Of a stretch of DNA of 64,000 bases, positions 1 to 64,000 are shown piece after piece. Within the stretch, counting starts at the first letter, position 1. Every line of letters starts with the position of its first letter. Made by a program: the position numbers and the translations under genes. The stretch covers positions 318,393 through 382,392 of the forward strand of contig AP024680.1 in the NCBI GenBank assembly GCA_025999275.1. Direction: 5' to 3'. The stretch is from Patescibacteria group bacterium (GTDB taxonomy: Bacteria; Patescibacteriota; Microgenomatia; UBA8517). A model generated the notes under the pieces. That model searched no databases. It had not been told where the DNA came from and was given only the letters and a program-made list of their open reading frames with translations.

Positions 1-135
1 GTTTGCTTTTTGCCATCTCTTTTGATGTGTCTTTTTTCGTATTCAGGTTTCCGTTCTGATAAGACAGGTTTTGAGCCATTTTTTGGCTCTTTTGGCAATA
101 TTTGGTTGTTTGCTTCTGTTTTTGGTCCTCCTTTT

Positions 136-1308
136 TTAAACTCTGCTGTCATTTTCTTTTTTGAAATAATACCTCTTTCCTTTTAATTTGTCAGGTAGTA
201 GAGAATCTTTTGTGTATTTTTCGTAACCTTTGCCATATTTTAGATCTTTCATTAATTTTGTTACTGGATTTCTTATTTTAAGCGGGACCGGAAGGTGACC
301 AAAGCGACGAACATCATCCAGTGCTCTCATGTATGCTTCGTATGCACTCCTGTCTTTTTTGGCAGTTGCCAAATAAACTGCTCCTGCAGCTAAATTTTCT
401 TGACATTCGGGTAGTCCTACCTCATGACAAGCTTGGAAGACAGAATTGGCAACAACTAGGGCAGTTGGTGTTGCCACATCTTCACTGGCAAAAATAATCA
501 TCCTTCTTGCTATGTACAAAGGATCTTGCCCTGATTCAACCATTCTTGCTAAATAATAAAGTGCGGCATCGACATCAGAAGCCCTCATTGATTTGATAAA
601 GGCAGAAATTAGGTTATAGTATTCTTCCCCTTTTTTATCAAAAAATAGTTGTCTTTTTTGAAAGGCTTGTTCGACAGTTGAAATGTTTATTGCTTCTTGA
701 TTTTTGGGAAGAAGGTTTTTGGCAACCTCAAGAGTGTTAAGCAGAATTCTGCCGTCACCACTTGAGCCTTCAATTAGAAAGTCTAATGCGTCTTTTTTTA
801 TTTTTGCTTTGAGAAAATTAAGTCCCTTTTGAGCGATTTTTTTAAGTTCATTTTTCTCAAGCTGGCTGAAAACCAAAACCTTGGTTCTTGAAAGAAGCGG
901 AGCGATAACCTCAAATGACGGATTTTCTGTGGTTGCTCCGATTAAGATTATTTTTCCTGTTTCAACCCAAGGTAAGAATTTTGCTTGCTGGGATTTGTTG
1001 AATCTATGTATTTCATCAATCACTATGACTGGTGATTTTTCTTCTTTTTTGACTATATTTTCTACCTCTTTGATTGATGAGGAAACTGCTGAAAATTCAA
1101 AATAGTCTCTCTTTAAGCTTTTGGCAATAATTCTTGCCAGTGTTGTTTTACCAACACCAGGTGATCCCCAAAAGATTAGCGATGGAAAGTTGGCGCTTTT
1201 ATCCTTAAGCAGAATTCTTATAATTCCGTTTTTGCCAACCAAATGTTTTTGTCCGACAAATTCCTCGATTTTCTGCGGTCTAAGTATTTCAGCTAAAGGT
1301 TTGTCCAT
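136..1308 (-). CDS. rarA: Replication-associated recombination protein A (RarA/MgsA), AAA+ ATPase
   Basis: 390-aa ORF with Walker A GSPGVGKTT and Walker B VIVIDEIHRF, followed by the MgsA C-terminal helical domain (DVDAALYYLARM, GLPE). Full length. Confidence 0.85.
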   Translation of the reverse strand: MDKPLAEILRPQKIEEFVGQKHLVGKNGIIRILLKDKSANFPSLIFWGSPGVGKTTLARIIAKSLKRDYFEFSAVSSSIKEVENIVKKEEKSPVIVIDEIHRFNKSQQAKFLPWVETGKIILIGATTENPSFEVIAPLLSRTKVLVFSQLEKNELKKIAQKGLNFLKAKIKKDALDFLIEGSSGDGRILLNTLEVAKNLLPKNQEAINISTVEQAFQKRQLFFDKKGEEYYNLISAFIKSMRASDVDAALYYLARMVESGQDPLYIARRMIIFASEDVATPTALVVANSVFQACHEVGLPECQENLAAGAVYLATAKKDRSAYEAYMRALDDVRRFGHLPVPLKIRNPVTKLMKDLKYGKGYEKYTKDSLLPDKLKGKRYYFKKENDSRV

Positions 1309-1360
1309 TGGCCTATTATAGCAATAGTTTGATTACATAATCTGATAAAATGCTTGTGAT

Positions 1361-1981
1361 ATGTTTTTTGAGAGAATTATAGAAAGTTGCCAATCTAACT
1401 TTAATGGCAAAATAGAAGTTGTTTCTTCTTTGGCATGGGGAAAATATATTCGTGTTGGGGGAATTACTCAATCTGGTGGTGTTGTTGAAAAAATTTGGAG
1501 GAGTGTTTTCAAAAAGATTAAAGGCGATTTTAGAAAAATTTTGATTTTAGGTCTTGGAGGAGGGTCTGTGGCAAAGGTTTTGTGCAGCAGGTTTAAAAAA
1601 GCCAAGATAACAGGGGTGGAGATAGATCCTTTGATGGTAAATTTTGGGGAGAAGTATTTAGGCCTTGATAACTCTAAATTAAAAATTGAAATTGATGATG
1701 CCAAAAAGTGGTTTTTAGATAATAAAAAGAAGTTTGATCTTATTATTGTTGATATTTACCAAGGCAAAACTTATCCCCCCTTTTTTGAATCAGATTTGTT
1801 CCTTAAATCTTTAAAGTCCCATTTGGTTGTTGGGGGAATTGTTGTTTTTAACAGGCTTTATAGTTCCGATCTGACGGTTAGAAAATCAGCGGTTAAATTT
1901 GGTGAGAAATTGGAAAAAGAATTTAAAGAAGTGAACAGGATTTATCCTCTTGCCAATCTTATCTTTGCTTGCAGGATTTAG
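1361..1981 (+). CDS. Spermidine-synthase-like / class I methyltransferase-fold protein
   Basis: Gly-rich ILILGLGGGS, then VEIDPLMV and DLIIVDIY, resembling the spermine/spermidine synthase family. Weak recognition from motifs only. Confidence 0.4.
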   Translation: MFFERIIESCQSNFNGKIEVVSSLAWGKYIRVGGITQSGGVVEKIWRSVFKKIKGDFRKILILGLGGGSVAKVLCSRFKKAKITGVEIDPLMVNFGEKYLGLDNSKLKIEIDDAKKWFLDNKKKFDLIIVDIYQGKTYPPFFESDLFLKSLKSHLVVGGIVVFNRLYSSDLTVRKSAVKFGEKLEKEFKEVNRIYPLANLIFACRI

Positions 1982-2373
1982 CGGTAGTAAAAAGAACACT
2001 CTCCTGTTATTGGATCACAGCGAAAGACTTTTGTTTTATTTTGCTGATAAAGCTTTTGCTGTGGGAGTTTTCCTTTAATGCCTTTCCATTGTGGAATTTG
2101 GCTTTCTATCCATTTGTCAAATGTGGGGGAAACAGATGCTATTGAATAAAGAAAGGCCAAAACTATCAAAAGAAAGCTAAAAAGGTGAAAAATTGAGTTT
2201 TTGCCAAAAGCAATTTTTACTCCCCAAAGAATTATAATTAATGGCCAAAACTTAAAGAGAATTTGCCAGACATTCCAAGGCAGGACACCAAAATTGTTAA
2301 GAAGCAAGACAATACCCACTAAAACAAGGATCAAAGCATCGAAGATATCTTTTTCATCTGTTGTTTCGTTCAT
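1978..2373 (-). CDS. Hypothetical integral membrane protein
   Basis: 131-aa ORF with 3-4 hydrophobic helices. Its stop overlaps the downstream pspC-domain gene start, so the two look co-transcribed. Confidence 0.4.
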   Translation of the reverse strand: MNETTDEKDIFDALILVLVGIVLLLNNFGVLPWNVWQILFKFWPLIIILWGVKIAFGKNSIFHLFSFLLIVLAFLYSIASVSPTFDKWIESQIPQWKGIKGKLPQQKLYQQNKTKVFRCDPITGECSFYYR

Positions 2374-2801
2374 TTTTTAAATATGATTCCAAAGGCGATG
2401 ATAATCAAAACAATTGGCCAAAGCTTGAAGATTTGTTCAAGTCTGAAAATCCCAAAATTTTCAAACAAGAATAATAAACCAATTAAAGCAAGCATTAAGC
2501 CAAAAAGATACCTTCCTTCATCTTTTTTGGCATAGCTTCTGCCTTTCTCAATTAGATCTTGTGCTTCTTCTTTTATTTCTTCTGCATTTTCTTTTACCGA
2601 AACTTTTGTTTTTTTATCAGATGGGATAATGAGCCAAAGAACAAGATAAAGAAGGATGCCCGATCCGCCAAAGATGGTGATGAGTATGAAAATTATTCTT
2701 ATTAAAGTGGCGTCTATATCAAAATATTCGCCCAATCCACCACAAACTCCGCCGATAAGTCTATTTGTTTTTGAGCGTATTAATATTTTTTCTTTTGCCA
2801 T
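2370..2801 (-). CDS. pspC: PspC-domain membrane protein
   Basis: N-terminal LIRSKTNRLIGGVCGGLGEYFDIDATLIRIIFILITIFGGSGILLYLVLWLIIP matches the PspC domain consensus. A second TM lies at the C-terminus. Confidence 0.75.
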   Translation of the reverse strand: MAKEKILIRSKTNRLIGGVCGGLGEYFDIDATLIRIIFILITIFGGSGILLYLVLWLIIPSDKKTKVSVKENAEEIKEEAQDLIEKGRSYAKKDEGRYLFGLMLALIGLLFLFENFGIFRLEQIFKLWPIVLIIIAFGIIFKK

Positions 2802-2868
2802 TGTTTTGATTTTAAGCTTTTGTTAATTTTCTTTCAAGATATGAATTGAGGGAGAGTAACAGTAAGAT

Positions 2869-2990
2869 TAAACTATAGACAACTATCAATACATCGATGT
2901 ATTGATAGTAATTAGAAGTGATAACCGGTCTCGTAGACTAGTACACGGATACAATGGTGTAGTTGAAAAATTATGAATAATGAATTAAGG
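2869..2990 (+). repeat. Dispersed ~125-bp intergenic repeat, copy 1, containing a perfect 22-bp palindrome ATCAATACATCGATGTATTGAT (2885..2906)
   Basis: About 90% identical to 59532..59657. Lies in the 460-bp divergent region between the pspC-domain gene and the VKOR gene. Confidence 0.7.
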
Positions 2991-3263
2991 GGTATGAATT
3001 ATGGGAAGATTGAAGATAGTAGTAAGTAGAATGTAGTAAGGGAAAAGGATATAGATTTAGGATTTAAGAATTATGAATAAAATAATTCAAAAGTTAAAAT
3101 TCAAAAGTCAAAATTACAAGTTAAAAGCCAAAAGTTTTCTTAGATAATTAAATAATTTTAAATTTTGAATTGTATTTTTGAATTTTGCCTTTTGACTTTT
3201 GACTTAGATCTATTAGGTGTCAAGCTGTTTTTGACGAAGGTGCCAACCTAAGACACCCTTAAG

Positions 3264-3728
3264 GTGCCCTTTAGATTTTTTATGTCTGTTATGATAAAAT
3301 TAACTATGGTATTGGGGAAAAAAGTTTGGTTTTATTTAATTACTTTACTTTCTTTGGTGGGGATTATTTTGGCTTCTTATCTTCTTTATAATTTTTACAA
3401 CCCCAAACCAGTTTTGTTTTGTGACATTAATGATAAAGTAAATTGTCAGGCTGTAATTTCAGGGTCTCTTTCAACTTTTGCCGGTGTACCTGTTTCTTTG
3501 GTTGGACTTATTGGATATGGGGTAATTTTATTTGCGGGGTTAACCAAAAGGGCAAAACTTGCCTTTGGAGCATCTGTTTTTGGGATGATATTTTGTCTTC
3601 GGCTTACTATTTTGGAGATTTTCTTTATTAAAGTAATTTGTCCTGTTTGTCTTGTTTGTCAAATTGTAATGCTTCTTATTTTTATTATTTCTTCTTATAT
3701 TGTTTTTTCTACTAGGTTAAGAAACTAG
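3264..3728 (+). CDS. VKOR (vitamin K epoxide reductase)-family membrane thiol-disulfide oxidoreductase
   Basis: Polytopic membrane ORF with the loop cysteine pair CDINDKVNC and a TM CxxC (ICPVCLVC), the VKOR arrangement. The real start may be an internal Met, e.g. 3306 MVLGKK. Confidence 0.5.
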   Translation: MPFRFFMSVMIKLTMVLGKKVWFYLITLLSLVGIILASYLLYNFYNPKPVLFCDINDKVNCQAVISGSLSTFAGVPVSLVGLIGYGVILFAGLTKRAKLAFGASVFGMIFCLRLTILEIFFIKVICPVCLVCQIVMLLIFIISSYIVFSTRLRN

Positions 3729-3871
3729 ATAGGCTTCATTCTTGTATTTTGTTTTTATTATTTTCCTAATTTTGTAATATTGGGCTTTTTTCTAAAAAAT
3801 AAAAAAATAAGCCCGCTGATTTGAAAAGTACCGGTAAATTACCAGTAAAATGAAAATCAGCGGGCTTTTGC

Positions 3872-5098
3872 TCAAGGGATTGGAGTTGGTTTTGCCAACA
3901 AAAAATTGACAAGTGTGGCAAAGCAGATTAGAAGTCCAATCCCCTCATCCCATTTTTCCCTCTCGAAATTTATTACTGCTGCTATTCCCCCAAGCAGTAT
4001 AAATCCGAAGGGGATAGACAAATGGGGCAACAGATTGGTAACAACTCCGAGGCCAATTCCCCCCGCAATTCCCAAGACCAGACTGGGTAGAGGGGTTGGC
4101 TTGGTTTTACCCAGTTCTCCCAAGAAAAGCAGGAGAGCAAGGAAAATTAGCCCCCAGACAACCAGTGTAAACTTGGCTTCTTCCCACATATTGTGAGAGA
4201 TTAAGTTCGCCAGGTCTCTAGGGTTCCAAATGACTGCTTTTTCAGCCTGGATTTTAAAGACATCTAGAAAGATCCCAGTGTTTTTATTAACCAGGTTTGA
4301 GTAAAGCAGTCCTAGGAACATGATTGGGCTGGCAATTAGGCTCAAATCTCCTTTTCCCAATAAGAATCCAATTAGAACTACTACCAGGATTCTTGCAGGG
4401 GGGTCAGGACCCAAAATCGGTGCAGCCCATTGTTTATCTCCCCATATGACCAATATGGAAGCCAAAGCTACTAAAATTGGGGAGAAGAAGTAGGCTATTT
4501 TGTTTAAATCTGTCCTGGCCCTTCTCCACCTTTGCCACGTATCGGCTAGGAATTGACCGATGCAGGCTAGCATCAGTGTCAGCTGCAACCACTGCGAGGG
4601 TCCTTTCCAGGGCGCCGATCCTGAATCTACACCTTCCTCAACGGAGGGTATAGGAGGCGGCTCTGATTTAAATGACTGTTCCTCAGGTGGCTGCTCCACA
4701 TTTTGGTAAGGCGGTATGGTGGCAGCTTCTTCTTGTGTTTTTGGTTCCTGTGTTTCCAGAGGGACTTTTTCTCCTTTTGATTCTAATCCCCTGAAAAAGA
4801 TTGGAACAAAAATCAAGATCAGAATCACAACAAGGATTGCCACCAATAGGAGTGCCTTTTTGCTTGTCGGTATGTGCACGGAGGAGATGAAACGTTGTAG
4901 TTTTTCCGATACTGTCTTTTTGACAGATGGGTTTTTTGGCGTTGCTTTTTCTTCCTCAGGCACTCTTGCTTTTCGAGCAGCAGAGATCATTTCAAACACT
5001 TCTCTTTTGCTGCTTGCCTTGCTAAGAATCTCCTTTAGCTGTTCGGGTGTCAGGTTTGCTGCGATTGCTGCTTGAATTATTCTATCGTTGATATCCAT
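3872..5098 (-). CDS. Hypothetical membrane protein with Pro/Glu-rich linker
   Basis: The long ORF runs to 5167. I place the start at the Met at 5098 (MDINDRII), which is preceded by GGAGG at the right spacing. One TM after about 100 aa, then a PEEQ/PP-rich segment, then a polytopic C-terminal half. Confidence 0.45.
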   Translation of the reverse strand: MDINDRIIQAAIAANLTPEQLKEILSKASSKREVFEMISAARKARVPEEEKATPKNPSVKKTVSEKLQRFISSVHIPTSKKALLLVAILVVILILIFVPIFFRGLESKGEKVPLETQEPKTQEEAATIPPYQNVEQPPEEQSFKSEPPPIPSVEEGVDSGSAPWKGPSQWLQLTLMLACIGQFLADTWQRWRRARTDLNKIAYFFSPILVALASILVIWGDKQWAAPILGPDPPARILVVVLIGFLLGKGDLSLIASPIMFLGLLYSNLVNKNTGIFLDVFKIQAEKAVIWNPRDLANLISHNMWEEAKFTLVVWGLIFLALLLFLGELGKTKPTPLPSLVLGIAGGIGLGVVTNLLPHLSIPFGFILLGGIAAVINFEREKWDEGIGLLICFATLVNFLLAKPTPIP

Positions 5099-5117
5099 GT
5101 TGCCTCCTCTTCTAGTT

Positions 5118-5636
5118 CTAGTCTTTAAAACCCGTTCGAATGTATCTGCTTTCTTTTCTTCCCCCATCAGAGGAAATTTCTATTCTTTCTCCGCTTGAGA
5201 AAGAGAAAGAGAAAGCCGCGAGGATTAGAAGGATAGATGCGGGTAACACAAAAAGATAACTGATCGGATTGAACGTGGCGACGTAGTACCCCGCCATCGT
5301 TCCTATAACTACACCCCCTCTTACAACATATTTTCCTTCTATGCCCAACTTAGCCAGAAGGACAATCGTCAATACTGCTGCGGTGATTGATACCACAAAT
5401 AGAGCAGTTTCAAAACCCCATTTTAAAATGAGGATCTTAATTATAGAATCAATTATGTTCGCGCCGGTGTTTGGAACTACGATTTCCTCTTCAGTGTCAG
5501 CAACAGTATTAGAATTTGTTACCGGGGTGGGAGGGGTGGTACCAACTAATTCTTGCCAGTTGCTTAGTGAAAAGATTGCTACCAAGCATAGTATAAATAT
5601 AACCCCGATCAAGGGATTGAGGGTTTTTCTTTCCAT
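5118..5636 (-). CDS. Hypothetical membrane protein
   Basis: 172-aa ORF with an N-terminal TM, a Thr/Pro-rich segment, and further TMs. No recognisable domain. Confidence 0.4.
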   Translation of the reverse strand: MERKTLNPLIGVIFILCLVAIFSLSNWQELVGTTPPTPVTNSNTVADTEEEIVVPNTGANIIDSIIKILILKWGFETALFVVSITAAVLTIVLLAKLGIEGKYVVRGGVVIGTMAGYYVATFNPISYLFVLPASILLILAAFSFSFSSGERIEISSDGGRKESRYIRTGFKD

Positions 5637-5915
5637 CTTAGTCTCCTTTCCTGGAAAAAGTTGTGGATTTGTTAAAGTGCCTTTAAATGCAGGTTAGTTG
5701 AATTTTATCTTATTTTATTCCTATAGTCAAATCTTAATGTACTAAATATATTTAATCTTGAATTTAGTTTATTACTCGTTTTTGTTTCTCTGGCTCAATT
5801 TTTATCATACTTATAGTTTTTTGTTCTGATTTATTTTATACTCCTTTTACTTTTTTGAAAGATTTAAAGATCCTTTCAAAAAATATAAAATAGGTATAAA
5901 CTAAAAGATTGTTTT

Positions 5916-8678
5916 ATGTTTAATTTTCTTTCCAAACTACTTGATCTTAACGCAAAAGAGGTTGATCGTTTAAAGAAGGTGGTTGAGAAAATCAATTCCT
6001 TTGCGCCGAAAGTAAAAAAGTTAAAAGATTCCGATTTTGTCAAAAAGACAGCCGAATATAAAGAAAGAATTAAAAAAGGCGAGTCTTTGGAGTCTATTTT
6101 ACCTGAGGCTTTTGCTTTGGTTCGTGAAGCCTCATTTAGGGCTATTGGTTTGCGTCATTTTGATGTTCAGATGATGGCTGCCGTTGCTCTTTTTGAAGGG
6201 AAAGTTGCTGAGCAGAAAACAGGTGAGGGAAAAACTCTTTCTGCTGTTCCTGCTTTATACCTTCGTGCTTTAATGGGGCGTGGTGCTCATTTGGTAACCG
6301 TTAATGATTATCTTGCCCGCCGTGATGCAGGTTGGAATGGGCCAACTTTTAATCTCCTTGGCCTTTCTGTTGGAGTGATAGTTCAGGAATCTAAATCTTT
6401 TGTTTTTGATCCTAACTTTTCTGATAAAAGCCATGGAGATGAAAGACTTGAGCACTTGAAACCTTCTTCTCGTCGGGAGGCTTATGAATGCGATATAACT
6501 TACGGGACCAATAACGAATTTGGTTTTGATTATCTTCGTGATAATATGGCTCAGTCTCTTTCTGAGATTGTTCAGTCTTCTCCTTTGGGTAAGGAAACAC
6601 AAGGCAAAAAAGGATTAGGAGAGCATTATTTTGCGGTAGTTGATGAAGTTGATTCAGTTTTAATTGATGAGGCACGTACTCCTCTTATAATCTCAGCTCC
6701 TGATACTGAGCCGACGCAAAAGTATTACCAATTTGCTCAGTTGGTGGAGAAATTAAATCCCGATACGGATTACAAAATAGACGAAAAACAAAGAACAGCA
6801 ACATTAACTGAGCATGGCATTGCCAGAGTTGAAAAGCTTCTTGGAATTCCAAACCTTTATGAGAAGGATTTTGAATCAATTCATCATATTGAAAACGCAC
6901 TTCGCGCCAAGACTCTTTTTTTGAAAGATCGCGACTACATAGTCAAGGATGATCAGGTGATAATTGTTGACGAATTTACAGGCCGTCTTATGTTTGGCAG
7001 ACGTTGGAGTGATGGTCTTCATCAGGCAGTTGAAGCAAAAGAGGGTGTTCCAATTCAGCAGGAATCAAAAACTTTGGCGACAATTTCTTTTCAAAATTAC
7101 TTTAGGATGTATGAGGTTTTGTCAGGTATGACTGGTACTGCAGCCACGGAGGCGGAGGAGTTTAAGAAAATTTACAAGCTTGATGTTGTGGTTATTCCAA
7201 CCCACAGGCCGATGATTAGAGTTGATCATCCGGATTTAATTTATAAGACTTTGCGGGCAAAATATGGGGCTATAGTTTCTGATATTGAAGAAAAGTACAA
7301 AAAAGGGCAGCCGGTTTTGGTTGGCACCACATCAATTGAAAAAAATGAAATAATAAGTGAGTACCTCAAAAGAAAAAAGATTCCTCATAATGTTTTAAAT
7401 GCCAAGAATCACGAAAAAGAGGCGCAGATTATAGCCAATGCAGGTAGAGTATCTGCGGTTACTGTTGCTACAAATATGGCTGGTCGTGGTGTTGATATTG
7501 TTTTGGGAGGTGCTGTTCCTGAAAGGCCGGCTGATGTTGCTCCTGAAAAATGGGCTAAGTCAAAAGAAATGGAAAAATGGCAAAAAGAGCATGATAAAGT
7601 GGTTAAGCTTGGCGGTCTTTATGTTATAGGAACAGAGAGGCATGAATCAAGAAGAATTGACAACCAGCTTCGAGGTAGGTCTGGAAGACAGGGTGACCCC
7701 GGCTCTTCTAGGTTTTATCTTTCTCTTGAGGATGATTTGATGCGTATTTTTGGTGGAGATCAGATTAAATCATTAATGGATAGGCTTTCTATTCCTGAGG
7801 ATCAGCCGATTGAAAATAAGTTGGTTTCAAAGGCAATAGAGCAGGCGCAAGTTAAGGTTGAAGGCTTTAATTTTGATATTAGAAAAAGCGTTGTTGAATA
7901 TGATGATGTAGCCAATCAGCAAAGAGAGGTTATTTACAGATTAAGACGTAAAGTTTTGATGGCTGAAAGTCTTAAAGATGAAGTTCTTGGAAAATTGAAG
8001 AAGAAGATTCAAAAAATTGTTGATTTTTCTTTCTCTTTTGCTGAAGGTAGGGAGAGTGAGATTGATTATGATTATATTTTATCTGGAGTCCTGGAAATTG
8101 TTCCTTTTGATGATGCTTCAAAAGAAAGTTTCAAGAGAAAATTGCTTGAACTAAAAAATGATTCTGAAATAAGAGAATTTTTGGAAAAAGTTATTCTTGA
8201 TATTTATGAGGCAAGAAGAAAACAGTATGGAGATGAGATATCAAATCAGATTGATAAGTTTGCTTACCTTTCTTCAATTGACCATTTTTGGGTTGAGCAC
8301 ATTGATTATTTGGATAGCCTTCGTGAGAATGTTAGGCTTCAGGCTTATGCACAAAAGGATCCGTTGGTTGAGTTTAAAAATGAGGCTTATAATTCTTTTG
8401 AGAATTTGCTTGAGAGAATTGATGACGAACTGGCAAGAAGGATATTTAGAATTGGTGTTGCTGAAAGGCCACAGGAGATTCCTATAGATCAGGCTCAGAC
8501 CAATGTTGATAGGTCAGATGCAATGGGTCTTGCTGGTGGAGAGGGTATTTTGCCGTCAAATAAGAGTTCGCAATCTCAAGTTACTCATTCGAGGAAAATT
8601 GGCCGTAACGATCCTTGTTGGTGCGGCTCGGGAAAGAAGTGGAAGAAATGCCACTATCCGCAATTGCCGACTGGTTGA
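5916..8678 (+). CDS. secA: Preprotein translocase ATPase SecA
   Basis: 920 aa. DEAD-motor motifs are present (MGRGAHLVTVNDYLARRD, VDEVDSVLIDEARTPLIIS, TNMAGRGVDIVLGG), and the C-terminal zinc finger is CWCGSGKKWKKCH. Confidence 0.95.
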   Translation: MFNFLSKLLDLNAKEVDRLKKVVEKINSFAPKVKKLKDSDFVKKTAEYKERIKKGESLESILPEAFALVREASFRAIGLRHFDVQMMAAVALFEGKVAEQKTGEGKTLSAVPALYLRALMGRGAHLVTVNDYLARRDAGWNGPTFNLLGLSVGVIVQESKSFVFDPNFSDKSHGDERLEHLKPSSRREAYECDITYGTNNEFGFDYLRDNMAQSLSEIVQSSPLGKETQGKKGLGEHYFAVVDEVDSVLIDEARTPLIISAPDTEPTQKYYQFAQLVEKLNPDTDYKIDEKQRTATLTEHGIARVEKLLGIPNLYEKDFESIHHIENALRAKTLFLKDRDYIVKDDQVIIVDEFTGRLMFGRRWSDGLHQAVEAKEGVPIQQESKTLATISFQNYFRMYEVLSGMTGTAATEAEEFKKIYKLDVVVIPTHRPMIRVDHPDLIYKTLRAKYGAIVSDIEEKYKKGQPVLVGTTSIEKNEIISEYLKRKKIPHNVLNAKNHEKEAQIIANAGRVSAVTVATNMAGRGVDIVLGGAVPERPADVAPEKWAKSKEMEKWQKEHDKVVKLGGLYVIGTERHESRRIDNQLRGRSGRQGDPGSSRFYLSLEDDLMRIFGGDQIKSLMDRLSIPEDQPIENKLVSKAIEQAQVKVEGFNFDIRKSVVEYDDVANQQREVIYRLRRKVLMAESLKDEVLGKLKKKIQKIVDFSFSFAEGRESEIDYDYILSGVLEIVPFDDASKESFKRKLLELKNDSEIREFLEKVILDIYEARRKQYGDEISNQIDKFAYLSSIDHFWVEHIDYLDSLRENVRLQAYAQKDPLVEFKNEAYNSFENLLERIDDELARRIFRIGVAERPQEIPIDQAQTNVDRSDAMGLAGGEGILPSNKSSQSQVTHSRKIGRNDPCWCGSGKKWKKCHYPQLPTG

Positions 8679-8865
8679 AATTGAAAATTTTGGGTTAAAA
8701 GGTGGTCAATTTCCAAAGTTGGTTTTTATCTTCAAATTAGTATAACAATGTTAAGTATTAAGATATTTTGGTTTGGGAATATAAAAATTATTATTTTATT
8801 GAAATAAGTAAAAGTTTTGATGTTTGAATTCAAGAAAATAATTTGCTATTTTATTAGAAAACTTT

Positions 8866-10128
8866 ATGTTTTCTAGAGAAAGATTATCTAGAGTTTCTTT
8901 AGAAGATCATCCTAATTCTTCTCGTGAACGAGAAAAATCTGTAATTTATTCGCCCTTTATCCATCTTCACGCTTATCAACCTCCAAGAAAGCTTATTGTA
9001 GAAGGTAGGATAATTTTCGATATTTCTGGAGAAAATATTTACCAAGGTGGTTTTAACCAAAAAGTTTGGAATGAAAGTTATCAACCTGTGTTAAATGCAG
9101 GAATATTGGACACCCCTTTTACTGGTTTTAATTTTTTTGGTTCTATTAGGGATTGGATAAAAGATAAGGACCCAGGTTCTTGGTTAAAAATAAGAAAGAT
9201 TGCGACAGACAGGAAAAATGCTGTTTTGGCTGACCCTTATCTTCATCCTATACTTCCACTTTTACCAGATAGGGATAAAAGATTATTGGTAAGAATAGGT
9301 ATTGAAGCCTTTAAGCAAGATTATGGTTTTGTTCCTCTTGGTTTTTGGCTTCCAGAAATGGCAGTAGACAAAAGTACCTTAAATATTCTTGCAGAAGAAG
9401 GAGTGAGATTTGTTATTTTAAGAAGAGATCAGGTTTTAACCGATACTAATACGTCAGTCTGTAAAGTTAAAACGAGGTCTGGAGATATTTTGGTCTATCT
9501 TTCTGATCTTGATTTGAGTGGCACTCTTGCTTTTGGTGATATTTCAAATGCAGATGCTTTTGCAGACGAGCTTGTTAGCAATCTTAACAGGAGGGGATCT
9601 TTGTTTATGGCGGTTGATTTTGAGACATTTGGTCACCATAGGGGTTGGGGGTCAGTAGAGTTTTTGCGATATCTTGTATCTAACTCTTTGCCCTCAAGAG
9701 GTGTTAGGGGTAATTTTGATAATACGGCAGGATATGCTTCTGTTGTTGATTATTCAAGCTGGAGCTGTCCACACTCTTTGGGTCGTTGGACAGGGAGATG
9801 TAATTGTGATGGAGCAAATGCATCAACAATGGAATTAAAGCAAAAACTTTATGAATGTTTAATAACAAATCTTGAAGAGACTAATAGGCGTTTAGATTCA
9901 AAGACCGAAAGTGATATTTGGCAAAGAGATTTTGTTTCTTGGTTTTTGTCTCAAAGACAAAGAATTTCAAATGGTAAATCAGTTGTTCTTGAAGGAAAGT
10001 ATAAAGAAGATTTTAAAAAGAAGCTTATTGCTCTTGTTGGTTTGACTAGTTGCGGATGGTTTTTTGGAAATAGTGATTCGATAGAAAGGAAAATCCCTAT
10101 TGAAACGCTTTCTTTTCTTAATCGTTAG
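8866..10128 (+). CDS. Glycoside hydrolase family 57 (GH57) protein
   Basis: GH57 conserved regions are present: HLHAYQP (region I HxHQP), GFWLPEMAVD (nucleophile Glu), and AVDFETFGHH (region IV). The conserved HQP motif lies ~33 aa from the ATG, so the true start is uncertain. Confidence 0.6.
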   Translation: MFSRERLSRVSLEDHPNSSREREKSVIYSPFIHLHAYQPPRKLIVEGRIIFDISGENIYQGGFNQKVWNESYQPVLNAGILDTPFTGFNFFGSIRDWIKDKDPGSWLKIRKIATDRKNAVLADPYLHPILPLLPDRDKRLLVRIGIEAFKQDYGFVPLGFWLPEMAVDKSTLNILAEEGVRFVILRRDQVLTDTNTSVCKVKTRSGDILVYLSDLDLSGTLAFGDISNADAFADELVSNLNRRGSLFMAVDFETFGHHRGWGSVEFLRYLVSNSLPSRGVRGNFDNTAGYASVVDYSSWSCPHSLGRWTGRCNCDGANASTMELKQKLYECLITNLEETNRRLDSKTESDIWQRDFVSWFLSQRQRISNGKSVVLEGKYKEDFKKKLIALVGLTSCGWFFGNSDSIERKIPIETLSFLNR

Positions 10129-10233
10129 AATTTCTTTTACTCTTTCGATTTGTTTTCTTTCGTTATTCTAAATTAGCATGGAGTTTGAAAATAGTTAAAT
10201 GTTGGGTTTTAAGAATAGGGTTTGAGAGTTTTA

Positions 10234-10860
10234 TTATTTTTTCTTTAGTGCACAGACATGATAGCAGCTGGTATATTCTTCGATTTTCCCATCCTTTTCT
10301 CTATAATTTTTTTCTACAATTACATTACAAAAGCCTTCTTTTTCCAGTTCTAATAATATTTCCAATAGTTTTTGGGGAAAATCAGAGTAAAAAGAGATGT
10401 CTTTGCTTGAGATTGGTTTTATTTCTCCATTCTTCTTGTAATAATAGCCGTTGGGATCAAAATCTATTGCAGCACCTGCTTGATGTGTGCTTATATCAGC
10501 TGCTATTTTTCCTTCTTCAATTAGCCTTTTTTGTTCTTCTTTTGTTCTATAAAGAGAGGTTACTGAAAGAAGAATTTTATCTCCATACTGTTCCTGCCAC
10601 CTTTTATCTATTAATTCTAATGTGTCAATAGCCTCTTTTCTTAAAAGAGGATATCTTTCTTTATTTCTTAGTCTGTAGATTAATCGATAGCCAGTTCCGA
10701 TTTCTGGCACTTCTGACAATTCTTCAGGTTTGGTGTTCTCTATTTCTTCTCTCCAGAAAGGGAGTTCTTTTTCTTCTACAATTCGGTTTACCCTTAGCCT
10801 TTCTGTTTTTCTTAATTCTTCTAAAATTGTTCTTTTTTCTACTTCTTGATTATTTTCCAT
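10234..10860 (-). CDS. Peptidase M15 (VanX/VanY-like D-Ala-D-Ala peptidase) family protein, apparently cytoplasmic
   Basis: STHQAGAAIDFD matches the M15 zinc-binding S-x-H-x-x-G-x-A-x-D motif, with a later His (CYHVC). No signal peptide or TM was seen. Confidence 0.5.
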   Translation of the reverse strand: MENNQEVEKRTILEELRKTERLRVNRIVEEKELPFWREEIENTKPEELSEVPEIGTGYRLIYRLRNKERYPLLRKEAIDTLELIDKRWQEQYGDKILLSVTSLYRTKEEQKRLIEEGKIAADISTHQAGAAIDFDPNGYYYKKNGEIKPISSKDISFYSDFPQKLLEILLELEKEGFCNVIVEKNYREKDGKIEEYTSCYHVCALKKK

Positions 10861-11548
10861 TTATCTTTAGTTTTATAATTCTTCCTTTGAAAATATTTTC
10901 AAACTCTTCCAACTTTATAAATTGCGATTTACCTTCCTTTTTGTAATTATAAGGGTTATGATACCAAAAGCCTTTTATTTCTTCATTTTTGTCTATTTCA
11001 AATCCATAAATAAGTATCAGATGCCCGCCCGTTAGGCTTTTAACCGATGACAAGATGTAGTTGTTGTTTAGGATTTCATTTGCTATTTCTTCTGTGGCAA
11101 TGACAGATTTTCTTTCCGATAAAATTCCATGTCTTTGTGCAATTTTGACTATTGCATCGTGGTACCAACCAACATCTCTTTCGAATTTATAGCCTTTTAT
11201 TTTTAAACCCTTTTTTACCAAGTCGTATATTTTTGTATTATCCTTTTTCCCTTCCTTTTTAGATTTTGTCTTTATAACAGAAAGTAAGCAGGCCAGGGCG
11301 CAAGATCTCCATACCCAGAAGCTAAAGTCTTTCTTGCTTTTGGCACCAAATTTTTTTTGAGCATTTCTGTCATTTATTTGGCCGTAGAATTTTTCTATAT
11401 TTTCCTCTTTTGCATTTGCCAACTGGCTTATGTAGACCGGCTTGGGATTAACAAAATATTTTCCGGGTTTTAATTTTTTGACCTTTTTCTTTATAGCTAT
11501 TTTTTTGAACAGGTTAATTTTTGCTATTATGTTTTTTATCTTTTCCAT
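10850..11548 (-). CDS. C39-like (papain-fold) cysteine peptidase domain protein
   Basis: WRSCALACLLSV (Cys in a C-G/A-A-C-L context) and a downstream GGHLILIYG His motif resemble the Peptidase_C39_2 family. The N-terminus is Lys-rich. Overlaps the downstream M15 gene by 11 nt. Confidence 0.45.
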   Translation of the reverse strand: MEKIKNIIAKINLFKKIAIKKKVKKLKPGKYFVNPKPVYISQLANAKEENIEKFYGQINDRNAQKKFGAKSKKDFSFWVWRSCALACLLSVIKTKSKKEGKKDNTKIYDLVKKGLKIKGYKFERDVGWYHDAIVKIAQRHGILSERKSVIATEEIANEILNNNYILSSVKSLTGGHLILIYGFEIDKNEEIKGFWYHNPYNYKKEGKSQFIKLEEFENIFKGRIIKLKINGK

Positions 11549-11599
11549 CCTTGGTAGATTTTACTATATTTTTGTTTTGTAGACCGAATTTAAAATGAC

Positions 11600-11664
11600 C
11601 CGAGGTTGGAATCAAACCAACTTCCGGAGTTTGGTGGTGGGTTGTGTTAAAATTGGCAATATGA
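11600..11664 (+). repeat. Duplicated leader/promoter-like element, copy A (upstream of EEP gene)
   Basis: CCGGAGTTTGGTGGTGGGTTGTGTTAAAATTGGCAATATG. The last 29 nt are identical to the tgt leader. Here the ATG opens only a 14-codon ORF. Confidence 0.55.
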
Positions 11665-11730
11665 CTCTATTGCAAGAGAAACATATCTTTTTTGGGAAAA
11701 AATGAATTGTAGCATTCTTCTAAAAACAAA

Positions 11731-12564
11731 ATGGAGTTGTCGATAATTACTTTCAATACAAAGGGTACGCCAAGCTTTAAAAATAGTACTCTTTATAGGT
11801 TTAAGAAAATAGCAATCGTACTAGAAGATTTAGGTGCGGATATAATTAATTTACAAGAGGTCTTTACCTATAGACAACTGCAAATTCTTAGGAATGAGTT
11901 ACGCAGCTACCCTTATTGTGTTTATGAGAAATCTATAATAGGTCCCAAAGGAGGAGTAGTTACATTCTCAAAAATAAAAGTTGTGAATAAAAGATATCTG
12001 CCTTATTCATATCCATGGAGTATGTTGATTAATTTTGTTAGTAAGGGTTGGTTAAAGGCAATTTCTAGAAATATCCTAACAGGAAAGGGAATCTTAATAT
12101 CAAAAATTCAATCAGAAATCTTGCTGGCTAATACTCACTTAATTGCAAACCCTACACACAATTGGTTGCCATCAAATAGTTTCACTAAGGTCTACAAGAA
12201 CTGCATAAATGAAATAGGGAAAATGATTAATAATTTAGAAGAAGATAAAACCTTTATATTGACTGGTGATTTTAACATACCCAAAGAGTCGTATTTATAC
12301 CCGGTAATTATCAGAAAATTAAAAGTCAGAGATGTATTTGGAAATTCTAACTCGCCAACTTTTATTAAAGACTTCTTACATTCAGGAGAAAAGGGTAAAC
12401 GTTTTGATTATATATTGGTAAGAAGTGGGAATAACAAAAGTTGTTTTGTTCGGAAAAGAGAGCACCTTTTTACTCAACCGTTAATAAAGAAAAGTATCAA
12501 CAAAGGGTTTCTATCTGATCATATTGCTTTAAGAGCAATTATAAGAATCAAATATAGTATATGA
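11731..12564 (+). CDS. Endonuclease/exonuclease/phosphatase (EEP) family protein
   Basis: EEP motifs LQEV (N-terminal Glu), TGDFN and the C-terminal SDH. 277 aa. Confidence 0.65.
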   Translation: MELSIITFNTKGTPSFKNSTLYRFKKIAIVLEDLGADIINLQEVFTYRQLQILRNELRSYPYCVYEKSIIGPKGGVVTFSKIKVVNKRYLPYSYPWSMLINFVSKGWLKAISRNILTGKGILISKIQSEILLANTHLIANPTHNWLPSNSFTKVYKNCINEIGKMINNLEEDKTFILTGDFNIPKESYLYPVIIRKLKVRDVFGNSNSPTFIKDFLHSGEKGKRFDYILVRSGNNKSCFVRKREHLFTQPLIKKSINKGFLSDHIALRAIIRIKYSI

Positions 12565-12589
12565 CAAATAAAGAAAGATTTTTTACAAA

Positions 12590-12682
12590 ACTACCCCGAG
12601 AACAAGAACTAATAAGAACAGTGGAAGCCAACTAACTCCCGGAGTTGGATAATAGTGGGGTTGTGTTAAAATTGGCAATATG
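12590..12682 (+). repeat. Duplicated leader/promoter-like element, copy B (tgt 5' region; ends in the tgt ATG)
   Basis: CCCGGAGTTGGATAATAGTGGGGTTGTGTTAAAATTGGCAATATG. Contains TTAAAAT and TTGGCA boxes. Confidence 0.55.
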
Positions 12683-13852
12683 GCTGAGTTTGAGTTTAAA
12701 TTGGTTGCTTCTGATAAAAAGACCAGGGCGCGATCTGGGGTAATAAAAACTCCTCATGGTAAGATTGAAACGCCCGCTTTTTCACCAGTGGCAACTAGGG
12801 CTTCAGTTAGATCTCTCAGTAATGACGATCTTAAAAATGCAAACTCACAAGTTGTCTTGGGGAACACTTATCATCTTTATTTAAAACCTGGGACATCAAT
12901 GATTTCTAAGTTTGGCGGCTTTGGCCCTTTTATGGGCTGGGACGGTCCGACAATTACGGATAGTGGTGGTTATCAGGTTTCTTTTTTGTGGTCTAAAGGC
13001 AATGATGAGGATAAACCAAGAGTGATTAAAATAGACGATAAAGGTGCGCTTTTTAGATCCCATCTTGACGGATCACTCCATCTTTTAACTCCAGAAAAAT
13101 CAATGGAAATCCAAAAAATTTTAGGGGCTGATATTATTATGGCCTTTGACCAACCTCAAGGATTGAATATGAGTCCAAGAAGATCAAAAGAGGCTTTTGA
13201 AAGGACTTTTTTGTGGGAAGAAAGATCGCTTAAAACTTGGCAGAAATTAAATAAGAAGGGAAATTTCCAAGCACTTTATGGAATTGTTCAGGGAGATTTG
13301 GATAAAGAATTGCGAAAAAAATCGCTTGATTTTGTCTTAAAGAATGGATTTTTAGGGATTGCTATAGGAGGGGAAGCTATAGGTTCAGATCCTAAAACTA
13401 CTTCGCTTGCCCTTGACACAATTGCTGATTATTTGCCTGATGATTTACCCGTCCATGCTTTGGGGCTTGGAGGTGGTCCTGAGGGTATTTTTGAGGCTGT
13501 AAGGCGTGGAGTTGATACTTTTGATAACACTGGGATAACCAGGATGGCCAGAACTGGTCTTCTTTTCATTTACCCGGAAGATGGGGGAAACAGAAAAAAC
13601 AAGTTTCGGATTGATATTAAGAAAAAAGAATTTGCAGATAAGAAGGGACCAGTAAGTAAGGTCTGTACTTGTTATACCTGTCAGAATTTTTCAAAAGCCT
13701 ATATTCACCATCTTTTAACTAGCGGGGAGGTCTTAGGTCTTCGTTTGGCTACAATTCACAATGTATTTTTTATTAATGATCTGATGGCAAGAATAAGAAA
13801 ATCAATTATGATGGGTGATTTTGAAGATTTAACTCAGTTTTGGTTAAGGTAA
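12680..13852 (+). CDS. tgt: Queuine tRNA-ribosyltransferase
   Basis: Tgt motifs are present (VLGNTYHLYLKPG, DSGGYQV, GLGGGPE). The zinc site is CTCYTCQNF with H in IHHLL. Confidence 0.9.
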   Translation: MAEFEFKLVASDKKTRARSGVIKTPHGKIETPAFSPVATRASVRSLSNDDLKNANSQVVLGNTYHLYLKPGTSMISKFGGFGPFMGWDGPTITDSGGYQVSFLWSKGNDEDKPRVIKIDDKGALFRSHLDGSLHLLTPEKSMEIQKILGADIIMAFDQPQGLNMSPRRSKEAFERTFLWEERSLKTWQKLNKKGNFQALYGIVQGDLDKELRKKSLDFVLKNGFLGIAIGGEAIGSDPKTTSLALDTIADYLPDDLPVHALGLGGGPEGIFEAVRRGVDTFDNTGITRMARTGLLFIYPEDGGNRKNKFRIDIKKKEFADKKGPVSKVCTCYTCQNFSKAYIHHLLTSGEVLGLRLATIHNVFFINDLMARIRKSIMMGDFEDLTQFWLR

Positions 13853-13862
13853 ATAGCCAAGA

Positions 13863-14393
13863 TTAACTATTTTGTAGGTTTTTTTGAGTAAATCTGAGAG
13901 AGTAACTTCCATTTTGGAAAGAGAACAGCATCTTTTTTAGTTCTTTTTCGATGGTTGAATCTGGCGGTACTAGCAGGTTCAATATCTTTTCTAGAGTATC
14001 GATGTCATCCTCGTTTATTACTAAGGAAACATTTGTGTTGTTAGGTCTTATCCCTCTTGGGTAGGAGAACATAAATACGGCCATTCTCAAGATACTACTT
14101 TTATCTTCATTATTAAAATTTCTATTGTCAATTGCTGGTTCTGGGATTTTAAGACCGCCCTTGGATAATCTGGCTGCAGCAGCAAGAACGTTTCCAGTTA
14201 TTAACTTTTTATAGGTTTCCTCGTTTATCTTGTCTGGAAAAGCACTTTTTATCTCGTCTGGCAACCTTTTTATTCCGTTCCAATTTTCAAGAGAGCCATT
14301 ATCAATTATGGTTAGTATACTTTCATTAATTCCATATTGTTTGGCAATTTCTCTAGGGTTTGTTTGGTTACTTAATTGTTCTTTTCCTTCCAT
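13863..14393 (-). CDS. Hypothetical protein
   Basis: 176-aa ORF convergent with tgt. No recognisable motif. Confidence 0.35.
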   Translation of the reverse strand: MEGKEQLSNQTNPREIAKQYGINESILTIIDNGSLENWNGIKRLPDEIKSAFPDKINEETYKKLITGNVLAAAARLSKGGLKIPEPAIDNRNFNNEDKSSILRMAVFMFSYPRGIRPNNTNVSLVINEDDIDTLEKILNLLVPPDSTIEKELKKMLFSFQNGSYSLRFTQKNLQNS

Positions 14394-14486
14394 TTTTTTT
14401 GATTATAATATTCCCTTTTTTGTTGGTCAAATTAGTTGTTGATTTTAACATGGTCTGCGGTGTTGGTTTTGTGATATTATAAATTA

Positions 14487-14951
14487 ATGCCTAGTTTTAA
14501 GAAGCTGGTTATTTCCTTTCTTCCACCCTTCTTGGCTGGTTTTTTAGGTTCTGTCTTTACTTTTCCTGCTATTCCCGGCTGGTATGAGGGTCTTAATAAA
14601 CCTTCTTTTTCTCCCCCAAACTTTATTTTTGGTCCTGTTTGGACTTTGCTTTATTTTTTGATGGGTGTTTCTTTCTATTTAGTTTTATCTTCTAAAAATA
14701 AAGACAAGAAAGAGTCATATTTTGTTTTTGCTTTACAGGTTGTTTTTAATACTTTGTGGTCTTTTGCCTTTTTTGGCTTGAGAAGTCCACTTCTTGGGGC
14801 TTTGGTAATTATTATTTTGTGGTTTTTGATAGTTTTGATGATTATTAAATTTTATCGTTTAAATAAGCTTGCTGGTTTGTTGAACTTGCCTTATCTTGCT
14901 TGGGTTTCTTTTGCCACCATCTTAAATCTTTCCGTTTACGCTTTAAATTGA
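14487..14951 (+). CDS. tspO: TspO/MBR (tryptophan-rich sensory protein) family membrane protein
   Basis: Five-TM protein carrying PSFSPPNFIFGPVWTLLY and Trp-rich helices typical of TspO/MBR. Confidence 0.75.
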   Translation: MPSFKKLVISFLPPFLAGFLGSVFTFPAIPGWYEGLNKPSFSPPNFIFGPVWTLLYFLMGVSFYLVLSSKNKDKKESYFVFALQVVFNTLWSFAFFGLRSPLLGALVIIILWFLIVLMIIKFYRLNKLAGLLNLPYLAWVSFATILNLSVYALN

Positions 14952-14970
14952 TATTGCAGTTTTTGTTATT

Positions 14971-15537
14971 TTGTGCAAATATTTTTGCGTGGAGGAAAAG
15001 CAGGAGGAATTAAAAGTTAATGTAGGTCTTTTGGTTTTTTTATTTTTGATTTTTGGGGCTTTTGTGGCTGTTATGATCGGCTTTGGTAGTAAGGGTGAAA
15101 GTCAAATACAGCCTTCGCCAACGCCAGAAAATGAATTGAAACTAAATCTTGGGGGACAGCAGGAATCGGTGTCTCAAGTCCCTCAAAATCAAATTGCAAA
15201 TCAGAATCAACTAATGGTGGGATTCAGAGTGGAAGATATGAAAATAGGTGATGGGGAAGAAGCTCAATCTGGAAAGAAGCTGACTGTTAACTATGTAGGT
15301 ACCCTTATTGACGGGACAAAGTTTGACAGCTCTTATGATCGAGGCCAGCCTTTTTCTTTTACCCTGGGTGCTGGGCAGGTTATTGAAGGTTGGGAAAAAG
15401 GCCTTTTGGGTATGAAAGTTGGTGGTAAAAGAAGGCTATTTATTCCCCCTGAAATGGGTTATGGGGAAAGACAGGTGGGAAACATTCCTCCAAATTCCGC
15501 TTTAATCTTTGAGGTTGAGCTTCTTTCGGTTGAGTAG
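14971..15537 (+). CDS. FKBP-type peptidyl-prolyl cis-trans isomerase with N-terminal membrane anchor
   Basis: C-terminal FKBP domain (VNYVGTLIDGTKFDSSYDRGQPFSFTLGAGQVIEGWEKGLLGMKVGGKRRLFIPPEMGYG). An N-terminal TM is present. A TAG stop sits inside the terminator hairpin. Confidence 0.8.
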   Translation: MCKYFCVEEKQEELKVNVGLLVFLFLIFGAFVAVMIGFGSKGESQIQPSPTPENELKLNLGGQQESVSQVPQNQIANQNQLMVGFRVEDMKIGDGEEAQSGKKLTVNYVGTLIDGTKFDSSYDRGQPFSFTLGAGQVIEGWEKGLLGMKVGGKRRLFIPPEMGYGERQVGNIPPNSALIFEVELLSVE

Positions 15538-15558
15538 GACAGGGTCGGACCCTGTCCT
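15536..15558. terminator. GC-rich palindromic hairpin, family A (AGGACAGGGTCGGACCCTGTCCT)
   Basis: Perfect 9-bp stem with a 3-nt loop placed exactly at the stop of the FKBP gene. The same 21-mer recurs at 18048 and 34672. Confidence 0.5.
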
Positions 15559-15586
15559 GATCATTTGTTGTGATATTATTTAATTA

Positions 15587-18046
15587 ATGGATTATCTAAA
15601 GTGGTATTATAGCCAGGGAATAAAGATTTTGGTTAAAAAGTGGTTAAATCTGGTTAAATCTGTTTATCGTTATTTTTCTCCTTTACATCTTTTGTCTAGT
15701 CTTTTTTCTCCTTGGAAAAGAATGGTTTTAGTTTATGAGACAACAGGATTTAATTTGCAGAAGTATATCGAGGTCTTAACTTTTAATTTTATCTCTCGTT
15801 TTATTGGTGCTATTGTTAGGTTTTTTCTGTTGATTACAGGAATTTTGGTTATCCTTTTGTTTTTGGTTTTGTTTATTGTTCTTATACCTTTGTGGATAAT
15901 TTTTCCGTTTTGGGGGGTGTTTGATTATCAAAAATTCCAAATGAGACCGGACATCTTTTTGTCGAATATATTTAAAAGGAATGATGGTGATATTTTAAGT
16001 AAGATTTTTAGGAGTCACGCCGGTGATTTTCTTTTGGTCCACACAGGAATTCCTTTTGAGGAGATTGTCTCGCAGGTAAAATTTAATTCAGATTTAGTTT
16101 CTTCTTTGCCTTCAGATTCTTTCGAAAGCCTTATTAGTTATTTGCTTTCTTCGAATGTTTGGAATGATGATCTTTTTATCAAATATAAATTGTCGAAAGA
16201 GGATTTTGTTAAAACTGCCAAGTGGTGGGATGATGTGCAAAAGATTAAGTTGGGTTTTTTTGATAGGCCTTACTATCCTTCAGGTTTGGCGCTTGAGCTT
16301 TTGACCGGATATACTCCTGAACTTGATAAATACTCGGTTGATTTAACTGCTCCACAGGATTTTAGTCATAGGTTAATAGGGAGAGGAGAGGTTGTTGACA
16401 GAATGGAGCGTTCTCTTTCCGTTGGGAAAAGTATTTTTTTAGTGGGTCCGGCTGGAGTTGGCAAAAAGACTATTGTTCTTGAATTTGCCCGTCGTTCATA
16501 TTTGGGCGAATTGGGAGAAAAGATGGCTTATAAGCGGATATTGGAATTTGATTATAATTCTTTGCTTGCTGAAAGTATTGACCTTAATGCTAAAAAGACG
16601 AAATTAAGCCAAATTCTTAAAGAGGCATCTTATGCTGGAAATATAATCTTAATGATCAGAGATATCCACAGAATTACAAATTCTGAAGTCGAAGGCTATG
16701 ATTTTACTGATGTTTTTGAACAAAATTTAGATAAAGGTAAGACGCTTGTAATTGCTGTTTTGGGCAATAAAGAATACGAAAGATTTGTAGCTCCAAATTT
16801 GAGATTGAGAAAACTTTTTGACTTAGTTGAGGTAGAACCTCCTTCGTTTGAGGAGGCATTTGAAATAATGATAAAGCTTGCAACAAAATATGAGAGGGAA
16901 AAGAATATAATTATTCCAATTTTTGTTTTAAGGAAGATTTTTGATGAGTCAGATAAGTATATTACAGAAACTCCGTTTCCTGAGAAAGCACTTGAGCTTC
17001 TTGATGCTGTGGTTTCATTTTCGCTACAAAATAAATCCAGCCCTGTTTCACTTGATGATGTTGATTCTGTTTTAACCGAGAAGATAGGAGTTCCTTTTGC
17101 AGATATTACTAAAACCCAGAAAGTAAAGCTTGAGAATCTGGAGTCAATTATTCATGAGAGACTGGTGGATCAAGAACTGGCTGTTAGTTTAATTGCCAAG
17201 ACATTAAGGTCAAAAACTGTCGGAGTGGTTAATGAGAAAAGGCCTATCGGTTCTTTTCTTTTTCTTGGTCCAACAGGTGTGGGTAAAACCGAAGTAGCCA
17301 AAATTTTGTCAAGGGTTTATTTTGGTAGTGAGGAAGAAATTATTAGATTTGATATGGCTGAATTTGCTGGTAAAGAGGGTTTGGAAAGACTGATAGGTTC
17401 TGTTTCTGGCAATCTCCCAGGAGAACTGGCAGTATCTATAAGGAAAAATCCAGCTGCCCTACTTCTTCTTGATGAGATAGAGAAGTCAAGTCGTGAGATT
17501 ATGAATATTTTCCTATCTCTTTTAGATGAAGGAGTTTTTACCGATGCTTTTGGAAATAAAGTTATTTGTCGAAATCTTTTTGTAATTGGAACTTCGAATG
17601 CTGGTGCAGAGTATATCAGGCAGCTGGTTGCTTCAAATACCCCAAAGGAAGAAATGCAAAGCAAAGTTGTTGATTATGTTTTGAGAGAGGGGTTTTTTAC
17701 TCCTGAGTTCTTGAATCGTTTTGATGGAGTGGTGGTTTTTAATCCTTTAAGTAAAGATGATCTTCTCAAGGTGGCTAAACTTATGCTTTTAGACTTAGCT
17801 GCCAATCTTAAGAAAAAGGGGATAACCCTTGAAATTACTGATGCTGCTATTGAGAAGTTGGCCAATGATGGGTATGAACCAGCATTTGGTGCTCGTCCCA
17901 TGAGAAGGATAATAAATGTGGTTTTGGGAGATCTTTTTGGTAAGGCAATTTTGTCTGGTGAGATTGCAAGTGGGGATAAAGTTCGCCTGTCGGTTGTTGA
18001 AGAGGTTGGTAGATCCTCTTTTGCGATTGAAAAAGTTGTGTTTTAA
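15587..18046 (+). CDS. ClpA/ClpB/ClpC-like double-AAA+ ATPase with N-terminal transmembrane domain
   Basis: The D2 module is intact: GPTGVGKTEVAK, LLLLDEIEKS, GARPMRRII. The D1 module is degenerate (GPAGVGKKT). The first ~115 aa contain 2-3 hydrophobic helices instead of a Clp N-domain. Confidence 0.75.
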   Translation: MDYLKWYYSQGIKILVKKWLNLVKSVYRYFSPLHLLSSLFSPWKRMVLVYETTGFNLQKYIEVLTFNFISRFIGAIVRFFLLITGILVILLFLVLFIVLIPLWIIFPFWGVFDYQKFQMRPDIFLSNIFKRNDGDILSKIFRSHAGDFLLVHTGIPFEEIVSQVKFNSDLVSSLPSDSFESLISYLLSSNVWNDDLFIKYKLSKEDFVKTAKWWDDVQKIKLGFFDRPYYPSGLALELLTGYTPELDKYSVDLTAPQDFSHRLIGRGEVVDRMERSLSVGKSIFLVGPAGVGKKTIVLEFARRSYLGELGEKMAYKRILEFDYNSLLAESIDLNAKKTKLSQILKEASYAGNIILMIRDIHRITNSEVEGYDFTDVFEQNLDKGKTLVIAVLGNKEYERFVAPNLRLRKLFDLVEVEPPSFEEAFEIMIKLATKYEREKNIIIPIFVLRKIFDESDKYITETPFPEKALELLDAVVSFSLQNKSSPVSLDDVDSVLTEKIGVPFADITKTQKVKLENLESIIHERLVDQELAVSLIAKTLRSKTVGVVNEKRPIGSFLFLGPTGVGKTEVAKILSRVYFGSEEEIIRFDMAEFAGKEGLERLIGSVSGNLPGELAVSIRKNPAALLLLDEIEKSSREIMNIFLSLLDEGVFTDAFGNKVICRNLFVIGTSNAGAEYIRQLVASNTPKEEMQSKVVDYVLREGFFTPEFLNRFDGVVVFNPLSKDDLLKVAKLMLLDLAANLKKKGITLEITDAAIEKLANDGYEPAFGARPMRRIINVVLGDLFGKAILSGEIASGDKVRLSVVEEVGRSSFAIEKVVF

Positions 18047-18047
18047 T

Positions 18048-18068
18048 GGACAGGGTCGGACCCTGTCC
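18048..18068. terminator. GC-rich palindromic hairpin, family A
   Basis: GGACAGGGTCGGACCCTGTCC lies immediately after the Clp-like gene stop. It was translated as the spurious N-terminus (MDRVGPCPV) of the next ORF in the track. Confidence 0.5.
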
Positions 18069-18075
18069 CGTTTGC

Positions 18076-18104
18076 TTGACAAAAAGTTTCTTTCCTTATA
18101 TATT
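18076..18104 (+). promoter_or_regulatory. Putative sigma-70-type promoter for the LytR_C-domain gene
   Basis: TTGACA at 18076-18081, a 17-nt spacer, then TATATT at 18099-18104, about 10 nt upstream of the ATG at 18115. Confidence 0.4.
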
Positions 18105-18114
18105 TCCTCTTACT

Positions 18115-18786
18115 ATGGAAGAAGTTCAGTTGGAAGAGCAACAACCAGTTTCTTCACCTTTGAATTCATCTCCTTTGTCTTCGGGTCAATTCCAAAGACA
18201 GTATTCAAAAGGAAGTAAAAAAACGGTGGGTTTGGTTTTGCTTTTGATTTCTCTAGTGTTGATAGGTGGAGCTGTTGTTTATTTTCTTTCTTTAAAAAAG
18301 AATGATAATAGTCAAAAACAGGGAACAATTTCTGAAACTCCTGTTCCTATTGTGGTTGAAGAGAACATGGAAAGTTCTCCCACACCAACCATTACCCCCG
18401 TTGTAGATAAAAAAGTTATTTCAATTCAGGTTCTAAACGGAACTGGAATTGTGGGTGAAGCGGCTTACCTTCAGGGTAAATTGGAGGATTTGGGTTATAC
18501 CTCTGTTAAAATTGGCAATGCTACTAAGCAAGATTATGAATCAACTGTTGTAACTTTTTCGCCAGATTTAGATCCTGCTGTGGTTGAGGAAATTACAAAA
18601 GAACTTGAAAAGATATATTCTAAGATAGAAACAAAGAAAAGTTCATCTATTAGTGGTGATGTGGAGATAATAACAGGTCTTAGGTCTGGACAAACCCCAA
18701 AAGTTTCATCTACATCAACTCCCAAACCAACAGTAACATCAACTCCAAAAGCTACAACTAGTTCATCTCCAACTTCTTCCCTTTAA
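18115..18786 (+). CDS. LytR_C (LytR C-terminal) domain membrane protein
   Basis: One N-terminal TM, then VISIQVLNGTGIVGEAAYLQGKLEDLGYTSVKIGNA, which matches the LytR_C domain, then a Ser/Thr/Pro-rich tail. The start is moved to the Met at 18115, past the terminator hairpin. Confidence 0.55.
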   Translation: MEEVQLEEQQPVSSPLNSSPLSSGQFQRQYSKGSKKTVGLVLLLISLVLIGGAVVYFLSLKKNDNSQKQGTISETPVPIVVEENMESSPTPTITPVVDKKVISIQVLNGTGIVGEAAYLQGKLEDLGYTSVKIGNATKQDYESTVVTFSPDLDPAVVEEITKELEKIYSKIETKKSSSISGDVEIITGLRSGQTPKVSSTSTPKPTVTSTPKATTSSSPTSSL

Positions 18787-18812
18787 ACTCAAATTTTGTG
18801 ATAATATGAGGT

Positions 18813-19286
18813 ATGGATTACTTGAGCAAGATTAGTTCAATTTTGCCTAAAGGTGGTTTTCATTACAAATTGGGCAATTTTTATTTTGAGCCATCTTATA
18901 TTCAAGTGGGTTTGATTATCTTTTTAATATTTCTTCTTCTTTTGTCTATTGCTCGGGTAAGGCATATGTTTGTCAGTTGGAGTTTGGGAAAACATTCGAT
19001 TGCTATTTTTGTTTGGGGTTTTATAGTTGCTCTGATTGTTGAGGGTTTCTTCGTTTTGGCAGGAAGAACAATGTTTACCGAGCTTTTGGGTTGGAAAAAC
19101 CCTCCCAAACCTATTGCCCACCTTTTAGACTTAGGTAGGAATAGGCTTGTTTATGTATTAGGTGAAAGTACAGAAATTAAGATTTCTCAGGCCAAAGAAA
19201 GTTCAGTGAATGAATTGATCAAAATTTTCTTTAGTTTAAGCATGGAGGAGAAGCAAAAAGTAAAAGCAGAAATTTGTAAACCTTAA
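18813..19286 (+). CDS. Hypothetical membrane protein
   Basis: 157 aa with two TMs, directly upstream of prfB. Confidence 0.4.
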   Translation: MDYLSKISSILPKGGFHYKLGNFYFEPSYIQVGLIIFLIFLLLLSIARVRHMFVSWSLGKHSIAIFVWGFIVALIVEGFFVLAGRTMFTELLGWKNPPKPIAHLLDLGRNRLVYVLGESTEIKISQAKESSVNELIKIFFSLSMEEKQKVKAEICKP

Positions 19287-19290
19287 AAAT

Positions 19291-20379
19291 ATGCCTGAAG
19301 TAAGACAAAGAGTAGAAGATGTTCAAAAAACTCTTAATGAGATTAAAAAATCTCTTAAAATTGAGGACAAAAAAACTCGACTTAAAGAGCTTGAAGCCGC
19401 TTCTCTTGATCCTGATTTTTGGAACGACCAGCAAAAGGCAAAACAAGTGATGCAGGAAATTGGCAATCTTCGTGATCTTATCGATAAGATTAAATCTTTT
19501 GAGGATGAAGTTGTTATTCTTTATGATCTAGTTAGAGAGAGCAAGGATGATGATGTTTTTGAGAAAGATGTGAGTTCTCTTGAAGAGAAGATGAAGGAGT
19601 TAAAACTAGCCTCTTTTCTTGATGGGCGTTATGATGAGAGGAATGCAATTGTTTCAATTCACGCTGGTCAAGGAGGGACGGAAGCAATGGATTGGGCCAG
19701 CATGCTTTATAGAATGTATCTTCGTTATGCAGAAAGAAAGGGTTTTAAAACAGAAACACTAGATTTAACTGAAGGTGAGGAAGCTGGGATAAAAAGTGTT
19801 ACTTTTAAAATAATAGGTCCTTATGCCTATGGATATTTAAAGGGAGAGTCAGGTACTCATCGTTTGGTTCGTCAGTCGCCTTTTAATGCAGATCATTTGA
19901 GGGAAACTTCTTTTGCTTTAGTTGGTGTTTTACCAGAAATTGGAGAAGTAGATGCTTCTGATATTAATTTTATAGATGAGGATCTTGAATGGCAGTTTTT
20001 TCGCTCTTCAAGCCAAGGAGGGCAAAATGTTCAGAAGGTTTCAACAGCGGTTAGAGTAAAACATATACCCACAGGAATAATAGTAACTTGCCAAACTCAG
20101 AGATTTCAGGAACAAAACCGTAAGATTGCTCTTGAACTATTGCGCGCCAAACTTTGGGCTCTTGAAGAAGAAAAAAAGAATAAAGAGGTCAAGGAAATAA
20201 AGGGTGAATATAGGCCTGCTTCATGGGGAAATCAGATAAGAAGTTATGTTCTTCATCCTTATAAAATGGTAAAAGACTTAAGGACTCAAGTCGAAACTTC
20301 CAATACTGAGGCTGTTTTGAATGGCGAAATAGATGATTTTATTGAGGCTGAAATAATGTCAAATTCAAGCTCTACTTGA
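19291..20379 (+). CDS. prfB: Peptide chain release factor 2
   Basis: SPF tripeptide (QSPFNADH) and the GGQ motif (SSQGGQNVQKV). The ORF is uninterrupted, with no +1 frameshift site. Confidence 0.9.
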   Translation: MPEVRQRVEDVQKTLNEIKKSLKIEDKKTRLKELEAASLDPDFWNDQQKAKQVMQEIGNLRDLIDKIKSFEDEVVILYDLVRESKDDDVFEKDVSSLEEKMKELKLASFLDGRYDERNAIVSIHAGQGGTEAMDWASMLYRMYLRYAERKGFKTETLDLTEGEEAGIKSVTFKIIGPYAYGYLKGESGTHRLVRQSPFNADHLRETSFALVGVLPEIGEVDASDINFIDEDLEWQFFRSSSQGGQNVQKVSTAVRVKHIPTGIIVTCQTQRFQEQNRKIALELLRAKLWALEEEKKNKEVKEIKGEYRPASWGNQIRSYVLHPYKMVKDLRTQVETSNTEAVLNGEIDDFIEAEIMSNSSST

Positions 20380-20411
20380 ATTTTCATTTATTGTAGTTTA
20401 AAGTCTTAAGT

Positions 20412-20897
20412 ATGGATGAGAATCAAGTTTCAATAAACCAATCAAATACTAATAACAATCAGTCGTCTGTTGAAAAACCGATGTTGGGGAAAGTTACTTC
20501 CAGTTCTTCTAAAAATTTGATTATGATTACGCTTGCAGTTTTTGTTGTTGGGATGGGAATCTTTACTGGTTGGATTATCTCAGGAGGTTTGAAAGGAAAG
20601 CCAAAAACATCAACTTCTGAAGGGCAAGTTGTCAAAACTAGTAAAGAAGCTGGGGTAAGCGACGAGAAAACTTTTAAAGATACAGCTACTGGTGTTTTGA
20701 AACAGGGAGGTGTTAATGGTGAAGGAACTCACCATTTGGAAAGAGAAGGTGGTCCTTCTCAATATGTTTATTTGACTTCTTCTGTGATTGATCTTGATTC
20801 TTTTATAGATAAAAAGGTGCAGGTTTGGGGGGAAACAATATCGGCCGCCAAAGCTGGTTGGTTTATGGATGTTGGTAAAGTCAAAGTTCTTGAGTGA
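20412..20897 (+). CDS. Hypothetical membrane-anchored protein
   Basis: Asn/Gln-rich N-terminus, one TM, then a ~100-aa exported domain. No known motif. Confidence 0.4.
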   Translation: MDENQVSINQSNTNNNQSSVEKPMLGKVTSSSSKNLIMITLAVFVVGMGIFTGWIISGGLKGKPKTSTSEGQVVKTSKEAGVSDEKTFKDTATGVLKQGGVNGEGTHHLEREGGPSQYVYLTSSVIDLDSFIDKKVQVWGETISAAKAGWFMDVGKVKVLE

Positions 20898-20915
20898 CAA
20901 GGTCCGTCCTTGTCA
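20895..20915. terminator. GC-rich palindromic hairpin, family B (TGACAAGGTCCGTCCTTGTCA)
   Basis: 8-bp stem with a 5-nt loop overlapping the TGA stop, followed by a T-rich run. The identical 21-mer recurs at 33039. Confidence 0.55.
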
Positions 20916-20963
20916 TTATTTCTCTTCTTGTTAAGCTTTCCAAAATTTAGTAATCTTAAGTTA

Positions 20964-21623
20964 ATGCTTGAAGTTGTCGATGTTAGCAAAACTTACGGTG
21001 ATATAGTGGCTTTAAATAAGATTTCTTTTAGTGCTGAGGCTGGTGAATTGGTTTTTATCACTGGAAAATCAGGATCTGGCAAGACAACTCTTCTTAAGCT
21101 AATTTTGAGGGAAATTTTTCCTGACAGTGGAAAGATTTTATTTGAGGGTAAAGATATATTTTCTCTTAAAGGCAGTGAAATTCCTTTATATAGGCAAAAG
21201 ATTGGCGTAGTGTTTCAGGATTTTAAGATTTTAACAGAGAAAACAGTACGAGAAAATGTAGAAATTGCTTTGGCTGTAGTAGGTGTTCCTTCTTCTGAAT
21301 GGAATATTCGTGTTGATGAAGTTCTAAAAATGACTGGCCTTGACAGACGAAGTGAGCTTTTTCCTCTACAACTTTCCGGAGGAGAATTGCAAAGAGTTTC
21401 TCTAGCCCGTGCCTTGGTAGTCAACCCCCAAATTATTCTTGCAGATGAGCCGACTGGCAATCTTGACTGGGAAACGTCGGAGGGTATTATGGAATTATTC
21501 AAGAAAGTGGTTGAATCAGGCAAACTGGTCTTGATGGCAACACATAATCTAGCTTTGGTAGATAAGTATTCAAAGGTTGAAAAAGGAAGTAAAATGAAAA
21601 CTAAGGTTATTAATCTTTCTTAA
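20964..21623 (+). CDS. ftsE: Cell division ATP-binding protein FtsE
   Basis: ABC ATPase with Walker A GKSGSGKTT, signature LSGGELQRV and Walker B ILADEPTGNLD. Start set at the Met at 20964 (MLEVVDVSK). Confidence 0.9.
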   Translation: MLEVVDVSKTYGDIVALNKISFSAEAGELVFITGKSGSGKTTLLKLILREIFPDSGKILFEGKDIFSLKGSEIPLYRQKIGVVFQDFKILTEKTVRENVEIALAVVGVPSSEWNIRVDEVLKMTGLDRRSELFPLQLSGGELQRVSLARALVVNPQIILADEPTGNLDWETSEGIMELFKKVVESGKLVLMATHNLALVDKYSKVEKGSKMKTKVINLS

Positions 21624-21625
21624 AA

Positions 21626-22543
21626 ATGGGAATTCATTTTAAGACAGCTATAAGAAATATAATTAGGTCTCCTTTTCAGGCTTTTGCTGCTGTTTTTGTT
21701 TTGGCAATTACTTTCTTTATTGTTAGTATACTTGTTGCTCTTCTTTACTCTTCAAGTCAAGTTTTACATTATTTTGAAACAAGGCCACAAGTTATAGCTT
21801 TTTTGAAGTCAGATGTTTCAGCCGGTGATATTTATAATCTTCAGCAAAAGTTGAGTTCTGATACTCGAGTCAAGGAGGTTCGTTATGTTTCAAAAGAAGA
21901 TGCTTTGAAAATTTACAAGGAGGCAACTTCCGAGACTCCTCTTTTAGCTGAATTAGTTAGCCCTACAGCTTTTCCTGCCAGTCTTGAATTGTCGCTTGTT
22001 AAGCTTGACTACGCTCAAGAATTAATTAGTGAGTTAAAGCAAGAGAAACTAGTTGATCAGGTTGGCTTTACTGCAAACTTGGGGGGAGAGGCAACTTTGA
22101 ACAATACCATAAACAGACTCAAATCCATAGTAAATTATTTGAGATTAGGAGGCGGAATTTTTACGGCTTTCTTGGCTGTCACTTCCCTTATGGTTCTTTT
22201 GGTGGTTATAAGTATGAGATTAATGGCAAGGAAGCAGGAGGTGGATATTCTTAATTTGATTGGTGCAACACCACTTTTTGTTGCAAGTCCTGTTATTTTA
22301 GAGGCGTTTATTTATGTTTTAGTTGGAGTTTTTATTGGTTGGCTTTTGGCTTTTGTTTTGGTTTTATATTTTGCTCCGTCTTTGATTTCTTACTTTGGGC
22401 AGATCGAAATTTTACCAAAAGATACATTTACTCTTTTTAAAATGTCGTTATTAGTTTTGTTTGCAGAATGGCTGGCTGGGTTTGTTTTGGCTTTTTTGGG
22501 GAGCTTCCTTGCAATATCTCGTTTATCCAAAAAGAAGGCCTAG
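21626..22543 (+). CDS. ftsX: Cell division permease FtsX
   Basis: Four-TM FtsX topology with a large first periplasmic loop. Immediately follows ftsE. Confidence 0.8.
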   Translation: MGIHFKTAIRNIIRSPFQAFAAVFVLAITFFIVSILVALLYSSSQVLHYFETRPQVIAFLKSDVSAGDIYNLQQKLSSDTRVKEVRYVSKEDALKIYKEATSETPLLAELVSPTAFPASLELSLVKLDYAQELISELKQEKLVDQVGFTANLGGEATLNNTINRLKSIVNYLRLGGGIFTAFLAVTSLMVLLVVISMRLMARKQEVDILNLIGATPLFVASPVILEAFIYVLVGVFIGWLLAFVLVLYFAPSLISYFGQIEILPKDTFTLFKMSLLVLFAEWLAGFVLAFLGSFLAISRLSKKKA

Positions 22544-22553
22544 TTGTTAAAAA

Positions 22554-23729
22554 ATGCGCTTGCTTTTAAAAAAATTTTTCTTTTTTGTTTTATTAATCTT
22601 TCTTTTTGTGTTTTTATTTTCTTCTTTTACTGTTAGAGCGCAAGATCAGGATATTTCTCGTGACCAAAAATTAAAGGAATTGCAAGATCAAATTGCAAAG
22701 TATGAAGAGGAATTGAGTCGTCTTCGCCAACAATCAGCAACCTTAAGCAATCAAATAGCCCAGTATGACGCTCAGATTGCCCTTGCTACTTTGCAGATTG
22801 AGGAGACACAAAGAAAAATAGAGCTTTTAGAGGGTAGGATTGGACAGCTCGAAAATTCTTTAGACGCTTTAACTAAGGCTTTCTCATCACGTGCGGCTGA
22901 GACTTACAAAATGGTTAAGCTGGGCGAGCCGATTTTGTTTTTAATCTCATCTCCTGATCTTTCAACGGCGGTTTCAAGATTTCATTATCTAAAACTTATT
23001 CAACGATATGATCAAGAGCTTTTGATTAAACTTCAAGCAACCCAAACAACATATCAAGATCAAAAAACGGATCAGGAGTCTTTACAGAAACAGCTTGAAA
23101 AGCAAAAGGCCAATCTTGATGCTCAAAAGGCAGCTAAGGCTAATTTGTTGGCAGCGAGTAAAAATGATGAGAGGTATTACCAAAGACTTTTAACTCAAGC
23201 CAGAAGTCAGCTTGCAGCTTTGAGGCGTTATGTCACAAGTCAGGGTGGAGCAACTATCTTGCAAAATCAAACCAAGTGCGATGGTTGGGGTTGCTATTAT
23301 AACCAGCGAGATAGCCAGTGGGGGACAATTGGCATAGGTGGATCTTCTTATTCAGTGGCTGAATATGGATGTCTTATTTCTTCAATTGCAATGATTAGTA
23401 GCCATTATGGCAAAAAGCTGACGCCAGGTGATATTGCTATTAATCCGAATTATTTTGTCCCCGGAACTGGTTATATTTACCACTCAGCAGAAGGAATGCC
23501 TTTTACAATTAGCACGGCTTCAGTATCACAACTTGATAGTCTTCTTTCTAAAGGCCCTGTAATTGCAGGTCTTTACTCTGGGCCTGATCATTTTATTGTT
23601 ATTTTAAGAAAAGAAGGGAACGATTATATAATGCATGATCCTTTTATGCCTGATGGGGCAAATCGCCGATTGACTGAAAAATATAAAGTTTCAGATATCA
23701 CAAGTCTAAGATTGGTAAGCTTTAATTGA
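22554..23729 (+). CDS. Coiled-coil protein with C-terminal C39-like cysteine peptidase domain (putative FtsEX-regulated peptidoglycan hydrolase, PcsB/EnvC analog)
   Basis: Signal/TM at the N-terminus, ~200 aa of heptad-rich coiled coil (LKELQDQIAKYEEELSRLRQQ), then a C-terminal domain with EYGCLISSIAMISSHYG (Cys) and GPDHFIVILRKEG (His). Position right after ftsEX supports the role. Confidence 0.6.
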   Translation: MRLLLKKFFFFVLLIFLFVFLFSSFTVRAQDQDISRDQKLKELQDQIAKYEEELSRLRQQSATLSNQIAQYDAQIALATLQIEETQRKIELLEGRIGQLENSLDALTKAFSSRAAETYKMVKLGEPILFLISSPDLSTAVSRFHYLKLIQRYDQELLIKLQATQTTYQDQKTDQESLQKQLEKQKANLDAQKAAKANLLAASKNDERYYQRLLTQARSQLAALRRYVTSQGGATILQNQTKCDGWGCYYNQRDSQWGTIGIGGSSYSVAEYGCLISSIAMISSHYGKKLTPGDIAINPNYFVPGTGYIYHSAEGMPFTISTASVSQLDSLLSKGPVIAGLYSGPDHFIVILRKEGNDYIMHDPFMPDGANRRLTEKYKVSDITSLRLVSFN

Positions 23730-23735
23730 GTCTAC

Positions 23736-23771
23736 TTCCACGCCGGGCTTGGAATAGCTTCGCAAGCCGGG
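23736..23771 (+). repeat. REP-like GC-rich imperfect palindrome, copy 1 (TTCCACGCCGGGCTTGGAATAGCTTCGCAAGCCGGG)
   Basis: Identical 36-mer to 36635..36670. Lies just after the stop of the FtsEX-associated peptidase gene. Confidence 0.7.
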
Positions 23772-23841
23772 ATTATTGAATTAAATTTCCTATCGTTTTA
23801 TTGCTGATTTAGGATGTGTTATAAATAAAGTAGCTAAAAAA

Positions 23842-25074
23842 ATGGCCCAAGTTTCAAAAGCTTCTAAGAATGTTTATCTAGAGATTTTGTGTACAAGTTT
23901 TATTTCGTTCCTAAAAATTAAAAAAGATAGTTTTTTCATTTCATATAAAAATTATTTTGCTCGATTCTTTATTTTTGTATTTATTTCTTTTGCTGTCTTA
24001 TTTTTGTCTTTTTCGGAAGTTGCCGCTCAAGTGGTGATTAATGAGTTTCATCCCAATTCACCTGAGTGGGTAGAATTTTACAATAGTAGTTCTGACGTCA
24101 TAAATCTTTCTGATTTTTGGTTTGATGATGACGATAATTTTGTTTCTGATATAGGTACTTCTTCTAAAAGAAGATTGTCTGGTTTATTGAGTGGTGGCGC
24201 AACTTGCTATTTGGATCTTAATAGTTATTTAAATGATAATGGAGACAAGCCAACTATTTTTAGCTTGTCGGGGGAGATAATTGATAGTTATTCTTATATA
24301 TCATCTTTAGGAGATAAAACTTACTCTAGAGATCCTGATGGTGGTGAATGGGCTTCGGCTGGTATGGATCCGACAAAATCTCTGACCAATTGTTTGTCTC
24401 TGGCCACTCCAACTCCTACTCAAACTCCCACTCCAACACCAGTTTCCACTTCATCCTCTAATTCTTCTAGTTCAAAAGCAACGGTTAAAATAAATAGTGC
24501 CAAAGATCAAAACGGAAACGAACTTTTAGGATCGTTGAAAATTTACATCGACGGAAATTATACTGGCAATTATGCTCCAGAGACTTATACATTTTGTAGT
24601 GATTGTAAGTGTGGTAGTAATAATGTCCCTTGTGGTTTTGGCAATCACACTTTTAAAGTTGAAAAGACTGGTTATAATTCTTGGACAAAAACAGCGGAAA
24701 TAAGTGCTGATAATAATTATGAATTTGATCCAGTTTTGACTTTAGTATCTTCTAGTCCTTCTCCAACTTTGAAGGCAACTCCCACCGCAACTGCTTCAGC
24801 AACGCCAAAATCAACAACTTTTAATCTTTCAACTTCTAGCGAATCAGCGCTTCTTGCTGAGGATGTTTTTTCTAATAATAAAGGGGTTTTGGGTGCTTTT
24901 TCTGAAAGCAAGACATCAACTCCTGTTCCCAACCAATCTGATTCAAAGTTTAAATTAGCAGCTCTGTTTTTTATTATTTCGGGTCTTTCTTTTTTGGGAT
25001 CGGCCGTTTATGCTTATCTAAAGAAAAAGAAAAATGCAAAACCAGATGAGTCTAAAAGTGAAGAAGCTGGTTAA
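23842..25074 (+). CDS. Lamin-tail-domain (LTD) cell-surface protein with PEGA-like domain and C-terminal membrane anchor
   Basis: VVINEFHPNSPEWVEFYNSSSDVINLSDFWFDDDD matches the LTD consensus. A TPTPT linker follows. The Cys-rich YTGNYAPETYTF...FKVEKTGYNSWTKTAEI region looks PEGA-like. C-terminal TM with a KKKK tail. Confidence 0.6.
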   Translation: MAQVSKASKNVYLEILCTSFISFLKIKKDSFFISYKNYFARFFIFVFISFAVLFLSFSEVAAQVVINEFHPNSPEWVEFYNSSSDVINLSDFWFDDDDNFVSDIGTSSKRRLSGLLSGGATCYLDLNSYLNDNGDKPTIFSLSGEIIDSYSYISSLGDKTYSRDPDGGEWASAGMDPTKSLTNCLSLATPTPTQTPTPTPVSTSSSNSSSSKATVKINSAKDQNGNELLGSLKIYIDGNYTGNYAPETYTFCSDCKCGSNNVPCGFGNHTFKVEKTGYNSWTKTAEISADNNYEFDPVLTLVSSSPSPTLKATPTATASATPKSTTFNLSTSSESALLAEDVFSNNKGVLGAFSESKTSTPVPNQSDSKFKLAALFFIISGLSFLGSAVYAYLKKKKNAKPDESKSEEAG

Positions 25075-25444
25075 ACTTTGGGCGCCGCCTGTTTTTTGGA
25101 TGGCGCTTATTTTTTTTCTTAGCTCTCGTCCTACACTCAAAACGACTCAAATTTACTGGCAGGATTTTATTATCAAAAAAACAGCTCATTTTATTGAGTA
25201 TGCAATTTTGGCTTTTCTTTATCTCCGTGGCTTTTTGGGAAGCGGTTTTCCAAAAAAGAAGTCGTTTATTTTTGCACTTGTTCTTTGTATTTTGTATGCC
25301 GCTTCTGATGAATTTCACCAGTCTTTTATTCCCGGTCGGGAGCCAAGAATAAGGGATGTGATAATTGATACCATTGGCGCTTTTTCATCTTTGTACTATT
25401 TTGTCTTTTATAGAAAAAAGCCCTTTAAGTATTTGCAATCTTAA
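25034..25444 (+). CDS. VanZ-like family membrane protein
   Basis: DEFHQSFIPGREPRIRDVIIDTIGA matches the VanZ signature. Overlaps the end of the LTD gene, and the exact start is uncertain. Confidence 0.6.
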   Translation: MQNQMSLKVKKLVKLWAPPVFWMALIFFLSSRPTLKTTQIYWQDFIIKKTAHFIEYAILAFLYLRGFLGSGFPKKKSFIFALVLCILYAASDEFHQSFIPGREPRIRDVIIDTIGAFSSLYYFVFYRKKPFKYLQS

Positions 25445-25468
25445 ATCAATCTGCACTATTATTAATTA

Positions 25469-26098
25469 ATGGCAAGGGAATCTGCTATTCAAAAAGAAAA
25501 GAAAAAGGTTTCTTCCTATCTTAATATTGCCGGTGAGGTCTTTATTCTTTTTTCAATCTTAATTTTGTTTTTCACCTATGGGCCGGTGACAAAAGAGGAG
25601 GTTTCCTATCAGATAAGACAAGTAGTTAAAAACAAAGAAGTCAAAGAAATCCAGCCTGTCAACACTCAATTTTCAATCGTTATTCCAAAACTTGAAGTTT
25701 CAGCGCCTGTATTTGCTTCTGTTGATCCTTTTAATCCAAGCGAATACTTGCCCGTCTTAAAAAAGGGAGTTGCTCATTCAAAATATTCCTCTTTTCCTGA
25801 CAGTTTTGGCAACACTTACCTTTTTGCCCATTCAACCGACGCTTTTTATAATGTTGGCAAATATAACGCTGTTTTTTATCTTCTTGGAAAATTAGAAAAG
25901 GGAGATGAGATAGATGTTTATTATAAGGACCAAAAATATGTTTATAGAGTATCTGATAAGAAAGTTGTTGAACCGAAGGACGTGTTTTATTTGGTCAATT
26001 CTGGAAAGGGAAATATTTTAACTCTTCAGACTTGCTATCCGCCAGGAACAACGTTAAAGCGTTTGATTGTTATTGCTAATCAGGAAGTTGGGATATAG
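25469..26098 (+). CDS. Sortase-family transpeptidase
   Basis: N-terminal TM, conserved His (YLFAHSTD) and the catalytic TLQTC (TLxTC) motif near the C-terminus. Confidence 0.75.
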   Translation: MARESAIQKEKKKVSSYLNIAGEVFILFSILILFFTYGPVTKEEVSYQIRQVVKNKEVKEIQPVNTQFSIVIPKLEVSAPVFASVDPFNPSEYLPVLKKGVAHSKYSSFPDSFGNTYLFAHSTDAFYNVGKYNAVFYLLGKLEKGDEIDVYYKDQKYVYRVSDKKVVEPKDVFYLVNSGKGNILTLQTCYPPGTTLKRLIVIANQEVGI

Positions 26099-26265
26099 TA
26101 AAATTGAACAGGCTTTTTTAGCTAAATATTGACTTTTCCTATAGCAAGTGTTATAAAGCATTTGGGTAGCCTAGCCTTATATAGATGCACAAAAATAAAA
26201 GACGGCTAATTGCCTTAATATCTGCCTTTTCGGTTTTAATTAACTCGCTCTCCTTTTAGTCTCCT

Positions 26266-29200
26266 TTGGTTGTTTTAGCTCAAGAAACACAGGAAGGGAC
26301 TCCTGTAGTTGAAAATCAGCCGCAACAGACAGAAACATCTACACCCCAGCCAACAGAATCAGTAGCTGAGACAAGTACTCCAAATCCTAGTGTTAGCCCT
26401 TCTTTAGAGCCAAGTCCTGCACCTAGCCTAGAGCCTTCTCCAATAAACAATCTTCAAACTGAAACCCCTACACCAACAGCAACACCAGCTCAGGAAGTTT
26501 TGGGAGCAGATACAAATACCACCACTCCTTTTCCCTCAACGCCGGCAAGCGAAGACAAGAATAAAGATGCTCATATCAATGCTGTGGTTTTAAGTGATGT
26601 TAGCGCCTCAAGTATTGATGAAGCTGATTTATCCTATCTTGAAAGTGCCACTAGCGCCACTTTGAGAACTGATAAATTTGACTATTCGCCGACTGATGCT
26701 GTTGTTATAACTGGCGAAGGATTTGCTCCAAATACCGAGTATGAATTGGTCATTACTTCTGGTACTGGTAATTTTAGATTTTCTGATCGTGTCACCTCTG
26801 ATGAATCAGGTGGGCTTTTCTATACCTATCAACTCGACGGCACCTACAGGCCGGAGTATAAGGCGGAAGTGTTTGATTTGTTGGGTGGTGTAGCTGCTTC
26901 GGTCAATTTTTCAGATAGTGATAAAGTTCGTCTTTGCCATCGTACCAAATCTGATAGTAACCCATATGTTTACTTAGAGGTGAATATTAAAAATAACGGA
27001 GATTTGAAAGGTGGCCACCTTAATCATACCGGACCAATATGGTATCCTGGCATTCAAGGCAAATGGGGAGATATTATCCCTCCCTATTCCAGTGGTAATT
27101 TTAACTACTCTGGGATGAACTGGGATGCTAATGGTCAAGCTATTTGGAACAATGGTTGTAAGTTGCAAATAGCTTGTCAAGAAGGTCCCAGTTGGACAAG
27201 TGATGTGATCTCTTTTAATCAAGGTAAGAATAAAGATGGTTCTGATGTACCAGAAGAAAGATCTGATCCCTATAATGCATTAGGAAAACCTGACAGTTTT
27301 GGTAATGATGTTAATTTTGTTAGTCTTGGTAAAGGTGGCTCCATTGTTCTGGTTTTTCTTGGATGGGTGAAAGATAAAGAAGGTAATGATCTTTCCTTCC
27401 ATGAGGTTACTTGGGGTAGAGAAAACTATCCTGAAGAGAAAGCAAAAGTAGAGGTAAGCCAAGATGGCGATAGTTGGTATGGAGATTGGATTGTAAGCAG
27501 TAAAGCTACAAATGGTATTGGTTATATTGATTTTTCTTCAACTAGGTTGTCTTGGGTAAAATATGTAAGGATTACCGATACTACAGATTTTAGTCTTCAT
27601 ACTAATGATGCTGATGGATATGATCTCGATGCGTTAGATGCGGTTTATCAGCTGTGTAGTTTACCTTCTCCTTCACCGACTTTATCTCCTTCTCCTACTC
27701 CAGCTCCTTATTGTGGAGATGGCGTCAAGAATGGTCAAGAACAATGCGATGGGTCTGATGGGGTTGGTCAAAATCAATTTTGTACCAAAAATTGCAAACT
27801 TATTCCAATTTATGATGGATTTCATTCTTGTCCCGCTGGAACGGTTAAAAGTCAAAGTCCTGTTTTATCAAAGACAATATCCGCAACCGATTCTGATGGA
27901 GAAACTTTTAACCTGACTGCTGGAGGAAAATATCTTTTTGAAGTTAGTGGTGTTTACAGCTATGATAAGAGCAATTCTGCTAAATGGGCCGATGCTGCCT
28001 ATGCTACTGACAATAATTGGTCTAGCGCTAGATCTGATATTGGTATTTGGGAAACAAATAGAGGTGTAACTTCTCTACTTGCTGATTTTGGTAAGGGGGT
28101 GGGTGTTGTTGAGTGGGATGATAATCAAGTATATAATTCTGACCATACTTATCAAAAGTATTATTCTCCAACTACCAATTCAGTTAAGTTCTTAATAAGC
28201 GATTGGTACGATGAATGGTACAGCTCGCCATATAATAATCAATCAGCAATGTCTGATAATTCTGGTAGCTTAAGTTTAGATGTTTATGAATGCCAACCTG
28301 TATCAGAAGTTACTGTCTGTAAATATGACAATGAAGAACACCCTTTGAGTGATTGGCGAGTTTATCTTTTAGGAGATAAAGTAGGAAATACTATTTCTGT
28401 TCCTTCTAATGGCACTGTAGTTAACGCTGGTTCTTATCCAAATGATAATTATGTTCTTTTGGCCTCGGGTACTTATAACTATGGGAATGATCGGATGAAT
28501 GCTGATGCGGCTAATTCTTATCGTTATGTTGGACTTCCTTGCAGTGGGCCAACTGATGGGTGGGTGAGTGGAGAGTCTTCTTGTATGGGAAATTATCTTT
28601 CTTTGAATTTTTCAACTAGCGGGGGGCCAACAGCTCCCGGATGGGGAGATTACTACAACCCCGATCATATATATGCAAAATTTTTTGCCGGCGGCGGTTT
28701 GAATTTAAAAGTTTGGGATAGGTGTAGTAGTAATCAAGTGGAAGGATGTTATGGTGATAATGAAGGATCTTTAAGTCTTGATATTTATAAAGGTTTTGTT
28801 GGCGATACAGGGGAAAATGGATGTGTAACATTTACTAACGTTCCTTATGGGGCATATCAATTAGGTGAAATTTTACAGGAAGGATGGCAGAAAGTCAGTG
28901 GTTCGGGTGAGGTAGTAATTGACAGTGATGAGGAAAATTTTGATTTAATTAATAATGAATTGCCTAAAAAAGGCAATCTAAAAGTTTCCAAAGTCGTTGA
29001 CTGGAAAAATGTTACGCCAGACACTTCTAAAACTTTTGAAATTTGTATAACAGGACCTTCTTATCCTAATCCTGATTGTAAAACAGCTGATTATGATGGT
29101 GAAACACTTGAATGGAAAGATATTTTAGCTGGTGATTATACTGTAACAGAAACCACTCCAACAGGCGGTTGGATAGTAACAGGGTCAGGTCAAACTGTAA

Positions 29201-32200
29201 CTGTTAATAAAGATCAGACTTCTTCTGTTGAAATAAAGAATGAAGCAAATTCGATTATCATTAAAGCCTATAAGGTGGTTTGTGATAGCGAGCAATATTT
29301 GCCAAACTGGGGAAACCATGGAAGCGTGATTGGCGCTAATACAGCTCAAAGTTTTGTTAATAATTCTCAAGGCCATTGCCGGCTTGAGGATGGATGGAAA
29401 TTCCAATATGCACCTAAGGGTTCTGGTAGTAATGGTGCATTTCAAACCAACACACAGGAGTTGGGAACTCCTTGGACAACTTTCGGTCCTACTGTTGGCG
29501 GCGAAGCAGTAGCTGTAATAAATGATATTTCTAATTTTGATGGTCGAATTGAAACGAGAGAAGTTTTTAAAGACAATACCTATATTCCTTTTTCAAACAG
29601 TAGTAATAATGTAAGTGCGGAATTTTACTGCACTGGTGATACGTATAATTATGACAACTGGGAGTGGATAAATAACCCGCAATACGGCAGCACCTACTAT
29701 TGTGTTGCTTTTAATGCCAAGAAAAGCACTGTAATTTCAGGGAGGAAGTTTAATGATTTAAATTACAATGGTAAAGATGATGAAGAGCCTGGCCTTGAAA
29801 ACTGGAAAATTTTGGCGGCTCAAAAGGTAGATGAAGTTAATGTTTCGGCAAAAGATATGCCAACAGTTTCTTCAAATATTCCTTTGATCTCTGGTCAAGA
29901 GTATCTTTTAAGAGTTTCCGGGACTTATCAAGCCGGAGATAATATTACAGCCGATGCAAAATACTCAGTTCGTAGCCCAAATACTTACTGGACTGATTAT
30001 GTTCAAAATTATCAATCTTATGGACCAACTCTTTTAGATTTGCAAATTAATAATAATTCTTATGACTGGGGAAGTTATAATCCAAATCATGTTTATTGGT
30101 TAATTCTTTCTGGTGGTGGTTCGCCAATTAATTTTAGGCTTAATGATATTTATCCATCAAATAATTCAGGATCTTTAAATGTTAAAATTTATAAAGTCAT
30201 TTCCGAAACAACTACCGCAAACGATGGAAGTTATCAGCTAACTTTAACCAGTGATCCTGGATCAGATATAATTGTGGCTGAAGAAACTCAAAGCGGTTAT
30301 ATGCAAATCACTCCAAATGGCGAAAATTTTGGTTACTGCAATGTCACTTCATACCAAGAAAATAAATGTAATTTCGGTAATGCTTTAGCTTATGGTTCAA
30401 TTTATGGTTATAAGTATGATGAAGATAGAGAAACTGGACTTGGTGGCTGGACTATATTTATAGATGATAATAATAATGGTATTTTGGATCAGGGTGAGAA
30501 AGACGCTACCACAAGTGATGATGAAAAAAACAATGGCTATTATGAGTTTAATGGTCTAACGGCAGGGACATATTCTGTTTGTGAGGTAGAGCAAGAAGGC
30601 TGGCAGAGGATGTATCCCCTTGGTTCTAACTGTCAATCTGTGACAATTACTTCTGGATCTAAATTTGAGGTTGATTTCCAAAACAGGAAAGTTGTTTTGG
30701 GGCTTAGTCTTACAAAGTCAAACGATGCCGCAACTGCCTTGTCTGCTGGAAGCCAAGTTAATTATACTTTAAAGATTAAAAATACAGGTAATCAGAAATT
30801 GACTGGAGTTATTATCAAAGATGCTCCTGCTGGTGGATTTACTTATGTTGATGATAGTGGCATTCTTGATAGCAATCCGATTAATCCTACTCAATTGGGG
30901 GGCTATCTTGACTGGTATATTGGAGATCTTGATGCAGGAGAGGAAAAAGTGTTGTCTTACAAGATGTCAACTAATAGTGGCATGATCTCTGGCATTTATC
31001 CAAATGTTGCCATAGCGACTGGAATTTATACACCGTCTGAATATCAACCTGAAGAGGTGGTTACAAATAGATCCTTGGTAGTTGAAGCATTGGCTGTTGA
31101 TGGTGACTCTGGGGAAGAAAGGGTTGAAAGCAATGCCGGTGTTCCCGTTAACTCTCAGGTTGAAATTAAGGCTCCTTTGGCTTACTCAACTGGAGTTGGG
31201 GGAACAGGGGGGCAAGTTTTGGGCGCATCAACTGAGGCCGGTGAAGTTTTGCCTGCTGCTGGTTCTGATAGCCGAATAGTTTTGTTTGCTCTCTTGGGTC
31301 TTATTTTGGGAGCTTTGCTTAAAGTTTCAGGATTAGCTCTAGAGAGAAACTGGGTAGATTATAGGAAATTAAAGAAAAATATTAAAAGAATGGGTAGTTT
31401 TATTGCAGTCTTGATTTTCCTTCTTGGTTTTGCCCCTTCTGCTAGGGCTTTCTCTGACTATGTTTATATAACTCAACTGCCAGCTTATCTAAACAAGGAA
31501 GATTTCAAAATTTCCTATTCCGCTCTTTCTGAAAACCCAATTTCTGCTCAGTTTTATATTAGGAAAGACGGGGATTCAAGCTGGAGGACTCTTGGTTCTT
31601 CTTTGTCTGGAGCCTCGGGATATGTGCAAGTTCATGGCGGGGATATTTACAATGGTGATGGTAAATATTTCTTCAAGGTGGTTATAAATAGCGGGTCGGC
31701 TGAAGATCAAACTTCAACCATAATTGACAGACAGTCTCCTGATCCAGTTCGTGATTATTGGAAAGAGAAGTTAGGGGATGGACATTACAAGCTTCATTGG
31801 AGAAATCCTGACAATGAGGATTTTGATAAGGTAATAATTTATCGCTCGGATAGTACCAATTTTACGGCTGATTCCTCAACTGAGATAGCCACAGTTTGGG
31901 GGTCAAGGAATTCTGAAATGACTTATGAGAATGCCGCAGTAGCAGGAAAAGAATACTATTTTGCCATTAGGGCAATTGATAAGGCGGGAAATGCATCAAG
32001 CGTTGTTGCTGATCCTGAGACACAAGTTTCAGCAGGTGCTGTGTTAGGTGAGTCAACGGTGGCAACCGGTTCTCCTAAAGCAGAGGTGGTCAAGATTTTG
32101 CCAAAAGAAGAAAAGAAGGGTGAGGTTTTAGGCGAGGAGAATAGAGAGGAGGAGCCAGTTTCTTCTCCAACACCTGAAGTTCAAGAACAATCAGGCGGTG

Positions 32201-32319
32201 TTTTGGGCCAGGCAATAAAATTTGCCAAAGATAGAACAAAAATTACTCTTCTTATCGCTCTTGGCCTTGGGATTGTTTCTTATTACCTGTCTCGTCTTTG
32301 GAAAAAGAATAAGAATTAA
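26266..32319 (+). CDS. Giant (2017-aa ORF) multi-domain surface adhesin; possibly two in-frame fused genes
   Basis: Thr/Pro-rich N-terminus, a Myxococcus-type Cys-rich repeat (CGDGVKNGQEQCDGSDG), several SdrD-B/CnaB-like Ca-binding folds (DDNNNGILDQGEKD, GTYSVCEV), a DUF11-like repeat (VNYTLKIKNTGNQKLTGVII), and a fibronectin-III-like module near the end. An internal LPAAG + hydrophobic + basic segment at 31248..31389 is followed by a second signal-peptide-like Met at 31390. The track start is TTG; an in-frame signal peptide ORF lies upstream at 26185, separated by a TAG. Confidence 0.7.
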   Translation: MVVLAQETQEGTPVVENQPQQTETSTPQPTESVAETSTPNPSVSPSLEPSPAPSLEPSPINNLQTETPTPTATPAQEVLGADTNTTTPFPSTPASEDKNKDAHINAVVLSDVSASSIDEADLSYLESATSATLRTDKFDYSPTDAVVITGEGFAPNTEYELVITSGTGNFRFSDRVTSDESGGLFYTYQLDGTYRPEYKAEVFDLLGGVAASVNFSDSDKVRLCHRTKSDSNPYVYLEVNIKNNGDLKGGHLNHTGPIWYPGIQGKWGDIIPPYSSGNFNYSGMNWDANGQAIWNNGCKLQIACQEGPSWTSDVISFNQGKNKDGSDVPEERSDPYNALGKPDSFGNDVNFVSLGKGGSIVLVFLGWVKDKEGNDLSFHEVTWGRENYPEEKAKVEVSQDGDSWYGDWIVSSKATNGIGYIDFSSTRLSWVKYVRITDTTDFSLHTNDADGYDLDALDAVYQLCSLPSPSPTLSPSPTPAPYCGDGVKNGQEQCDGSDGVGQNQFCTKNCKLIPIYDGFHSCPAGTVKSQSPVLSKTISATDSDGETFNLTAGGKYLFEVSGVYSYDKSNSAKWADAAYATDNNWSSARSDIGIWETNRGVTSLLADFGKGVGVVEWDDNQVYNSDHTYQKYYSPTTNSVKFLISDWYDEWYSSPYNNQSAMSDNSGSLSLDVYECQPVSEVTVCKYDNEEHPLSDWRVYLLGDKVGNTISVPSNGTVVNAGSYPNDNYVLLASGTYNYGNDRMNADAANSYRYVGLPCSGPTDGWVSGESSCMGNYLSLNFSTSGGPTAPGWGDYYNPDHIYAKFFAGGGLNLKVWDRCSSNQVEGCYGDNEGSLSLDIYKGFVGDTGENGCVTFTNVPYGAYQLGEILQEGWQKVSGSGEVVIDSDEENFDLINNELPKKGNLKVSKVVDWKNVTPDTSKTFEICITGPSYPNPDCKTADYDGETLEWKDILAGDYTVTETTPTGGWIVTGSGQTVTVNKDQTSSVEIKNEANSIIIKAYKVVCDSEQYLPNWGNHGSVIGANTAQSFVNNSQGHCRLEDGWKFQYAPKGSGSNGAFQTNTQELGTPWTTFGPTVGGEAVAVINDISNFDGRIETREVFKDNTYIPFSNSSNNVSAEFYCTGDTYNYDNWEWINNPQYGSTYYCVAFNAKKSTVISGRKFNDLNYNGKDDEEPGLENWKILAAQKVDEVNVSAKDMPTVSSNIPLISGQEYLLRVSGTYQAGDNITADAKYSVRSPNTYWTDYVQNYQSYGPTLLDLQINNNSYDWGSYNPNHVYWLILSGGGSPINFRLNDIYPSNNSGSLNVKIYKVISETTTANDGSYQLTLTSDPGSDIIVAEETQSGYMQITPNGENFGYCNVTSYQENKCNFGNALAYGSIYGYKYDEDRETGLGGWTIFIDDNNNGILDQGEKDATTSDDEKNNGYYEFNGLTAGTYSVCEVEQEGWQRMYPLGSNCQSVTITSGSKFEVDFQNRKVVLGLSLTKSNDAATALSAGSQVNYTLKIKNTGNQKLTGVIIKDAPAGGFTYVDDSGILDSNPINPTQLGGYLDWYIGDLDAGEEKVLSYKMSTNSGMISGIYPNVAIATGIYTPSEYQPEEVVTNRSLVVEALAVDGDSGEERVESNAGVPVNSQVEIKAPLAYSTGVGGTGGQVLGASTEAGEVLPAAGSDSRIVLFALLGLILGALLKVSGLALERNWVDYRKLKKNIKRMGSFIAVLIFLLGFAPSARAFSDYVYITQLPAYLNKEDFKISYSALSENPISAQFYIRKDGDSSWRTLGSSLSGASGYVQVHGGDIYNGDGKYFFKVVINSGSAEDQTSTIIDRQSPDPVRDYWKEKLGDGHYKLHWRNPDNEDFDKVIIYRSDSTNFTADSSTEIATVWGSRNSEMTYENAAVAGKEYYFAIRAIDKAGNASSVVADPETQVSAGAVLGESTVATGSPKAEVVKILPKEEKKGEVLGEENREEEPVSSPTPEVQEQSGGVLGQAIKFAKDRTKITLLIALGLGIVSYYLSRLWKKNKN

Positions 32320-32321
32320 GT

Positions 32322-33041
32322 TTGGTAAGAAAAAAATACAAAAGAATACTTCTTAAACTCACAGGTGAATTGTTTGGTGACAAGTTTGGTAAAGGCCTTG
32401 ATTTTGCCTCAGTTGATAGAATAGCTAGACAGATTATAAATATTCACAAAAATACCGGTCTTGAATTGGCTATTGTTGTTGGTGGTGGGAATATTTTTAG
32501 AGGAAGAGAGAGGGCATCTGATGTTGATGAGGTCACTGCTGATTATATGGGTATGCTTGCAACTGTTATTAATGGTTTGGCTTTGCAGGAGTCTTTGGAA
32601 AGACAGGGAGTTGAGACGCGAATGATGACGGCTTTTGAAATAAAAGCGGTGGCTGAGCCTTATATTAGAAGAAGAGCAATTAGGCATCTTGAGAAGGGTA
32701 GAATTGTTATTCTAACTGCAGGTGTTGGCAGTCCATTTTTTACTACAGATTCAGCTGCTGCTTTGCGTGCGGTTGAGCTTAAATGTGATATTGTTTTCAA
32801 AGCAACGGATGTTGATGGTGTGTATTCTGCAGATCCTCAAAAGGATCCCAAGGCAAAACTCTACAAGAGAATTTCTTTTGATAAGGCTCTTAAAGAGGAC
32901 TTGCAAGTTATGGATGCAACTGCTTTTGCGATTTGTCGTAAAAATAAAATGCCAATTTTTGTTTTTAATATTAAAAAACTCGATAAAATTTCCTCTATCG
33001 TTTTAGGAAAAGAGGATGTCTTTGGTACTTTAGTTGGTTGA
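32322..33041 (+). CDS. pyrH: UMP kinase
   Basis: KRILLKLTGE at the N-terminus, IVVGGGNIFRG, and DSAAALRAVE, matching the amino-acid kinase fold of PyrH. Confidence 0.9.
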   Translation: MVRKKYKRILLKLTGELFGDKFGKGLDFASVDRIARQIINIHKNTGLELAIVVGGGNIFRGRERASDVDEVTADYMGMLATVINGLALQESLERQGVETRMMTAFEIKAVAEPYIRRRAIRHLEKGRIVILTAGVGSPFFTTDSAAALRAVELKCDIVFKATDVDGVYSADPQKDPKAKLYKRISFDKALKEDLQVMDATAFAICRKNKMPIFVFNIKKLDKISSIVLGKEDVFGTLVG

Positions 33042-33059
33042 CAAGGTCCGTCCTTGTCA
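33039..33059. terminator. GC-rich palindromic hairpin, family B (bidirectional position)
   Basis: TGACAAGGTCCGTCCTTGTCA incorporates the pyrH TGA and sits between convergent pyrH and the GT-C gene. Confidence 0.55.
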
Positions 33060-34538
33060 GTTGATAATTTGATATAAAAGTAAGGAATCTGTTGGGTTTT
33101 CTTTCCATGGAGGCTTGGGAATCTCTTTTATTAAGTTTAGATTGGGATTTTGAACAAGGTTTGATTTGTGGATTACAAAATAAACAGGTTTTTCTTTAAG
33201 TTTTTCATAAACATAAGATTCGATTTGTGAGCTACTATACCAAACTTCAATATTTTTGTTTTTGCCGATATAAATCTCAAGTCCGTCAGGCAATGTTCCA
33301 AAGGCACCAGCTGTAACAACTAAAATTTTTTGATCTTTTGCTTTCTCTTTTAGAAAATTAGCCATTTCTTTTATTCCATAACCTGCTGTCCATCCTTCAA
33401 AGTACCCATCTTTTTCTTTTTTAGGTAGATTGGCTTGCCATGGTTTTGTAATAAGCTGATAATCAAAAATTATTGCTGGGATTAAGACCAGAGTGGTTAG
33501 AGTGCTAAAAACAGCCTTTCTGTTTTTGGCTATTTTTTCTGATATTTCTGCAAAAGACCAACTGGCAAGAAAGATGAATGTAACTATACTTGGTAGAATA
33601 TATCTTGCCGTGTAGGTTTTAAGAAGAGCAGTAAGTATAATGAAAGGAATAGCTCCCCAAAGGAAAATTATTATGTTTTCCTTTTTCTTTTTGTAAAGGG
33701 AGAGAAAAATTGCAAATATAAAAGTTAAGAAAACAGGCCAAGTCATCAATTTGGTAAGAAAAACAAAACCTTCTTTGGTGTTGCCTATAAATGGATCAAG
33801 TGGTTTCTCCCAGAGTCGCGATATGGGGAAATGATAATACTCATTTCTTTTTCCAAGTTGTTTGAAATAGGGGCTAATTCTAAGTGAATTGTATAGGCAC
33901 AATCCTATTATTGCTGATAAAGTAAGTCCCAAAATTGATTTTGTTAGTTTCTTTTTATTTTTAAAGTCGGCTTTTATTAAAGCTAGTGGAAGTAGAAAGA
34001 AATTAAACATTCCGGGTGTTTTGGTTAGTATTGAAGCTCCTAAGATTAGTCCTAGAAGTATTATATTTTTGGCTGACGGTTTTTCTACCGTCTCAAGAGC
34101 AAGAATTAGTGACCAAAATGAAAAAGCAGCAAGCATCGAATCGGTTAATGCCATTCGATCAAAAAATACCAAAAATGGAGTAAAGGTAAAAAATAGAGCA
34201 GCAACCAAAGCTGTTTTTGGTTGGAAATACCTTTTGGAGAGATAGTATGCTCCATAAAGTGTGAGAAGGCTTATTAAGATTGAGACTATTCTTCCTGCCA
34301 GAAGAGGATCGGATATAATTTTTAAGCTTGGCACAACCAACCACATAAATAGTGGAGTTTTACCATCGACAAGTGGAATAAATAAATTAATTTTGGGATT
34401 TTCGATGATTTTTTGCGCCCAATGGATATAGATTGCCTCATCACAAAATACTGGCTGTAGATTGAGGTTGTAGGTTCTGATCAGAAGGTAAAATGTGATG
34501 ATTAAAATGGCAGATAAAAAAAGTTTTTTGTGCTTCAT
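33057..34538 (-). CDS. GT-C-fold glycosyltransferase (ArnT/PMT family, GT39/GT83-like)
   Basis: Polytopic, with the N-terminal loop motif VFCDEAIYIHWAQKI (DE..Y) characteristic of ArnT/PMT-type lipid-linked-sugar transferases. 493 aa. Confidence 0.6.
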   Translation of the reverse strand: MKHKKLFLSAILIITFYLLIRTYNLNLQPVFCDEAIYIHWAQKIIENPKINLFIPLVDGKTPLFMWLVVPSLKIISDPLLAGRIVSILISLLTLYGAYYLSKRYFQPKTALVAALFFTFTPFLVFFDRMALTDSMLAAFSFWSLILALETVEKPSAKNIILLGLILGASILTKTPGMFNFFLLPLALIKADFKNKKKLTKSILGLTLSAIIGLCLYNSLRISPYFKQLGKRNEYYHFPISRLWEKPLDPFIGNTKEGFVFLTKLMTWPVFLTFIFAIFLSLYKKKKENIIIFLWGAIPFIILTALLKTYTARYILPSIVTFIFLASWSFAEISEKIAKNRKAVFSTLTTLVLIPAIIFDYQLITKPWQANLPKKEKDGYFEGWTAGYGIKEMANFLKEKAKDQKILVVTAGAFGTLPDGLEIYIGKNKNIEVWYSSSQIESYVYEKLKEKPVYFVIHKSNLVQNPNLNLIKEIPKPPWKENPTDSLLLYQIIN

Positions 34539-34671
34539 TTTTATAATAATACCATTTTATAAATCTGCAACCCAAAAATTTTGGGGTAAATTAGACAAGA
34601 TAGATCTGGAAATTGTGGCTATTAACTTGATATTTATTTGTAGTTTATTGACAAGGTCTGTTCTTTTCAAT

Positions 34672-34692
34672 GGACAGGGTCGGACCCTGTCC
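34672..34692. terminator. GC-rich palindromic hairpin, family A, preceded by a degenerate family B copy
   Basis: GGACAGGGTCGGACCCTGTCC at 34672. At 34649..34671, TTGACAAGGTCTGTTCTTTTCAA is a decayed B-type copy. Located between the GT-C gene start region and tRNA-Ala. Confidence 0.45.
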
Positions 34693-34698
34693 AATTTG

Positions 34699-34769
34699 TG
34701 GACTTACCGAGAATCGAACTCGGATCTCGCCCATGCGAAGGGCGCGTTTTGCCATTAAACTATAAGCCC
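34699..34769 (-). tRNA. tRNA-Ala (anticodon CGC)
   Basis: The reverse complement GGGCTTATAGTTTAATGGCAAAACGCGCCCTTCGCATGGGCGAGATCCGAGTTCGATTCTCGGTAAGTCCA folds as a cloverleaf. It has the G3:U70 Ala identity pair, an anticodon loop TTCGCAT, and a T-loop TTCGATT. No CCA is encoded. Confidence 0.8.
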
Positions 34770-34830
34770 TCTTTGGTATTATACCATTTATTGCTTGAAT
34801 TAAACCTTTTTTGAAGTTAATATTTAGATA

Positions 34831-35826
34831 ATGTCTATCTATAATTTTTTAGTTCATCTTTTTATACCTCATTATTCCAATAATCAAAAACCAAAGCTTT
34901 TACATCCTTCGACTTTGTTGGTTTTTGCTTTTATCTTGTCTTTTTTGCAGGTCTTATTGCATTTTCTTCCCAAAGCTGGAGTTCGGGTTTTGGGGTATGC
35001 GGCTAATATTTCAGTTGATGAGGTTTTGCGTTTAACAAATCAAAAAAGGCAGGAAGCAGGTTTACCTCCTCTTAAACTTGATCCGGTTTTAAATCAAGCT
35101 GCCAAAAACAAGGGGGAGGACATGCTTGCCAAAGATTATTGGGCTCATGTTTCTCCTGACGGAGTTGAACCTTGGAAGTTTTTTCTTGATGCTGGTTATA
35201 AATACCGGTATGCAGGTGAAAATTTAGCGCGTGATTTTTCAAACGCCGCTTCGGCTGTCGATGCTTGGATGGCTTCACCTTCACACCGAGAAAACCTACT
35301 TTCGCCAAAATATGAGGATGTTGGTTTGGCTGTAGTTGAGGGTGATTTGGGTGGGGTTGATACAACTATAATAGTTCAGCTTTTTGGGACAAGGTTGGCA
35401 GGGAGTGGAGAGGTTAGTCCAGTTGCTAAGAAAGAAGAGCGGACTCTATTGTCTGCAAAGGCAAAGGTTCAAGAGCAAGAAATAAAACCAACCCCTATAC
35501 CTGATGAATATAAAAAATCAGAAATTGAGCTTTCCCCGATTCCTGTGTTTGAGGTTGGTAAACCAGTAGTGCTTGAGGCGGGTAGCGCCTTGGGTGAAAA
35601 CAATTTTGCAACACCACTTCCTGCATTTTTAATTTCTCCATTTGGTTTATTTAAGAGTCTGTCTTTGTATCTAACACTGGTATTGATTCTGGTATTTACA
35701 ATTGATGCAATAATAGTATCAAGGAAGAATATTACAAGGGTCTCGGGTCGTTCTTTTGCTCATATTTCTTTTTTGGGAATGATTTTGGCAGTGATTTTAA
35801 TTCTTAGGGCAGGAAAAATATTATGA
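34831..35826 (+). CDS. CAP/SCP/PR-1-like (YkwD-type) secreted domain protein with C-terminal membrane segments
   Basis: The CAP domain reads RLTNQKRQEAGLPPLKLDPVLNQAAKNKGEDMLAKDYWAHVSPDG...ASPSHRENLLSPKYEDVGLAV. N-terminal TM, and two C-terminal TMs. Confidence 0.7.
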   Translation: MSIYNFLVHLFIPHYSNNQKPKLLHPSTLLVFAFILSFLQVLLHFLPKAGVRVLGYAANISVDEVLRLTNQKRQEAGLPPLKLDPVLNQAAKNKGEDMLAKDYWAHVSPDGVEPWKFFLDAGYKYRYAGENLARDFSNAASAVDAWMASPSHRENLLSPKYEDVGLAVVEGDLGGVDTTIIVQLFGTRLAGSGEVSPVAKKEERTLLSAKAKVQEQEIKPTPIPDEYKKSEIELSPIPVFEVGKPVVLEAGSALGENNFATPLPAFLISPFGLFKSLSLYLTLVLILVFTIDAIIVSRKNITRVSGRSFAHISFLGMILAVILILRAGKIL

Positions 35827-36080
35827 AATACAATTTAAGACATTTACCACATTATTTTGGGTTAATTGGAATTTTTATTGTAGGTATATTTGGCTTTTTA
35901 ATTTTTTCCTATGACAGAACTTTTCAGGCAGCTGTTTTGGTTTCTGTTGCGGTTTCTTATGTTGTTTGGGGAGTGATTCATCACAAAATCCACAAAGATT
36001 TTTATATTTCTGTTTTGTTTGAATATATAGCTGTAGCCATTTTGGGATTGATTATTATTTTTTCCCTACTTTTCGCCTAA
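35823..36080 (+). CDS. Small hypothetical membrane protein
   Basis: 85 aa with two or three TMs. Its start overlaps the stop of the CAP gene. Confidence 0.35.
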   Translation: MKYNLRHLPHYFGLIGIFIVGIFGFLIFSYDRTFQAAVLVSVAVSYVVWGVIHHKIHKDFYISVLFEYIAVAILGLIIIFSLLFA

Positions 36081-36124
36081 TTTAGTTTGCTTCAGAAGGC
36101 ATCTTGGTAGTATAATTTCTTTAT

Positions 36125-36631
36125 ATGAAAGATAAAAAGGATATTATTTTTATAAGTCCGACGAAGGGGCAGGTTGGAATTCAAGATCTAGTCAAAGAGT
36201 TGGCGGATTTTGTAGAAGATGATCCTATGGCTTTTTATCGGTTGGTAATTGGGACAGATTCACAAGTCCATAGAATTAATGGTAAATCAGAGGTTGATTT
36301 TGTGACTGCTGTTGTGGTTCATCGACAAGGCCGTGGAGCAAGGTATTTTTGGCATAAGAAAAAAGTTTTTGTTAAGCAACCGGTATTAAGAGACAGGATT
36401 TATACAGAAACCTTGATGTCTTTGGATTTGGCTCAAAGAATAGTCCCTGAGGTTAGGAAGTTAATTACGGCAGCGAAATATGATCTTGAGATACATATTG
36501 ATGTTGGTGCTTTGGGCCAAACCCGAGAAATGATTAAGGAAGTTGTGGGGATGGTTAGTGGCAATGGTTTTGTAGCAAAGACTAAACCTGAAAGTTGGGG
36601 AGCCTCTTCTGTTGCCGACAAGCACACTTGA
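36125..36631 (+). CDS. Hypothetical protein, possibly RNase-H-like fold (YkuK/DUF458-like)
   Basis: LVIGTDSQ...VDFVTAVVVHRQGRGARYFW...IHIDVG pattern. Identification is from memory of the family and is weak. Confidence 0.3.
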   Translation: MKDKKDIIFISPTKGQVGIQDLVKELADFVEDDPMAFYRLVIGTDSQVHRINGKSEVDFVTAVVVHRQGRGARYFWHKKKVFVKQPVLRDRIYTETLMSLDLAQRIVPEVRKLITAAKYDLEIHIDVGALGQTREMIKEVVGMVSGNGFVAKTKPESWGASSVADKHT

Positions 36632-36634
36632 CAA

Positions 36635-36670
36635 TTCCACGCCGGGCTTGGAATAGCTTCGCAAGCCGGG
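36635..36670 (+). repeat. REP-like palindrome, copy 2 (left flank of RAYT gene)
   Basis: TTCCACGCCGGGCTTGGAATAGCTTCGCAAGCCGGG, identical to copy 1 at 23736. Confidence 0.7.
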
Positions 36671-36680
36671 TTTTTGCATT

Positions 36681-37352
36681 TTACTGCACTAGAAGATGCT
36701 TTATTTTTTCCAGTTTCTTCTGATATTCAGCGTGATTAAATGTAAATTCTCTAAACTTTTCGATGTTTCTGAAGTTTGATAGAACTATTTGTTTGAGGTC
36801 GCATATGTTTGATTCGTTTTCGGAGTTAAGATACTCTGCTAGCGAAGACCATGTATATTGTTCCAGTTTTTTCAGATCCTTAATTATCCCCGAAGAGTAA
36901 GGGTTAAGGTGGATATATCTTGAAAGATGTTTTATTTGTTCATCTGTTTCTACCAGAACAGATTTGAATCTGTTTTCAAATAAAGGGCCGGTTCTTTTGT
37001 GTTTAGTATTGAAGAATTTTGTGTAACTTGTTAGGAATCTGTTCATGAATGAACTTATACCATTATCTTCTTCTTGCCTAAGAATAAAATGGAAGTGATT
37101 TGGCATTAGACAGTATGCTACAAAGGAAACGGATTTGTTTTTTAGTGTGGATTTTATCTCTTCTTTTATTTGTGGTTTTAGTGATCTGAAAGAGGAGAAT
37201 TTGACTGGATAGTCTGAAAATCGGCAATAGTCAATTATGTCTATAAATCTTTGGTAATCTCTTTTATCAAGAAATATCGGAGCTCGGTTTATTCCTCTGT
37301 TGAAGATATGATATATGTGATTTGTAACAAGAGGAGTTTTTCTTATGGGCAT
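36681..37352 (-). mobile_element. REP-associated tyrosine transposase (RAYT / TnpA-REP, IS200/IS605-like Y1 HUH transposase)
   Basis: HUH motif MPNHFHFIL and the catalytic-Tyr region RYIHLNPY. 223 aa. Flanked by inverted REP copies at 36635 and 37367. Confidence 0.7.
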
Positions 37353-37366
37353 GTTTATTTATTTTG

Positions 37367-37403
37367 GTATTTAAAACCCGGCTTGTCAACATATTTCCAA
37401 GCC
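37367..37403 (-). repeat. REP-like palindrome, copy 3 (inverted; right flank of RAYT gene)
   Basis: The reverse complement reads TTCCACGCCGGGCTTGGAAATATGTTGACAAGCCGGG. Both arms match copies 1 and 2, and the central loop has diverged. Confidence 0.65.
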
Positions 37404-37439
37404 CGGCGTGGAATTGATATGTTTGGTATAATAGTCTTT

Positions 37440-38189
37440 ATGAAAGGAGTGGTTTTGGCTGGAGGGTTGGGGACCAGGCTTTACCCTCTGACTTACGCTA
37501 CCAATAAACACCTTCTCCCGGTTTATGATAAACCGATGGTTTTTTACCCAATTAATACCTTGGTAAGAGCAGGAATTAAGGAAGTTTTGGTGGTTACAGG
37601 TGGGCCTTATGCTGGTCATTTTGTTAGAGTTTTAAAAAATGGCAAGGAGTTGGGTCTGAAGCATTTGGAGTATGCATATCAGGAAGGTGAGGGTGGAATT
37701 GCAGCTGCTCTTTCTTTGTGTGAAGATTTTGCCGATGGTGATTCTTTGTGTGTTATTTTAGGTGATAATTGCACAGATGCTGACATTTCAAAACAGGTTA
37801 AAGGTTTTAAAGATGGCGCTATGGTATTTCTCAAAAAAGTTCCTGATCCAGAGCGTTTTGGAGTGCCGGTTTTTAATGAGAATAGAGAAATAATCAAAAT
37901 AGAAGAGAAACCTAAAAAGCCAAAATCAAACTTTGCTGTTACTGGGCTTTATATGTATGATTTTTCTGTCTTTTCTAAAATTAAATCTGTTAAACCTTCT
38001 GCTCGAGGAGAATTGGAAATTACAGATGTTAACAATCTTTATATAAAAGAGAAGAAACTAAGGTGGGCGATTTTAAAGGGTTATTGGCGTGATGCTGGAA
38101 CTTTTCAAACTCTTTTTGAGGCTAATAAATATTGGGCTAGGAAGGCAGCTTTTAAGGACCGAATCTTTAAAAGTAGTCGCACAATTTAA
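37440..38189 (+). CDS. rmlA: Glucose-1-phosphate thymidylyltransferase-like sugar nucleotidyltransferase
   Basis: MKGVVLAGGLGTRLYPLT is the nucleotidyltransferase G-loop, and a heads the dTDP-sugar operon. A TATAAT at 37424 suggests a short or absent leader. The alternative start is 37419. Confidence 0.8.
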   Translation: MKGVVLAGGLGTRLYPLTYATNKHLLPVYDKPMVFYPINTLVRAGIKEVLVVTGGPYAGHFVRVLKNGKELGLKHLEYAYQEGEGGIAAALSLCEDFADGDSLCVILGDNCTDADISKQVKGFKDGAMVFLKKVPDPERFGVPVFNENREIIKIEEKPKKPKSNFAVTGLYMYDFSVFSKIKSVKPSARGELEITDVNNLYIKEKKLRWAILKGYWRDAGTFQTLFEANKYWARKAAFKDRIFKSSRTI

Positions 38190-38192
38190 TAC

Positions 38193-39206
38193 ATGAAATT
38201 ATTAGTAACAGGTGGCGCTGGATTTATAGGTAGTAATTTCATTAGCTATTGGTTGAAAAATAACCCTAAAGATAAAATTATTAATTTTGATAAATTAACT
38301 TACGCTGGCCATTTGTCTTCTACTTCCGATTTTGCTTCTAATAAGAACTATACTTTTGTTAGAGGTGATATTTGTAATTCCAAATTGGTTGATGAGGTTA
38401 CCAAAAATGTTGATATAATAGTTCATCTTGCAGCTGAAAGCCATGTTGATCGTTCTATTTTTGGCCCTGCCACTTTTATCAAAACTAATGTTTTAGGTAC
38501 ACAGACTCTTCTTGATTCAGCTCTAAAAAATAAAATTAAGCTTTTTTGCCATATATCAACGGATGAAGTTTTTGGTGCCCTTCCACTTGATAGTAGGAAG
38601 AAATTTAATGAAAAAACTCCTTATAATCCTCGTTCTCCTTATTCTGCAAGTAAAGCTGCTTCAGATCACTTAGTCCGTGCCTATTTTACGACTTATGGCT
38701 TGCCGGTTGTTATTACCAATTGTTCTAACAATTTTGGTCCTTACCAGGATCCTGAAAAATTTTTGCCAAGAATGATTACCAATTTAATTGATAATAAGCC
38801 TATTCCTATCTATGGGGATGGTAAGTATGTTCGTGATTGGCTTTATGTTCTTGACCATTGTCGTGCAATTGAGATGGTTATTAAGAAGGGTAAGGTTGGA
38901 GAAACTTATTTAATTGGTGGTTTAACAAAAGATATCAGTAATTTGGAAGTGGCAAAGATGCTTCTTAAGATCTTTAATAAAGACAATTCTTATATTCAGT
39001 TTGTAAAAGACAGGCCTGGTCATGACAGACGCTATGCAGTTGATTGGAGTAAGATTAAAAACGACCTTGGTTTCAAGCCAGAGTTTGATTTTAGTGTTTG
39101 GCTTGAAAAGACAGTTGAATGGTATAAGGCTAATGAGTGGTGGTGGCGGCCTCTTAAGAAAAAAGCGGAAAAATTTTACCAAAAAACAAACAATAACCGA
39201 AAATGA
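38193..39206 (+). CDS. rmlB: dTDP-glucose 4,6-dehydratase
   Basis: Extended SDR with TGGAGFIGS, the catalytic YSASKAASD, and DWLYVLDHCRAI. 337 aa. Confidence 0.9.
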   Translation: MKLLVTGGAGFIGSNFISYWLKNNPKDKIINFDKLTYAGHLSSTSDFASNKNYTFVRGDICNSKLVDEVTKNVDIIVHLAAESHVDRSIFGPATFIKTNVLGTQTLLDSALKNKIKLFCHISTDEVFGALPLDSRKKFNEKTPYNPRSPYSASKAASDHLVRAYFTTYGLPVVITNCSNNFGPYQDPEKFLPRMITNLIDNKPIPIYGDGKYVRDWLYVLDHCRAIEMVIKKGKVGETYLIGGLTKDISNLEVAKMLLKIFNKDNSYIQFVKDRPGHDRRYAVDWSKIKNDLGFKPEFDFSVWLEKTVEWYKANEWWWRPLKKKAEKFYQKTNNNRK

Positions 39207-39775
39207 AGCAAATTTCCGAACATATTTACGAAACAAGTTTAAATGGTCTTTACAAAATAGAGATGCCGACTTTCAAAGACGAAAGAGGTTTCTTCCATGA
39301 AGTTTTTCGTTTAGATGAACTTAAGAAAGCAACCGGAGTTGATTTCAAACCAGTTCAATGGAATCATTCGCTTTCCAAACCAAAAGTAATAAGAGCTATT
39401 CACACGGAAGGTTGGAATAAACTTGTTTATCCGGTAACTGGCAAGATGTTTGCTGTCATTGTTGATGTTCGTGAAGAAAGTCCGACTTTTGGGAAATATG
39501 AAGAGTTTGTGTTTGATAATACTTCTTATGATTCTTCTCATTTTGCTCTATTTATATCCAAGGGGTTGGGCAATTCTATTTGTGCTTTTGGCAGCCAACC
39601 TGTTAATTACATGTATTTGGTTGATGAGTATTGGGATAATAGCAAGGCGCAAGGTATAGCTTGGGACGATCCTGATATTGGTATTAAATGGCCTGTTGAA
39701 GATCCTATTATTTCGGAAAGAGACAAAAATAATCCTCGTTTGAGTGATCTTTTTCCTCATAAATATGGCAAGTAA
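39203..39775 (+). CDS. rmlC: dTDP-4-dehydrorhamnose 3,5-epimerase
   Basis: Cupin-fold RmlC: FHEVFR...VQWNHS...RAIHTEGWNKLVYPVTGKMFAVIVDVR. 4-nt overlap with rmlB. Confidence 0.85.
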   Translation: MKQISEHIYETSLNGLYKIEMPTFKDERGFFHEVFRLDELKKATGVDFKPVQWNHSLSKPKVIRAIHTEGWNKLVYPVTGKMFAVIVDVREESPTFGKYEEFVFDNTSYDSSHFALFISKGLGNSICAFGSQPVNYMYLVDEYWDNSKAQGIAWDDPDIGIKWPVEDPIISERDKNNPRLSDLFPHKYGK

Positions 39776-40673
39776 AGTGTATGTTACTGGTTCTTCTGGT
39801 TTGGTAGGTTCTAGGTTTGTTGAGTTATACTCACAAAAATACAAACTGTTAACTCCAGAGATTGATAGGCTTAATATTTTAGATTTTAACTCTCTTAAAG
39901 AATTCATTTCTGTTAGAAAACCTAATGCTGTTGTTCACTTTGCTGCTTTTACTGATGTTTCTGCAGCTGAGAATCAGAGAGGAGATGAAAATGGCGACTG
40001 TTTTGGGATCAATGTCTTGGGAACAGAGAATTTGGTCAAACTTTGTGAAGAAAATAAGATTTTTATGATTCACATTTCAACAGACATGGTTTTTCCGGGC
40101 AGCGAGGAATATAAAGGGCCATATGATGAGGACGACAAGCCTGAAAATACTCCTGATAAATTAACATGGTATGGCTTTACCAAAAGCGAGGCTGAAAGAA
40201 GACTTTTGTCAATATTGCCTAACAATTCTGCCATCTTAAGAATCATTTATCCTGTTAGAGCCAGTTTTGAAAGAAAACTTGATTATTTGAGAAAGCCGCT
40301 TTCTCTTTTTGATCAAGGCAAACTTTACCCTCTTTTTGACGATCAACAAATTTCTGTTTCTTTTATAGACGAGGTGGCTTTGGCGATCGACAAAATCCTT
40401 GAAGATAGGATTTCTGGTGTTTATCATTGTTCTTCAGTTGATACAACCACACCTTTTGAAATTGTTTCTTATCTAATAGAAAAAGCAAGGGGAAAAGGGG
40501 CAGAAGTTAGGAGGTCTTCTTTGGCTGAGTTTCTAAAAAGGGTGGGTAATTCTTTAAGGTATCCTCGCTGGGGAGGTCTGAAGGTTGAAAAAACTCAAGG
40601 AAAGCTAAATATTAAATTTAGTACTTGGCGTCAGATTGTGGATAAACTTATAGAGCAAGGTATTCGAGCTTAA
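39765..40673 (+). CDS. rmlD: dTDP-4-dehydrorhamnose reductase
   Basis: VYVTGSSGLVGSRF Rossmann motif at the N-terminus and RmlD-like length. Start at MASKVYV, overlapping the rmlC stop. Confidence 0.75.
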   Translation: MASKVYVTGSSGLVGSRFVELYSQKYKLLTPEIDRLNILDFNSLKEFISVRKPNAVVHFAAFTDVSAAENQRGDENGDCFGINVLGTENLVKLCEENKIFMIHISTDMVFPGSEEYKGPYDEDDKPENTPDKLTWYGFTKSEAERRLLSILPNNSAILRIIYPVRASFERKLDYLRKPLSLFDQGKLYPLFDDQQISVSFIDEVALAIDKILEDRISGVYHCSSVDTTTPFEIVSYLIEKARGKGAEVRRSSLAEFLKRVGNSLRYPRWGGLKVEKTQGKLNIKFSTWRQIVDKLIEQGIRA

Positions 40674-40685
40674 TTATGACTAACT

Positions 40686-41351
40686 TTATTTCAGTTTTCT
40701 AGACTTTTCAAGAGCCTTTTCTTTTCTCCACTTTTCGATTTCTTTGTGATTGCCTGAAAGTAATATTTCAGGTACTTTCCACCCTTTGTAATCTCTTGGT
40801 TGCGTGTATTGAGGATAATCAAGCTCGTCTCCTTTTGAAAAAGACTCATTTTCAATTACTTCCTTTTCCAAGACTCCTGGCAGAAGTCTTACAATTGAGT
40901 CAACTAAAACCATAGCTGGTATTTCTCCCCCTGTTAAAATATATTTTCCAATCGAAATCTCCTCGTCTATCAGGTGATCTATTATTCTTTGATCAACTCC
41001 TTCATAATGCCCTGCAATCAAAATAAGATGATCAATTTTAGATAAACTTTTGGCCATTTTTTGGTCAAAAACTTTTCCCTGTGGACTTAAAAGAATAATT
41101 TTTCTTTTTTTGGCTTTAGTCTTGTTTTTGATTTTCTCTAAGGCCTTGTCTATAGGTTCGACTTTTAGTATCATCCCAGGGCCGCCACCAAAAGGCCTAT
41201 CATCAGTGGTTTTGTGTTTGTCAGTTGCCCAGTCTCTTATGTTGTGAATGTTAATTTTTACTGCTTTTATATCCTGTGCTTTTTTAAGCATTGATTGGCT
41301 AAATGGGCCATCAAACATACGAGGAAAAAGTGTTAGAATATCAATTATCAT
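40686..41351 (-). CDS. trmD: tRNA (guanine37-N1)-methyltransferase
   Basis: [18 protein letters not shown]-terminus, and the SPOUT-fold motifs [10 protein letters not shown] and [12 protein letters not shown]. Confidence 0.9.
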
Positions 41352-41391
41352 ACCCTTATTTTATATTTTTTGAGCTCTAAAAGCCATTTTT

Positions 41392-42939
41392 ATGAAATAT
41401 AAGAATTTTAATAACTTTATTTTTATTTTTCTTATTTTTATTTTTTTATTTTTACTCCGTTTTAATTCTTTTGAGATGCCTTTTGAAAGAGATGAAGGGG
41501 AGTATGCTTATTCGGCTTGGATTTTAAGGCAAGGAATTATGCCATATGAGAATTCTTTTTTGCAAAAGCCACCAATGATAATTTATACCTATTTATTGGG
41601 ACAAATTTTTTTTGGAGATTCAATCTGGCCGCCGCGTTTCTTGGCTTTTATTTCAGTTTTTTTAACAGCACTTGTTATTTATTTTGTGGTTAGAAAAAAT
41701 TATAGTCAGAAAGTTGCTTGGACAAGTGCTTTTTTGACCTCTCTTACTTTGAGTTTTCCTCATTTTACAGCACTTGCTGCCAACACCGAGATATTTATGA
41801 TTTTATTTTTGGTTGTTTCTTTTGCTCTTTATTTTTATTATCAAGAAAAGGCTTCTTTTTGGGTTTGGTTTCTGTCAGGGGTTTTTTCATCTATTTCAGT
41901 TTTTTATAAGCCAATTGCTGTTTTTCCTTTTTTATTTTTGTATTCTTTTTGGATTTATAGATTATTAAAACAAAAAATTTCTTTTACTACTATTTTTATT
42001 AATATTTTTGCTGCTTCTTTTAGCTTTTTGTTTACTTCGTTATTAATTCTCTTGCCATTTTTGATTTCTGGGAAAATTAATTTTTTGGTTGAAAGTGTTT
42101 GGCAGTTTAATTTATCTTACAGCCAGGTTTGGAAAAGTTATGGACTGTCGGGTTTTTATTTGCAAATGGGCAAATTAATTCGCGTTTGGTGGATTTTAAT
42201 TCTATTATTTTTGTTTTTTCTTTTTTCAAAAAGCAAAGATAAGAATCTTATTTTAGGTCTTATTATTAGCTCTATTTTTTCAACCTTTAGGACTACGATA
42301 GGCCATTATTACCTTACTTTTATGCCATTTTTATCTATCGCTGCCGCTTTGGGTTTGTCGGAGTTGTATTCTCTTTTATCTAAGAAATTTAGGGTTAATT
42401 TTGTATATATTTTTTTAATTGTTTTATTTTTAATGCTTTATCCTTTAAGAGTTCAGTTTGGATTGAAACCAGAAGGATTAAGTCTTTGGATATATGGTTT
42501 TGAAAATCCATTTAATGAATCAAAGTTAATGTCAGAGAAAATAGTGGAAAACAGTTTACCTAGTGATTACATTTTTGTTGTTGGAAGTGAGCCGCAAATT
42601 TATTTTTACAGCCAAAGGAGATCGCCAACTAGGTTTGTTATAACCTATCCTTTAAATATTTATTCTCCCAAGAGGGAAGAGTATCAGTCTGAGGTGGTGG
42701 AAAATTTAAAAAATTTGAGGCCAAAATTTATAGTTTATTCAAATAAAGAGGCTAGTGGTGTTTGGGAAAAGGATTCTCCAAGAATCTTTATTGATTATAT
42801 TAATAATCTTATTTCTAAAGATTATTATTTGATTGGTGGATCTGTTTGGGGTAGGAATAAAGTAATTTGGCAAGATAAGTTGACAGACGAAGAAAAGAAA
42901 GAATCAAGTTTGCTATTATACAAATTGAGAAATGAATAA
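41392..42939 (+). CDS. GT-C-like polytopic membrane protein (putative glycosyltransferase)
   Basis: At least 10 TMs, with the early loop RDEGEYAYSAWILRQG (DE..Y-type motif) as in ArnT/PMT-like enzymes. Confidence 0.45.
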   Translation: MKYKNFNNFIFIFLIFIFLFLLRFNSFEMPFERDEGEYAYSAWILRQGIMPYENSFLQKPPMIIYTYLLGQIFFGDSIWPPRFLAFISVFLTALVIYFVVRKNYSQKVAWTSAFLTSLTLSFPHFTALAANTEIFMILFLVVSFALYFYYQEKASFWVWFLSGVFSSISVFYKPIAVFPFLFLYSFWIYRLLKQKISFTTIFINIFAASFSFLFTSLLILLPFLISGKINFLVESVWQFNLSYSQVWKSYGLSGFYLQMGKLIRVWWILILLFLFFLFSKSKDKNLILGLIISSIFSTFRTTIGHYYLTFMPFLSIAAALGLSELYSLLSKKFRVNFVYIFLIVLFLMLYPLRVQFGLKPEGLSLWIYGFENPFNESKLMSEKIVENSLPSDYIFVVGSEPQIYFYSQRRSPTRFVITYPLNIYSPKREEYQSEVVENLKNLRPKFIVYSNKEASGVWEKDSPRIFIDYINNLISKDYYLIGGSVWGRNKVIWQDKLTDEEKKESSLLLYKLRNE

Positions 42940-44578
42940 GAATTTGAGTTTTTCTAAAATCTTTTTAGATGGTAAAAGGCCATTTCTTTGGATTTTTGGT
43001 TTTGGTTTTGTTCTTTATTTGAGAGGGCTTTTTTTTGGTTTTAGTTATTTTGATGACAATGTTTTAATTTTAGAAAATTTGTTTTTTTTGAGGGATTTAT
43101 CTAACTTGCCAAGGGCTTTTACCACCGAGGTCTTTCATATTCTTCACTCTTCAGCTGCTTATTATCGTCCGCTTTTGACTATTTCCTATATGTTTGATGC
43201 GGTTGTTTCAGGTGAGAATCCTTTTGTTTATCACTTGACTAGCATTCTTATTCATCTTTTTGTTTCAATTTTTGTTTTTATTTTCTTTGAAAAGTTAAAA
43301 ATAAAAAGATCTGTAGCTTTTTTGTTGAGTTTTATTTTTCTAGTTCATCCGGTTTTGGCGCAAGCTGTAGTTTGGATTCCTGGTAGAAATGATTCGTTGC
43401 TAGCTTTTTTTGTTTTGCCGACTTTTATTTTCTTAATCAATTTTCTTGAGAATAAAAAATTAAGAGATCTCTGGCTTTCGATTTTGTTTTTTGGGTTTTC
43501 TTTGTTTACTAAAGAATCTTCTGTTTTTATTCCATTTTTAATTTTGTTTTTTGGGTTTTCTTTGTCTGAGAATAAAAAACTATTTATTAAGACTTTGCCA
43601 GTCCTATTTTTTGGCTGGGGGGTTATCTTTTTACTTTGGTTTTATCTAAGAAGCATTGCTCTTTCTTCTAGTCCTGTTCCATATACATTTTTTGGTTCAA
43701 TTAAAAGCATTTTAAATAATATGTCTGCTGTTTTTCTTTATTTGGGTAAAGTTATTTTGCCTTTTAATCTTTCTGTTTTGCCCACTCTTCAAGACTCAAT
43801 TTTGTGGTATGGCTTTATCTCTGTGTTTTTAATTATTTTCTTTTTTGTTGTTTCTAAAAACAAAAATTATTGGATAATTGCCTTTGGAATTGCTTGGTTT
43901 TTAGTTTTTCTTCTGCCTTCTTTTATTAGGCCCACTTCTTATGTTTCTGATTTCTTAGAACATAGAATATATCTGCCTTTGGTGGGTTTGTTTTTGATTT
44001 TTAGTCAGTTTAGTTTTGTTAAGAATTTTGACTTTGAAAAGAAATCAAACTTATATTTGTTTTTTTTGATTGTGTTTTTTTTCTCGACAATTACTTTTTT
44101 GCATATTGGGAAGTTTAAAGATAGAGTTACTTTTTGGTCGTTTGCGGTTAAGACTACTCCACACCACCCCCTTGCTCATAAGAATTTAGGGGCTATGTAT
44201 TATCTTGAAGGGAATTATGACTTAGCCAAAAACGAGTTTATCAAAGCTGCTGAGCTTAATTTCCAGGAGCCGATGATTCACAATAATTTGGGGCTAATTT
44301 ATATGAGAGAGGGAAAATTTGATAAAGCTGAGGATGAATTCAATTTGGAGCTTAAAGTAAACCCTAATTATGATAATGCACTTTTTAATTTGGGTCTTTT
44401 GTATTGGAATCAGGATAAAAAAGACAAAGCGGCAGAGATGTGGATTAAGACAATCTCTGTTAATCCTGATCATAAAGATGCGCTAAAAGGTCTGGCTGTT
44501 TATTATAGCGAGATTAAAGATTCGACTAAGGCAAATTATTTCTATCAGGAGGCTTTAAAAAGGGGAGTTAGATTCTAG
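42932..44578 (+). CDS. TMTC-like membrane glycosyltransferase with C-terminal TPR repeats
   Basis: N-terminal polytopic domain with the YYRPL motif (DUF1736/TMTC-like). The C-terminus has 4-5 TPR units, e.g. NLGAMYYLEGNYDLAKNEF and NLGLIYMREGKFDKAEDEF. Confidence 0.5.
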   Translation: MNKNLSFSKIFLDGKRPFLWIFGFGFVLYLRGLFFGFSYFDDNVLILENLFFLRDLSNLPRAFTTEVFHILHSSAAYYRPLLTISYMFDAVVSGENPFVYHLTSILIHLFVSIFVFIFFEKLKIKRSVAFLLSFIFLVHPVLAQAVVWIPGRNDSLLAFFVLPTFIFLINFLENKKLRDLWLSILFFGFSLFTKESSVFIPFLILFFGFSLSENKKLFIKTLPVLFFGWGVIFLLWFYLRSIALSSSPVPYTFFGSIKSILNNMSAVFLYLGKVILPFNLSVLPTLQDSILWYGFISVFLIIFFFVVSKNKNYWIIAFGIAWFLVFLLPSFIRPTSYVSDFLEHRIYLPLVGLFLIFSQFSFVKNFDFEKKSNLYLFFLIVFFFSTITFLHIGKFKDRVTFWSFAVKTTPHHPLAHKNLGAMYYLEGNYDLAKNEFIKAAELNFQEPMIHNNLGLIYMREGKFDKAEDEFNLELKVNPNYDNALFNLGLLYWNQDKKDKAAEMWIKTISVNPDHKDALKGLAVYYSEIKDSTKANYFYQEALKRGVRF

Positions 44579-44582
44579 TTTT

Positions 44583-46220
44583 ATGATTTCTCAAAGATTA
44601 ATTTTTATTTTAAGATTTTCTTTTTTCTTTCTAGTTTTTGTTTTTGGTTTGTTTGTTTTCAAAAATGTAAAGTACGGTGTCTTGTGGAATGATGAAGCAG
44701 AAACAGTGATGTATGCAAAAAGCATAATTAAGTATGGATACCCCAAGGTTCATTACGGCAAGAATATACTCAATGTTTCTGAAACAAAAGATCCTAATAT
44801 AGGTGTCAAAAATACAAACGATGCCTGGATTTATATTTCTTCTTGGGGTTCTTATTATTTTGCAGTACCTTTTGTAAAGATAGCTGATAGATTTTATGAT
44901 ATTTATGTTAAGACAGGAATTCTAAGAGCAGCCTTTGCCTTTTTTGGTTTTTTGGGAGTCCTTATCTTTGGCTATACCGGTTCTTTGTTTTTTCAGGATA
45001 AGTTAAGGAAGCTTTTGTTTATTAACATCTTTTTAATTCTGGAAATTTTATCTACACCTTTGCTTTTACATATTCGCCAAGTGAGACATTACCCAATAAC
45101 CATCTTTTTGGTATCTCTAATTTTCCTTTTGTTGGTTAGAAAAAATGTTTTTAGTGAAAAAATAAACGGTTTTATTTATCAGACATCTCTGTTTTTATTA
45201 TTATTTTTATTGATGAATGTTTATTTTCCTGCCTTTATTTCTATTTTTATATTTATTACTTTTTTTTATTTTTTAAAATTCGTTGTCTCGCCAGTAAAGA
45301 TTAATGTTGTTAAAGAGAATGTTTTTATTGTTTTAAATACTATAATTTTGGTTCCCTATTTTTCTTTCTTTGAGTTTTTTAAAATATCAAGCATTATCTC
45401 TTCTGAATTTGGTTATAATTTTTCCAGGTTTATTTTTAATTTTAAGACAGCCTTTTTATTTTTTGTAAAATCTGAGTATCTTCTATTAGTCTTTTTGCTC
45501 TTTTTGATTATTTTAATTTTTATTAAGAGAGATAAAAAACTATTAGAGGATAAATTGGTAGTTGTTTCTTTGGGAATTTTTTTATACCTTTTTATTGCTT
45601 TAGTTGTTTGTTCAAGAATTCCTTATTTTTTTGAGAGATATTATATTTTCTTGCAGCCGTTTATTGTTCTTGCCTTTTTGTTTTTGTCTTTTAAAACTTA
45701 TGATTTATTTGATCAAAGAGGGACAAAAAACAGGAATTTTCTATTTTTTTATTTTTTGTTTTTGGCTTTAATCCTCAATCTCGTATTTAAGTTTGAGAAT
45801 ATAAAAGGCTTTTTATATGAGATTAATCATCCTTATCGTGGTCCAATGGATTATTTAGTTGGATACATTATTGAAAACTACAAAGAACCAAGCTCTCTTG
45901 TTATAGCAACCAATTATGAAGAATATGTACTTATGTATTATTTAGATAGTAAGGTTGTTGTTGGTTATGTTGGTAACAACCTTGATGAAGATAAAAAATC
46001 TAACCCTGATATTGTTGTGATTAGGAAAAATAGGCCTAATTTTGTTTCTGAGCTTAATGATTTTTTGAAAAAAGGAAATTATAAAGAAGTTATCTTAAAT
46101 GTTTATGATTATCAGGTTAATAATATTCCAGAAACAACTTTACCCTTAAAGCATCTTTTTAAATTACCAGAACCAAAGGATAATTCAGAAAGGCTTAGTC
46201 TTTTTGTGCGTCAAGAATGA
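44583..46220 (+). CDS. GT-C-like polytopic membrane protein
   Basis: WNDEAETVMYAKSIIKYGYP loop motif after TM1. At least 12 TMs. 545 aa. Confidence 0.4.
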   Translation: MISQRLIFILRFSFFFLVFVFGLFVFKNVKYGVLWNDEAETVMYAKSIIKYGYPKVHYGKNILNVSETKDPNIGVKNTNDAWIYISSWGSYYFAVPFVKIADRFYDIYVKTGILRAAFAFFGFLGVLIFGYTGSLFFQDKLRKLLFINIFLILEILSTPLLLHIRQVRHYPITIFLVSLIFLLLVRKNVFSEKINGFIYQTSLFLLLFLLMNVYFPAFISIFIFITFFYFLKFVVSPVKINVVKENVFIVLNTIILVPYFSFFEFFKISSIISSEFGYNFSRFIFNFKTAFLFFVKSEYLLLVFLLFLIILIFIKRDKKLLEDKLVVVSLGIFLYLFIALVVCSRIPYFFERYYIFLQPFIVLAFLFLSFKTYDLFDQRGTKNRNFLFFYFLFLALILNLVFKFENIKGFLYEINHPYRGPMDYLVGYIIENYKEPSSLVIATNYEEYVLMYYLDSKVVVGYVGNNLDEDKKSNPDIVVIRKNRPNFVSELNDFLKKGNYKEVILNVYDYQVNNIPETTLPLKHLFKLPEPKDNSERLSLFVRQE

Positions 46221-46966
46221 GAGATAAAAAATTGTCTAAAATTTTGGTACTAATTCCTACATATAACGAATTTGACAATATTGGTGTTTTGATAGGGGAG
46301 ATTGAGAGATTAAAAATTCCAAATCTTGATATTTTGGTGGTGGATGATGGTTCAAGTGACGGTACAGATAGATTGGTTATCAAGCTTTCCAAAAAGTATA
46401 GGAACATTTTTTTGTTTGAGAGGGGTAAAAAAATGGGAATAGGTAGTGCCCATATTGATGGGATAAATTGGGCATATAGAAAGGGCTATGAGAGGCTTAT
46501 TTCTATGGATGCTGATTTAACCCATTCGCCTAAGTATTTTAAAGATTTAATTATAGCTTCTTATAAATATGATGTTGTAATAGCGTCAAGGCATCTTGCT
46601 AGAAATAGTATGATTGGTTGGTCATTTAAGAGAAAAATTATAACTTTTTTGAATCACAATTTAGTTAAATATATTCTTGGCTTAAACTACGACACATCTA
46701 ATTCTTTTAGAATTTATAGGTTAGATAAAATTCCAAGAAAAATTTTTAATCTTATTTCTTCTTCAGGTTATTCATTCTTTTTTGAAAGCCTTAAGATACT
46801 TAAATTAAATTGTTTTACAATTGGCGAAGTCCCTGTTGTTATGAGAGAGAGGCAAAAGGGGGTTTCAAAACTTTCTTTTCGTGATTTTTTTCTGCATTTT
46901 TGGTTTATGATGAGACTAATTTTTATGATTTTGTTTAGGAGAAGTTGTTTGTTGGCAAATCAATGA
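46217..46966 (+). CDS. GT2 polyprenol-phosphate glycosyltransferase (dolichol-P-mannose synthase-like)
   Basis: GT-A motifs ILVLIPTYNE, VVDDGSSDGT, the DXD ISMDADL, and a C-terminal TM pair. Confidence 0.8.
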   Translation: MRDKKLSKILVLIPTYNEFDNIGVLIGEIERLKIPNLDILVVDDGSSDGTDRLVIKLSKKYRNIFLFERGKKMGIGSAHIDGINWAYRKGYERLISMDADLTHSPKYFKDLIIASYKYDVVIASRHLARNSMIGWSFKRKIITFLNHNLVKYILGLNYDTSNSFRIYRLDKIPRKIFNLISSSGYSFFFESLKILKLNCFTIGEVPVVMRERQKGVSKLSFRDFFLHFWFMMRLIFMILFRRSCLLANQ

Positions 46967-47625
46967 ATTCTAAAGACTGGGATTATTACTGGTCTGGTGA
47001 AAGAAAGCGTATTTGGTATGATTTTTTAGCCTGGTTTTATAGAAAGTTTATAATTTCTCCTTCAGAGAGATTCTTTTTGAGAAAGCATTTTAAAAAAGGA
47101 TCAATTTTGTTGCATGCTGGTTGTGGTAGTGGTGAGACTGATAAATGGATAAATAATTTTTTTAAAATAGTTGCTGTTGACTTTTCCAAGAAAGCTCTAG
47201 AAAAGTATAAGAAAAACAATCCTTATGTTTACAAAATTATTCTTTCAGATATTGAAAAAATGCCGTTTAGAGAAAGTACTTTTGATGGTATTTACAATCT
47301 TGGAGTTTTTGAGCATTATTCCAAGCAAAATGTCTTAAAAATATTAAAAGAATTTCATCGTGTTTTGAAAAAGAACGGGAAAGTTGTTATTTTTTGGCCA
47401 CCAGAATTTGGTTTTAGTGTTTTTTTCTTCAAAGCTCTTTTCTTATTCCTAAAAACTTTTGTTCCTTATCAAAAAGTTAAACTTTATCCTGATGAGGTGA
47501 ATCGTCTAAAATCAAAAAAAGAGGCTGAATTTTATATGAGGAAATCTGGATTTAAACTTATAGATTATTATTTTGGAGTTTGTGATCTTTTTACTTATTG
47601 TGTTTTAGTTGGGCAGAAGGCCTAA
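46963..47625 (+). CDS. Class I SAM-dependent methyltransferase
   Basis: Motif I LLHAGCGSGE, then DGIYNLGVFEHY. Start at the Met forming an ATGA overlap with the GT2 stop. Confidence 0.55.
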   Translation: MNSKDWDYYWSGERKRIWYDFLAWFYRKFIISPSERFFLRKHFKKGSILLHAGCGSGETDKWINNFFKIVAVDFSKKALEKYKKNNPYVYKIILSDIEKMPFRESTFDGIYNLGVFEHYSKQNVLKILKEFHRVLKKNGKVVIFWPPEFGFSVFFFKALFLFLKTFVPYQKVKLYPDEVNRLKSKKEAEFYMRKSGFKLIDYYFGVCDLFTYCVLVGQKA

Positions 47626-48878
47626 TTTCTAGGATAGATCTCCATTTTTGGTAGAGGGAAGATAAATTTTCCTCCCTTTTTGATAAAATCTTTTTCCCTT
47701 TTTATAAATTCTTCTTTGAAATACCAAGGAAGTGCAAGAAAATAATCCGGCATTTCTTTTCTAGCTTCATCTTCAGAAATTATTGGAATATCTGTTCCAC
47801 TTATTGTTTTTCCCCACTTGAAAGGATTTTTGTCGGCGGCGGCTTTTATGAGTTTGTTGTTTAACTTTAGATAACTAATTATAGTATTTCCTCTGGTTGA
47901 AGCTCCGTAGATATATATTTTTTTGCCCTTTTTGGTTTCCTTTTTTAGGAAATCTTTAATTTTGTTTAGATTTTTGGAAGCTCTTTCTGCGAAACTTTTG
48001 TAAGTTTCTAGTTTTTCTAGATATTTTTCTTTTTTAATTATGCTTTCTATAAATTTCAGATGTTTACTACCTCCAACACTACTACCTCTTTTTCTTATCC
48101 ATGTTCTAAAACTTCCTCCATTTACATTGTTAAACTTGATGTCAAAAACCTCGAAACCATTTTTATCAAGTATAAAATTAAGTGATTTTAGAGAGTAATA
48201 TTCTAAATGTTCGTGAACAATGTTGTCTATTGCATTTTGTTCTAACATTTTTCCCAAGTAATTTTGTTGAATTATAAATATTCCGTTTTCATCTAGACAG
48301 TTATAAACATCTTTAAGGAATTTATTTGGGTCTGAAAGGTCGTAAAACATGGCTATTGCTGTAATGATTTTTGCTTTTTTGTTGGTCTTTTCTAAGAATT
48401 GTCTTTTATTGAAGAAATTATTTATCAAAAAGAATTTGTTTTTATTTAATCTGGTTAACTTTTCTTTTGCAATTTTGATGGTATTTGATGAAGGATCAAA
48501 CCCAAAAAGATTTATTCCCACATCTTTGTAAAACGATAGGAGCGTACCATCATTACAACCAATATCTATAACAGTGTCACCTTTTTCAAGTTTTATTATT
48601 TTTTCCGTCTCTTTCACTATTTCTTTAAGTTCCCTTTTCATTTGATTGTTAATGCCTGAGAGATATCCATAATTTTCATTCCACAATAATTTTGGATTTG
48701 TATTTTGTTTGAGCTGTAAAAGTTTGCATTTTTTACAGAATACAAGTTCAAGGGGGATTTTTATATCTCTTCTTTTACTTGAGAAATTAGGAACATTTAT
48801 TTTACCTAGCGAAATTATCTCCTCGAGTACTGGGTTGCCACAAGACCTACAAGATTTAATATTTTTGTAACACTCCAT
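47622..48878 (-). CDS. Sugar C-methyltransferase (TylCIII/NovU-like, Zn-ribbon + class I MTase + C-terminal domain)
   Basis: N-terminal CRSCGN...CKKCKLLQL zinc ribbon, motif I VIDIGCNDGT, and a long C-terminal domain. Start placed at the internal Met MECYKNIK; the ORF extends to 48971. Confidence 0.5.
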   Translation of the reverse strand: MECYKNIKSCRSCGNPVLEEIISLGKINVPNFSSKRRDIKIPLELVFCKKCKLLQLKQNTNPKLLWNENYGYLSGINNQMKRELKEIVKETEKIIKLEKGDTVIDIGCNDGTLLSFYKDVGINLFGFDPSSNTIKIAKEKLTRLNKNKFFLINNFFNKRQFLEKTNKKAKIITAIAMFYDLSDPNKFLKDVYNCLDENGIFIIQQNYLGKMLEQNAIDNIVHEHLEYYSLKSLNFILDKNGFEVFDIKFNNVNGGSFRTWIRKRGSSVGGSKHLKFIESIIKKEKYLEKLETYKSFAERASKNLNKIKDFLKKETKKGKKIYIYGASTRGNTIISYLKLNNKLIKAAADKNPFKWGKTISGTDIPIISEDEARKEMPDYFLALPWYFKEEFIKREKDFIKKGGKFIFPLPKMEIYPRN

Positions 48879-49167
48879 TTGGTTATTATAGCGTGTACTT
48901 AATTTTATATAAATTAGAAGAAAATTGTTAACCAGATTCCAATATAAACCAGTGTTAAGAATTTTATCCAATTAGTGGTGGTTAAGGTCCATTTAGCCTT
49001 TAGCATTTATTTTTATTTGTTTATTGTATTTATTTGTCAGGTTTTATTATTTCTGGTGACAGGTCAAAAATCTTCTAAATATATGTATTTTGGGTAAACT
49101 ATTGATTGACTTTTAAATTTTTTACATGTAATAATAATTTAATTTTTGAATTTAAATTACTTGAATT

Positions 49168-49896
49168 ATGAATATGGAAGATAAACAATCATCATTGAGC
49201 CAAGATATGATTATTGCAGAAGAAAAATTGCAAAAATACAAATTAAGCAATTTTAGACTTTTAATAATTGTTATAATAACCTTCTTGTTGACGATACTGC
49301 TTTTAGGATTGAATGTTTACTTTTGGCAAAATTCAGCAAGTAAGGAAATGGTTAATAATCTGGATCAGAAAATTTCCTCTTTGGATGAAGAGGTTTCAGC
49401 TATAAAGAATATGATGGGTGTGTCGCAACAAGATTTGTCATTAGTTTCTTCTCCTATACCATTATCATCTAAAGATATTAATGTTGATTGGAAAACTTAT
49501 GAGAATGAAAAATATGGAATCAGATTCAAATACCCAAGTTCAATGGTGATAAAAAAATTAGTTACGAACCCTGATCAAGGAGTTCCTGTTCGCTTTTATC
49601 TTGACGATCGTTTGCAAATTATTATTAAAGACCCAAAGTTATCAGAAGAAGAAATTACTAGGAGTTGGGTTGATTTTGAAACTTTAGAGGTTAATGGTCT
49701 GAGGGTTTTGAAAGAGCAGTCTAAAGGTTCTGCTGAAGGAGGCAACCCACCATATCTAATAAGTGTGCAATACGCGGTAGATTTACCAAAAGCAAACTTA
49801 TTTATTATTTATATGGAGCCATCAGAGGGTGATTATAAACAATTTTCTGCGGTATTATATAAAATTATTTCCACCTTAGAATATATAGGGAGTTAG
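49168..49896 (+). CDS. Hypothetical membrane-anchored protein
   Basis: 242 aa with one TM after ~40 aa, then a soluble domain. No motif recognised. Confidence 0.4.
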   Translation: MNMEDKQSSLSQDMIIAEEKLQKYKLSNFRLLIIVIITFLLTILLLGLNVYFWQNSASKEMVNNLDQKISSLDEEVSAIKNMMGVSQQDLSLVSSPIPLSSKDINVDWKTYENEKYGIRFKYPSSMVIKKLVTNPDQGVPVRFYLDDRLQIIIKDPKLSEEEITRSWVDFETLEVNGLRVLKEQSKGSAEGGNPPYLISVQYAVDLPKANLFIIYMEPSEGDYKQFSAVLYKIISTLEYIGS

Positions 49897-50089
49897 TTTT
49901 TTTATAGAAAATCAAAACCTCAAAGATAAATGAGATTTTTCTCAAAACATATCTTCAAATGTGTATAATTTATTTTTGCTTATAAAAAAAATAAAGAATC
50001 AAATACTAAATAAAATTTTCACTTAAGGCAAAAATATTTATGGACTTTTGGTCAGTTTATTGTAACTGGTAGATTATAAGATTGTTAAT

Positions 50090-51295
50090 TTACTCGTATC
50101 TTATTGCCTCAATTGGCGGTAGTTGAGCAGCCCTTCGGGCTGGGAAAACCCCAAAGAAAATACCAATTGCTGAGGAGACTGTTAATGTTACTACAACAGA
50201 CAAGAGGTTAATAGAAAGCGGAAAGAATGGTCGAACTAGTATTACGATAATGCTAGCCAGTATTAATCCAAGTACTCCCCCAAGAGCAGATAGAAGCACT
50301 GCTTCAACTAGGAACTGAACTAAGATGTCTTTTTCGGTGGCGCCAATTGCTCGTCTTATTCCTATTTCTTTTGTTCGCTCGGTAACTGAAGCGTACATTA
50401 TATTCATAATTCCAATACCACCAACAAGAAGAGAGATTGAGCCGATAGCTACAAGAACAGCATTAAGAATATTGAATATCTGGTTTATAGTGGAAAGTAT
50501 TTCTGCTTGTTCTGCTACTGAAAAGTCATCCTCTTTGTATCTTTTTAAGAGAGCTTCTTTTATTTTCTTTTTGGCTGTTTCTATATCTGTTTCTGATTCA
50601 ACACCGATATTGATTCCCCAAAATGTTTTGTCTGGGTTTATACTCCCGTAAGTTGATCTATAGGGAACAACAACTCCGGAATCTTGTTCATTGTTTCCGC
50701 TCTTTTCAATTACTCCTATTACCTCGAACCTTTGCTTTTCGAATCTGATAGTTTTGCCGACAGCGTTATCTGGATTTCCAAAGAGTTTCTCAGCGATTGT
50801 GTATCCAATTACGGCCACTTTTGCTTTTGATTGATTTTCCGATTGGGTAAATTGTCTTCCTCTTATAGTTTTTACATTTCTTAGTTTGAAAAACTCTTCG
50901 TTAACCCCTCTAATATATGCAAACTCTTTTTTGCCGTTTGCTTCAACTCTTGATGTTTTGAAAAAAACTGGAACAACATATTTTAATTCTGGAATTCTTT
51001 CCAACTCCTTAAGATCCTTTTCATCAAATTTGGTCCCGCCTATTAAACTTGCTCCAAAACCACCTCCAGGTCCGCCAAATCCGCTTCCTGGCAGAACTGT
51101 AATTAGGTTTGCTCCCAGGCTTTCAAACTGCTCTCTTATGTAGTTTTTTATTCCCAATCCGAGAGCAATAAGCATAACTACAGCCAAGACCCCAATTGTT
51201 ATTCCAAGGGATGTTAAAAAAGTTCTGACTTTGTTTCTTTTAAAGTCAGATAAAGCAGCTTGAATTAAGTCTTTGTATCCGTTTAACATATTCAT
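50090..51295 (-). CDS. ABC transporter permease, MacB/FtsX-like
   Basis: TM1, a large periplasmic domain, and three C-terminal TMs with the FtsX-type signature ERTKEIGIRRAIGAT. Start at MNMLNGY, overlapping the ATPase stop. Confidence 0.75.
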   Translation of the reverse strand: MNMLNGYKDLIQAALSDFKRNKVRTFLTSLGITIGVLAVVMLIALGLGIKNYIREQFESLGANLITVLPGSGFGGPGGGFGASLIGGTKFDEKDLKELERIPELKYVVPVFFKTSRVEANGKKEFAYIRGVNEEFFKLRNVKTIRGRQFTQSENQSKAKVAVIGYTIAEKLFGNPDNAVGKTIRFEKQRFEVIGVIEKSGNNEQDSGVVVPYRSTYGSINPDKTFWGINIGVESETDIETAKKKIKEALLKRYKEDDFSVAEQAEILSTINQIFNILNAVLVAIGSISLLVGGIGIMNIMYASVTERTKEIGIRRAIGATEKDILVQFLVEAVLLSALGGVLGLILASIIVILVRPFFPLSINLLSVVVTLTVSSAIGIFFGVFPARRAAQLPPIEAIRYE

Positions 51296-51296
51296 A

Positions 51297-51974
51297 TTAA
51301 AGATATTTTTTGACAATCTTTCCGTCTTTGATAAATATTTTTCTTCTGGTTTTTTCAGCGACATCTTTTTCGTGGGTGACTATAATTATGGTTATTCCGA
51401 GGTCTTTGTTTAGCTCTGATAATAATTTGAGGATTTCCTCACCAGTTTTTGAGTCAAGGTTTCCTGTTGGTTCATCGGCAAGAATTAGTTTTGGTTTTAG
51501 TATCAATGCTCTTGCTATTGCTACTCTTTGTTGTTGGCCCCCTGAGATTTTATTTGGGAAGAAATCTTTTCTATTATAGATATTAAATCTTTTCATTAAA
51601 TCATCTGCTCTTTTTTCAACGTCAAAATCTATCTTTTCTTTTGAGTATTTGGCAGGAAGGAGTATGTTTTCTCGTACTGTGTAGCGGTTTATTAAATTAA
51701 AGGATTGGAAAACAAAGCCGATATACCTGTTTCTTAGTTTGGATAGCTCTTCATCTGAAAGCTTGGAAACATCCTTTCCGTCAAGAAAGATTTGCCCGTG
51801 AGTTGGTCTATCAAGAAGACCTATCAAATGCATTAAAGTTGATTTTCCTGAACCAGAAGATCCAAGAATGCTAGTGAATTCCCCTTCTTTTATTTCTAAG
51901 TTTACATCGCAAACTGCCTTGACCTCTTCTTCACCAAGCTGGTAATTCTTGCAAACATTGACAAGTTTAATCAT
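51297..51974 (-). CDS. ABC transporter ATP-binding protein (MacB/LolD-type)
   Basis: Walker A GSSGSGKST, signature ISGGQQQRVAIARAL, Walker B LILADEPTGNLD, and the H-loop VTHE. Confidence 0.9.
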   Translation of the reverse strand: MIKLVNVCKNYQLGEEEVKAVCDVNLEIKEGEFTSILGSSGSGKSTLMHLIGLLDRPTHGQIFLDGKDVSKLSDEELSKLRNRYIGFVFQSFNLINRYTVRENILLPAKYSKEKIDFDVEKRADDLMKRFNIYNRKDFFPNKISGGQQQRVAIARALILKPKLILADEPTGNLDSKTGEEILKLLSELNKDLGITIIIVTHEKDVAEKTRRKIFIKDGKIVKKYL

Positions 51975-53025
51975 ATAAAATATCACCCTCTTTTACGCCC
52001 TCTTCAATTTCTGTGTATTCATCTCCCTCTATGCCTGTTTTAATGTAGGTTTTGTTTTTTATTGATCCGAGGTTTACATATTTTCCTTTTCTATCAGCTT
52101 TAATAAATTGTGATGGAGCATAAAGGACATTTTCCTTGCTTTTTATGGAGAATCTAAGATCTCCGGTCATTCCAATCTTGATTTTTTCCAATATTTCTTG
52201 GGGAAGTTCAAGAGAAATTTTGACTTTATAATCCGTGCTATCAGCTCCAGTAGTAGGTGTTAAGCTTATGAATGTTATTTTTCCTTCAAATTCTTGATCT
52301 TGGAAAGCATCAAGTTTAACTTTAACTTTAGCATCTTTTTGAAGTTGAATCACTTCGTTTTGGTCTGCTGTTGCCTCAAAGTAAATAGTTTGAGGATTTA
52401 CTATTTCTATTTGCATTTGGGAGAAAGAAACATTTATTCCAGCAAAAGGGTTGGCAACAAAAGTAACAATTCCTGAAAATGGAGCAATAAGGGTTGAATT
52501 TTTAAGGTTGTATTCAGCTGCCTTTAGGGCGTCGTAGGCATTATCTTTTGCAACTTCACTTGCTGTTCTTGTGGCTTTTTGAGCAAAAGTCTCGCTTTTA
52601 TCTTTTCCTTGAAGGGAGTCGTAAGTTGCCTCAACATTTGCCTCATACATTCTGACATTATTTAAAGCCTGCTGGTAGGCAGCGTTAAGAGTGGTTTTGT
52701 CAAGAGAGGCCAAAGCCTGGCCTTTTCTGACATAATCGCCTTCTTTCACCCCAATCCAAGCCAATTTCCCTGAAGTTGGAAAAAAGAGTTGTGAGCCTTC
52801 TTCTGCTTTAATGCTTCCTGAAAGAACTAGATCTTCTGAAACAGTTCCTCTTTTAACTGTAAATTTTTCTGCTGTTTGTTCCTTTTTTCTGTTTTGTAAA
52901 TAGTTTGAGACCACAAAAAATCCGGCAACAGCAATTAAGATGATCAAAGTGAGTCTAAATATTTTTCTTGCCAATAATTTTTTGGTGCTTTTTATGATTT
53001 TTGCAATTTTGTTTTCCTTTTTCAT
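51967..53025 (-). CDS. HlyD/MacA-family periplasmic adaptor (membrane fusion protein)
   Basis: N-terminal TM, a coiled-coil hairpin, and a beta-barrel/lipoyl-like segment (GSIKAEEGSQLFFPTSGKLAWIGVKEGDYVRKGQALASLD). Confidence 0.7.
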   Translation of the reverse strand: MKKENKIAKIIKSTKKLLARKIFRLTLIILIAVAGFFVVSNYLQNRKKEQTAEKFTVKRGTVSEDLVLSGSIKAEEGSQLFFPTSGKLAWIGVKEGDYVRKGQALASLDKTTLNAAYQQALNNVRMYEANVEATYDSLQGKDKSETFAQKATRTASEVAKDNAYDALKAAEYNLKNSTLIAPFSGIVTFVANPFAGINVSFSQMQIEIVNPQTIYFEATADQNEVIQLQKDAKVKVKLDAFQDQEFEGKITFISLTPTTGADSTDYKVKISLELPQEILEKIKIGMTGDLRFSIKSKENVLYAPSQFIKADRKGKYVNLGSIKNKTYIKTGIEGDEYTEIEEGVKEGDILYD

Positions 53026-53120
53026 AACGCTGGTATTATATTCTTTTTTGAAGTAAAAATAAAGGAGCGGGTGTTGAATTAATAAGCATTGGTTTTATTA
53101 ACCAACACCCGCCTTGGTGC

Positions 53121-53501
53121 TTAATAGGTCTTGGTTATACCTGTTAGATACAATATCTCTTCATAAAAAGCAAATTTTGTCGCTTTCAAAAGCTTTTCTC
53201 CTCTTCCCCCATCCCACCTGGCTAGGCCAAGCCTTATTAGTATTTTGCTTGGACAGCCATCGGCTGGTCTTTCCCACCCAATTCCGTTGCAGCTATTTCT
53301 TAATTTATTCAGGAGTTCTCTCTCATCTTCTCCGATTAGTCTATTAATGATTTCTTTTAGTTTTCCTTCTGCCTCGATGGATAAATAATCCCCATCTACT
53401 TGGCCAATTACGCGATCAATATTTGGTGATAATGAGGGGTCCATTGCACACAACCATTCATTGATTGACCACTTACTTATTAGCCTTTGTCTTGTGATCA
53501 T
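53121..53501 (-). CDS. Hypothetical protein
   Basis: 126 aa with four Cys (C...C...C...C). No recognised domain. Confidence 0.3.
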   Translation of the reverse strand: MITRQRLISKWSINEWLCAMDPSLSPNIDRVIGQVDGDYLSIEAEGKLKEIINRLIGEDERELLNKLRNSCNGIGWERPADGCPSKILIRLGLARWDGGRGEKLLKATKFAFYEEILYLTGITKTY

Positions 53502-53618
53502 TTTATTCTCCTTCAGGAAAAAAGATTTGAATGTGCGAACAGGGCTTTATTTTATACATTTTTGAATCTAAATTCAATAGTTGTTGATTTGATAATTTCT
53601 TTGAGATAGATTAAGGGT

Positions 53619-54293
53619 ATGTTTTTAATTATCAACAAGCCTGTTGGTGTTACTTCTCATGATGTTGTTGATAGAATCAGAAAGATTACTGGGGAGAAAA
53701 GAGTTGGGCATTCAGGAACCCTTGATCCTTTTGCAAGTGGCCTTTTGATTTTGGCTGTTGGTAGAGTTTCAACTAAAAAAATTTCTAAATTTGTTGGTCT
53801 TGATAAAGAGTATGAGGCTGAAATTACCTTGGGTGAGGAAAGAACGACAGACGATCTAACAGGGGATTTAAGAAAAGATGGGATTGTCTCCTCGCGTGTT
53901 CCTTCTGAGCAGGAAATTATTAGTGTTCTTAAAAGTTTTGTTGGCAAAATTAAACAGGTTCCGCCTTATTTTTCAGCTATTAAAAAAGAAGGTAAGAAGT
54001 TTTATGAATTAGCGCGAAAAGGCCAATTCATATCTCCCGAAGCAAGAGATGTGGTGATTTATTCAATTAAACTGCTTGATTATCAATATCCGAAGCTAAA
54101 GATTGTTTGCAAAGTTTCATCAGGCACTTATATTAGAGCTCTGGCTCGTGATATTGGGAGGAAATTAAAAACAGGAGCTTATCTTTCTTCTCTTAAAAGA
54201 ATTTCTATTGGCAATTTCAAAATAGATAATGCTGTCGATTTGGAAAAAATTAACTCTGAGAATTGGCGTAGTTTTGTGAAAGAGAATTTGTGA
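53619..54293 (+). CDS. truB: tRNA pseudouridine(55) synthase
   Basis: Catalytic GHSGTLDPFASGLLIL motif, with KRVGHSGT at the N-terminus. Short TruB form. Confidence 0.9.
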   Translation: MFLIINKPVGVTSHDVVDRIRKITGEKRVGHSGTLDPFASGLLILAVGRVSTKKISKFVGLDKEYEAEITLGEERTTDDLTGDLRKDGIVSSRVPSEQEIISVLKSFVGKIKQVPPYFSAIKKEGKKFYELARKGQFISPEARDVVIYSIKLLDYQYPKLKIVCKVSSGTYIRALARDIGRKLKTGAYLSSLKRISIGNFKIDNAVDLEKINSENWRSFVKENL

Positions 54294-54305
54294 TAGACTA
54301 AAATT

Positions 54306-55043
54306 ATGAATTTTCTAAACAGTCTGTTTCTAGGAATTGTCCAGGGCTTTACTGAATTTTTACCCGTTTCCTCATCGGCCCATCTTGCCTTGATTCAGTC
54401 ACTCTTGCCGTCGTTTTCTCAGCCTGGAGTTTTGTTTGATGTTGTTCTTCATTTGGGCACTCTTTTGGCGGTCCTTTTTTATTTTAGGAAAGAGTTGTTT
54501 GGCCTTTCTTTTTATTATTTGAAATATATTGTTATTGGCACAATTCCGGTGGTCTTAGTGGGCTTTTTGTTTTCTGATTTTTTGGAGTCGCTTTTTGGCA
54601 ATATTAAACTGGTGGGATTGGCCTTATTTTTAACGGCTGCTTTTAATTTTTTAAGTGATAAATTGAACAAGACTGATGGTGAGATTGATGAAAAGAAATC
54701 TTTTTTGATTGGTGTTTTTCAGGCGCTGGCAATAACGCCGGGTATTTCTCGTTCTGGTTCAACTATTTTTGGAGCAATTTTTTCTGGAGTTGAGAAGAAG
54801 AAGGCGGCAACCTTTTCCTTCTTGCTTTCTGTTCCTGCTATTCTTGGGGCTTTAATTCTGCAAGTTTATAAATATGGAACTAGTATAGAGTCTCATTACT
54901 ATTTTTATTTTTTAGGTTTTTTGGCTAGTTTTATTTCCGGTTTATTAGCCATAAAACTGGCTTTTAAATTTTTACTCTCTAACAATTTCAAACTTTTTGG
55001 CTTTTACTGCCTTTTTTTGGGAATTATTTGCTTATTGATTTAA
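54306..55043 (+). CDS. uppP: Undecaprenyl-diphosphatase
   Basis: GIVQGFTEFLPVSSSAHL N-terminal motif and PGISRSGSTI, both BacA/UppP signatures. Eight TMs. Confidence 0.9.
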   Translation: MNFLNSLFLGIVQGFTEFLPVSSSAHLALIQSLLPSFSQPGVLFDVVLHLGTLLAVLFYFRKELFGLSFYYLKYIVIGTIPVVLVGFLFSDFLESLFGNIKLVGLALFLTAAFNFLSDKLNKTDGEIDEKKSFLIGVFQALAITPGISRSGSTIFGAIFSGVEKKKAATFSFLLSVPAILGALILQVYKYGTSIESHYYFYFLGFLASFISGLLAIKLAFKFLLSNNFKLFGFYCLFLGIICLLI

Positions 55044-55405
55044 AGAAGAAGCTTTATTTTTGGCAAGAATAGTAAACCTCCAACTAATAGAGAAAACAAA
55101 GCTGAAACTAAAACTGCTGCTGCGGAGACATCTTTTGCCTTCTTTGCTGCTGATTTTATTTCAGGACTAACCAAATCAACCAGAGCCTCAAGCATAGTAT
55201 TTATTAATTCGAGAGTAATTACAAGGCCAATAGTTAAAAGCAGTATGGCAAATTCAGATGTTGACAGTTTTAATAATAGTCCTGTGAGAATTGCTGCGAT
55301 GCCAAAAATAAAATGAATTCTTAGATTGGGTTCATCTTTTATTGCTTTGTTTAGCCCTTCAAAGGCATAGTAAAAACTCTTGGGTGTTGAGTGGGTTTTG
55401 CTCAT
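55040..55405 (-). CDS. dgkA: Diacylglycerol kinase / undecaprenol kinase family protein
   Basis: Three-TM 121-aa protein with the DgkA motif ITLELINTMLEALVDLVSPE. Confidence 0.8.
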   Translation of the reverse strand: MSKTHSTPKSFYYAFEGLNKAIKDEPNLRIHFIFGIAAILTGLLLKLSTSEFAILLLTIGLVITLELINTMLEALVDLVSPEIKSAAKKAKDVSAAAVLVSALFSLLVGGLLFLPKIKLLL

Positions 55406-55433
55406 ACTTTTAAAATGTTATCATTAATAAGTT

Positions 55434-56105
55434 ATGAATTCAAAGAGGTTTTTGCTTTTCTTTTTACCTTTGGTTTTTCTCTTTCTTGCAGCATTTGCTG
55501 TCTGGCAGAATAAAAAGCTTTTGTATCAATTTGGTTGTTGCAAACAGATAAATTATTCAGGCCAGCTTGATTTAGCATCAAGAAGAGGTGTTTTTGATGG
55601 CAAAGAAGTATCTGTGCCTGATGAGGTGTTTAAAGAAGATAAGTATTATGCTCAGGTTTTGGGAGCAACAAGTGGAGAAAAAAGAATTGAGGTAAGCATT
55701 AATGAACAAAAATTAAGAGCTTGGGAGGGTGATAAACTCTTTTTAGAAACACCTGTTTCTACAGGTCTTCGCTTTTGGCCAACACCTAAAGGTGAGTTTA
55801 GAATCTGGATTAAATTAAGAGCAACAAAGATGGAGGGGGGAGTGGGAAAATATTATTACAATCTTCCCAATGTTCCCTATGTAATGTTCTTTGAGAATGA
55901 TGAAATTCCTGGATGGCGAGGTTATGGCATCCACGGAGCTTATTGGCATAATGACTTTGGTACTCCCAGAAGTCATGGCTGTGTAAATTTGCCAGTTGAT
56001 GTAGCAAGACAGCTTTATTATTGGGCAGACCCTGTTTTGCCGGAAGGTAAGACTTCTGTTATAACTACAACTGAAAATCAGGGAACGAAAATAATTATAT
56101 ATTGA
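55434..56105 (+). CDS. L,D-transpeptidase (YkuD fold)
   Basis: Signal/TM at the N-terminus, and a catalytic His/Cys region with YGIHGAYW followed by SHGCVNLP. Confidence 0.75.
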   Translation: MNSKRFLLFFLPLVFLFLAAFAVWQNKKLLYQFGCCKQINYSGQLDLASRRGVFDGKEVSVPDEVFKEDKYYAQVLGATSGEKRIEVSINEQKLRAWEGDKLFLETPVSTGLRFWPTPKGEFRIWIKLRATKMEGGVGKYYYNLPNVPYVMFFENDEIPGWRGYGIHGAYWHNDFGTPRSHGCVNLPVDVARQLYYWADPVLPEGKTSVITTTENQGTKIIIY

Positions 56106-56605
56106 TAAATATGGATTTTGTTTTGAAAAGAATTTATGGTGGTGGTGTAGTTATTTTTTTGGCCAGTTTTTTAATCTGGGTGATGTATTTTGGTTTAATT
56201 TTTATTTTTATTTTTAGAAAAAGGACAAAAAAAGAGATGGCTTTTATTATTCTTTCAAGCGTACTAAGTTGGTTATTGGCCCAGATGACTAAGGATTTAT
56301 TACCAACAGTAAGGCCATTTTTGTTAAATGGAGAAAACCCTCTAACTTTAACTGAACATTTTGATAATTCTTTTCCATCTGGGCATTCTGCGACAGCTTT
56401 TGGGTTGGCAACTTCTCTCTTCTTGGTGGATCGTAATTTGGGGATTTTTTATTTTGTTTTGGCTGGTTTTGTTTCTTGGGGTAGGGTTTTAAGTAGGGTT
56501 CATTTTTTAGTTGATGTTTTGGGTGGGGCTGTTATTGGTATTTTTGTTTCTCTTTTACTTGAAAATTTCTTTTTTGTTCAAAGGCACTCAAGTAGTAAAA
56601 GATAA
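56102..56605 (+). CDS. PAP2-family phosphatase (putative undecaprenyl-diphosphate phosphatase)
   Basis: The three PAP2 motifs are present: KDLLPTVRPF, PSGHSATAFG, and SRVHFLVDVLGG. Confidence 0.75.
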   Translation: MINMDFVLKRIYGGGVVIFLASFLIWVMYFGLIFIFIFRKRTKKEMAFIILSSVLSWLLAQMTKDLLPTVRPFLLNGENPLTLTEHFDNSFPSGHSATAFGLATSLFLVDRNLGIFYFVLAGFVSWGRVLSRVHFLVDVLGGAVIGIFVSLLLENFFFVQRHSSSKR

Positions 56606-56655
56606 TGCCTCTTGACTTTTAGCAGACCATGATTTAGACTGCTAAATTACAAAAT

Positions 56656-59064
56656 ATGAATAGTAAATCTATAAAGGTTTTAAGGCAGATTCCCGTGGTG
56701 GCCATTCGAGACTCGGTGGTTTTTCCGCACACTGACAACATCCTTTCTTTTGGAAGGCAAAAATCTGTCTTGGCTGTAAATTCCGCTTTTCAATCTCAAA
56801 GAGTTGTGGCCATATTTACACAGAAAAATCCGGAGATATTAGATCCTCAGTTCAAGGATTTGTACGAAGTTGGGACAATTGCCACTATTGCTCAGATGAT
56901 GTCTTCAGATGAGGATGTTCACGCTTTAATACGAGGCCAAGCTAGAGTAAAGATTGAAAGTTTGGTAAAGACAGAGCCTTTTTTGGTTGCTGATATAGTC
57001 GAAGTTTCCGAAACTAGGGAAGATAAACCAGAGGTTGATGCTTTGGCTAAAAGAATAGTTGATCTTTTTAAAAGAGCAATAAAGTTAGGTAAACAAGCTG
57101 AAATTGTAACGGTAATGAAGATAGTCTCGGGTCAATCAACTCCAGTTGAACTAGCGGATCAAGTCGCCTCTTTGCTTGAAATTAACACGGAGGAAAGGAT
57201 GAAATTTCTTGAAGAGACTTCGCTTTTAAGGCGATTGCAGATGGTTTTTGAGGCTTTGTTGCGAGAGGTAAACGTTCTTGAAATAGAGAGAAGTATTAGT
57301 TCAAAAACCCAGAAGAAATTTGAAGATCAGGTGAGAAAGGCGATGCTAAGGGAGAAAAAGAGAGCGATTGAGGAAGAACTGGGCGAGGAAGAATCTGAGA
57401 TAGATTCTGATGAAGTAAAAATGTACAAGAAGAAAATCAAAGAAGCAAAAATGCCGAAAGACGTTGAAGAAAAAGCCATGAAAGAACTTAAGAGGTTGAT
57501 GCAGATGCCCATTCAGAATCCAGAAAGTGGTTATATCAGGAATTATTTGGATTGGCTTTGCGATATGCCTTGGAGTAAGGAGTCTCCAAACAATATTTCT
57601 ATTAAAAAGGCTGCCTCAATTTTGAAGAAAGAACATTATGGACTTGATAAAGTGAAAGAGAGGATTCTTGAATATCTTGCTGTTATGAAAATTAAAAAAG
57701 GCAAAAAGTCTCAGGAAGCTCAGCCAACCATTCTTTGTTTTATAGGTCCTCCTGGTGTTGGTAAAACCTCAATTGGTAGATCTATTGCTAAAGCTTTGGG
57801 AAGGAGTTTTGTTAGAGTATCTTTGGGGGGAATAAGAGACGAGGCTGAAATTAGGGGTCATAGACGAACTTATGTCGGCGCTTTGCCAGGAAGAATAATT
57901 CAAGGAATTAAAAATGCAAAAACAAAAAATCCTGTTTTTATGCTTGACGAAATAGACAAACTTGGAGTTGACTTTAGAGGCGATCCTTCCTCGGCACTTC
58001 TTGAAGCTCTTGATCCTGAGCAAAATAAAGAATTCTCTGATCACTATTTAGAAGTTCCTTTTGATCTTTCTAAGGTTATGTTTATTGCCACAGGCAATGT
58101 GGCTGAGAATATAATTGACCCTTTACGTGACAGGATGGAGATAATTCGTTTTCCTGGTTATACCCAGGATGAAAAACAGAAAATTGCTGAGGAATTTTTG
58201 TGGCCTAAACAATTAAAACTTCACGGTCTTGAAGATAAAAAGATTAAAATTTCTAAGCTTGCTTTGGATGAAATTATAGAAAGATACACTAAGGAGGCTG
58301 GAGTGCGTGAACTTGAGCGAATGTTGGCAACAATTTGTCGAAAGTTAGCCAGAAGTGTCGCTGAAGGTAAAAAGTATCCAAAAACTATTAAGGTGTCTGA
58401 TGTTAAGAAGTTTTTAGGCCCAAGAAAGTTCTCTTCAGCTTTAGCCGAGAAAAAGGATGAGGTTGGGGTGGTTACTGGTTTAGCTGTAACACCAGCTGGT
58501 GGTGAAATACTTTTTGTTGAAGTGGCTCTAATGCCTGGTAAAGGCAAACTTTACTTGACCGGCCAATTAGGAGATGTAATGAAGGAATCAGCCAAGGCTG
58601 CCTTTAGTTGGGCTAGATCTCATTGGCAAGATTTTGGTCTTAAGGCTAATTTTGGGAATAAAACCGATGTTCATATACATGTTCCAGAAGGAGCTGTACC
58701 TAAAGACGGCCCTTCTGCGGGTGTAGCTTTGGCTACCGCTTTAGTATCAGCTTTAACGGGCATCTCGGTTAAGAAAGAGGTGGGAATGACAGGGGAAATT
58801 ACATTAAGAGGCAAAGTTATGGAAATAGGCGGTGTTAAGGAAAAAGTTATAGCTGGATATAGAGCTGGATTAAAGGTTATTATCTTACCAAAAGGGAATA
58901 AAAAGGATATGGAGGATGTACCAAGTGAGGTGAAGAAAAACATAAAGTTTGTTTTTGTTGATAATTTGGAAGATGTGCTAAAAGTGGCTTTGACCAAAGA
59001 TGCTTTTAATAGTAAATTTTCTAAAACAACATCAAACACTATTTCGCCAGCTTTTGCTGCCTAA
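56656..59064 (+). CDS. lon: ATP-dependent protease Lon
   Basis: Lon N-domain, AAA+ module (GPPGVGKTS, Walker B FMLDEIDK), and a protease domain with the catalytic Ser in DGPSAGVA and Lys in KEKV. Confidence 0.95.
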   Translation: MNSKSIKVLRQIPVVAIRDSVVFPHTDNILSFGRQKSVLAVNSAFQSQRVVAIFTQKNPEILDPQFKDLYEVGTIATIAQMMSSDEDVHALIRGQARVKIESLVKTEPFLVADIVEVSETREDKPEVDALAKRIVDLFKRAIKLGKQAEIVTVMKIVSGQSTPVELADQVASLLEINTEERMKFLEETSLLRRLQMVFEALLREVNVLEIERSISSKTQKKFEDQVRKAMLREKKRAIEEELGEEESEIDSDEVKMYKKKIKEAKMPKDVEEKAMKELKRLMQMPIQNPESGYIRNYLDWLCDMPWSKESPNNISIKKAASILKKEHYGLDKVKERILEYLAVMKIKKGKKSQEAQPTILCFIGPPGVGKTSIGRSIAKALGRSFVRVSLGGIRDEAEIRGHRRTYVGALPGRIIQGIKNAKTKNPVFMLDEIDKLGVDFRGDPSSALLEALDPEQNKEFSDHYLEVPFDLSKVMFIATGNVAENIIDPLRDRMEIIRFPGYTQDEKQKIAEEFLWPKQLKLHGLEDKKIKISKLALDEIIERYTKEAGVRELERMLATICRKLARSVAEGKKYPKTIKVSDVKKFLGPRKFSSALAEKKDEVGVVTGLAVTPAGGEILFVEVALMPGKGKLYLTGQLGDVMKESAKAAFSWARSHWQDFGLKANFGNKTDVHIHVPEGAVPKDGPSAGVALATALVSALTGISVKKEVGMTGEITLRGKVMEIGGVKEKVIAGYRAGLKVIILPKGNKKDMEDVPSEVKKNIKFVFVDNLEDVLKVALTKDAFNSKFSKTTSNTISPAFAA

Positions 59065-59344
59065 AGAGTTAATAAACGATTTTTTGAATAATTAGTTGGT
59101 GTATATTTGATAACTATATTTCACCATTTTAAAAATGTAATATTTTAGATTTGTGGATTTGGAGTTTTCTTTTGCAAACTGTTTTGAGTCTTTTGGTTTA
59201 TCAGCCGTTAATTTTCTGAGTTTAGGAATAATCAAGAATTGATTTTACTGTGGTATTATTTTTAAGTTTTGTCTTTTGTAGCTTTGCAGTTGGTAAAATT
59301 TTTACCTTTCACCTTTTAACTTTTAGCTCTTGCCTTATTTGTTG

Positions 59345-59417
59345 TGACCCCACCCGGATTCGAACCGGGGTTTGCAGGATGAGAACCTGCCGTCCTGGGC
59401 CTCTAGACGATGGGGCC
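59345..59417 (-). tRNA. tRNA-Glu (anticodon CUC)
   Basis: The reverse complement GGCCCCATCGTCTAGAGGCCCAGGACGGCAGGTTCTCATCCTGCAAACCCCGGTTCGAATCCGGGTGGGGTCA has a Glu-type D-arm, an anticodon loop TTCTCAT, and a T-loop TTCGAAT. No CCA is encoded. Confidence 0.8.
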
Positions 59418-59531
59418 GATAGTTTATTTTAGCATAAAGGTGCTAATAAGAAAAAAATGAATTATGAATTAAGGGACATGAATTATGGGTGTAAGGTATA
59501 GAAACCTCGTATCTAACTAATACCTATAAAC

Positions 59532-59657
59532 TAAACTATAGACAACTATCAATACATCGATGTATTGATAGTAATTAGCACATAACCGGTTCAGTAGACT
59601 AGTACACGGATACGATAGTGTAGTTAAGAATTATGAACTGTGAATAATGAATTAAGG
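59532..59657 (+). repeat. Dispersed ~125-bp intergenic repeat, copy 2, with the 22-bp palindrome at 59548..59569
   Basis: Same orientation as copy 1. Lies in the 670-bp divergent region between tRNA-Glu and greA. The GAATTATGAATTAAGG sub-motif is additionally repeated at 59457..59495. Confidence 0.7.
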
Positions 59658-60138
59658 GAAATGGGAATTAAAATATCTAGATTCTAATTTCTAATATCTA
59701 AACAGAAATTAATAATTCAAAAGTACTAGACCTAGGCTGGTTGTCTTTGGGTTAACAATTCAAAATTTAAAACTAATTATAATTATCTAAGTGAACTTTT
59801 GACTTTTAACTTGTAATTTTGACTTTTGAGTTTTAACTTTTGAATTATTAAGTTTCGTTTAGAGTTTAGTGCTTAGAATTTAGAGTTTCTAGATTATTTC
59901 CCTTTCTAATAATTTGAAACTTTTACCTTCTTGCCTTTACTTTGTTAGTAGGTGCCCTAGCTTTATTTTTTGGATATTATTTGATATAATATTGCAAGCT
60001 AGTGAAGTCAGGCTTCTTTTTAATTGTTTCTTTTTGATATTTTTTGAAGTATTGACAGTAGCGTAACTAGCTTTTACAATCCCTTTGTATTATTGTTCAG
60101 CCGTTTTTCAAAGCGGCATTATTTTTTTAAAAGTATTT

Positions 60139-60603
60139 ATGTCTAATTTAAAAGCAACATTTACCAAGGAGGGTTTTGAGGCTCTTAACAAGGAGCTTAA
60201 GGTTTTGGTGGAAGAAAAGCGACCAAAGTTAGTGGAGAGGTTGGCTAATGCTCGTTCTCAAGGAGATCTTTCTGAAAATAGTGATTATCAAAATGCAAGG
60301 GAGGAGCTTGATTTTTTGGATGGAAAAATAGCTGAGTTGGAAGAGTTAATTAAAAATGCAAGAATAGTGGATTCTAAGACTGATTCAAAAACTGTGAGTG
60401 TGGGTAATTCAGTTAAAGTAAAAATAAATGGACAAGAGACTGTTTTTTCTATTGTTGGAGAGTGGGAAGCAAATCCGGCTGAAAAGAAAATTTCTTTATC
60501 TTCTCCTTTGGGTCAAGCTTTAGCAGGTAAGACTAAAGGGGATAAAGTTGAAGTCGAAGCTCCAGCAGGAACAATGATTTACGAGATTGTTGATATAAGT
60601 TAG
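60139..60603 (+). CDS. greA: Transcription elongation factor GreA
   Basis: N-terminal coiled coil (LTKEGFEALNKELKVLVEEKRPKLVERL, SENSDYQNAREEL) and a C-terminal FKBP-like domain. Start at the Met at 60139. Confidence 0.85.
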   Translation: MSNLKATFTKEGFEALNKELKVLVEEKRPKLVERLANARSQGDLSENSDYQNAREELDFLDGKIAELEELIKNARIVDSKTDSKTVSVGNSVKVKINGQETVFSIVGEWEANPAEKKISLSSPLGQALAGKTKGDKVEVEAPAGTMIYEIVDIS

Positions 60604-60651
60604 CTTTCTTCTTGTAAATTTAAGCTCCTCAATTTATACTAGTCTTGTTTT

Positions 60652-62115
60652 ATGCCGGCAAGGATAGAAAAAATCAGGTCAGATAGATTAAATAAAAAGG
60701 AAGAGCTTGTTAGATCAGGCATTAATCCTTATCCTTCTTCTATTTCTATCACTGGCAAGAGAATAACAATTTCTCAGGCCCGTGATTCTATGGGTAAAGA
60801 GGTTCTAGTTTCAGGAAGAATTAGAGCCATCAGAATTCATGGTGGTGCTTCATTTTTGGATCTTGAAGATTTTTCAGGAAAAATTCAGCTTCTGTTTCAA
60901 AAAAATGTTTTGCTTGATAGTTATAATCAAATTGAGCTTTTTGATACAGGCGATTTCTTAGCAGCTAAGGGCGAGGTTATTAAAACTCAAGCGGGGGAAA
61001 TTACTGTTCGGGTTTCTGAATTTCAGTTTTTGTCTAAAGCTTTAAGGCCGTTGCCGTCTTCTTGGTATGGACTTAAGGATGTTGAGGAAAGATATCGCAA
61101 GCGTTATTTGGATCTTCTTCTTAATCCAGAGGTTAAGGAGAGATTTTTGATAAGGACAAAGCTTGTGCGTGAGATTAGAAACTATCTTGACAACCTTGGT
61201 TTTCAGGAGGTAGAAACTCCAACTCTTCAGCCTCTTTATGGCGGAGCTAATGCTAAGCCTTTCAAAACTCATCTTAATGCTCTTGATTGTGATATGTATT
61301 TGAGGATTGCAGATGAGCTTTATTTAAAAAGACTTATTGTTGGTGGGTATGAGAAGGTTTATGAGATTTGTAAAGATTTTAGAAACGAGGGTATGGATTT
61401 AACTCACAATCCTGAGTTTACAATGATCGAATATTATGAGGCTTATGCTGATTATCATAGGGTAATGGATGTAACTGAAGGTCTTTTTAAGCACTTGGCC
61501 AAGGCAATTTTTGGGAAGATGAAAATTAAAGTCGGGGATAAGGAGATTGATATATCCAAAAAGTGGCCAAGGATTAAGATGGTTGATGTAATTAGAGATA
61601 AAATAGGTCTTGATGTTTTGATCGAAGATGAAAAGACTTTAGCTGATTATTGTCGTAAGAATGAGATTGAGCTTGTTGGCGGGGAAAATAAGGGTCAGTT
61701 AATCTATACTATTTTTGAGCATAAAGTAACTGATCTTCTTATTGATCCAGTGTGGGTAATTGATTATCCCAGAGCTGTAAGTCCCCTGTCAAAGGCAAAA
61801 GAAGACAACAGCGAGTGGGTTGAACGATTTGAAGGTTATGTTGGTGGCAAAGAAATTTGTGATGGTTGGAGCGAGCTTAATGATCCTTTAGTTCAGCGTG
61901 AGAGATTTGAGGTTGACGTTAAATTAGCAAGGAAGGACAGGGAGGAAGCACAACAAGTGGATGAAGATTTTTTGGAAGCAATGGAATATGGCATGCCTCC
62001 TATTGGCGGAATTGGAATAGGAATTGACAGACTAACAATGTTTTTCACCAACACCTGGAGTATAAAAGAGGTAATTCTTTTTCCAACAATGAGGCCTGTT
62101 AAAAGGAAGAAATAA
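60652..62115 (+). CDS. lysS: Lysyl-tRNA synthetase (class II)
   Basis: OB anticodon-binding N-domain, class II motif 2 (FRNEGMDLTHNPEFT), and motif 3 (GGIGIGIDRL). Confidence 0.9.
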   Translation: MPARIEKIRSDRLNKKEELVRSGINPYPSSISITGKRITISQARDSMGKEVLVSGRIRAIRIHGGASFLDLEDFSGKIQLLFQKNVLLDSYNQIELFDTGDFLAAKGEVIKTQAGEITVRVSEFQFLSKALRPLPSSWYGLKDVEERYRKRYLDLLLNPEVKERFLIRTKLVREIRNYLDNLGFQEVETPTLQPLYGGANAKPFKTHLNALDCDMYLRIADELYLKRLIVGGYEKVYEICKDFRNEGMDLTHNPEFTMIEYYEAYADYHRVMDVTEGLFKHLAKAIFGKMKIKVGDKEIDISKKWPRIKMVDVIRDKIGLDVLIEDEKTLADYCRKNEIELVGGENKGQLIYTIFEHKVTDLLIDPVWVIDYPRAVSPLSKAKEDNSEWVERFEGYVGGKEICDGWSELNDPLVQRERFEVDVKLARKDREEAQQVDEDFLEAMEYGMPPIGGIGIGIDRLTMFFTNTWSIKEVILFPTMRPVKRKK

Positions 62116-62117
62116 TT

Positions 62118-62753
62118 ATGGAGGATTTGGGTATAGATAGAAAAAAGGCGCAGAAATTACTTGATGAGTACATCAAAAATCCAATAACTCGTTACCATCT
62201 TTTGGAATCAGAGGCTATAATGGCTGATTTAGCCAGGTTTTTATGTGAGAATAATCTTCTTGATGAAGATGAAAAAAATGGTTTGCCTTGCGATGAAATT
62301 GTAGAAAGATGGGCCTTAGTTGGTCTTCTTCATGATATAGATTGGGATGAAACTAAAGATAATCCTGAAAGACATTGCCTTAGAGCTGAGGAGATTTTAA
62401 AAGAAGCTGGAGCAACGCCATTTTTAATTGAAACTATTCAATCCCATGCCTGGGGTAAAGGTGGAGTGCCAGCTTTTTGTCATCTTGAAAGGTCTACTAA
62501 GCTTCAGCATGCTTTGGCAGCTTCTGAAACTTTGACTGGTTTAATTGTTGCTTCTGCTTTAGTTCAACCTGACAAGAAATTAAAAAGCGTTTCAATTGAT
62601 TCGCTTAAGAGAAAGTTCAAGATGAATAGCTTTGCAAGAGGTTGTAATCGAGAGATAATTAAGGAATCTGAGCTTTTAGGTATTAGTCTTGATGATTTTT
62701 TGAAAATTGGACTTGAAGCTTTACAGAAAATTTCAGATGAGATTGGTTTGTAG
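62118..62753 (+). CDS. HD-domain phosphohydrolase
   Basis: H...HD...D metal-binding pattern (LLESEAIMADL, GLLHDIDWDE, HAWGKGG). 211 aa. Confidence 0.6.
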   Translation: MEDLGIDRKKAQKLLDEYIKNPITRYHLLESEAIMADLARFLCENNLLDEDEKNGLPCDEIVERWALVGLLHDIDWDETKDNPERHCLRAEEILKEAGATPFLIETIQSHAWGKGGVPAFCHLERSTKLQHALAASETLTGLIVASALVQPDKKLKSVSIDSLKRKFKMNSFARGCNREIIKESELLGISLDDFLKIGLEALQKISDEIGL

Positions 62754-62768
62754 TATAATTCTTGCTAA

Positions 62769-64000
62769 ATGATAGATATTAATCTTTTGCGCAGCGATCC
62801 TTATTTTTTTAAAAAAGCTGCTCAAGCTAAAGGTTTTGATGCTTCAGTTGTTGATAAGTTAGTTGAGGTGGATAAAAAAAGAAGGAATTTAATTACAGAG
62901 ATTGAATCTCTTCGTGCAAAAAAGAATAAACTTGGAAAAGAAGGACAAGAGGAAGGTAGAAAGATTAAAAATGAGCTTAAAATTAAAGAAGAAGAATTAA
63001 AAGGAGTTGAAAAAGTCTTTGAAGAGTTGATTCTTAAGGTTCCAAATCCATCTGCGCCTGATGTTAAAGTTGGAGGTCCCCAAGAAAATGAAGTTATCAA
63101 GAAAGTTGGCACTCCTAAAAAGTTTAATTTTCCTGTTAGAGATCATCTTGAAATAGGCAAAATTACTCAAACTATTGATATTGAGCGTGGGGCAAAAGTT
63201 GCTCAGTCTGGTTTTTATTATCTAAAAGGAGATGGAGCCTTGCTTGAGATGGCTTTGATTCGTTTTGCCTTTGAAAAGCTTACTAAACATGGTTTTGTAC
63301 CTGTTATTACTCCAAATGTTGCCAAAGAGAGAAATGTTATTGGCTGTGGTTTTCAAGCAAGGAGTGAGAAAGAAAGGCAGATTTATCACATTGAAGGTGA
63401 AGATCTTGACCTAATTGCAACAGCAGAAATTACTCTTGTGGGGATGCACACAGATGAAACTTTTGAAGAAAAAGAATTGCCCAGGCAGTATGTTGGTTTT
63501 TCCTCTTGCTATAGAACTGAAGCGGGAAGCTATGGCAAAGATGTAAGGGGAATTATAAGAGTGCATGAATTTAGAAAGGTTGAGATGGTGGTTTTCTGCC
63601 TTCCTGAAGAATCTGACAAGTGGCATGATAGGCTTTTGTCGATAGAAGAGGAGATTTGGCAAGATTTAAAGATACCTTATCAGGTGGTAAAGATGGCAAC
63701 AGGAGATTTGGGAAATGCTGCCAGTCGTAAATATGATATTGAAGCTTGGATGCCATCTCAGGGCAAGTATCGTGAAGTGACTTCAACCAGTAATACCACC
63801 GATTTTCAGGCAAGAAGGCTGGGAATTAAGTTCAAAAGAGCTGGTAAGACAGAGTATTTGCATACTCTAAACGGGACTGTTTTGGCTTTGGGAAGGGCGA
63901 TGGTGGCAATTTATGAGAATTATCAAATGGAAGATGGTTCGGTCGAGATTCCTGAGGCTATTCGTCCATATATAGGTAAAGATAGAATTTCGGTTTCTTC
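62769..64000 (+). CDS. serS: Seryl-tRNA synthetase (3' partial, runs off window)
   Basis: Not in the ORF track because there is no stop. My translation from the ATG at 62769 gives an N-terminal coiled-coil arm (LLRSDPYFF...KNKLGKEG) and a class II core (GFSSCYRTEAGSYGKDVRGIIRVHEF, TSTSNTTDFQARRLGIKF). Confidence 0.8.
   Translation, partial: MIDINLLRSDPYFFKKAAQAKGFDASVVDKLVEVDKKRRNLITEIESLRAKKNKLGKEGQEEGRKIKNELKIKEEELKGVEKVFEELILKVPNPSAPDVKVGGPQENEVIKKVGTPKKFNFPVRDHLEIGKITQTIDIERGAKVAQSGFYYLKGDGALLEMALIRFAFEKLTKHGFVPVITPNVAKERNVIGCGFQARSEKERQIYHIEGEDLDLIATAEITLVGMHTDETFEEKELPRQYVGFSSCYRTEAGSYGKDVRGIIRVHEFRKVEMVVFCLPEESDKWHDRLLSIEEEIWQDLKIPYQVVKMATGDLGNAASRKYDIEAWMPSQGKYREVTSTSNTTDFQARRLGIKFKRAGKTEYLHTLNGTVLALGRAMVAIYENYQMEDGSVEIPEAIRPYIGKDRISVS

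Follow-up and report, generated by a model that had tools for sequence, protein, structure and literature searches.

Two probable cell-envelope modules, an FtsEX-peptidase-VanZ operon and a sortase-giant surface protein cassette, side by side in a Microgenomates genome

The locus described here belongs to a Microgenomates (Woesebacteria-like) bacterium of the CPR, which is ultra-small and uses the standard genetic code; the window, i.e., the whole stretch of DNA that was analysed, is 64,000 nucleotides long. The original prediction placed four plus-strand genes here, and these are present as described (Table 1): a gene for a membrane protein with LTD and PEGA domains and a VanZ gene that overlaps it by 41 nt, followed after 24 nt by a sortase gene and after a further 86 nt by a fourth gene, beyond positions 23842-26098, which encodes a giant SpaA/DUF11 surface protein. 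The domain assignments were right for all four (the LTD/PEGA, VanZ, Sortase and SpaA/DUF11 models of Pfam are matched) and, since all scores exceed the curated cutoffs, this annotation is far beyond chance. The comparison set comprised 160 related loci, with gene calls and HMM labels made for this analysis, one of which (the 'LTD' label in L052) is a low-complexity false positive.

Table 1. Features of the locus (positions are those of the window; TM, transmembrane segment)
Feature	Position	Strand	Details
Module 1	20910-25444	+	FtsE, FtsX, coiled-coil papain-like peptidase, stalked LTD/PEGA membrane protein, VanZ-2
FtsE-type ABC ATPase	20910-21623	+	First gene of module 1; Pfam ABC_tran E=1.6e-35; position kept in relatives
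FtsX permease with extracellular domain	21626-22543	+	Pfam FtsX_ECD 3e-14, FtsX 8.1e-11
Membrane-anchored coiled-coil protein	22554-23729	+	C-terminal papain-like (C39-like) peptidase domain; PcsB/EnvC-like FtsEX partner
Peptidase domain, aa 248-367	23295-23654	+	Pfam Peptidase_C39_2 28.2 bits (cutoff 24), Peptidase_C39 24 bits (cutoff 22)
Stalked single-pass surface protein, 410 aa	23842-25074	+	Pfam LTD, PEGA; C-terminal TM
LTD domain, aa 61-153	24022-24300	+	Pfam E=6.8e-10
PEGA domain, aa 234-299	24541-24738	+	Pfam E=4.4e-5
GVLGAF motif	24883-24900	+	In Pro/Thr/Ser stalk of the LTD protein
C-terminal TM of the LTD protein, aa 372-393	24955-25020	+	Followed by acidic/K-rich cytoplasmic tail
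VanZ-2 type lipocone membrane protein, 136 aa	25034-25444	+	Predicted lipid-linked-oligosaccharide (lipid II) pyrophosphatase; Pfam 65.7 bits (cutoff 30.1), E=8.3e-18; NCBIfam vanZ_1 104 bits (cutoff 20)
VanZ motif KKTAH	25175-25189	+	
VanZ motif SDEFHQSF	25304-25327	+	
VanZ motif RDVIID	25352-25369	+	
Module 2	25469-32319	+	Membrane-anchored sortase and its predicted substrate
Sortase, 209 aa	25469-26098	+	Pfam Sortase 84.9 bits (cutoff 26.6), E=4.9e-24; TIGR01076 55.8 bits (cutoff 39.35)
N-terminal TM anchor of sortase	25517-25585	+	Single TM
Sortase His121 (FAHST)	25823-25837	+	Catalytic
Sortase Cys189 (LTLQTC)	26018-26035	+	Catalytic
Sortase Arg198	26054-26065	+	Catalytic
Sigma-70-like promoter of giant gene	26129-26157	+	TTGACT-17 nt-TATAAA
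Giant surface-protein ORF fused with FN3-like partner	26185-32319	+	Signal peptide MHKNKRRLIALISAFSVLINSLSF, stop codon, SPLVVLA/QE
In-frame TAG in giant signal peptide	26257-26259	+	Nonsense mutation or base error
Discoidin/CBM32-like (galactose-binding-domain-like) beta-sandwich, giant aa 306-463	27181-27654	+	
Cys-rich repeat of giant	27709-27795	+	
SpaA domains of giant	29083-29244, 30394-30687	+	
DUF11 domain of giant	30703-31011	+	
Giant sorting motif QVLGASTEAGEVLPAAG	31213-31263	+	LPAAG at 31249-31263
Membrane hairpin after sorting motif	31273-31449	+	TM1 31273-31341, basic loop ERNWVDYRKLKKNIKR 31342-31389, second hydrophobic segment 31390-31449
FN3-like type-I membrane protein segment ('FN3tail')	31450-32319	+	C-terminal TM 32242-32298; weak fn3 matches E=0.003-0.06

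FtsEX drives the coiled-coil hydrolases PcsB, CwlO and EnvC, which cut peptidoglycan in growth and division. The three genes upstream of the LTD gene resemble the FtsEX-PcsB (S. pneumoniae), FtsEX-CwlO (B. subtilis) and FtsEX-EnvC (E. coli) systems in that they encode an FtsE ATPase, an FtsX with an extracellular domain and a neighbouring coiled-coil protein with a C-terminal peptidase domain. They differ from these systems in the catalytic domain, which is C39-like instead of CHAP, NlpC/P60 or LytM, and in being followed by two added conserved genes, those of the stalked LTD protein and VanZ. The product of the third gene also matches coiled-coil models of Pfam, and its matches to the EnvC and PcsB models of NCBIfam are weak and far below the cutoffs. 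By analogy, this hydrolase would be driven by FtsEX and would cleave peptidoglycan as the cell grows and divides. A literature search on FtsEX in Patescibacteria returned nothing relevant.

Patescibacterial VanZ-2 was described as part of an operon with an ABC transporter, a coiled-coil papain-like or Gly-Gly peptidase and an LTD transmembrane protein (Burroughs et al., eLife 2025, PMC12419801). In the window, the ABC ATPase and permease, the coiled-coil peptidase, the transmembrane protein with an external LTD and VanZ-2 form one co-directional cluster with the same five components in identical order. The peptidase here is papain-like (C39-like) and that of relatives M23, as in the equivalent gene of L006, a replacement that the same paper describes. 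The order FtsEX-peptidase-X-VanZ, where X is the gene preceding VanZ, recurs at 17 loci from genomes and 29 from metagenomes. Unlike the published operon, that of the window is followed after 24 nt by a sortase gene, of which the paper makes no mention, and in a third of the relatives the 'LTD' gene has another ectodomain. VanZ thus belongs to an already described division/cell-wall operon rather than to a sortase system, and there is therefore no new 'VanZ-sortase' apparatus to be recognised here.

The view of VanZ proteins as poorly understood is outdated, because the family has now been assigned lipid-linked-oligosaccharide (LLO) pyrophosphatase activity (PMC12419801; bioRxiv 10.64898/2026.09.16.752124). 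This activity was demonstrated in three proteins only, namely yeast Llp1, E. coli YfiM and one from a plant, and was proposed for enterococcal VanZ (bioRxiv 10.64898/2026.09.16.752124). The VanZ-2 motifs are defined as RKxxH in helix 2 and DxxxD in helix 4 (PMC12419801), and the protein of the window has H52, E93, D108 and D112 as equivalents of the H/E/D/D active site, assigned from the motifs rather than from a direct alignment with E. faecium VanZ; H52, D92, E93, H95, Q96, R102, D108 and D112 are invariant across 14 orthologues. It shares with VanZ, Llp1 and YfiM the Pfam and NCBIfam membership and the His, Glu and Asp-x3-Asp active-site motifs. A PDB sequence search gave zero matches and hence no solved relatives. 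With its H/E/D/D site intact, VanZ-2 would be expected to hydrolyse undecaprenyl-pyrophosphate-linked precursors (e.g., lipid II) where the FtsEX-hydrolase acts.

The LTD protein has a signal peptide at about residues 42-62, and its PDB sequence search likewise gave zero matches. A stalked protein lies directly upstream of VanZ in 17 of 17 loci, and its ectodomain varies: across 41 relatives, typed with domain-only HMMs because the full-length LTD HMM over-called on the low-complexity stalk, it is of the LTD type in 25, of a different type in 12 and combines the two in 3. Homology of the alternative ectodomain to the FN3-like partner of the giant protein was considered and is unsupported. The strain-variable LTD/PEGA ectodomain may bind wall polymer or another external ligand.

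The sortase carries the TLxTC motif and a His-Cys-Arg triad that is invariant across 31 homologues, and its AF2 model (pLDDT 81.9) has the eight-stranded beta-barrel fold of sortases, matching more than 100 sortase chains in Foldseek (best E=8.9e-12). No single class separated out in the PDB sequence search, NCBIfam or Foldseek: the enzyme falls below every NCBIfam class cutoff (C 60.9/160, D 58.9/165, SrtD 58.3/140, E 45.5/160, F 23.8/166), and the closest solved structures are class C with classes D, E and A matching almost equally. These class C matches, together with the SpaA-type prealbumin-like domains of the adjoining substrate, recall SpaA-type pilus loci, and one could imagine a sortase-assembled pilus with a class C pilin polymerase. 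Such a locus is most improbable here, given the class C score of 60.9 bits against a cutoff of 160, the nearly equal matches of the other classes, the single N-terminal transmembrane segment with neither a C-terminal anchor nor a lid segment in the model, and the presence of one 2,000-aa substrate in place of a set of several 30-90 kDa pilins, a second pilin gene being absent; a pilus locus was rejected on these grounds. Housekeeping sortases (class A SrtA, and class E SrtE, which acts on LAXTG) share the N-terminal anchor, the triad and TLxTC with the enzyme described here, which scores under all class cutoffs.

The giant protein was initially read from TTG 26266 to 32319 (2017 aa; Pfam SpaA 7.3e-12, DUF11 2.7e-10); its real start, ATG 26185, had been missed. 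From this ATG a typical signal peptide is encoded, followed by a PT-rich linker, Ig-like and discoidin-like domains, the Cys-rich repeat and repeated jelly-roll-like modules. A search for carbohydrate-binding folds had been suggested, and the giant protein contains a discoidin/CBM32-like fold. The signal peptide is broken by the TAG at 26257, and the giant gene may be inactive in this genome because of this premature stop. The same codon is TGG (Trp) in the near-identical strain L088, whose sortase is 100% identical in amino acid sequence, as well as in L003 and L004, and the signal peptide is intact in these three and in all other relatives. An alternative code or amber suppression was rejected, as TAG ends 12 of the 57 long ORFs of the window, including that of the sortase, and L088 has TGG. 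A suppressor tRNA is absent from the window: its Rfam scan found two tRNAs (Ala-CGC and Glu-CTC) and nothing else.

The -35/-10 pattern of the giant gene promoter recurs within 120 nt upstream of 13 of 31 giant genes, versus 24 of 725 other genes (3%), and precedes none of 18 LTD genes, none of 19 VanZ genes and 2 of 83 sortase genes. A generic promoter scan of the 20.3-33.2 kb region found 39 sites versus 33±6 expected, with no overall enrichment, and the 8-mer TGTTATAA, which the LTD and giant genes have in common in their upstream regions, shows no enrichment over the window (7 versus 3.7). Of these promoter searches, only the one for the complete -35/-10 pattern ahead of giant genes in different species was informative.

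The LPAAG of the giant protein is followed by a hydrophobic segment of 23 residues and then by a loop containing 7 K/R, i.e., by the elements of an LPXTG-type sorting signal, and the sortase gene is directly followed by the giant gene in 25 species-level genomes, in 7 of which VanZ is absent within 10 kb. Going by these sequence features, the sortase and the giant protein are a genuine predicted enzyme-substrate pair. The idea that the sortase is accompanied by its presumptive substrates therefore stands for the giant protein and falls for the LTD protein, which is not a presumptive substrate because it has no LPXTG-type signal: such motifs are absent from the last 60 residues of the LTD protein and of every other ORF of the window. 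An LPKAG protein beside a sortase in L052 was rejected as an LTD substrate, being non-homologous to LTD proteins.

Like class A and E sortase substrates, the giant protein has an LPxTG-type motif, a hydrophobic segment and basic residues, and a signal peptide is encoded as well, though here broken by the TAG. Unlike them, it has LPAAG in place of LPXTG or LAXTG (LPATG in most relatives, 'VLGAATG' in one clade), and its sorting signal is internal, with another ectodomain and transmembrane segment after it. LPAAG starts 355 residues before the C-terminus, and the 351 residues after it comprise a hydrophobic segment, the FN3-like ectodomain and a third transmembrane segment; an extreme C-terminal placement is found in 13 of 22 relatives. 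The consensus of about 20 giants is VLGAST(E)LP[AD][TA]G, followed by a transmembrane segment and K/R; the pentapeptide of relatives is LPATG, LPDTG or LPSTG. The signal is internal because a normally separate, overlapping gene for an FN3-like membrane protein is fused to the giant gene: the last ~330 aa of the ORF, also missed in the earlier reading, are encoded by a separate gene in most relatives, and the standalone genes (297-330 aa) overlap the giant stop codon by 8-32 nt in 11 of 13 species. The second hydrophobic segment of the hairpin, ending in ARA/FS, is the fused partner's signal peptide. This fused hairpin layout is found in 9 of 22 resolved species, and a global protein search gave 55 fused and 60 standalone FN3-like clusters (115 classifiable), 50 of the 55 fused ones with the motif right upstream; literature on internal LPXTG signals yielded nothing relevant. 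Cleavage at LPAAG by the sortase and after ARA by signal peptidase would restore two normal products from the fusion. A tentative extension, which we consider possible but doubtful, is that the Microgenomates sortase cassette encodes a self-resolving two-protein precursor, with the conserved juxtamembrane element G[QE]VLG[AE]ST as a new sortase-related recognition motif; splitting of the precursor would yield an adhesin linked to the wall together with its obligatory partner in the membrane.

The same motif raises the question of whether the LTD/PEGA protein could be a second sortase substrate by way of a non-canonical stalk motif of the G[QE]VLG[AE]ST type. The VLG motif stands directly before LPXTG in giants, 'VLGAATG' replaces LPXTG immediately before the transmembrane segment in about 25 fused clusters, VLG/VAGAST occurs 5-30 aa before the transmembrane segment in LTD-type proteins, and the motif is 4-fold enriched in these proteins, near the membrane. 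Against this, the copy in the window, GVLGAF, lies 19 residues before the transmembrane segment and contains neither T-G nor an LPXTG-like pentapeptide, the cytoplasmic tail of the LTD protein is long, acidic and unlike a sorting-signal tail, and the motif is also present in N-terminally anchored YkuD, CAP and h157, where sortase cleavage makes no sense, so that a second substrate of this kind is very unlikely.

The four genes had been taken for one unit with VanZ tightly coupled to the sortase, and a surface-display unit in which VanZ aids anchoring, e.g., by removing or recycling protein intermediates attached to lipid II, has points in its favour. There are the 41-nt overlap and the 24-nt and 86-nt gaps in the window, VanZ and sortase are directly adjacent in the closest relatives, and one lineage (L015/P0121) has an in-frame VanZ-sortase fusion with a sensible topology, four transmembrane segments and then the sortase anchor. 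Lipid II is the acceptor used by sortases, and VanZ is proposed to hydrolyse it; a functional link is chemically plausible, lipid II being the molecule on which both would be expected to act. VanZ and sortase are 0-150 nt apart in the window and in the relatives nearest to it (L001, L003-L005, L008, L016), with no promoter-like site detected between them, and LTD, VanZ and sortase may well be co-transcribed here for these reasons.

Across relatives, however, the unit splits in two. Of the sortase-giant loci, 21 have 3 kb or more of upstream sequence; VanZ adjoins the sortase in 2 of these, has 1-13 genes between itself and the sortase in 12 and is missing from 7. In an independent, VanZ-centred metagenome sample (29 loci with the same block, 15 of them with at least 1.5 kb downstream), a sortase is adjacent in 0 of 15, distant in 3 and missing in 12, and a conserved CAP gene is met before any sortase in 7 of the 15. 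The constant partners of VanZ are instead the stalked protein and the FtsEX-peptidase (no more than 4 genes away in 16 of 17 loci, with gene overlaps of 11-50 nt in 13 of 17). The four-gene order is thus not conserved in relatives, whereas the sortase-giant pair is kept; in 12 of 21 genomes the distance between the two modules is still only 0.5-7 kb. A promoter of its own precedes the giant gene, the published VanZ neighbourhood analysis leaves sortases unmentioned (PMC12419801), and P0121 is the only PF04892+PF04203 cluster among the best 120 matches of a 5.8-billion-protein search, the others listed matching the sortase part alone, so that the fusion does not serve as a general Rosetta stone. 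The single surface-display unit is therefore improbable. The epimerase and TsaE genes that usually separate VanZ and sortase were not found elsewhere in the window, apart from a 26% paralogue, and a literature search on VanZ together with sortase returned nothing relevant. A weaker form of the partnership, in which VanZ-2 and sortase work together on intermediates linked to lipid II, may hold in the subclade where the two are adjacent or fused.

We therefore regard the region as two neighbouring cell-envelope modules rather than one unit (with a probability of about 0.75), namely an FtsEX-peptidase-LTD-VanZ wall operon and a sortase-giant cassette; as they are merely side by side, the proposed VanZ-sortase partnership is unsupported. 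This reading is built on gene content, motifs, synteny statistics, promoter conservation and fold, from which we infer all the enzymatic steps as well as how the fusion is processed. In the second module, the Sec signal peptide would export the giant protein and the segment after LPAAG would hold it in the membrane, where Cys189 of the sortase would then cleave it and transfer it to the wall precursor, and its discoidin-like and other beta-sandwich domains would sit on a SpaA/DUF11 stalk. The modules are ordinary ones, correctly annotated and wrongly joined, and what is new is modest, a variant with an internal sorting signal.

As regards the VanZ-sortase question, the result serves chiefly as a correction. 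A C-terminal position is not obligatory for sorting signals, as dozens of Microgenomates clusters place the signal before a fused membrane-protein partner; LPXTG detectors that scan the C-terminus alone would miss such substrates, which matters for annotation of the CPR surface proteome. The stalk motif VLGAST, which occurs throughout the lineage, could be the mark of a recognition or modification site that has so far been overlooked. From the locus one can draw a clear and testable picture of how the largest surface protein is displayed by a CPR bacterium whose envelope is Gram-positive-like, and this bears on the choice of targets in the few cultivable episymbiont systems.

The genes that the original prediction had joined into one surface-protein unit, coding for an LTD/PEGA membrane protein, VanZ, a sortase and a giant surface protein (hereafter, the giant), were recovered at the predicted positions and with the predicted domains by ORF calls and Pfam/NCBIfam matches (see table). 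The stops used in the window (27 TAA, 18 TGA, 12 TAG) correspond to the standard code. The relatives of the sortase bear Microgenomates/Woesebacteria names, and its top genome match is Woesebacteria isolate Ch104a (CP055308.1). The VanZ and LTD genes overlap by 41 nt. The first ATG of the LTD ORF (23842-23964) adds 36 residues ahead of a normal signal peptide, and because the proteins of relatives begin about 25-35 residues further downstream, the true start is probably also downstream, e.g., near 23911.

Features of the locus and its surroundings (window coordinates)
Feature	Position	Description
FtsE to VanZ	20910-25444	FtsE, FtsX, coiled-coil peptidase, LTD protein, VanZ
LTD/PEGA protein, 410 aa	23842-25074	LTD E=6.8e-10, PEGA 4.4e-5, Pro/Thr/Ser stalk, C-terminal TM
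VanZ, 136 aa	25034-25444	Pfam 8.3e-18; NCBIfam vanZ_1 104 bits
Sortase, 209 aa	25469-26098	4.9e-24
Giant ORF, 2017 aa	26266-32319	SpaA + DUF11 domains
16-nt element TAGnnnGTGTTATAAA	23810-23825; 26142-26157	Common to the upstream regions of the LTD and giant genes
Putative giant promoter	26129-26157	TTGAC[AT]-N16-18-TAwhAh
In-frame TAG	26257-26259	In the giant signal peptide (ATG 26185)
Discoidin/CBM32-like domain (predicted)	27181-27654	Giant residues 306-463
Fused tail of the giant	31249-32319	Internal signal, TM hairpin, complete FN3-like type-I membrane protein
Stalk motif sites	24883-24900, 26497, 31216, 32041, 32125, 32200, 19155, 55656	G-[QE]-V-L-G-[AE]-[SA]-T-E
19-nt hairpin copies	15538, 18049, 20896, 33040, 34650, 34673	GACA[AG]GG-TCCG[TA]-CC[TC]TGTC
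PMT_2-type GT-C glycosyltransferase	33057-34538 (-)	Directly after the locus
Low-GC island	37251-48971	28-30% GC

Gene order was first surveyed using precomputed gene calls around sortase homologues and then in 80 species-representative genome loci annotated with our own HMMs. The Woesebacteria-like backbone begins with a LytR_C protein, a small protein, PrfB, another small protein, FtsE, FtsX, the coiled-coil peptidase, a stalked membrane protein (the LTD/PEGA protein in the window) and VanZ, followed by 0-13 variable genes, among which TsaE and an epimerase are frequent, and then by the sortase, the giant, an FN3-like membrane protein of ~300 aa, a CAP-domain protein, a small protein and an RNaseH-like protein. 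In this sortase-centred sample, the stalked protein is encoded directly upstream of VanZ in 17/17 loci, with the two genes overlapping by 11-50 nt in 13 of the 17, and the peptidase lies at most four genes from VanZ in 16/17, the exception being a contig end. Where 3 kb or more of upstream sequence is available (21 sortase-giant loci), VanZ is adjacent in 2, 1-13 genes away in 12 and absent in 7. Since this sample was picked through the sortase, a second one was drawn via VanZ from metagenome contigs. It yielded 29 loci with the FtsEX-peptidase-X-VanZ layout; in the 15 that extend 1.5 kb or more downstream the sortase is never adjacent, is found further on in 3 and is absent in 12, and in 7 of the loci with downstream sequence the CAP gene of the backbone is met before any sortase. 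Therefore, the sortase, giant and FN3 genes behave like a cassette whose insertion between VanZ and CAP is optional. The window lacks the epimerase and TsaE genes that commonly lie between VanZ and the sortase. With adjacency in 2/21 and 0/15 loci, the proposed unit is not supported: we read it as a published wall-remodelling operon lying next to a sortase-substrate cassette, and group VanZ with FtsEX rather than with the sortase.

A functional link between VanZ and the sortase would be in line with their adjacency in the closest relatives, with the interval between them, where no promoter was detected, and with a real in-frame VanZ-sortase fusion of 310-322 aa and consistent topology present in one Woesebacteria lineage (locus L015, 1906-2874 of JAGUYM010000004.1; protein cluster P0121). 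This cluster is the only one joining PF04892 and PF04203 among the 120 matches listed in a search of 5.8 billion proteins. Set beside the counts from both samples, such a link appears unlikely to us, and juxtaposition of two modules is the reading we adopt.

The first of these modules has been described. Among VanZ contexts, Burroughs et al. (eLife 2025, PMC12419801) list "a patescibacterial operon" composed of VanZ-2, an ABC transporter, a coiled-coil peptidase of papain-like or Gly-Gly type and a TM protein bearing lamin-tail domains on the outside, for which lineage-specific peptidoglycan modification was suggested; the account of this operon does not mention a sortase. The FtsE-to-VanZ run of the window is exactly the same operon in the version with the papain-like (C39-like) peptidase, whereas a related locus, L006, has the M23 version. 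VanZ proteins can no longer be called poorly understood, as they originally were, since members of the family are reported to be lipid-linked oligosaccharide pyrophosphatases: such activity was reported for yeast Llp1 (VanZ family), E. coli YfiM and a plant orthologue, and hydrolysis of lipid II via H87/E128/D143/D147 was proposed for enterococcal VanZ (bioRxiv 10.64898/2026.09.16.752124). The window VanZ retains KKTAH, DEFHQ and RDVIID, with no variation at these residues among 14 orthologues.

The LTD protein, presumed earlier to be a substrate of the sortase, lacks an LPXTG-type signal, and among the ORFs of the 64 kb the giant alone has one; judged by its sequence, the LTD protein is not a sortase substrate. 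Its stalk peptide is NNKGVLGAFSESK. The ectodomain encoded upstream of VanZ varies by strain and species (of 41 pre-VanZ proteins, 25 carry LTD, 12 a beta-rich domain unrelated to it and 3 both), and the stalk and TM are conserved while the ectodomain swaps (window versus L003, L004, L005 and L008). In three contigs with an identical sortase, LTD proteins are 46-59% identical to that of the window.

The AF2 model of the sortase, with a pLDDT of 81.9, hits known sortase folds with E of about 1e-11; the protein bears a TM at its N-terminus, and its triad His121/Cys189 (LTLQTC)/Arg198 is invariant. It reaches none of the class-specific NCBIfam cutoffs (the best is class C, 60.9 bits versus 160), classes C, D, A and E score nearly equally in Foldseek, and it is best called a member of an unclassified Microgenomates clade.

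The promoter pattern of the giant gene is found within 120 nt upstream of it in 13/31 loci, compared to 24/725 other genes, 0/18 LTD, 0/19 VanZ and 2/83 sortase genes. Because it is conserved upstream of the giant and nearly absent before its neighbours, the giant is probably transcribed on its own. A near-consensus sigma-70 form is TTGACa-17-TATAAt, and sites are also present in L003, L004, L006, L008, L016, L021, L022, L025, L026, L038, L041 and L045. The signal peptide of the giant contains an in-frame TAG (MHKNKRRLIALISAFSVLINSLSF*SPLVVLAQE). An independent assembly, L088, whose sortase shares 100% of its amino acids and 98.6% of its nucleotides with that of the window, has TGG at this site, as do L003 and L004. 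Recoding was rejected, and by this comparison the TAG reflects either a nonsense mutation or an error in the base. This genome may have its adhesin switched off, unless the base itself is wrong. Though the sortase proteins are identical, the giants of the window (26185-30180) and L088 (885-4877) are 86% identical, with many indels, dS of 0.35 and dN/dS of 0.24, suggesting that this surface gene is hypervariable or recombines. The N-terminal signal peptides of giants from about 25 loci are unusually conserved in their core, (F/L)S(L/I)L(L/I)NS...P(L)xV(Y/L)AQE, hinting at a specialised export or targeting signal.

The original prediction proposed to look for carbohydrate-binding folds in the adhesin. 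Residues 306-463 are predicted to form a discoidin/CBM32-like beta-sandwich (pLDDT 92.7), which supports, at the level of fold only, a ligand-binding, probably glycan-binding, head. This segment is common to about 80 surface proteins, including Bacteroidota T9SS cargo and CPR LTD proteins. With 35-58% identity to T9SS-sorted Bacteroidota, camelysin-like and CPR LTD proteins, it seems to be an adhesion module that moves between phyla.

The juxtamembrane stalk motif, which has sites in many loci besides the window, is 3-15 fold enriched in surface proteins (giant, FN3 partner, LTD protein, h157, CAP, YkuD) and lies a median of 32 aa from a TM versus 81 at random positions. One clade has VLGAATG in place of LPXTG immediately ahead of the TM. 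The motif could be an extended sortase signal, a site cut by a protease or a glycosylation sequon. The 19-nt palindromic hairpin is found at gene boundaries (0 copies expected by chance), also in L001 (5317, 16004), L003 (790) and L005 (151); changes in its stem compensate one another. The entire FtsE...PyrH run is flanked by the copies at 20896 and 33040, and the hairpin looks REP-like or terminator-like. The PMT_2-type glycosyltransferase keeps its position in L001, L003 and L008, and the low-GC island encodes two further PMT_2 proteins (one TPR-fused), a GT2, methyltransferases and Rml-like sugar-nucleotide genes; it is possible that all these genes are machinery glycosylating the PT-rich stalks.

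In the sorting region of the giant, QVLGASTEAGEV-LPAAG precedes a hydrophobic segment of 23 residues and a basic loop, and VLGAST(E)LP[AD][TA]G followed by TM and K/R is present in about 20 relatives. LPAAG starts 355 residues ahead of the C-terminus and is followed by TM1 and the loop ERNWVDYRKLKKNIKR, by another hydrophobic segment with ARA|FS at its end, and then by an FN3-like ectodomain (fn3 matches are weak) and a third TM. This tail is a separate gene in 13 of the 22 resolved species, its ATG overlapping the stop of the giant by 8-32 nt in 11 of the 13 (e.g., ATGCAAAAAACTAA), and is fused as in the window in 9, in two clades of the sortase tree. When the tail was used as a query against 1.84 billion representative proteins, the best 150 matches included 60 standalone proteins and 55 located at the C-terminus of proteins of 700-2,600 aa, 50 of the 55 with an LPXTG-type motif or VLGAATG just upstream. 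The fused layout is also seen in L003, L008, L009, L010, L013, L021, L025 and L027 and among proteins P0260-P0408. In the simplest reading, the sortase and signal peptidase would cut the fusion and so restore the usual pair of products. Of the features of the locus, only the recurrent internal sorting signal, whose membrane partner is either fused or overlapping, departs from textbook sortase biology.

Follow-up and report, generated by a model that had tools for sequence, protein, structure and literature searches.

Premature-stop alleles of inlA, which encodes a sortase-anchored surface protein of Listeria monocytogenes, are found in some lineages only; the truncations remove the C-terminal anchor, and the protein is secreted. 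The adhesin genes opa of Neisseria and fim of E. coli are phase-variable, with slipped-strand mispairing or invertible promoters as the mechanisms of switching. The pentamer repeats of opa sit classically in the region that codes for the signal peptide.

Here we describe an in-frame TAG within the signal-peptide region of a giant surface-protein gene. The gene is located in a stretch of 64,000 nucleotides (referred to below as the window) of the MAG KatS3mg088/AP024680, whose source organism is an uncultivated hot-spring Woesebacteria-like Patescibacterium. The genome, circular and 785,860 bp long, was assembled by metaFlye from PacBio HiFi reads above Q20 at 9.6x and was annotated by DFAST/Prodigal (PMC9671151). 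GenBank carries the gene under the name “hypothetical protein KatS3mg088_369”, with a TTG as the start codon. In our assessment the locus probably represents an ordinary and very recent event, a nascent nonsense null allele of a sortase-linked adhesin that was mis-annotated as an intact CDS. The GenBank CDS starting from TTG is an artefact of the ORF caller. Coordinates of the features are given in Table 1.

Table 1. Features of the sortase–adhesin locus, in positions of the window
Feature	Position	Strand	Remark
Sortase gene, 209 aa, TAG-terminated, BCX14685.1	25469..26098	+	Pfam PF04203, E = 4.9e-24
Promoter-like box TTGACT-17 nt-TATAAA	26129..26157	+	27 nt upstream of ATG; found by eye and by conservation
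Start codon ATG and first 24 signal-peptide codons	26185..26256	+	Peptide near-identical or identical in L001, L073, L074, L041, L042
In-frame TAG	26257..26259	+	TGG (Trp25) ancestral; DNA alignment with L001, 5/5 close relatives
Remainder of signal peptide, SPLVVLA	26260..26280	+	Predicted signal-peptidase I site after Ala32
Giant surface-protein ORF, 2017 aa from TTG, as in GenBank	26266..32319	+	Exact match to BCX14686.1
Internal sorting-signal-like element	31249..31389	+	Conserved in L001, L074, L041, L042
C-terminal module, same frame	31390..32316	+	Conserved in all full-length orthologues

The 24 sense codons counted from ATG 26185 encode MHKNKRRLIALISAFSVLINSLSF, in which the n-region MHKNKRR is followed by most of the h-region. 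The TAG comes next (local sequence CCTTTTAGTCTCC), and the frame past it stays open until the TAA at 32317-32319. This continuous frame from signal peptide to mature protein is broken here at codon 25 and is unbroken in all relatives. A Sec signal peptide should begin with a basic n-region, continue with some 10-20 hydrophobic residues as the h-region and carry small residues at -3/-1 relative to its cleavage site. With the sense codon restored, the sequence shows a basic n-region, an h-region and a V-L-A↓Q c-region, and the same pattern is kept in seven orthologues. By the -3/-1 rule, cleavage is predicted between 26280 and 26281, with QETQ next, and the predicted mature N-terminus is QETQEGTPVVENQ... 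The mean Kyte-Doolittle hydropathy (19-residue windows) varied from 1.0 to 1.6 across residues 5-35 of the restored N-terminus, while the means for the N-terminus of the TTG-started product were negative; that product has no hydrophobic N-terminus and, therefore, no signal peptide. The TTG at 26266 is the first start codon 3' of the TAG and gives rise to the 2017-aa ORF.

The initial annotation, made from the sequence alone, had described a signal peptide opened by the ATG in the frame of the giant ORF and cut by the TAG, a plausible peptidase site after VLA, a restart of the ORF that was possible only at the TTG, and a protein deprived of its export signal if the upstream segment is left out. 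Both the sequence and the frame bear out the first of these claims; the motif V-L-A↓Q-E/D conserved among orthologues, the order of the start codons and the negative hydropathy agree with the others.

Relatives of the locus were found by protein-alignment scans. An exact-pattern scan of genome and metagenome contigs for the DNA of the signal peptide gave no match, with a pattern that was too strict for the relatives L041 and L042. Where the window has TAG, all five close relatives (L001, L073, L074, L041 and L042) have TGG, and their signal peptides are uninterrupted. One of them, L001, is fully syntenic with the window and has 80% amino acid identity over the aligned part of the protein. In L073, the sortase gene is 98.6% identical at the nucleotide level and the 70 nt upstream are identical to those of the window. 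Within the 72-nt upstream segment, the window differs from L073 at two positions, both synonymous, and from L001 in six codons, five of them changed synonymously. Since TGG is present in 5/5 relatives, which share the promoter-like box and the ATG as well, the TAG is a derived state that arose by a single G to A transition (at 26258, TGG to TAG). The orthologous sense codon is one base away from a stop codon, as is expected for a nonsense allele.

The more distant relatives L043 and L002 also have an N-terminal signal peptide, with (V/F)-(L/F)-A↓Q at its end. The cleavage motif V-L-A↓Q-E/D was observed in all orthologues, in the form YVLA↓QD in L043 and A-F-A↓Q-E in L002. The orthologues are 1689-1938 aa long; the orthologue in L043 has an early disruption of independent origin, a 1-nt deletion near codon 205.

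The sequence of the promoter-like box is TTGACT...TATAAA in L001, L073 and L074, and TTGACA...TATAAT in L041, L042 and L043. Its conservation suggests that the box may serve as a promoter. A sigma-70 consensus scan, in which the second hexamer must have T as its sixth base, did not call it or any other promoter.

One could argue that translation truly starts from TTG 26266 or from a codon after it, with the upstream ATG-TAG stretch being a coincidental short ORF, given that GenBank annotates the CDS from this TTG. The comparison of orthologous loci, a check proposed in the initial annotation, refuted this reading, to which we assign practically no chance. All orthologues begin at the upstream ATG, which opens a true signal peptide, and clearly not at the downstream site; nearly every change across the upstream 72 nt is synonymous; the conserved promoter-like box lies 27 nt upstream of the ATG; and the TTG-started product would have no export signal though its domains are of the extracellular type.

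The domain order of the giant protein is a Pro/Thr-rich linker, conserved N-terminal domains and a Cys-rich repeat, followed by SpaA/SdrD-B-type beta-sandwich domains and a DUF11 domain (Pfam matches to SpaA at 7.3e-12 and to DUF11 at 2.7e-10). The sorting-signal-like element consists of LPAAG (31249-31263), a hydrophobic segment of 24 residues (31270-31341) and the basic patch ERNWVDYRKLKKNIKR (31342-31389). The element occupies residues 1662-1708 of 2017 and is followed by ~310 more residues, whereas an LPXTG signal is placed at the extreme C-terminus. LPAAG is without the Thr of LPXTG, and L002 has LGAATG instead. The LPXTG-anchor models produced no match in the NCBIfam and Pfam profile search of the giant protein. 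The C-terminal module opens with a second signal-peptide-like segment, MGSFIAVLIFLLGFAPSARA (31390-31449), and continues with a conserved domain of ~250 aa, an acidic linker, a membrane segment (32242-32301) and the tail KKNKN.

Directly 5' of the adhesin gene lies a sortase gene, as is expected for a substrate of the LPXTG type. The assignment to sortases follows from the match to PF04203 and from the NCBIfam sortase_fam score of 55.8 (cut-off 39.35), with none of the NCBIfam sortase class models reaching the cut-off. The sortase gene is found at the same position in L001, L002, L073 and L074, and in L041-L044 the DNA upstream of the adhesin gene encodes a sortase C-terminus. The dN/dS value for the sortase, with respect to L001, is 0.10. 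The neighbouring VanZ, sortase, pyrH and PMT genes are intact and have the same lengths as in L001; SecA is encoded within the window as well. We take the giant protein to be a secreted, sortase-linked surface protein and presumably an adhesin.

That TAG is a genuine stop codon in this genome was claimed in the initial annotation with reference to the FKBP and ftsX genes, and the claim holds on a larger set. Of the stop-free stretches in the window, 56 reach 150 codons or more; they end in TAA (25), TGA (17) or TAG (14). The genes terminated by TAG include FKBP (ending at 15537), ftsX (22543) and the sortase (26098), the last being as long as its orthologues. This frequent use of TAG as a terminator speaks against a genetic code with reassigned TAG.

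The same observation bears on the possibility that the gene is still expressed, either by UAG readthrough or suppression with a near-cognate or suppressor tRNA, giving a low level of the full-length protein, or by a reversible TAG/TGG switch in the population. The downstream ORF, intact over 2017 codons, would agree with such expression, and the codon-205 deletion in L043 would fit a recurrent on/off variation of a surface protein; however, the frameshift in L043 comes after a run of GG and could be an artefact of its assembly. Against continued expression stands the termination of a quarter of the genes by TAG. Besides, the TAG is conserved in 0/5 close relatives and is, therefore, not a programmed recoding site. 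The tRNA search of the 64-kb window detected only tRNA-Ala(CGC) and tRNA-Glu(CTC), with no CUA anticodon; no RF1 gene was found within the window. The predicted RNA fold of the 96-nt segment that spans the stop and continues past it (26245-26340) was no better than those of shuffled sequences (z = -0.72). The repeat search in 25400-27000 returned short chance matches only, with no simple-sequence tract, inverted repeats or invertible element at the site by which reversion could become frequent. The base following the stop is U, and in E. coli a U in this position makes a strong termination context. We regard continued expression as very improbable; the initial annotation had listed readthrough and phase variation as options, and neither gained support from the repeats, the RNA structure or the relatives.

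The remaining 6 kb of the gene are intact and evolve under the same purifying selection as the intact orthologue. The pairwise dN/dS of the adhesin gene is 0.16. With L041/L042 as the outgroup, the lineage-specific changes were N46/S71 in the window vs N43/S68 in L001 (Fisher p = 1); a second lineage test, against L073, gave N76/S87 vs N37/S31. Neither of these lineage-specific N/S tests indicates that constraint was relaxed in the lineage of the window. As decay is absent from the rest of the gene, the stop must be very recent. Of the three options offered in the initial annotation, the evidence is strongest for the recent nonsense pseudogene, given the ancestral TGG in 5/5 relatives and the absence of decay elsewhere in the gene.

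In a gene that is perfectly conserved elsewhere, a base error or a minority haplotype would likewise show up as a lone lesion. The TAG could be an error of consensus or base calling, or a minority haplotype taken up by the assembler, with TGG dominant in the population and the adhesin exported. This reading is favoured by the coverage of only 9.6x, by TGG being present in every relative, and by the flawless state of the gene otherwise, under purifying selection. The Logan assembly of DRR290133 is 100% identical to the window over 12554-23765, 24787-25708 and 26473-36663; the retrieved contigs end at 25708 and resume at 26473, extending from neither side into 25709-26472, and the TAG, located in between, is without a second witness. 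On the other hand, over the 22 kb available for comparison the independent assembly is 100% identical, and therefore the consensus is generally accurate. The HiFi reads are above Q20 and the consensus was built from ~10 molecules. Residual errors of HiFi reads are mainly homopolymer indels, not G to A substitutions. A sequencing error, the second option of the initial annotation, is thus conceivable, but unlikely to take the form of a substitution when the consensus comes from HiFi reads at 9.6x, and we consider an error or a minority haplotype unlikely overall. We infer that the TAG allele is present in the reads.

Two further sources of error were considered and dropped. The TGG version creates a GGTCTC (BsaI-type) site; this hexamer occurs 7 times in the window vs 13.5 ± 3.6 expected, and AGTCTC occurs 23 times vs 21.8. 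These counts are not significant, which speaks against a systematic error linked to the motif or restriction avoidance. A generally error-prone assembly was addressed by a search for same-frame split genes in the window, where only ordinary adjacent pairs were found: in L072, the two parts of 20397-20897/20898-21623 are called separately as genes, and the halves of 37218-38189/38190-39206 match different Pfam families.

The nascent null allele could have arisen as follows. In the ancestral form, transcription would start from the conserved TTGAC(T/A)-17-TATAA(A/T) box and translation from ATG 26185; a 32-residue Sec signal peptide (MHKNKRR / LIALISAFSVLINSLSFWSPLV / VLA↓Q) would export the protein and be cut off after VLA. 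With Trp25 turned into TAG by the G to A change at 26258, ribosomes would release a 24-residue peptide, since this organism uses TAG as an ordinary terminator. A product initiated at TTG 26266 would have neither the n-region nor the h-region and would not be exportable. Export and function would both be lost, making the allele null for surface display, i.e. a nascent pseudogene, and the 6-kb remainder would still be intact because the mutation is very recent.

This suggests that the largest sortase-linked adhesin was lost only a short time ago, if not in the whole population then at least in the genotype that was assembled. Such a loss is mildly notable in an organism presumed to live attached to other cells, though events of this kind are common. 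There is no new mechanism behind the TAG; it is an ordinary knock-out or, less likely, a base error. The record BCX14686.1 needs a pseudogene flag or, if the reads disagree with the TAG, a correction to TGG along with a move of the start to the upstream ATG. If left uncorrected, predictions of the secretome and of host attachment would score the largest surface protein of the genome as cytoplasmic.

A broader and quite doubtful idea is that the TAG and the L043-type deletion are independent truncation alleles by which a giant recombining sortase-linked adhesin is repeatedly switched off under selection. If so, the alleles would reflect population-level on/off heterogeneity in host-dependent Patescibacteria and not a neutral accident; switching off could, for instance, provide an escape from phages using the adhesin as a receptor, or detachment from the host.

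Compared with the known systems, the locus resembles inlA in having a natural single-base nonsense mutation in a large sortase-associated adhesin gene, with the remainder intact and the sense codon kept in relatives. Unlike in inlA, the stop is positioned at codon 25, within the signal peptide, so that probably nothing is exported, and the allele was observed in a single genome of an uncultivated Patescibacterium. As in opa and fim, the on/off state of a surface adhesin would depend on a minor alteration close to the 5' end; here, however, there is neither a repeat tract nor inverted repeats, and a point substitution has no faster route back than basal mutation. The UAG located in frame inside a long ORF is reminiscent of programmed UAG recoding (pyrrolysine, reassigned or read-through stops), in contrast to which the orthologues have Trp, TAG is a frequent terminator, and the window has no significant downstream structure and no tRNA-CUA. 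The annotated CDS has its counterpart in the shortened CDSs that Prodigal-type callers produce for nascent pseudogenes: BCX14686.1 is a case of the same kind, which starts after the internal stop and hides the lesion.

Direct reading of the window showed that the ATG at 26185 opens 24 sense codons (MHKNKRRLIALISAFSVLINSLSF) and that this frame is ended by a TAG at 26257-26259. Past the TAG the same frame reads SPLVVLAQETQEG... and stays open until the TAA at 32317-32319; the first restart in the mechanical ORF list is the TTG at 26266, giving a product of 2017 aa. The initial annotation, which had described this ATG, in-frame TAG and TTG restart, was accurate in every detail. Long ORFs of the window are terminated by TAA (25), TGA (17) and TAG (14, including the FKBP gene, ftsX and the adjoining sortase). 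Therefore, the standard bacterial code applies, with TAG as a genuine stop, as had been claimed.

The TTG-started product matches exactly the GenBank protein BCX14686.1 ('hypothetical protein KatS3mg088_369'), thus the salvage start foreseen from the sequence is the very start used in the public annotation. Since the record shows an intact 2017-aa CDS, the lesion is invisible there; the gene is mis-annotated as starting from an internal TTG, and the protein as annotated would be predicted to be cytoplasmic. Exact matches were also found for the three upstream neighbors (see the table), and the window SecA was 100% identical to its record. A single contig of 785,860 bp, from a MAG named Patescibacteria group bacterium, encodes all of BCX14683.1-BCX14686.1. 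This MAG, KatS3mg088 (AP024680), is a circular, finished genome from hot-spring sediment at 52 C, assembled with metaFlye 2.8.3 at 9.6x coverage from PacBio HiFi reads of a quality above Q20, annotated by DFAST/Prodigal and classified as Patescibacteria; Microgenomatia; o__GWA2-44-7; f__UBA8517; g__Ch104c (Candidatus Woesebacteria in SILVA) (PMC9671151).

Features of the window with coordinates and matching GenBank proteins
Feature	Coordinates	Strand	GenBank protein
SecA	5916-8675		BCX14666.1
prfB (release factor 2)	19291-20379		
LTD/PEGA-domain protein	23842-25074		BCX14683.1
VanZ-like protein	25034-25444		BCX14684.1
Sortase	25469-26098		BCX14685.1
Giant ORF (adhesin), between sortase and pyrH	26185-32319	plus	BCX14686.1 (from TTG 26266)
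pyrH	32322-33041		
PMT-family glycosyltransferase	33057-34538	minus	
Surface-glycan cluster	37251-49896		

When the restored N-terminal half of the adhesin (1022 aa) was used as a homology query, only two of the listed matches covered >70% of it, P0001 (80% identity) and P0002 (47%), though the same search omitted the window's own BCX14686.1, a cluster representative in the collection, so that an unlisted protein is not necessarily absent. P0001, with the N-terminus MNKNKRRLIALISAFSVLINSLSFWSPLIVLAQETQ, is encoded on a Logan contig (L001) that is fully syntenic with the window (LTD, VanZ, sortase, adhesin, pyrH, PMT), and in the DNA alignment TTTTGGTCTCC of L001 is placed against TTTTAGTCTCC of the window. 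Protein-alignment scans of metagenome contigs yielded L041 and L042 (~60% identity), which start with MNKSKRRLIALISAFSILINSISFWSPLLVLAQET and have TGG at the site, as well as L043 (58%), with a shorter signal peptide that ends in YVLA before QD. Two further close relatives from the sortase 90% cluster, L073 and L074, both have TGG; their sortases are 98.6% (nucleotide level) and 97.9% identical to that of the window, and in L073 the 70 nt 5' of the ATG are identical.

Tryptophan coded by TGG was thus present in 5/5 close relatives and TAG in the window alone, which makes the stop a derived, single G->A transition. Over the 72 nt that precede the TAG, L073 shows two nucleotide differences from the window and L001 six changed codons; both of the former and five of the latter are synonymous, which shows that the segment has evolved as coding sequence. 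In the window a TTGAC(T/A)-17-TATAA(A/T) box is situated 27 nt 5' of the ATG, and its spacing is comparably short in all the other loci. The scenario in which orthologues start downstream and the upstream ORF is coincidental was excluded by this comparison, and the upstream ATG is the real start. One base change converts Trp25 of the signal peptide into a stop, a nonsense mutation in the gene of a giant surface protein linked to a sortase.

In the giant protein a Pro/Thr-rich linker is followed by conserved N-terminal domains, a Cys-rich repeat, SpaA/SdrD-B-type beta-sandwich domains and a DUF11 repeat. The SpaA/SdrD-B-type, DUF11 and other domains are extracellular-type building blocks, and this architecture together with the sortase linkage suggests an adhesin role. 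A sorting-signal-like element lies internally rather than at the C-terminus; it consists of LPAAG, a hydrophobic segment of 24 residues and the basic patch ERNWVDYRKLKKNIKR. After the basic patch, the same frame continues with a second signal-peptide-like segment (MGSFIAVLIFLLGFAPSARA, then FS), a conserved domain of ~250 aa, an acidic linker and a final membrane anchor. This unusual C-terminal arrangement (window 31249-32316; ORF residues 1662-2017) is common to all full-length orthologues, with P0001, P0002, L041, L042 and L074 as examples, down to 47% identity; the orthologue in the more distant locus L002 has LGAATG in place of LPAAG. Models of the LPXTG anchor had no match in the giant protein, thus its place in the canonical sortase-substrate family is only putative. 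Were the adjoining sortase to cleave at LPAAG, a single gene would give both a wall-linked passenger and a separate membrane-anchored module.

We also observed that the window adhesin is a domain mosaic. About 750 central residues (alignment columns ~700-1450) share 70-100% identity with L041, L042 and L073 and are unrelated to L001, which is the closest relative outside these columns, while a Cys-rich/DWYDEWY segment is common to the window and L001 and missing in L041. Over the N-terminal ~600 residues, identity even to L073 is only 76-91%, compared to 98.6-100% for the sortase and upstream DNA. This pattern points to recombination or cassette exchange along with fast evolution of the adhesin.

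For regions orthologous in the window, L001, L041 and L042 (the latter two as outgroup), private changes numbered 46 non-synonymous and 71 synonymous in the window lineage against 43 and 68 in the intact L001 lineage (Fisher p = 1). A second test, on the N-terminal 720 alignment columns with L001/L074 as outgroup, assigned N76/S87 to the window branch and N37/S31 to the L073 branch. In neither lineage test were non-synonymous changes over-represented in the window adhesin, whose pairwise dN/dS was 0.16 over 1309 codons (0.08-0.13 for VanZ, sortase and pyrH), and no further stops or frameshifts were found across the 2017 codons. Therefore, the stop is very young relative to strain divergence; the alternatives are an artefactual stop or continued selection on the gene. 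With TGG in all five relatives and the rest of the gene undecayed, the nonsense pseudogene, one of the options initially offered, fits best.

The TAG could instead be an error, or a minority allele if the assembler settled on a single haplotype in a mixed population. Logan contigs of run DRR290133, which we infer to belong to the same DDBJ submission as the source MAG, were 100% identical to the window at 12554-23765, 24787-25708 and 26473-36663, thus the consensus is accurate where checkable. This independent check stops short of the site, as 25709-26472 (764 bp, TAG included) was in no retrieved contig: the DRR290133 assembly breaks after 23765 and 25708, probably due to the ~10x coverage, and the contig with the rest of the adhesin begins at 26473. 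Residual HiFi errors are mainly homopolymer indels, and a consensus substitution error at ~10x of reads above Q20 is improbable. We consider an error or minority allele unlikely and hold with good confidence that the TAG is a real allele. A motif-linked error or restriction avoidance at GGTCTC, which the TGG version creates, found no support: the motif occurs 7 times versus 13.5 +/- 3.6 expected, not a significant depletion.

The suggestion of stop-codon readthrough or a phase-variation-like switch was not borne out. No simple-sequence tract or meaningful inverted repeat was found in 25400-27000, and the predicted fold of the 96 nt surrounding and following the stop is no more stable than that of shuffled sequence (z = -0.72). 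The only tRNAs within the window are Ala(CGC) and Glu(CTC). The base after the TAG is U, a strong termination context in E. coli. A programmed site would be conserved, so the restriction of the TAG to the window argues against recoding. Recurrent, selected on/off variation of the adhesin is very doubtful; it is supported solely by another early disruption, in the L043 orthologue (FWWL01013930.1, 1360-1380), where the signal peptide is intact and 1 nt is lost after a GG run (TCTGG) near codon 205. There the frame-1 ORF stops at 1432 and frame 0 runs on for 1734 codons; either this gene family was disrupted early a second time, independently, or the G run contains an assembly error.

Downstream of the adhesin, the window has a further PMT-family gene beyond pyrH and a surface-glycan cluster with genes similar to rmlA and rmlB, three PMT_2-family paralogues in tandem (515, 548 and 545 aa, of which one has TPR repeats and the third lacks a Pfam match), a GT2 and a C-methyltransferase. 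It is plausible, though speculative, that the Pro/Thr-rich linkers of the adhesin are O-glycosylation targets. The GC content of 28-30% at 42-50 kb, compared to about 36% elsewhere, suggests a strain-variable or acquired island. The prfB gene is a single uninterrupted ORF with an end-to-end model match, thus this copy is devoid of the programmed +1 frameshift that many bacteria have. Almost all 2-kb bins of the window (1-64000) show a positive GC skew, with cumulative skew reaching 4.9, and the plus strand carries nearly all genes; a strong strand disparity is on record for some other complete Microgenomates genomes (PMC7143001), and this genome, of which 64 kb were covered, might share such a unidirectional pattern.

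The reinitiation product from the TTG (M-VVLAQETQEG...) has no export signal, all its 19-residue hydrophobicity means being negative. SecA is encoded in the window, and without the first 25 codons the passenger of roughly 1,660 residues would remain cytoplasmic. On the sequence comparisons made here, the lesion is most likely a real, very recent null allele. Premature-stop alleles are known in sortase-anchored adhesins, e.g., Listeria inlA, which likewise have the stop in the gene of a sortase-linked surface protein; the lesion would be a fresh instance of this familiar kind of event, with the difference from the inlA alleles that the stop in the window gene abolishes export altogether.

Follow-up and report, generated by a model that had tools for sequence, protein, structure and literature searches.

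Sorting signals are normally defined as C-terminal. Dedicated sortase-substrate cassettes are known from pilus islands with class C sortases and from single-target sortase systems. In the streptococcal Zmp proteases, as described in PMC3518915 (citing Bender & Weiser 2006), a signal peptide and an LPXTG motif come before a pair of TM segments, after which a further signal peptidase site has been proposed. Internal signal peptides are also known from viral polyproteins such as the bunyavirus Gn-Gc glycoprotein precursors (reviewed in PMC7926653 and PMC4974537).

We analyzed a stretch of 64,000 nucleotides from a Patescibacteria group bacterium (contig AP024680.1, positions 318,393 to 382,392; hereafter the window). 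All features given below with coordinates are located on the + strand. A giant ORF (26266..32319, 2017 aa) joins an adhesin to a small module through a membrane hairpin and is in frame throughout. We regard it as fairly probable that this ORF naturally encodes a precursor of two products and belongs to a sortase cassette conserved across Patescibacteria (CPR).

The closest precedent for its anchor is found in the Zmp/IgA1 proteases (ZmpA, ZmpB, ZmpC, ZmpD). As in Zmp, an LPXTG-type motif precedes two TM segments, behind which lie a proposed second signal peptidase site and an extracellular domain; in both, a sorting signal away from the C-terminus is succeeded by a re-export signal. In Zmp, however, only a short stretch precedes LPXTG and the functional protein lies downstream, whereas the window ORF has an adhesin of ~1650 aa upstream and, downstream, a small protein that carries tandem FN3 domains and a third TM. 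The anchor is not near the N-terminus, and HExxH is absent anywhere in the window ORF. Zmp proteins belong to Firmicutes, while the Patescibacteria lineage is unrelated and its two halves also occur as separate genes.

The pentapeptide, the hydrophobic segment of ~20 aa and the basic tail resemble canonical Gram-positive LPXTG signals (substrates of sortases A, C, D and E), as do the SpaA/DUF11-type stalk domains before the signal and the adjacent sortase gene. The internal position, the P1 Ala in the window clade, the VLGA(S/T)T box ahead of the motif and a sortase outside every curated class set the locus apart from them. Like dedicated cassettes, it has one sortase tightly linked to one giant substrate, and the nearest structures are of class C. 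Unlike pilus islands it has no major pilin, and its small partner lacks LPxTG and is TM-anchored; no lid motif was seen in the window sortase sequence at the class C position. The viral polyproteins follow the same topological logic, with a first ectodomain and its TM, a cytoplasmic loop, then an internal signal peptide that signal peptidase cuts, and a second ectodomain with its TM. This is a functional analogy only, with no homology, and the first cut in the window protein would be made by a sortase transpeptidase, not by a protease.

The giant ORF and its membrane hairpin

Translation of 26266..32319 gave, free of stops, GQVLGASTEAGEV-LPAAG-SDSR-IVLFALLGLILGALLKVSGLAL-ERNWVDYRKLKKNIKR-MGSFIAVLIFLLGFAPSARA|FSDYVYI (vertical bar, predicted cleavage). 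The adhesin body, predicted to be extracellular (26281..31248), ends in a SpaA/prealbumin-like domain (30394-30687; Pfam E 7.3e-12) and a DUF11 domain (30703-31011; Pfam E 2.7e-10). These are followed by the pre-motif VLGAST at 31216-31233, and VLGA(S/T)T precedes the sorting motif in nearly all relatives. The putative sortase recognition motif is LPAAG (31249..31263), an LPxTG variant whose P1 Ala is atypical for an LPXTG-type pentapeptide. It aligned with LPATG, LPGTG, LPDTG and similar motifs of relatives and is common to the window clade (the window, L006, L007, L009, L011, P0040, P0042-45 and P0051). The motifs of the 38 fused loci described in the next section were 28 LPxTG, 5 LPxAG, 3 MPxTG and 2 LGAATG. 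VLGAATG stands in for LPxTG in some relatives. A literature search found no support for natural sortases cutting LPxAG and nothing relevant for LPAAG.

LPAAG is directly followed by a hydrophobic segment and a positive tail, the arrangement of a sorting signal. TM1, the hydrophobic stop-transfer segment of this signal (IVLFALLGLILGALLKVSGLAL, 31276..31341), is the top hydropathy peak of the whole ORF (KD15 3.03). The basic loop behind it (ERNWVDYRKLKKNIKR, 31342..31389) is predicted to be cytoplasmic and has a net charge of +5 to +6; the stretch between the hydrophobic segments, KVSGLAL included, carries +6. The internal LPxxG-like motif, hydrophobic helix and basic tail proposed in an earlier, sequence-only reading of this DNA were thereby confirmed. 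The sorting signal is internal and not at the extreme C-terminus: the anchor starts at aa 1662 and the last Gly of LPAAG is aa 1666 of the 2017-aa ORF, with 354 residues still to follow, including the 309-aa second module.

The same reading placed a second signal peptide at Met 31390 with no intervening stop, and our translation and codon count agreed. This signal-peptide-like segment, TM2 (MGSFIAVLIFLLGFAPSARA, 31390..31449), forms part of KKNIKR-MGSFIAVLIFLLGF-APSARA|F, which has a basic n-region, an h-region and small residues at -3 and -1. The predicted signal peptidase I site ARA|F falls between 31449 and 31450, with 289 residues C-terminal of it. In standalone homologs of ~300 aa, the segment that aligned with TM2 is the N-terminal signal peptide. 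Within the ORF, TM2 starts at aa 1709, i.e., not at the polypeptide N-terminus, unless initiation occurs at ATG 31390, which is also a possible internal start codon. The loop ERNWVDYRKLKKNIKR appears to play two roles: it would close the sorting signal as its charged tail and open the second signal peptide as its n-region. A 15-residue Kyte-Doolittle scan over all 2017 aa picked out three stretches as strongly hydrophobic, aa 1667-1693, 1706-1729 and 1990-2009, and gave one weak segment within a beta domain. Signal peptidase I boxes were not found by a motif search of the window, which gave one unrelated box-B-like match.

The small module comprises 309 aa from Met 31390 and ends in TM3 (ITLLIALGLGIVSYYLS) and the cytoplasmic tail RLWKKNKN with the stop codon (32242..32319; hydropathy aa 1990-2009), as the sequence-only reading had it. 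A C-terminal TM with a basic tail is present throughout the module alignment A1. The fibronectin-III-like assignment also held, except that the supposed single module turned out to be two tandem FN3 domains (31459-31725 and 31750-32034; span 31459..32034). In the AF2 model (mc10a1250f9e8; pLDDT 82, above 90 over residues 21-210), two beta-sandwiches occupy module residues 24-112 and 121-215, and model and Foldseek together showed the seven-strand beta-sandwich of the FN3 fold. Foldseek against PDB returned the tandem FN3 domains of neogenin, DCC and contactin (E 2.6e-8, prob 1.00). Pfam and NCBIfam searches of the 309-aa module gave no match at E<=0.01, the FN3 sequence model included. An acidic disordered linker (32053..32241; pLDDT <50 at module residues 222-280) contains conserved G-x-VLG-EE and GGVLGQA, with residues G244 and L247 of the module at least 90% conserved, and an AF2 helix at residues 272-308 corresponds to the TM3 region.

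The giant protein has its own N-terminal Sec signal peptide, MHKNKRRLIALISAFSVLINSLSF*SPLVVLA|QE (26185..26280; ATG 26185, in frame with the ORF), but in the window copy codon 25 of this peptide is the nonsense codon TAG (26257..26259; asterisk). Neither this interrupted peptide nor the sortase gene described below figured in the sequence-only reading. In a DNA comparison, L066 had TGG (Trp) and L007 had TAT (Tyr) at the aligned codon. The intact peptide reads MNKNKRRLIALISAFSVLINSLSFWSPLIVLAQETQ in the close ortholog P0040/L066 and its counterpart in L007 is MNKKIVFKLFSLVSAFSILFNLFYTPLYVLAQET; the signal peptide is uninterrupted in these and in P0042 and P0051. Recoding of TAG was rejected, since TAG is the ordinary stop of 12 of the 58 window ORFs. 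An exact-pattern scan of metagenome contigs around TAG 26257 for polymorphism gave 0 matches and the sortase protein of the window had no exact match on record, so the TAG was judged against orthologs only. If it is real, export of the adhesin would fail in the window's copy.

Fused and split relatives

The fused frame was found in 38 of 57 related genome loci. Module identity of fused relatives to the window ranges from 95% (L066) through 73% (L006), 72% (L007) and 51% (L001) to ~40% (L009/L010). L066 is an ortholog from an independent sample, 80-95% identical and colinear across the junction over the last 430 codons; its module differs from that of the window at 28 synonymous and 7 non-synonymous codons. 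L007, a closed Woesebacteria genome (CP055308), is fused, and so are the contigs L006 and L001. At the remaining loci the two parts are adjacent genes, kept apart by a single stop in frame or overlapping briefly in different frames. The stop of the upstream gene touches or overlaps the ATG of the small gene at the split loci (n=19), and an upstream LPxTG-like motif with hydrophobic segment and K/R tail was present in 19 of 25 examined (the other six mostly had no usable upstream sequence or were fused after all). In the closest split relatives the genes overlap by only 14 nt, within an A-rich tract. A survey of 1.84 billion proteins yielded 635 representatives at E<=1e-30; among the best 150 of these, 69 were standalone and ~75 carried the module at the extreme C-terminus of host proteins of 419-3052 aa.

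An LPxTG-type giant adhesin and an FN3-pair/TM protein are encoded adjacently, with a dedicated sortase. A single reading frame, with the membrane hairpin at the joint, unites them in about half to two-thirds of lineages, that of the window included. The alignment of homologs that the sequence-only reading suggested as a check returned both split pairs and fused genes with the sortase-type motif conserved, and so did not give the outcome named there as refuting. The reading's idea of two ancestrally separate genes fused by loss of a stop was right in that the halves do occur as adjacent gene pairs; its direction and recency are probably wrong, judging from the module tree (neighbour-joining, midpoint rooting). 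All deep branches and all non-Microgenomates lineages in this tree are fused, and split forms are confined to two derived clades. On parsimony alone, the fused state would be ancestral. Since the deep branches are fused and the split clades derived, the window most likely retains the old fused state rather than just having lost a stop.

A recent accident in the window genome, either a sequencing or assembly error or a fresh stop loss or frameshift joining two genes, is highly improbable. A single indel in the A-rich 14-nt overlap of the closest split relatives could produce a fusion, and the window copy does bear another lesion, the TAG at 26257. However, the same frame recurs in the independent assemblies L066, L006, L007, L001 and L009/L010, and fusion extends across several phylum-level lineages; an accident is contradicted by these comparisons.

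LPxTG-like motif, TM, positive loop and TM are conserved in both the fused and the split state. Ala occupies position -1 in 38/38 fused and 19/19 split loci, and the residue at -3 is V/A/T/S/I/L, i.e., small or aliphatic, in 56/57 loci, fused and split alike. Each of the 38 fused loci has exactly two uncharged segments with a positive loop between them: the TM1-equivalent segment measures 15-25 aa, the inter-segment net charge ranges from +2 to +11 (median +4), and 46-62 aa separate the motif Gly from the -1 Ala. The recurrence of this element order with such tight geometry in 38 independent fused loci is far beyond chance.

Met is enriched 3.7-fold in the first three residues of TM2 (9.6% vs. 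2.6%). Its presence at the TM2 start in 21 of the 38 fused genes, the window included, would give signal peptides of 18-27 aa, as expected if the frame held two cistrons, the small FN3 protein being made mainly from ATG 31390 and the read-through fusion being incidental. Upstream of 31390 the leader is rich in A, as at other gene starts. SD-like sites are rare in this genome (8 of 58 window genes), so their lack before 31390 does not argue against an internal start, and given TAG 26257 such a start would be the only route to the small protein in the window copy. We nevertheless consider two cistrons unlikely. The other 17 of the 38 fused genes have no Met there, among them the closest complete genome L007, and L006, and the enrichment is confounded by shared ancestry. 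Ribosomes arriving from upstream would also pass the internal start, so that a fused precursor would still be made and would still need processing.

The linked sortase and the proposed processing

A dedicated sortase of 209 aa (25469..26098; PF04203 E 4.9e-24) is encoded immediately upstream of the giant ORF. It has an N-terminal membrane anchor and a TLQTC catalytic-Cys motif, then KRLIV. The generic NCBIfam sortase model TIGR01076 scored 55.8 bits, over its cutoff of 39.35. No class-specific NCBIfam model reached its cutoff; the best partial matches were to class C and D, and the class C model NF033745 gave 60.9 bits vs. a cutoff of 160, which is short of class C membership. The nearest solved structures were class C sortases, weakly (E ~3e-7). 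In 52 related loci a sortase homolog sits right next to the cassette, on either its upstream or its downstream side. Peptidoglycan is likely present, because a YkuD L,D-transpeptidase is encoded in the window.

The sequence-only reading had offered, as its alternative to gene fusion, a designed arrangement in which sortase splits the polypeptide, and it is this arrangement that we favor: motif, loop and -3/-1 site are conserved in fused genes of several Patescibacteria lineages and a sortase is linked, while cleavage itself is a prediction. From the sequence we infer processing into two products as follows. The N-terminal signal peptide would begin Sec export of the adhesin, and TM1 would halt transfer and keep the basic loop cytoplasmic. 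TM2 would then restart export, placing the FN3 pair outside, and TM3 with the KKNKN tail would anchor the C-terminus. The neighbouring sortase would cleave LPAA|G and pass the adhesin to the wall or another amine acceptor, and signal peptidase I would cleave after ARA|F. The expected outcome is an adhesin linked to the wall and an FN3 protein anchored in the membrane, while a hairpin peptide of ~60 aa would be discarded.

Split lineages would arrive at the same two mature proteins from separate genes; the products are presumably equal because the same parts occur as one or two genes in sister lineages. One stop or frameshift may swap the states, since each of the two junction elements is cytoplasmic and rich in Lys, with A-rich DNA. 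Fusion and fission could thus act as nearly neutral toggles, although the fused form would ensure that adhesin and FN3 partner are delivered together 1:1.

The same hairpin might instead be structural, in an unprocessed three-pass membrane protein with two ectodomains in one chain and LPAAG as a non-cleaved relic. The change of P1 Thr to Ala in the window clade and VLGAATG in place of LPxTG in some relatives would fit such a relic. LPAAG, however, is kept and not decaying from ~40% to 95% identity, and a dedicated sortase is linked in 52 loci. The invariant -1 Ala of fused genes is hard to explain without signal peptidase cleavage, and split lineages produce two proteins from identical elements. 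An unprocessed chain therefore seems to us rather improbable.

Returning to the two-product precursor, the FN3 membrane protein could also be the covalent acceptor or base for the sortase-transferred LPxT-adhesin, an extension we find distinctly doubtful. A class-C-like sortase would join the adhesin to a Lys of the FN3 module or to the new N-terminus made by signal peptidase, yielding in cis, with the hairpin excised, a two-piece membrane-anchored "tip adhesin on a stalk". This would amount to peptidoglycan-independent "protein splicing" by sortase plus signal peptidase. A search of the small module for an invariant, pilin-like nucleophilic Lys found none, the best-conserved lysines being K125 (51/57) and K187 (48/57), and the window clade lacks the QPK(S/T)PTN box present in the main clade.

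Literature searches found no description of a Patescibacteria architecture combining sortase, adhesin and internal signal. The coupling of an internal sorting signal with a signal for re-export appears to be a conserved design in a large branch of uncultivated bacteria. The three-part cassette of sortase, giant adhesin and tandem-FN3 anchor protein, unannotated so far, is a plausible core of the display of the largest surface proteins by ultra-small episymbionts, and its predicted cleavage sites are concrete enough to be testable. Annotations of these loci should be read with caution: the small partner has no Pfam/NCBIfam model, gene callers variously merge or split the genes, and the family members that we looked up were all annotated "hypothetical protein".

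Junction within the giant ORF

The longest ORF in the window (26266..32319, + strand) encodes a 2017-aa product, a sortase-type adhesin continued in the same frame by a C-terminal module of 309 aa. Translation of aa ~1650-1735 gave the stop-free stretch GQVLGASTEAGEV-LPAAG-SDSR-IVLFALLGLILGALLKVSGLAL-ERNWVDYRKLKKNIKR-MGSFIAVLIFLLGFAPSARA-FSDYVYI. Codon counting placed the LPAAG motif at 31249-31263, the first hydrophobic segment (TM1) at 31276-31341, a basic loop at 31342-31389, the Met opening the second, signal-peptide-like segment (TM2) at 31390, and the end of the -1 Ala of the predicted cleavage site at 31449 (all + strand). A hydropathy scan of all 2017 aa found strong hydrophobic segments at aa 1667-1693, 1706-1729 and 1990-2009, and the C-terminus consists of a TM (TM3) followed by RLWKKNKN. 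Since translation, codon count and hydropathy scan agree, the sequence-only reading described the junction accurately: LPAAG, hydrophobic segment, basic loop, Met 31390, no stop and the terminal TM are all confirmed. LPXTG surface proteins typically carry stalk domains before the motif, and the giant ORF likewise has SpaA and DUF11 domains right before LPAAG.

The true start of the giant protein is ATG 26185, which opens a normal signal peptide. This signal peptide is broken at codon 25 by an in-frame TAG (26257-26259), and the listed start, TTG 26266, is merely the first start codon past it. TAG serves as an ordinary stop in this genome (stop usage in window ORFs: TAA 29, TGA 17, TAG 12; window G+C content 35%). 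The aligned codon is TGG (Trp) in L066, a contig of independent origin that shares 80-95% identity, gene order and frame with the window, and TAT (Tyr) in the Woesebacteria genome L007. With the other 2017 codons intact, the TAG must come from a sequencing error or else from a nonsense mutation that arose very recently. If it is real, the window strain would not export the adhesin.

Searching with the last 309 aa matched 39 proteins. Of these, 37 stand alone at ~300 aa and have a Met and signal peptide of their own; P0001 (73% identity) and P0002 (51%), the closest matches, are fused as in the window. The AF2 model built from the family alignment is confident (pLDDT 82) and shows a pair of beta-sandwiches, then a disordered linker, then a TM helix at the C-terminus, and Foldseek matched it to tandem FN3 pairs. 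Pfam and NCBIfam gave zero model matches on the module, and all family members whose database names were looked up are "hypothetical protein". Of 57 family members, 46 have paired Cys residues at module positions 55 and 79, within the first FN3 domain, and most members have, a few residues past the predicted cleavage site, a QPK(S/T)PTN box that loosely resembles a pilin motif. The window clade lacks both (F55/V79 and QLPAYLN). That the FN3 module is a sortase acceptor is a minority possibility, since none of its lysines is invariant.

Fused and split forms among relatives

A one-genome-per-species scan returned 59 loci, nearly all from Patescibacteria; 52 of these, the window and four contigs fetched earlier make up the 57 loci classified. 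The small-module frame is open far upstream (fused) in 38/57, passing through an LPxTG-like motif and then two hydrophobic segments with a short basic loop between them. The fused set includes L007, a closed genome (72% identity), and Roizman-, Shapiro-, Dojka/WS6-, Moranii- and Paceibacterota records; in L066 the last 430 codons are colinear with the window codon by codon. At E<=1e-30, a profile search over 1.84 billion representatives gave 635 proteins. Of the top 150, 69 are standalone (<=360 aa), ~75 are proteins of 419-3052 aa that have the module at their very C-terminus, and 6 are unrelated multi-FN3 proteins. Fusion of this kind is widespread and no accident.

All 38 fused loci have exactly two uncharged segments (medians 21 and 18 aa), separated by a loop of 3-23 aa with a net charge of +2 to +11, and the motif Gly lies 46-62 aa from the predicted cleavage site. 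The -1 residue is Ala in 57/57 loci and the -3 residue is V, A, T, S, I or L in 56/57, alike in fused and split genes. In 19 of the 25 split candidates examined, the upstream sequence has an LPxTG-like motif with a hydrophobic segment and then a K/R tail behind it; most of the remaining 6 lack usable upstream sequence or are in fact fused. Split genes are parted by one in-frame stop (e.g., ...IKSGNKK*MKLKL in L030) or overlap briefly in different frames. In the split loci L002 and L004 the giant product terminates in ...ELPDTGSDTLWIIMALTMLGMGIYINRKYAKK*; the overlap of its stop with the small-gene ATG is 14 nt long and falls within an A-rich tract.

It had been proposed as one possibility that two surface-protein genes fused here by loss of a stop. 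Homolog alignment did reveal the two parts as adjoining separate genes in some loci (e.g., L002, L004), but a fresh loss in the window is disfavored by the 38/57 fused loci and by the tree. This tree, built from the small module by neighbor joining, has only fused forms in its deep clades and in every lineage outside Microgenomates. With split forms confined to two clades, parsimony favors an old fused state and at least two fissions, and the window probably keeps that old state. This reading is provisional because the tree is rough and midpoint-rooted.

Two further observations concern the records and the adhesin. Third-party MAG records with the cassette (L008-L011, L014, L017, L020 and others) are often titled "uncultured Gammaproteobacteria" or "Pseudomonadales", which are probably taxonomic mislabels. 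In its center (~28384-30150, aa ~707-1294) the adhesin is non-colinear with P0040 (aa 736-958), the close L066 ortholog, although on either side of it identity is 80-83%, a pattern which suggests that strains differ by replacement of the central binding domains in cassette fashion.

Predicted processing and its precedent

Under the positive-inside rule a self-consistent topology would place the adhesin outside, TM1 running out-to-in, the basic loop inside, TM2 in-to-out with the AxA site at the outer face, the FN3 pair outside, and TM3 with its basic tail inside. Sortase cleavage at LPAA|G and signal peptidase I cleavage at ARA|F would together yield two mature proteins identical to those that split lineages make from two genes. 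We infer that the internal signal peptidase site is used, the strongest single argument being the invariant -1 Ala in fused genes. P1 in the window clade is Ala, not Thr, and our literature search turned up no documented case of natural LPxAG cleavage. The small protein might also arise by internal initiation at 31390, which is possible given that Met is enriched at the TM2 start in fused genes (21/38; 9.6% vs. 2.6%) and that the genome rarely uses Shine-Dalgarno sites (such motifs precede 8/58 window ORFs; leaders are A/T-rich).

A described precedent for such an internal sorting signal is the anchor of the streptococcal Zmp/IgA1 proteases, whose signal peptide and LPXTG are followed by two TM segments and by what is proposed to be a second signal peptidase site (PMC3518915). 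The window ORF differs in lineage, in the orientation of its large and small parts, in its third TM, and in having natural one-gene and two-gene forms; we rate it as a Zmp-type internal sorting signal in a new setting. Sortases are reported to be near-ubiquitous in Microgenomates (PMC6744442), and our literature searches found no paper on this Patescibacteria substrate architecture.

A (E/Q/G)VLG(A/E)(S/T) motif recurs in linkers of extracytoplasmic proteins. VLG-type sites in the window are at 31216-31233, 26497-26505, 32041-32049, 32125-32133 and 32200-32208, and in the ORFs 23842..25074 (aa 349), 55434..56105 (aa 75) and 34831..35826 (aa 53). The motif stands before LPxTG in nearly all relatives, and in the small-module linker its conservation is 90% or higher; a second VLGAATG takes the place of LPxTG in L012, L052, P0063, P0068, P0084 and others. 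It may be an extended sortase recognition element.

Sortase gene and surrounding locus

The ORF directly upstream of the giant ORF (25469..26098) encodes a sortase (Pfam PF04203, E 4.9e-24) with a TLQTC motif. It exceeds the cutoff of the generic NCBIfam sortase model; none of the NCBIfam class models reaches its cutoff, classes C and D being the best partial matches, and the nearest solved structures are class C enzymes. A homolog is present in 52 loci. In the window clade (window, L002, L007-L012) it directly precedes the giant gene; in most other lineages (L013-L061) it directly follows the small module. The cassette was rearranged with linkage kept. Gene order in split L002 and L004 (LTD protein, VanZ, sortase, giant SpaA/DUF11 protein, small protein, CAP protein) equals that in the window. 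The window encodes a YkuD L,D-transpeptidase, which makes a cell wall plausible.

The conserved surroundings of the cassette in the window (23842..25074, 25034..25444, 34831..35826 and 33057..34538) include genes for a surface protein (lamin-tail-domain/PEGA) that has a TM at its C-terminus, a protein of the VanZ family, a CAP-domain protein with TMs likewise at the C-terminus, and a glycosyltransferase of the PMT family. Three of the four, the lamin-tail-domain/PEGA, VanZ and CAP genes, also adjoin the cassette in relatives. Taken together, these neighbors suggest a larger surface-display locus. Two genes lie just downstream of the cassette in a fused relative (L001 1932-3510, GCA_042570525.1): a Peptidase_M73 (camelysin/TasA-like) gene and a small one of Peptidase_S24/S26-like type that may encode a SipW-type signal peptidase, both assigned from weak precomputed Pfam hits.
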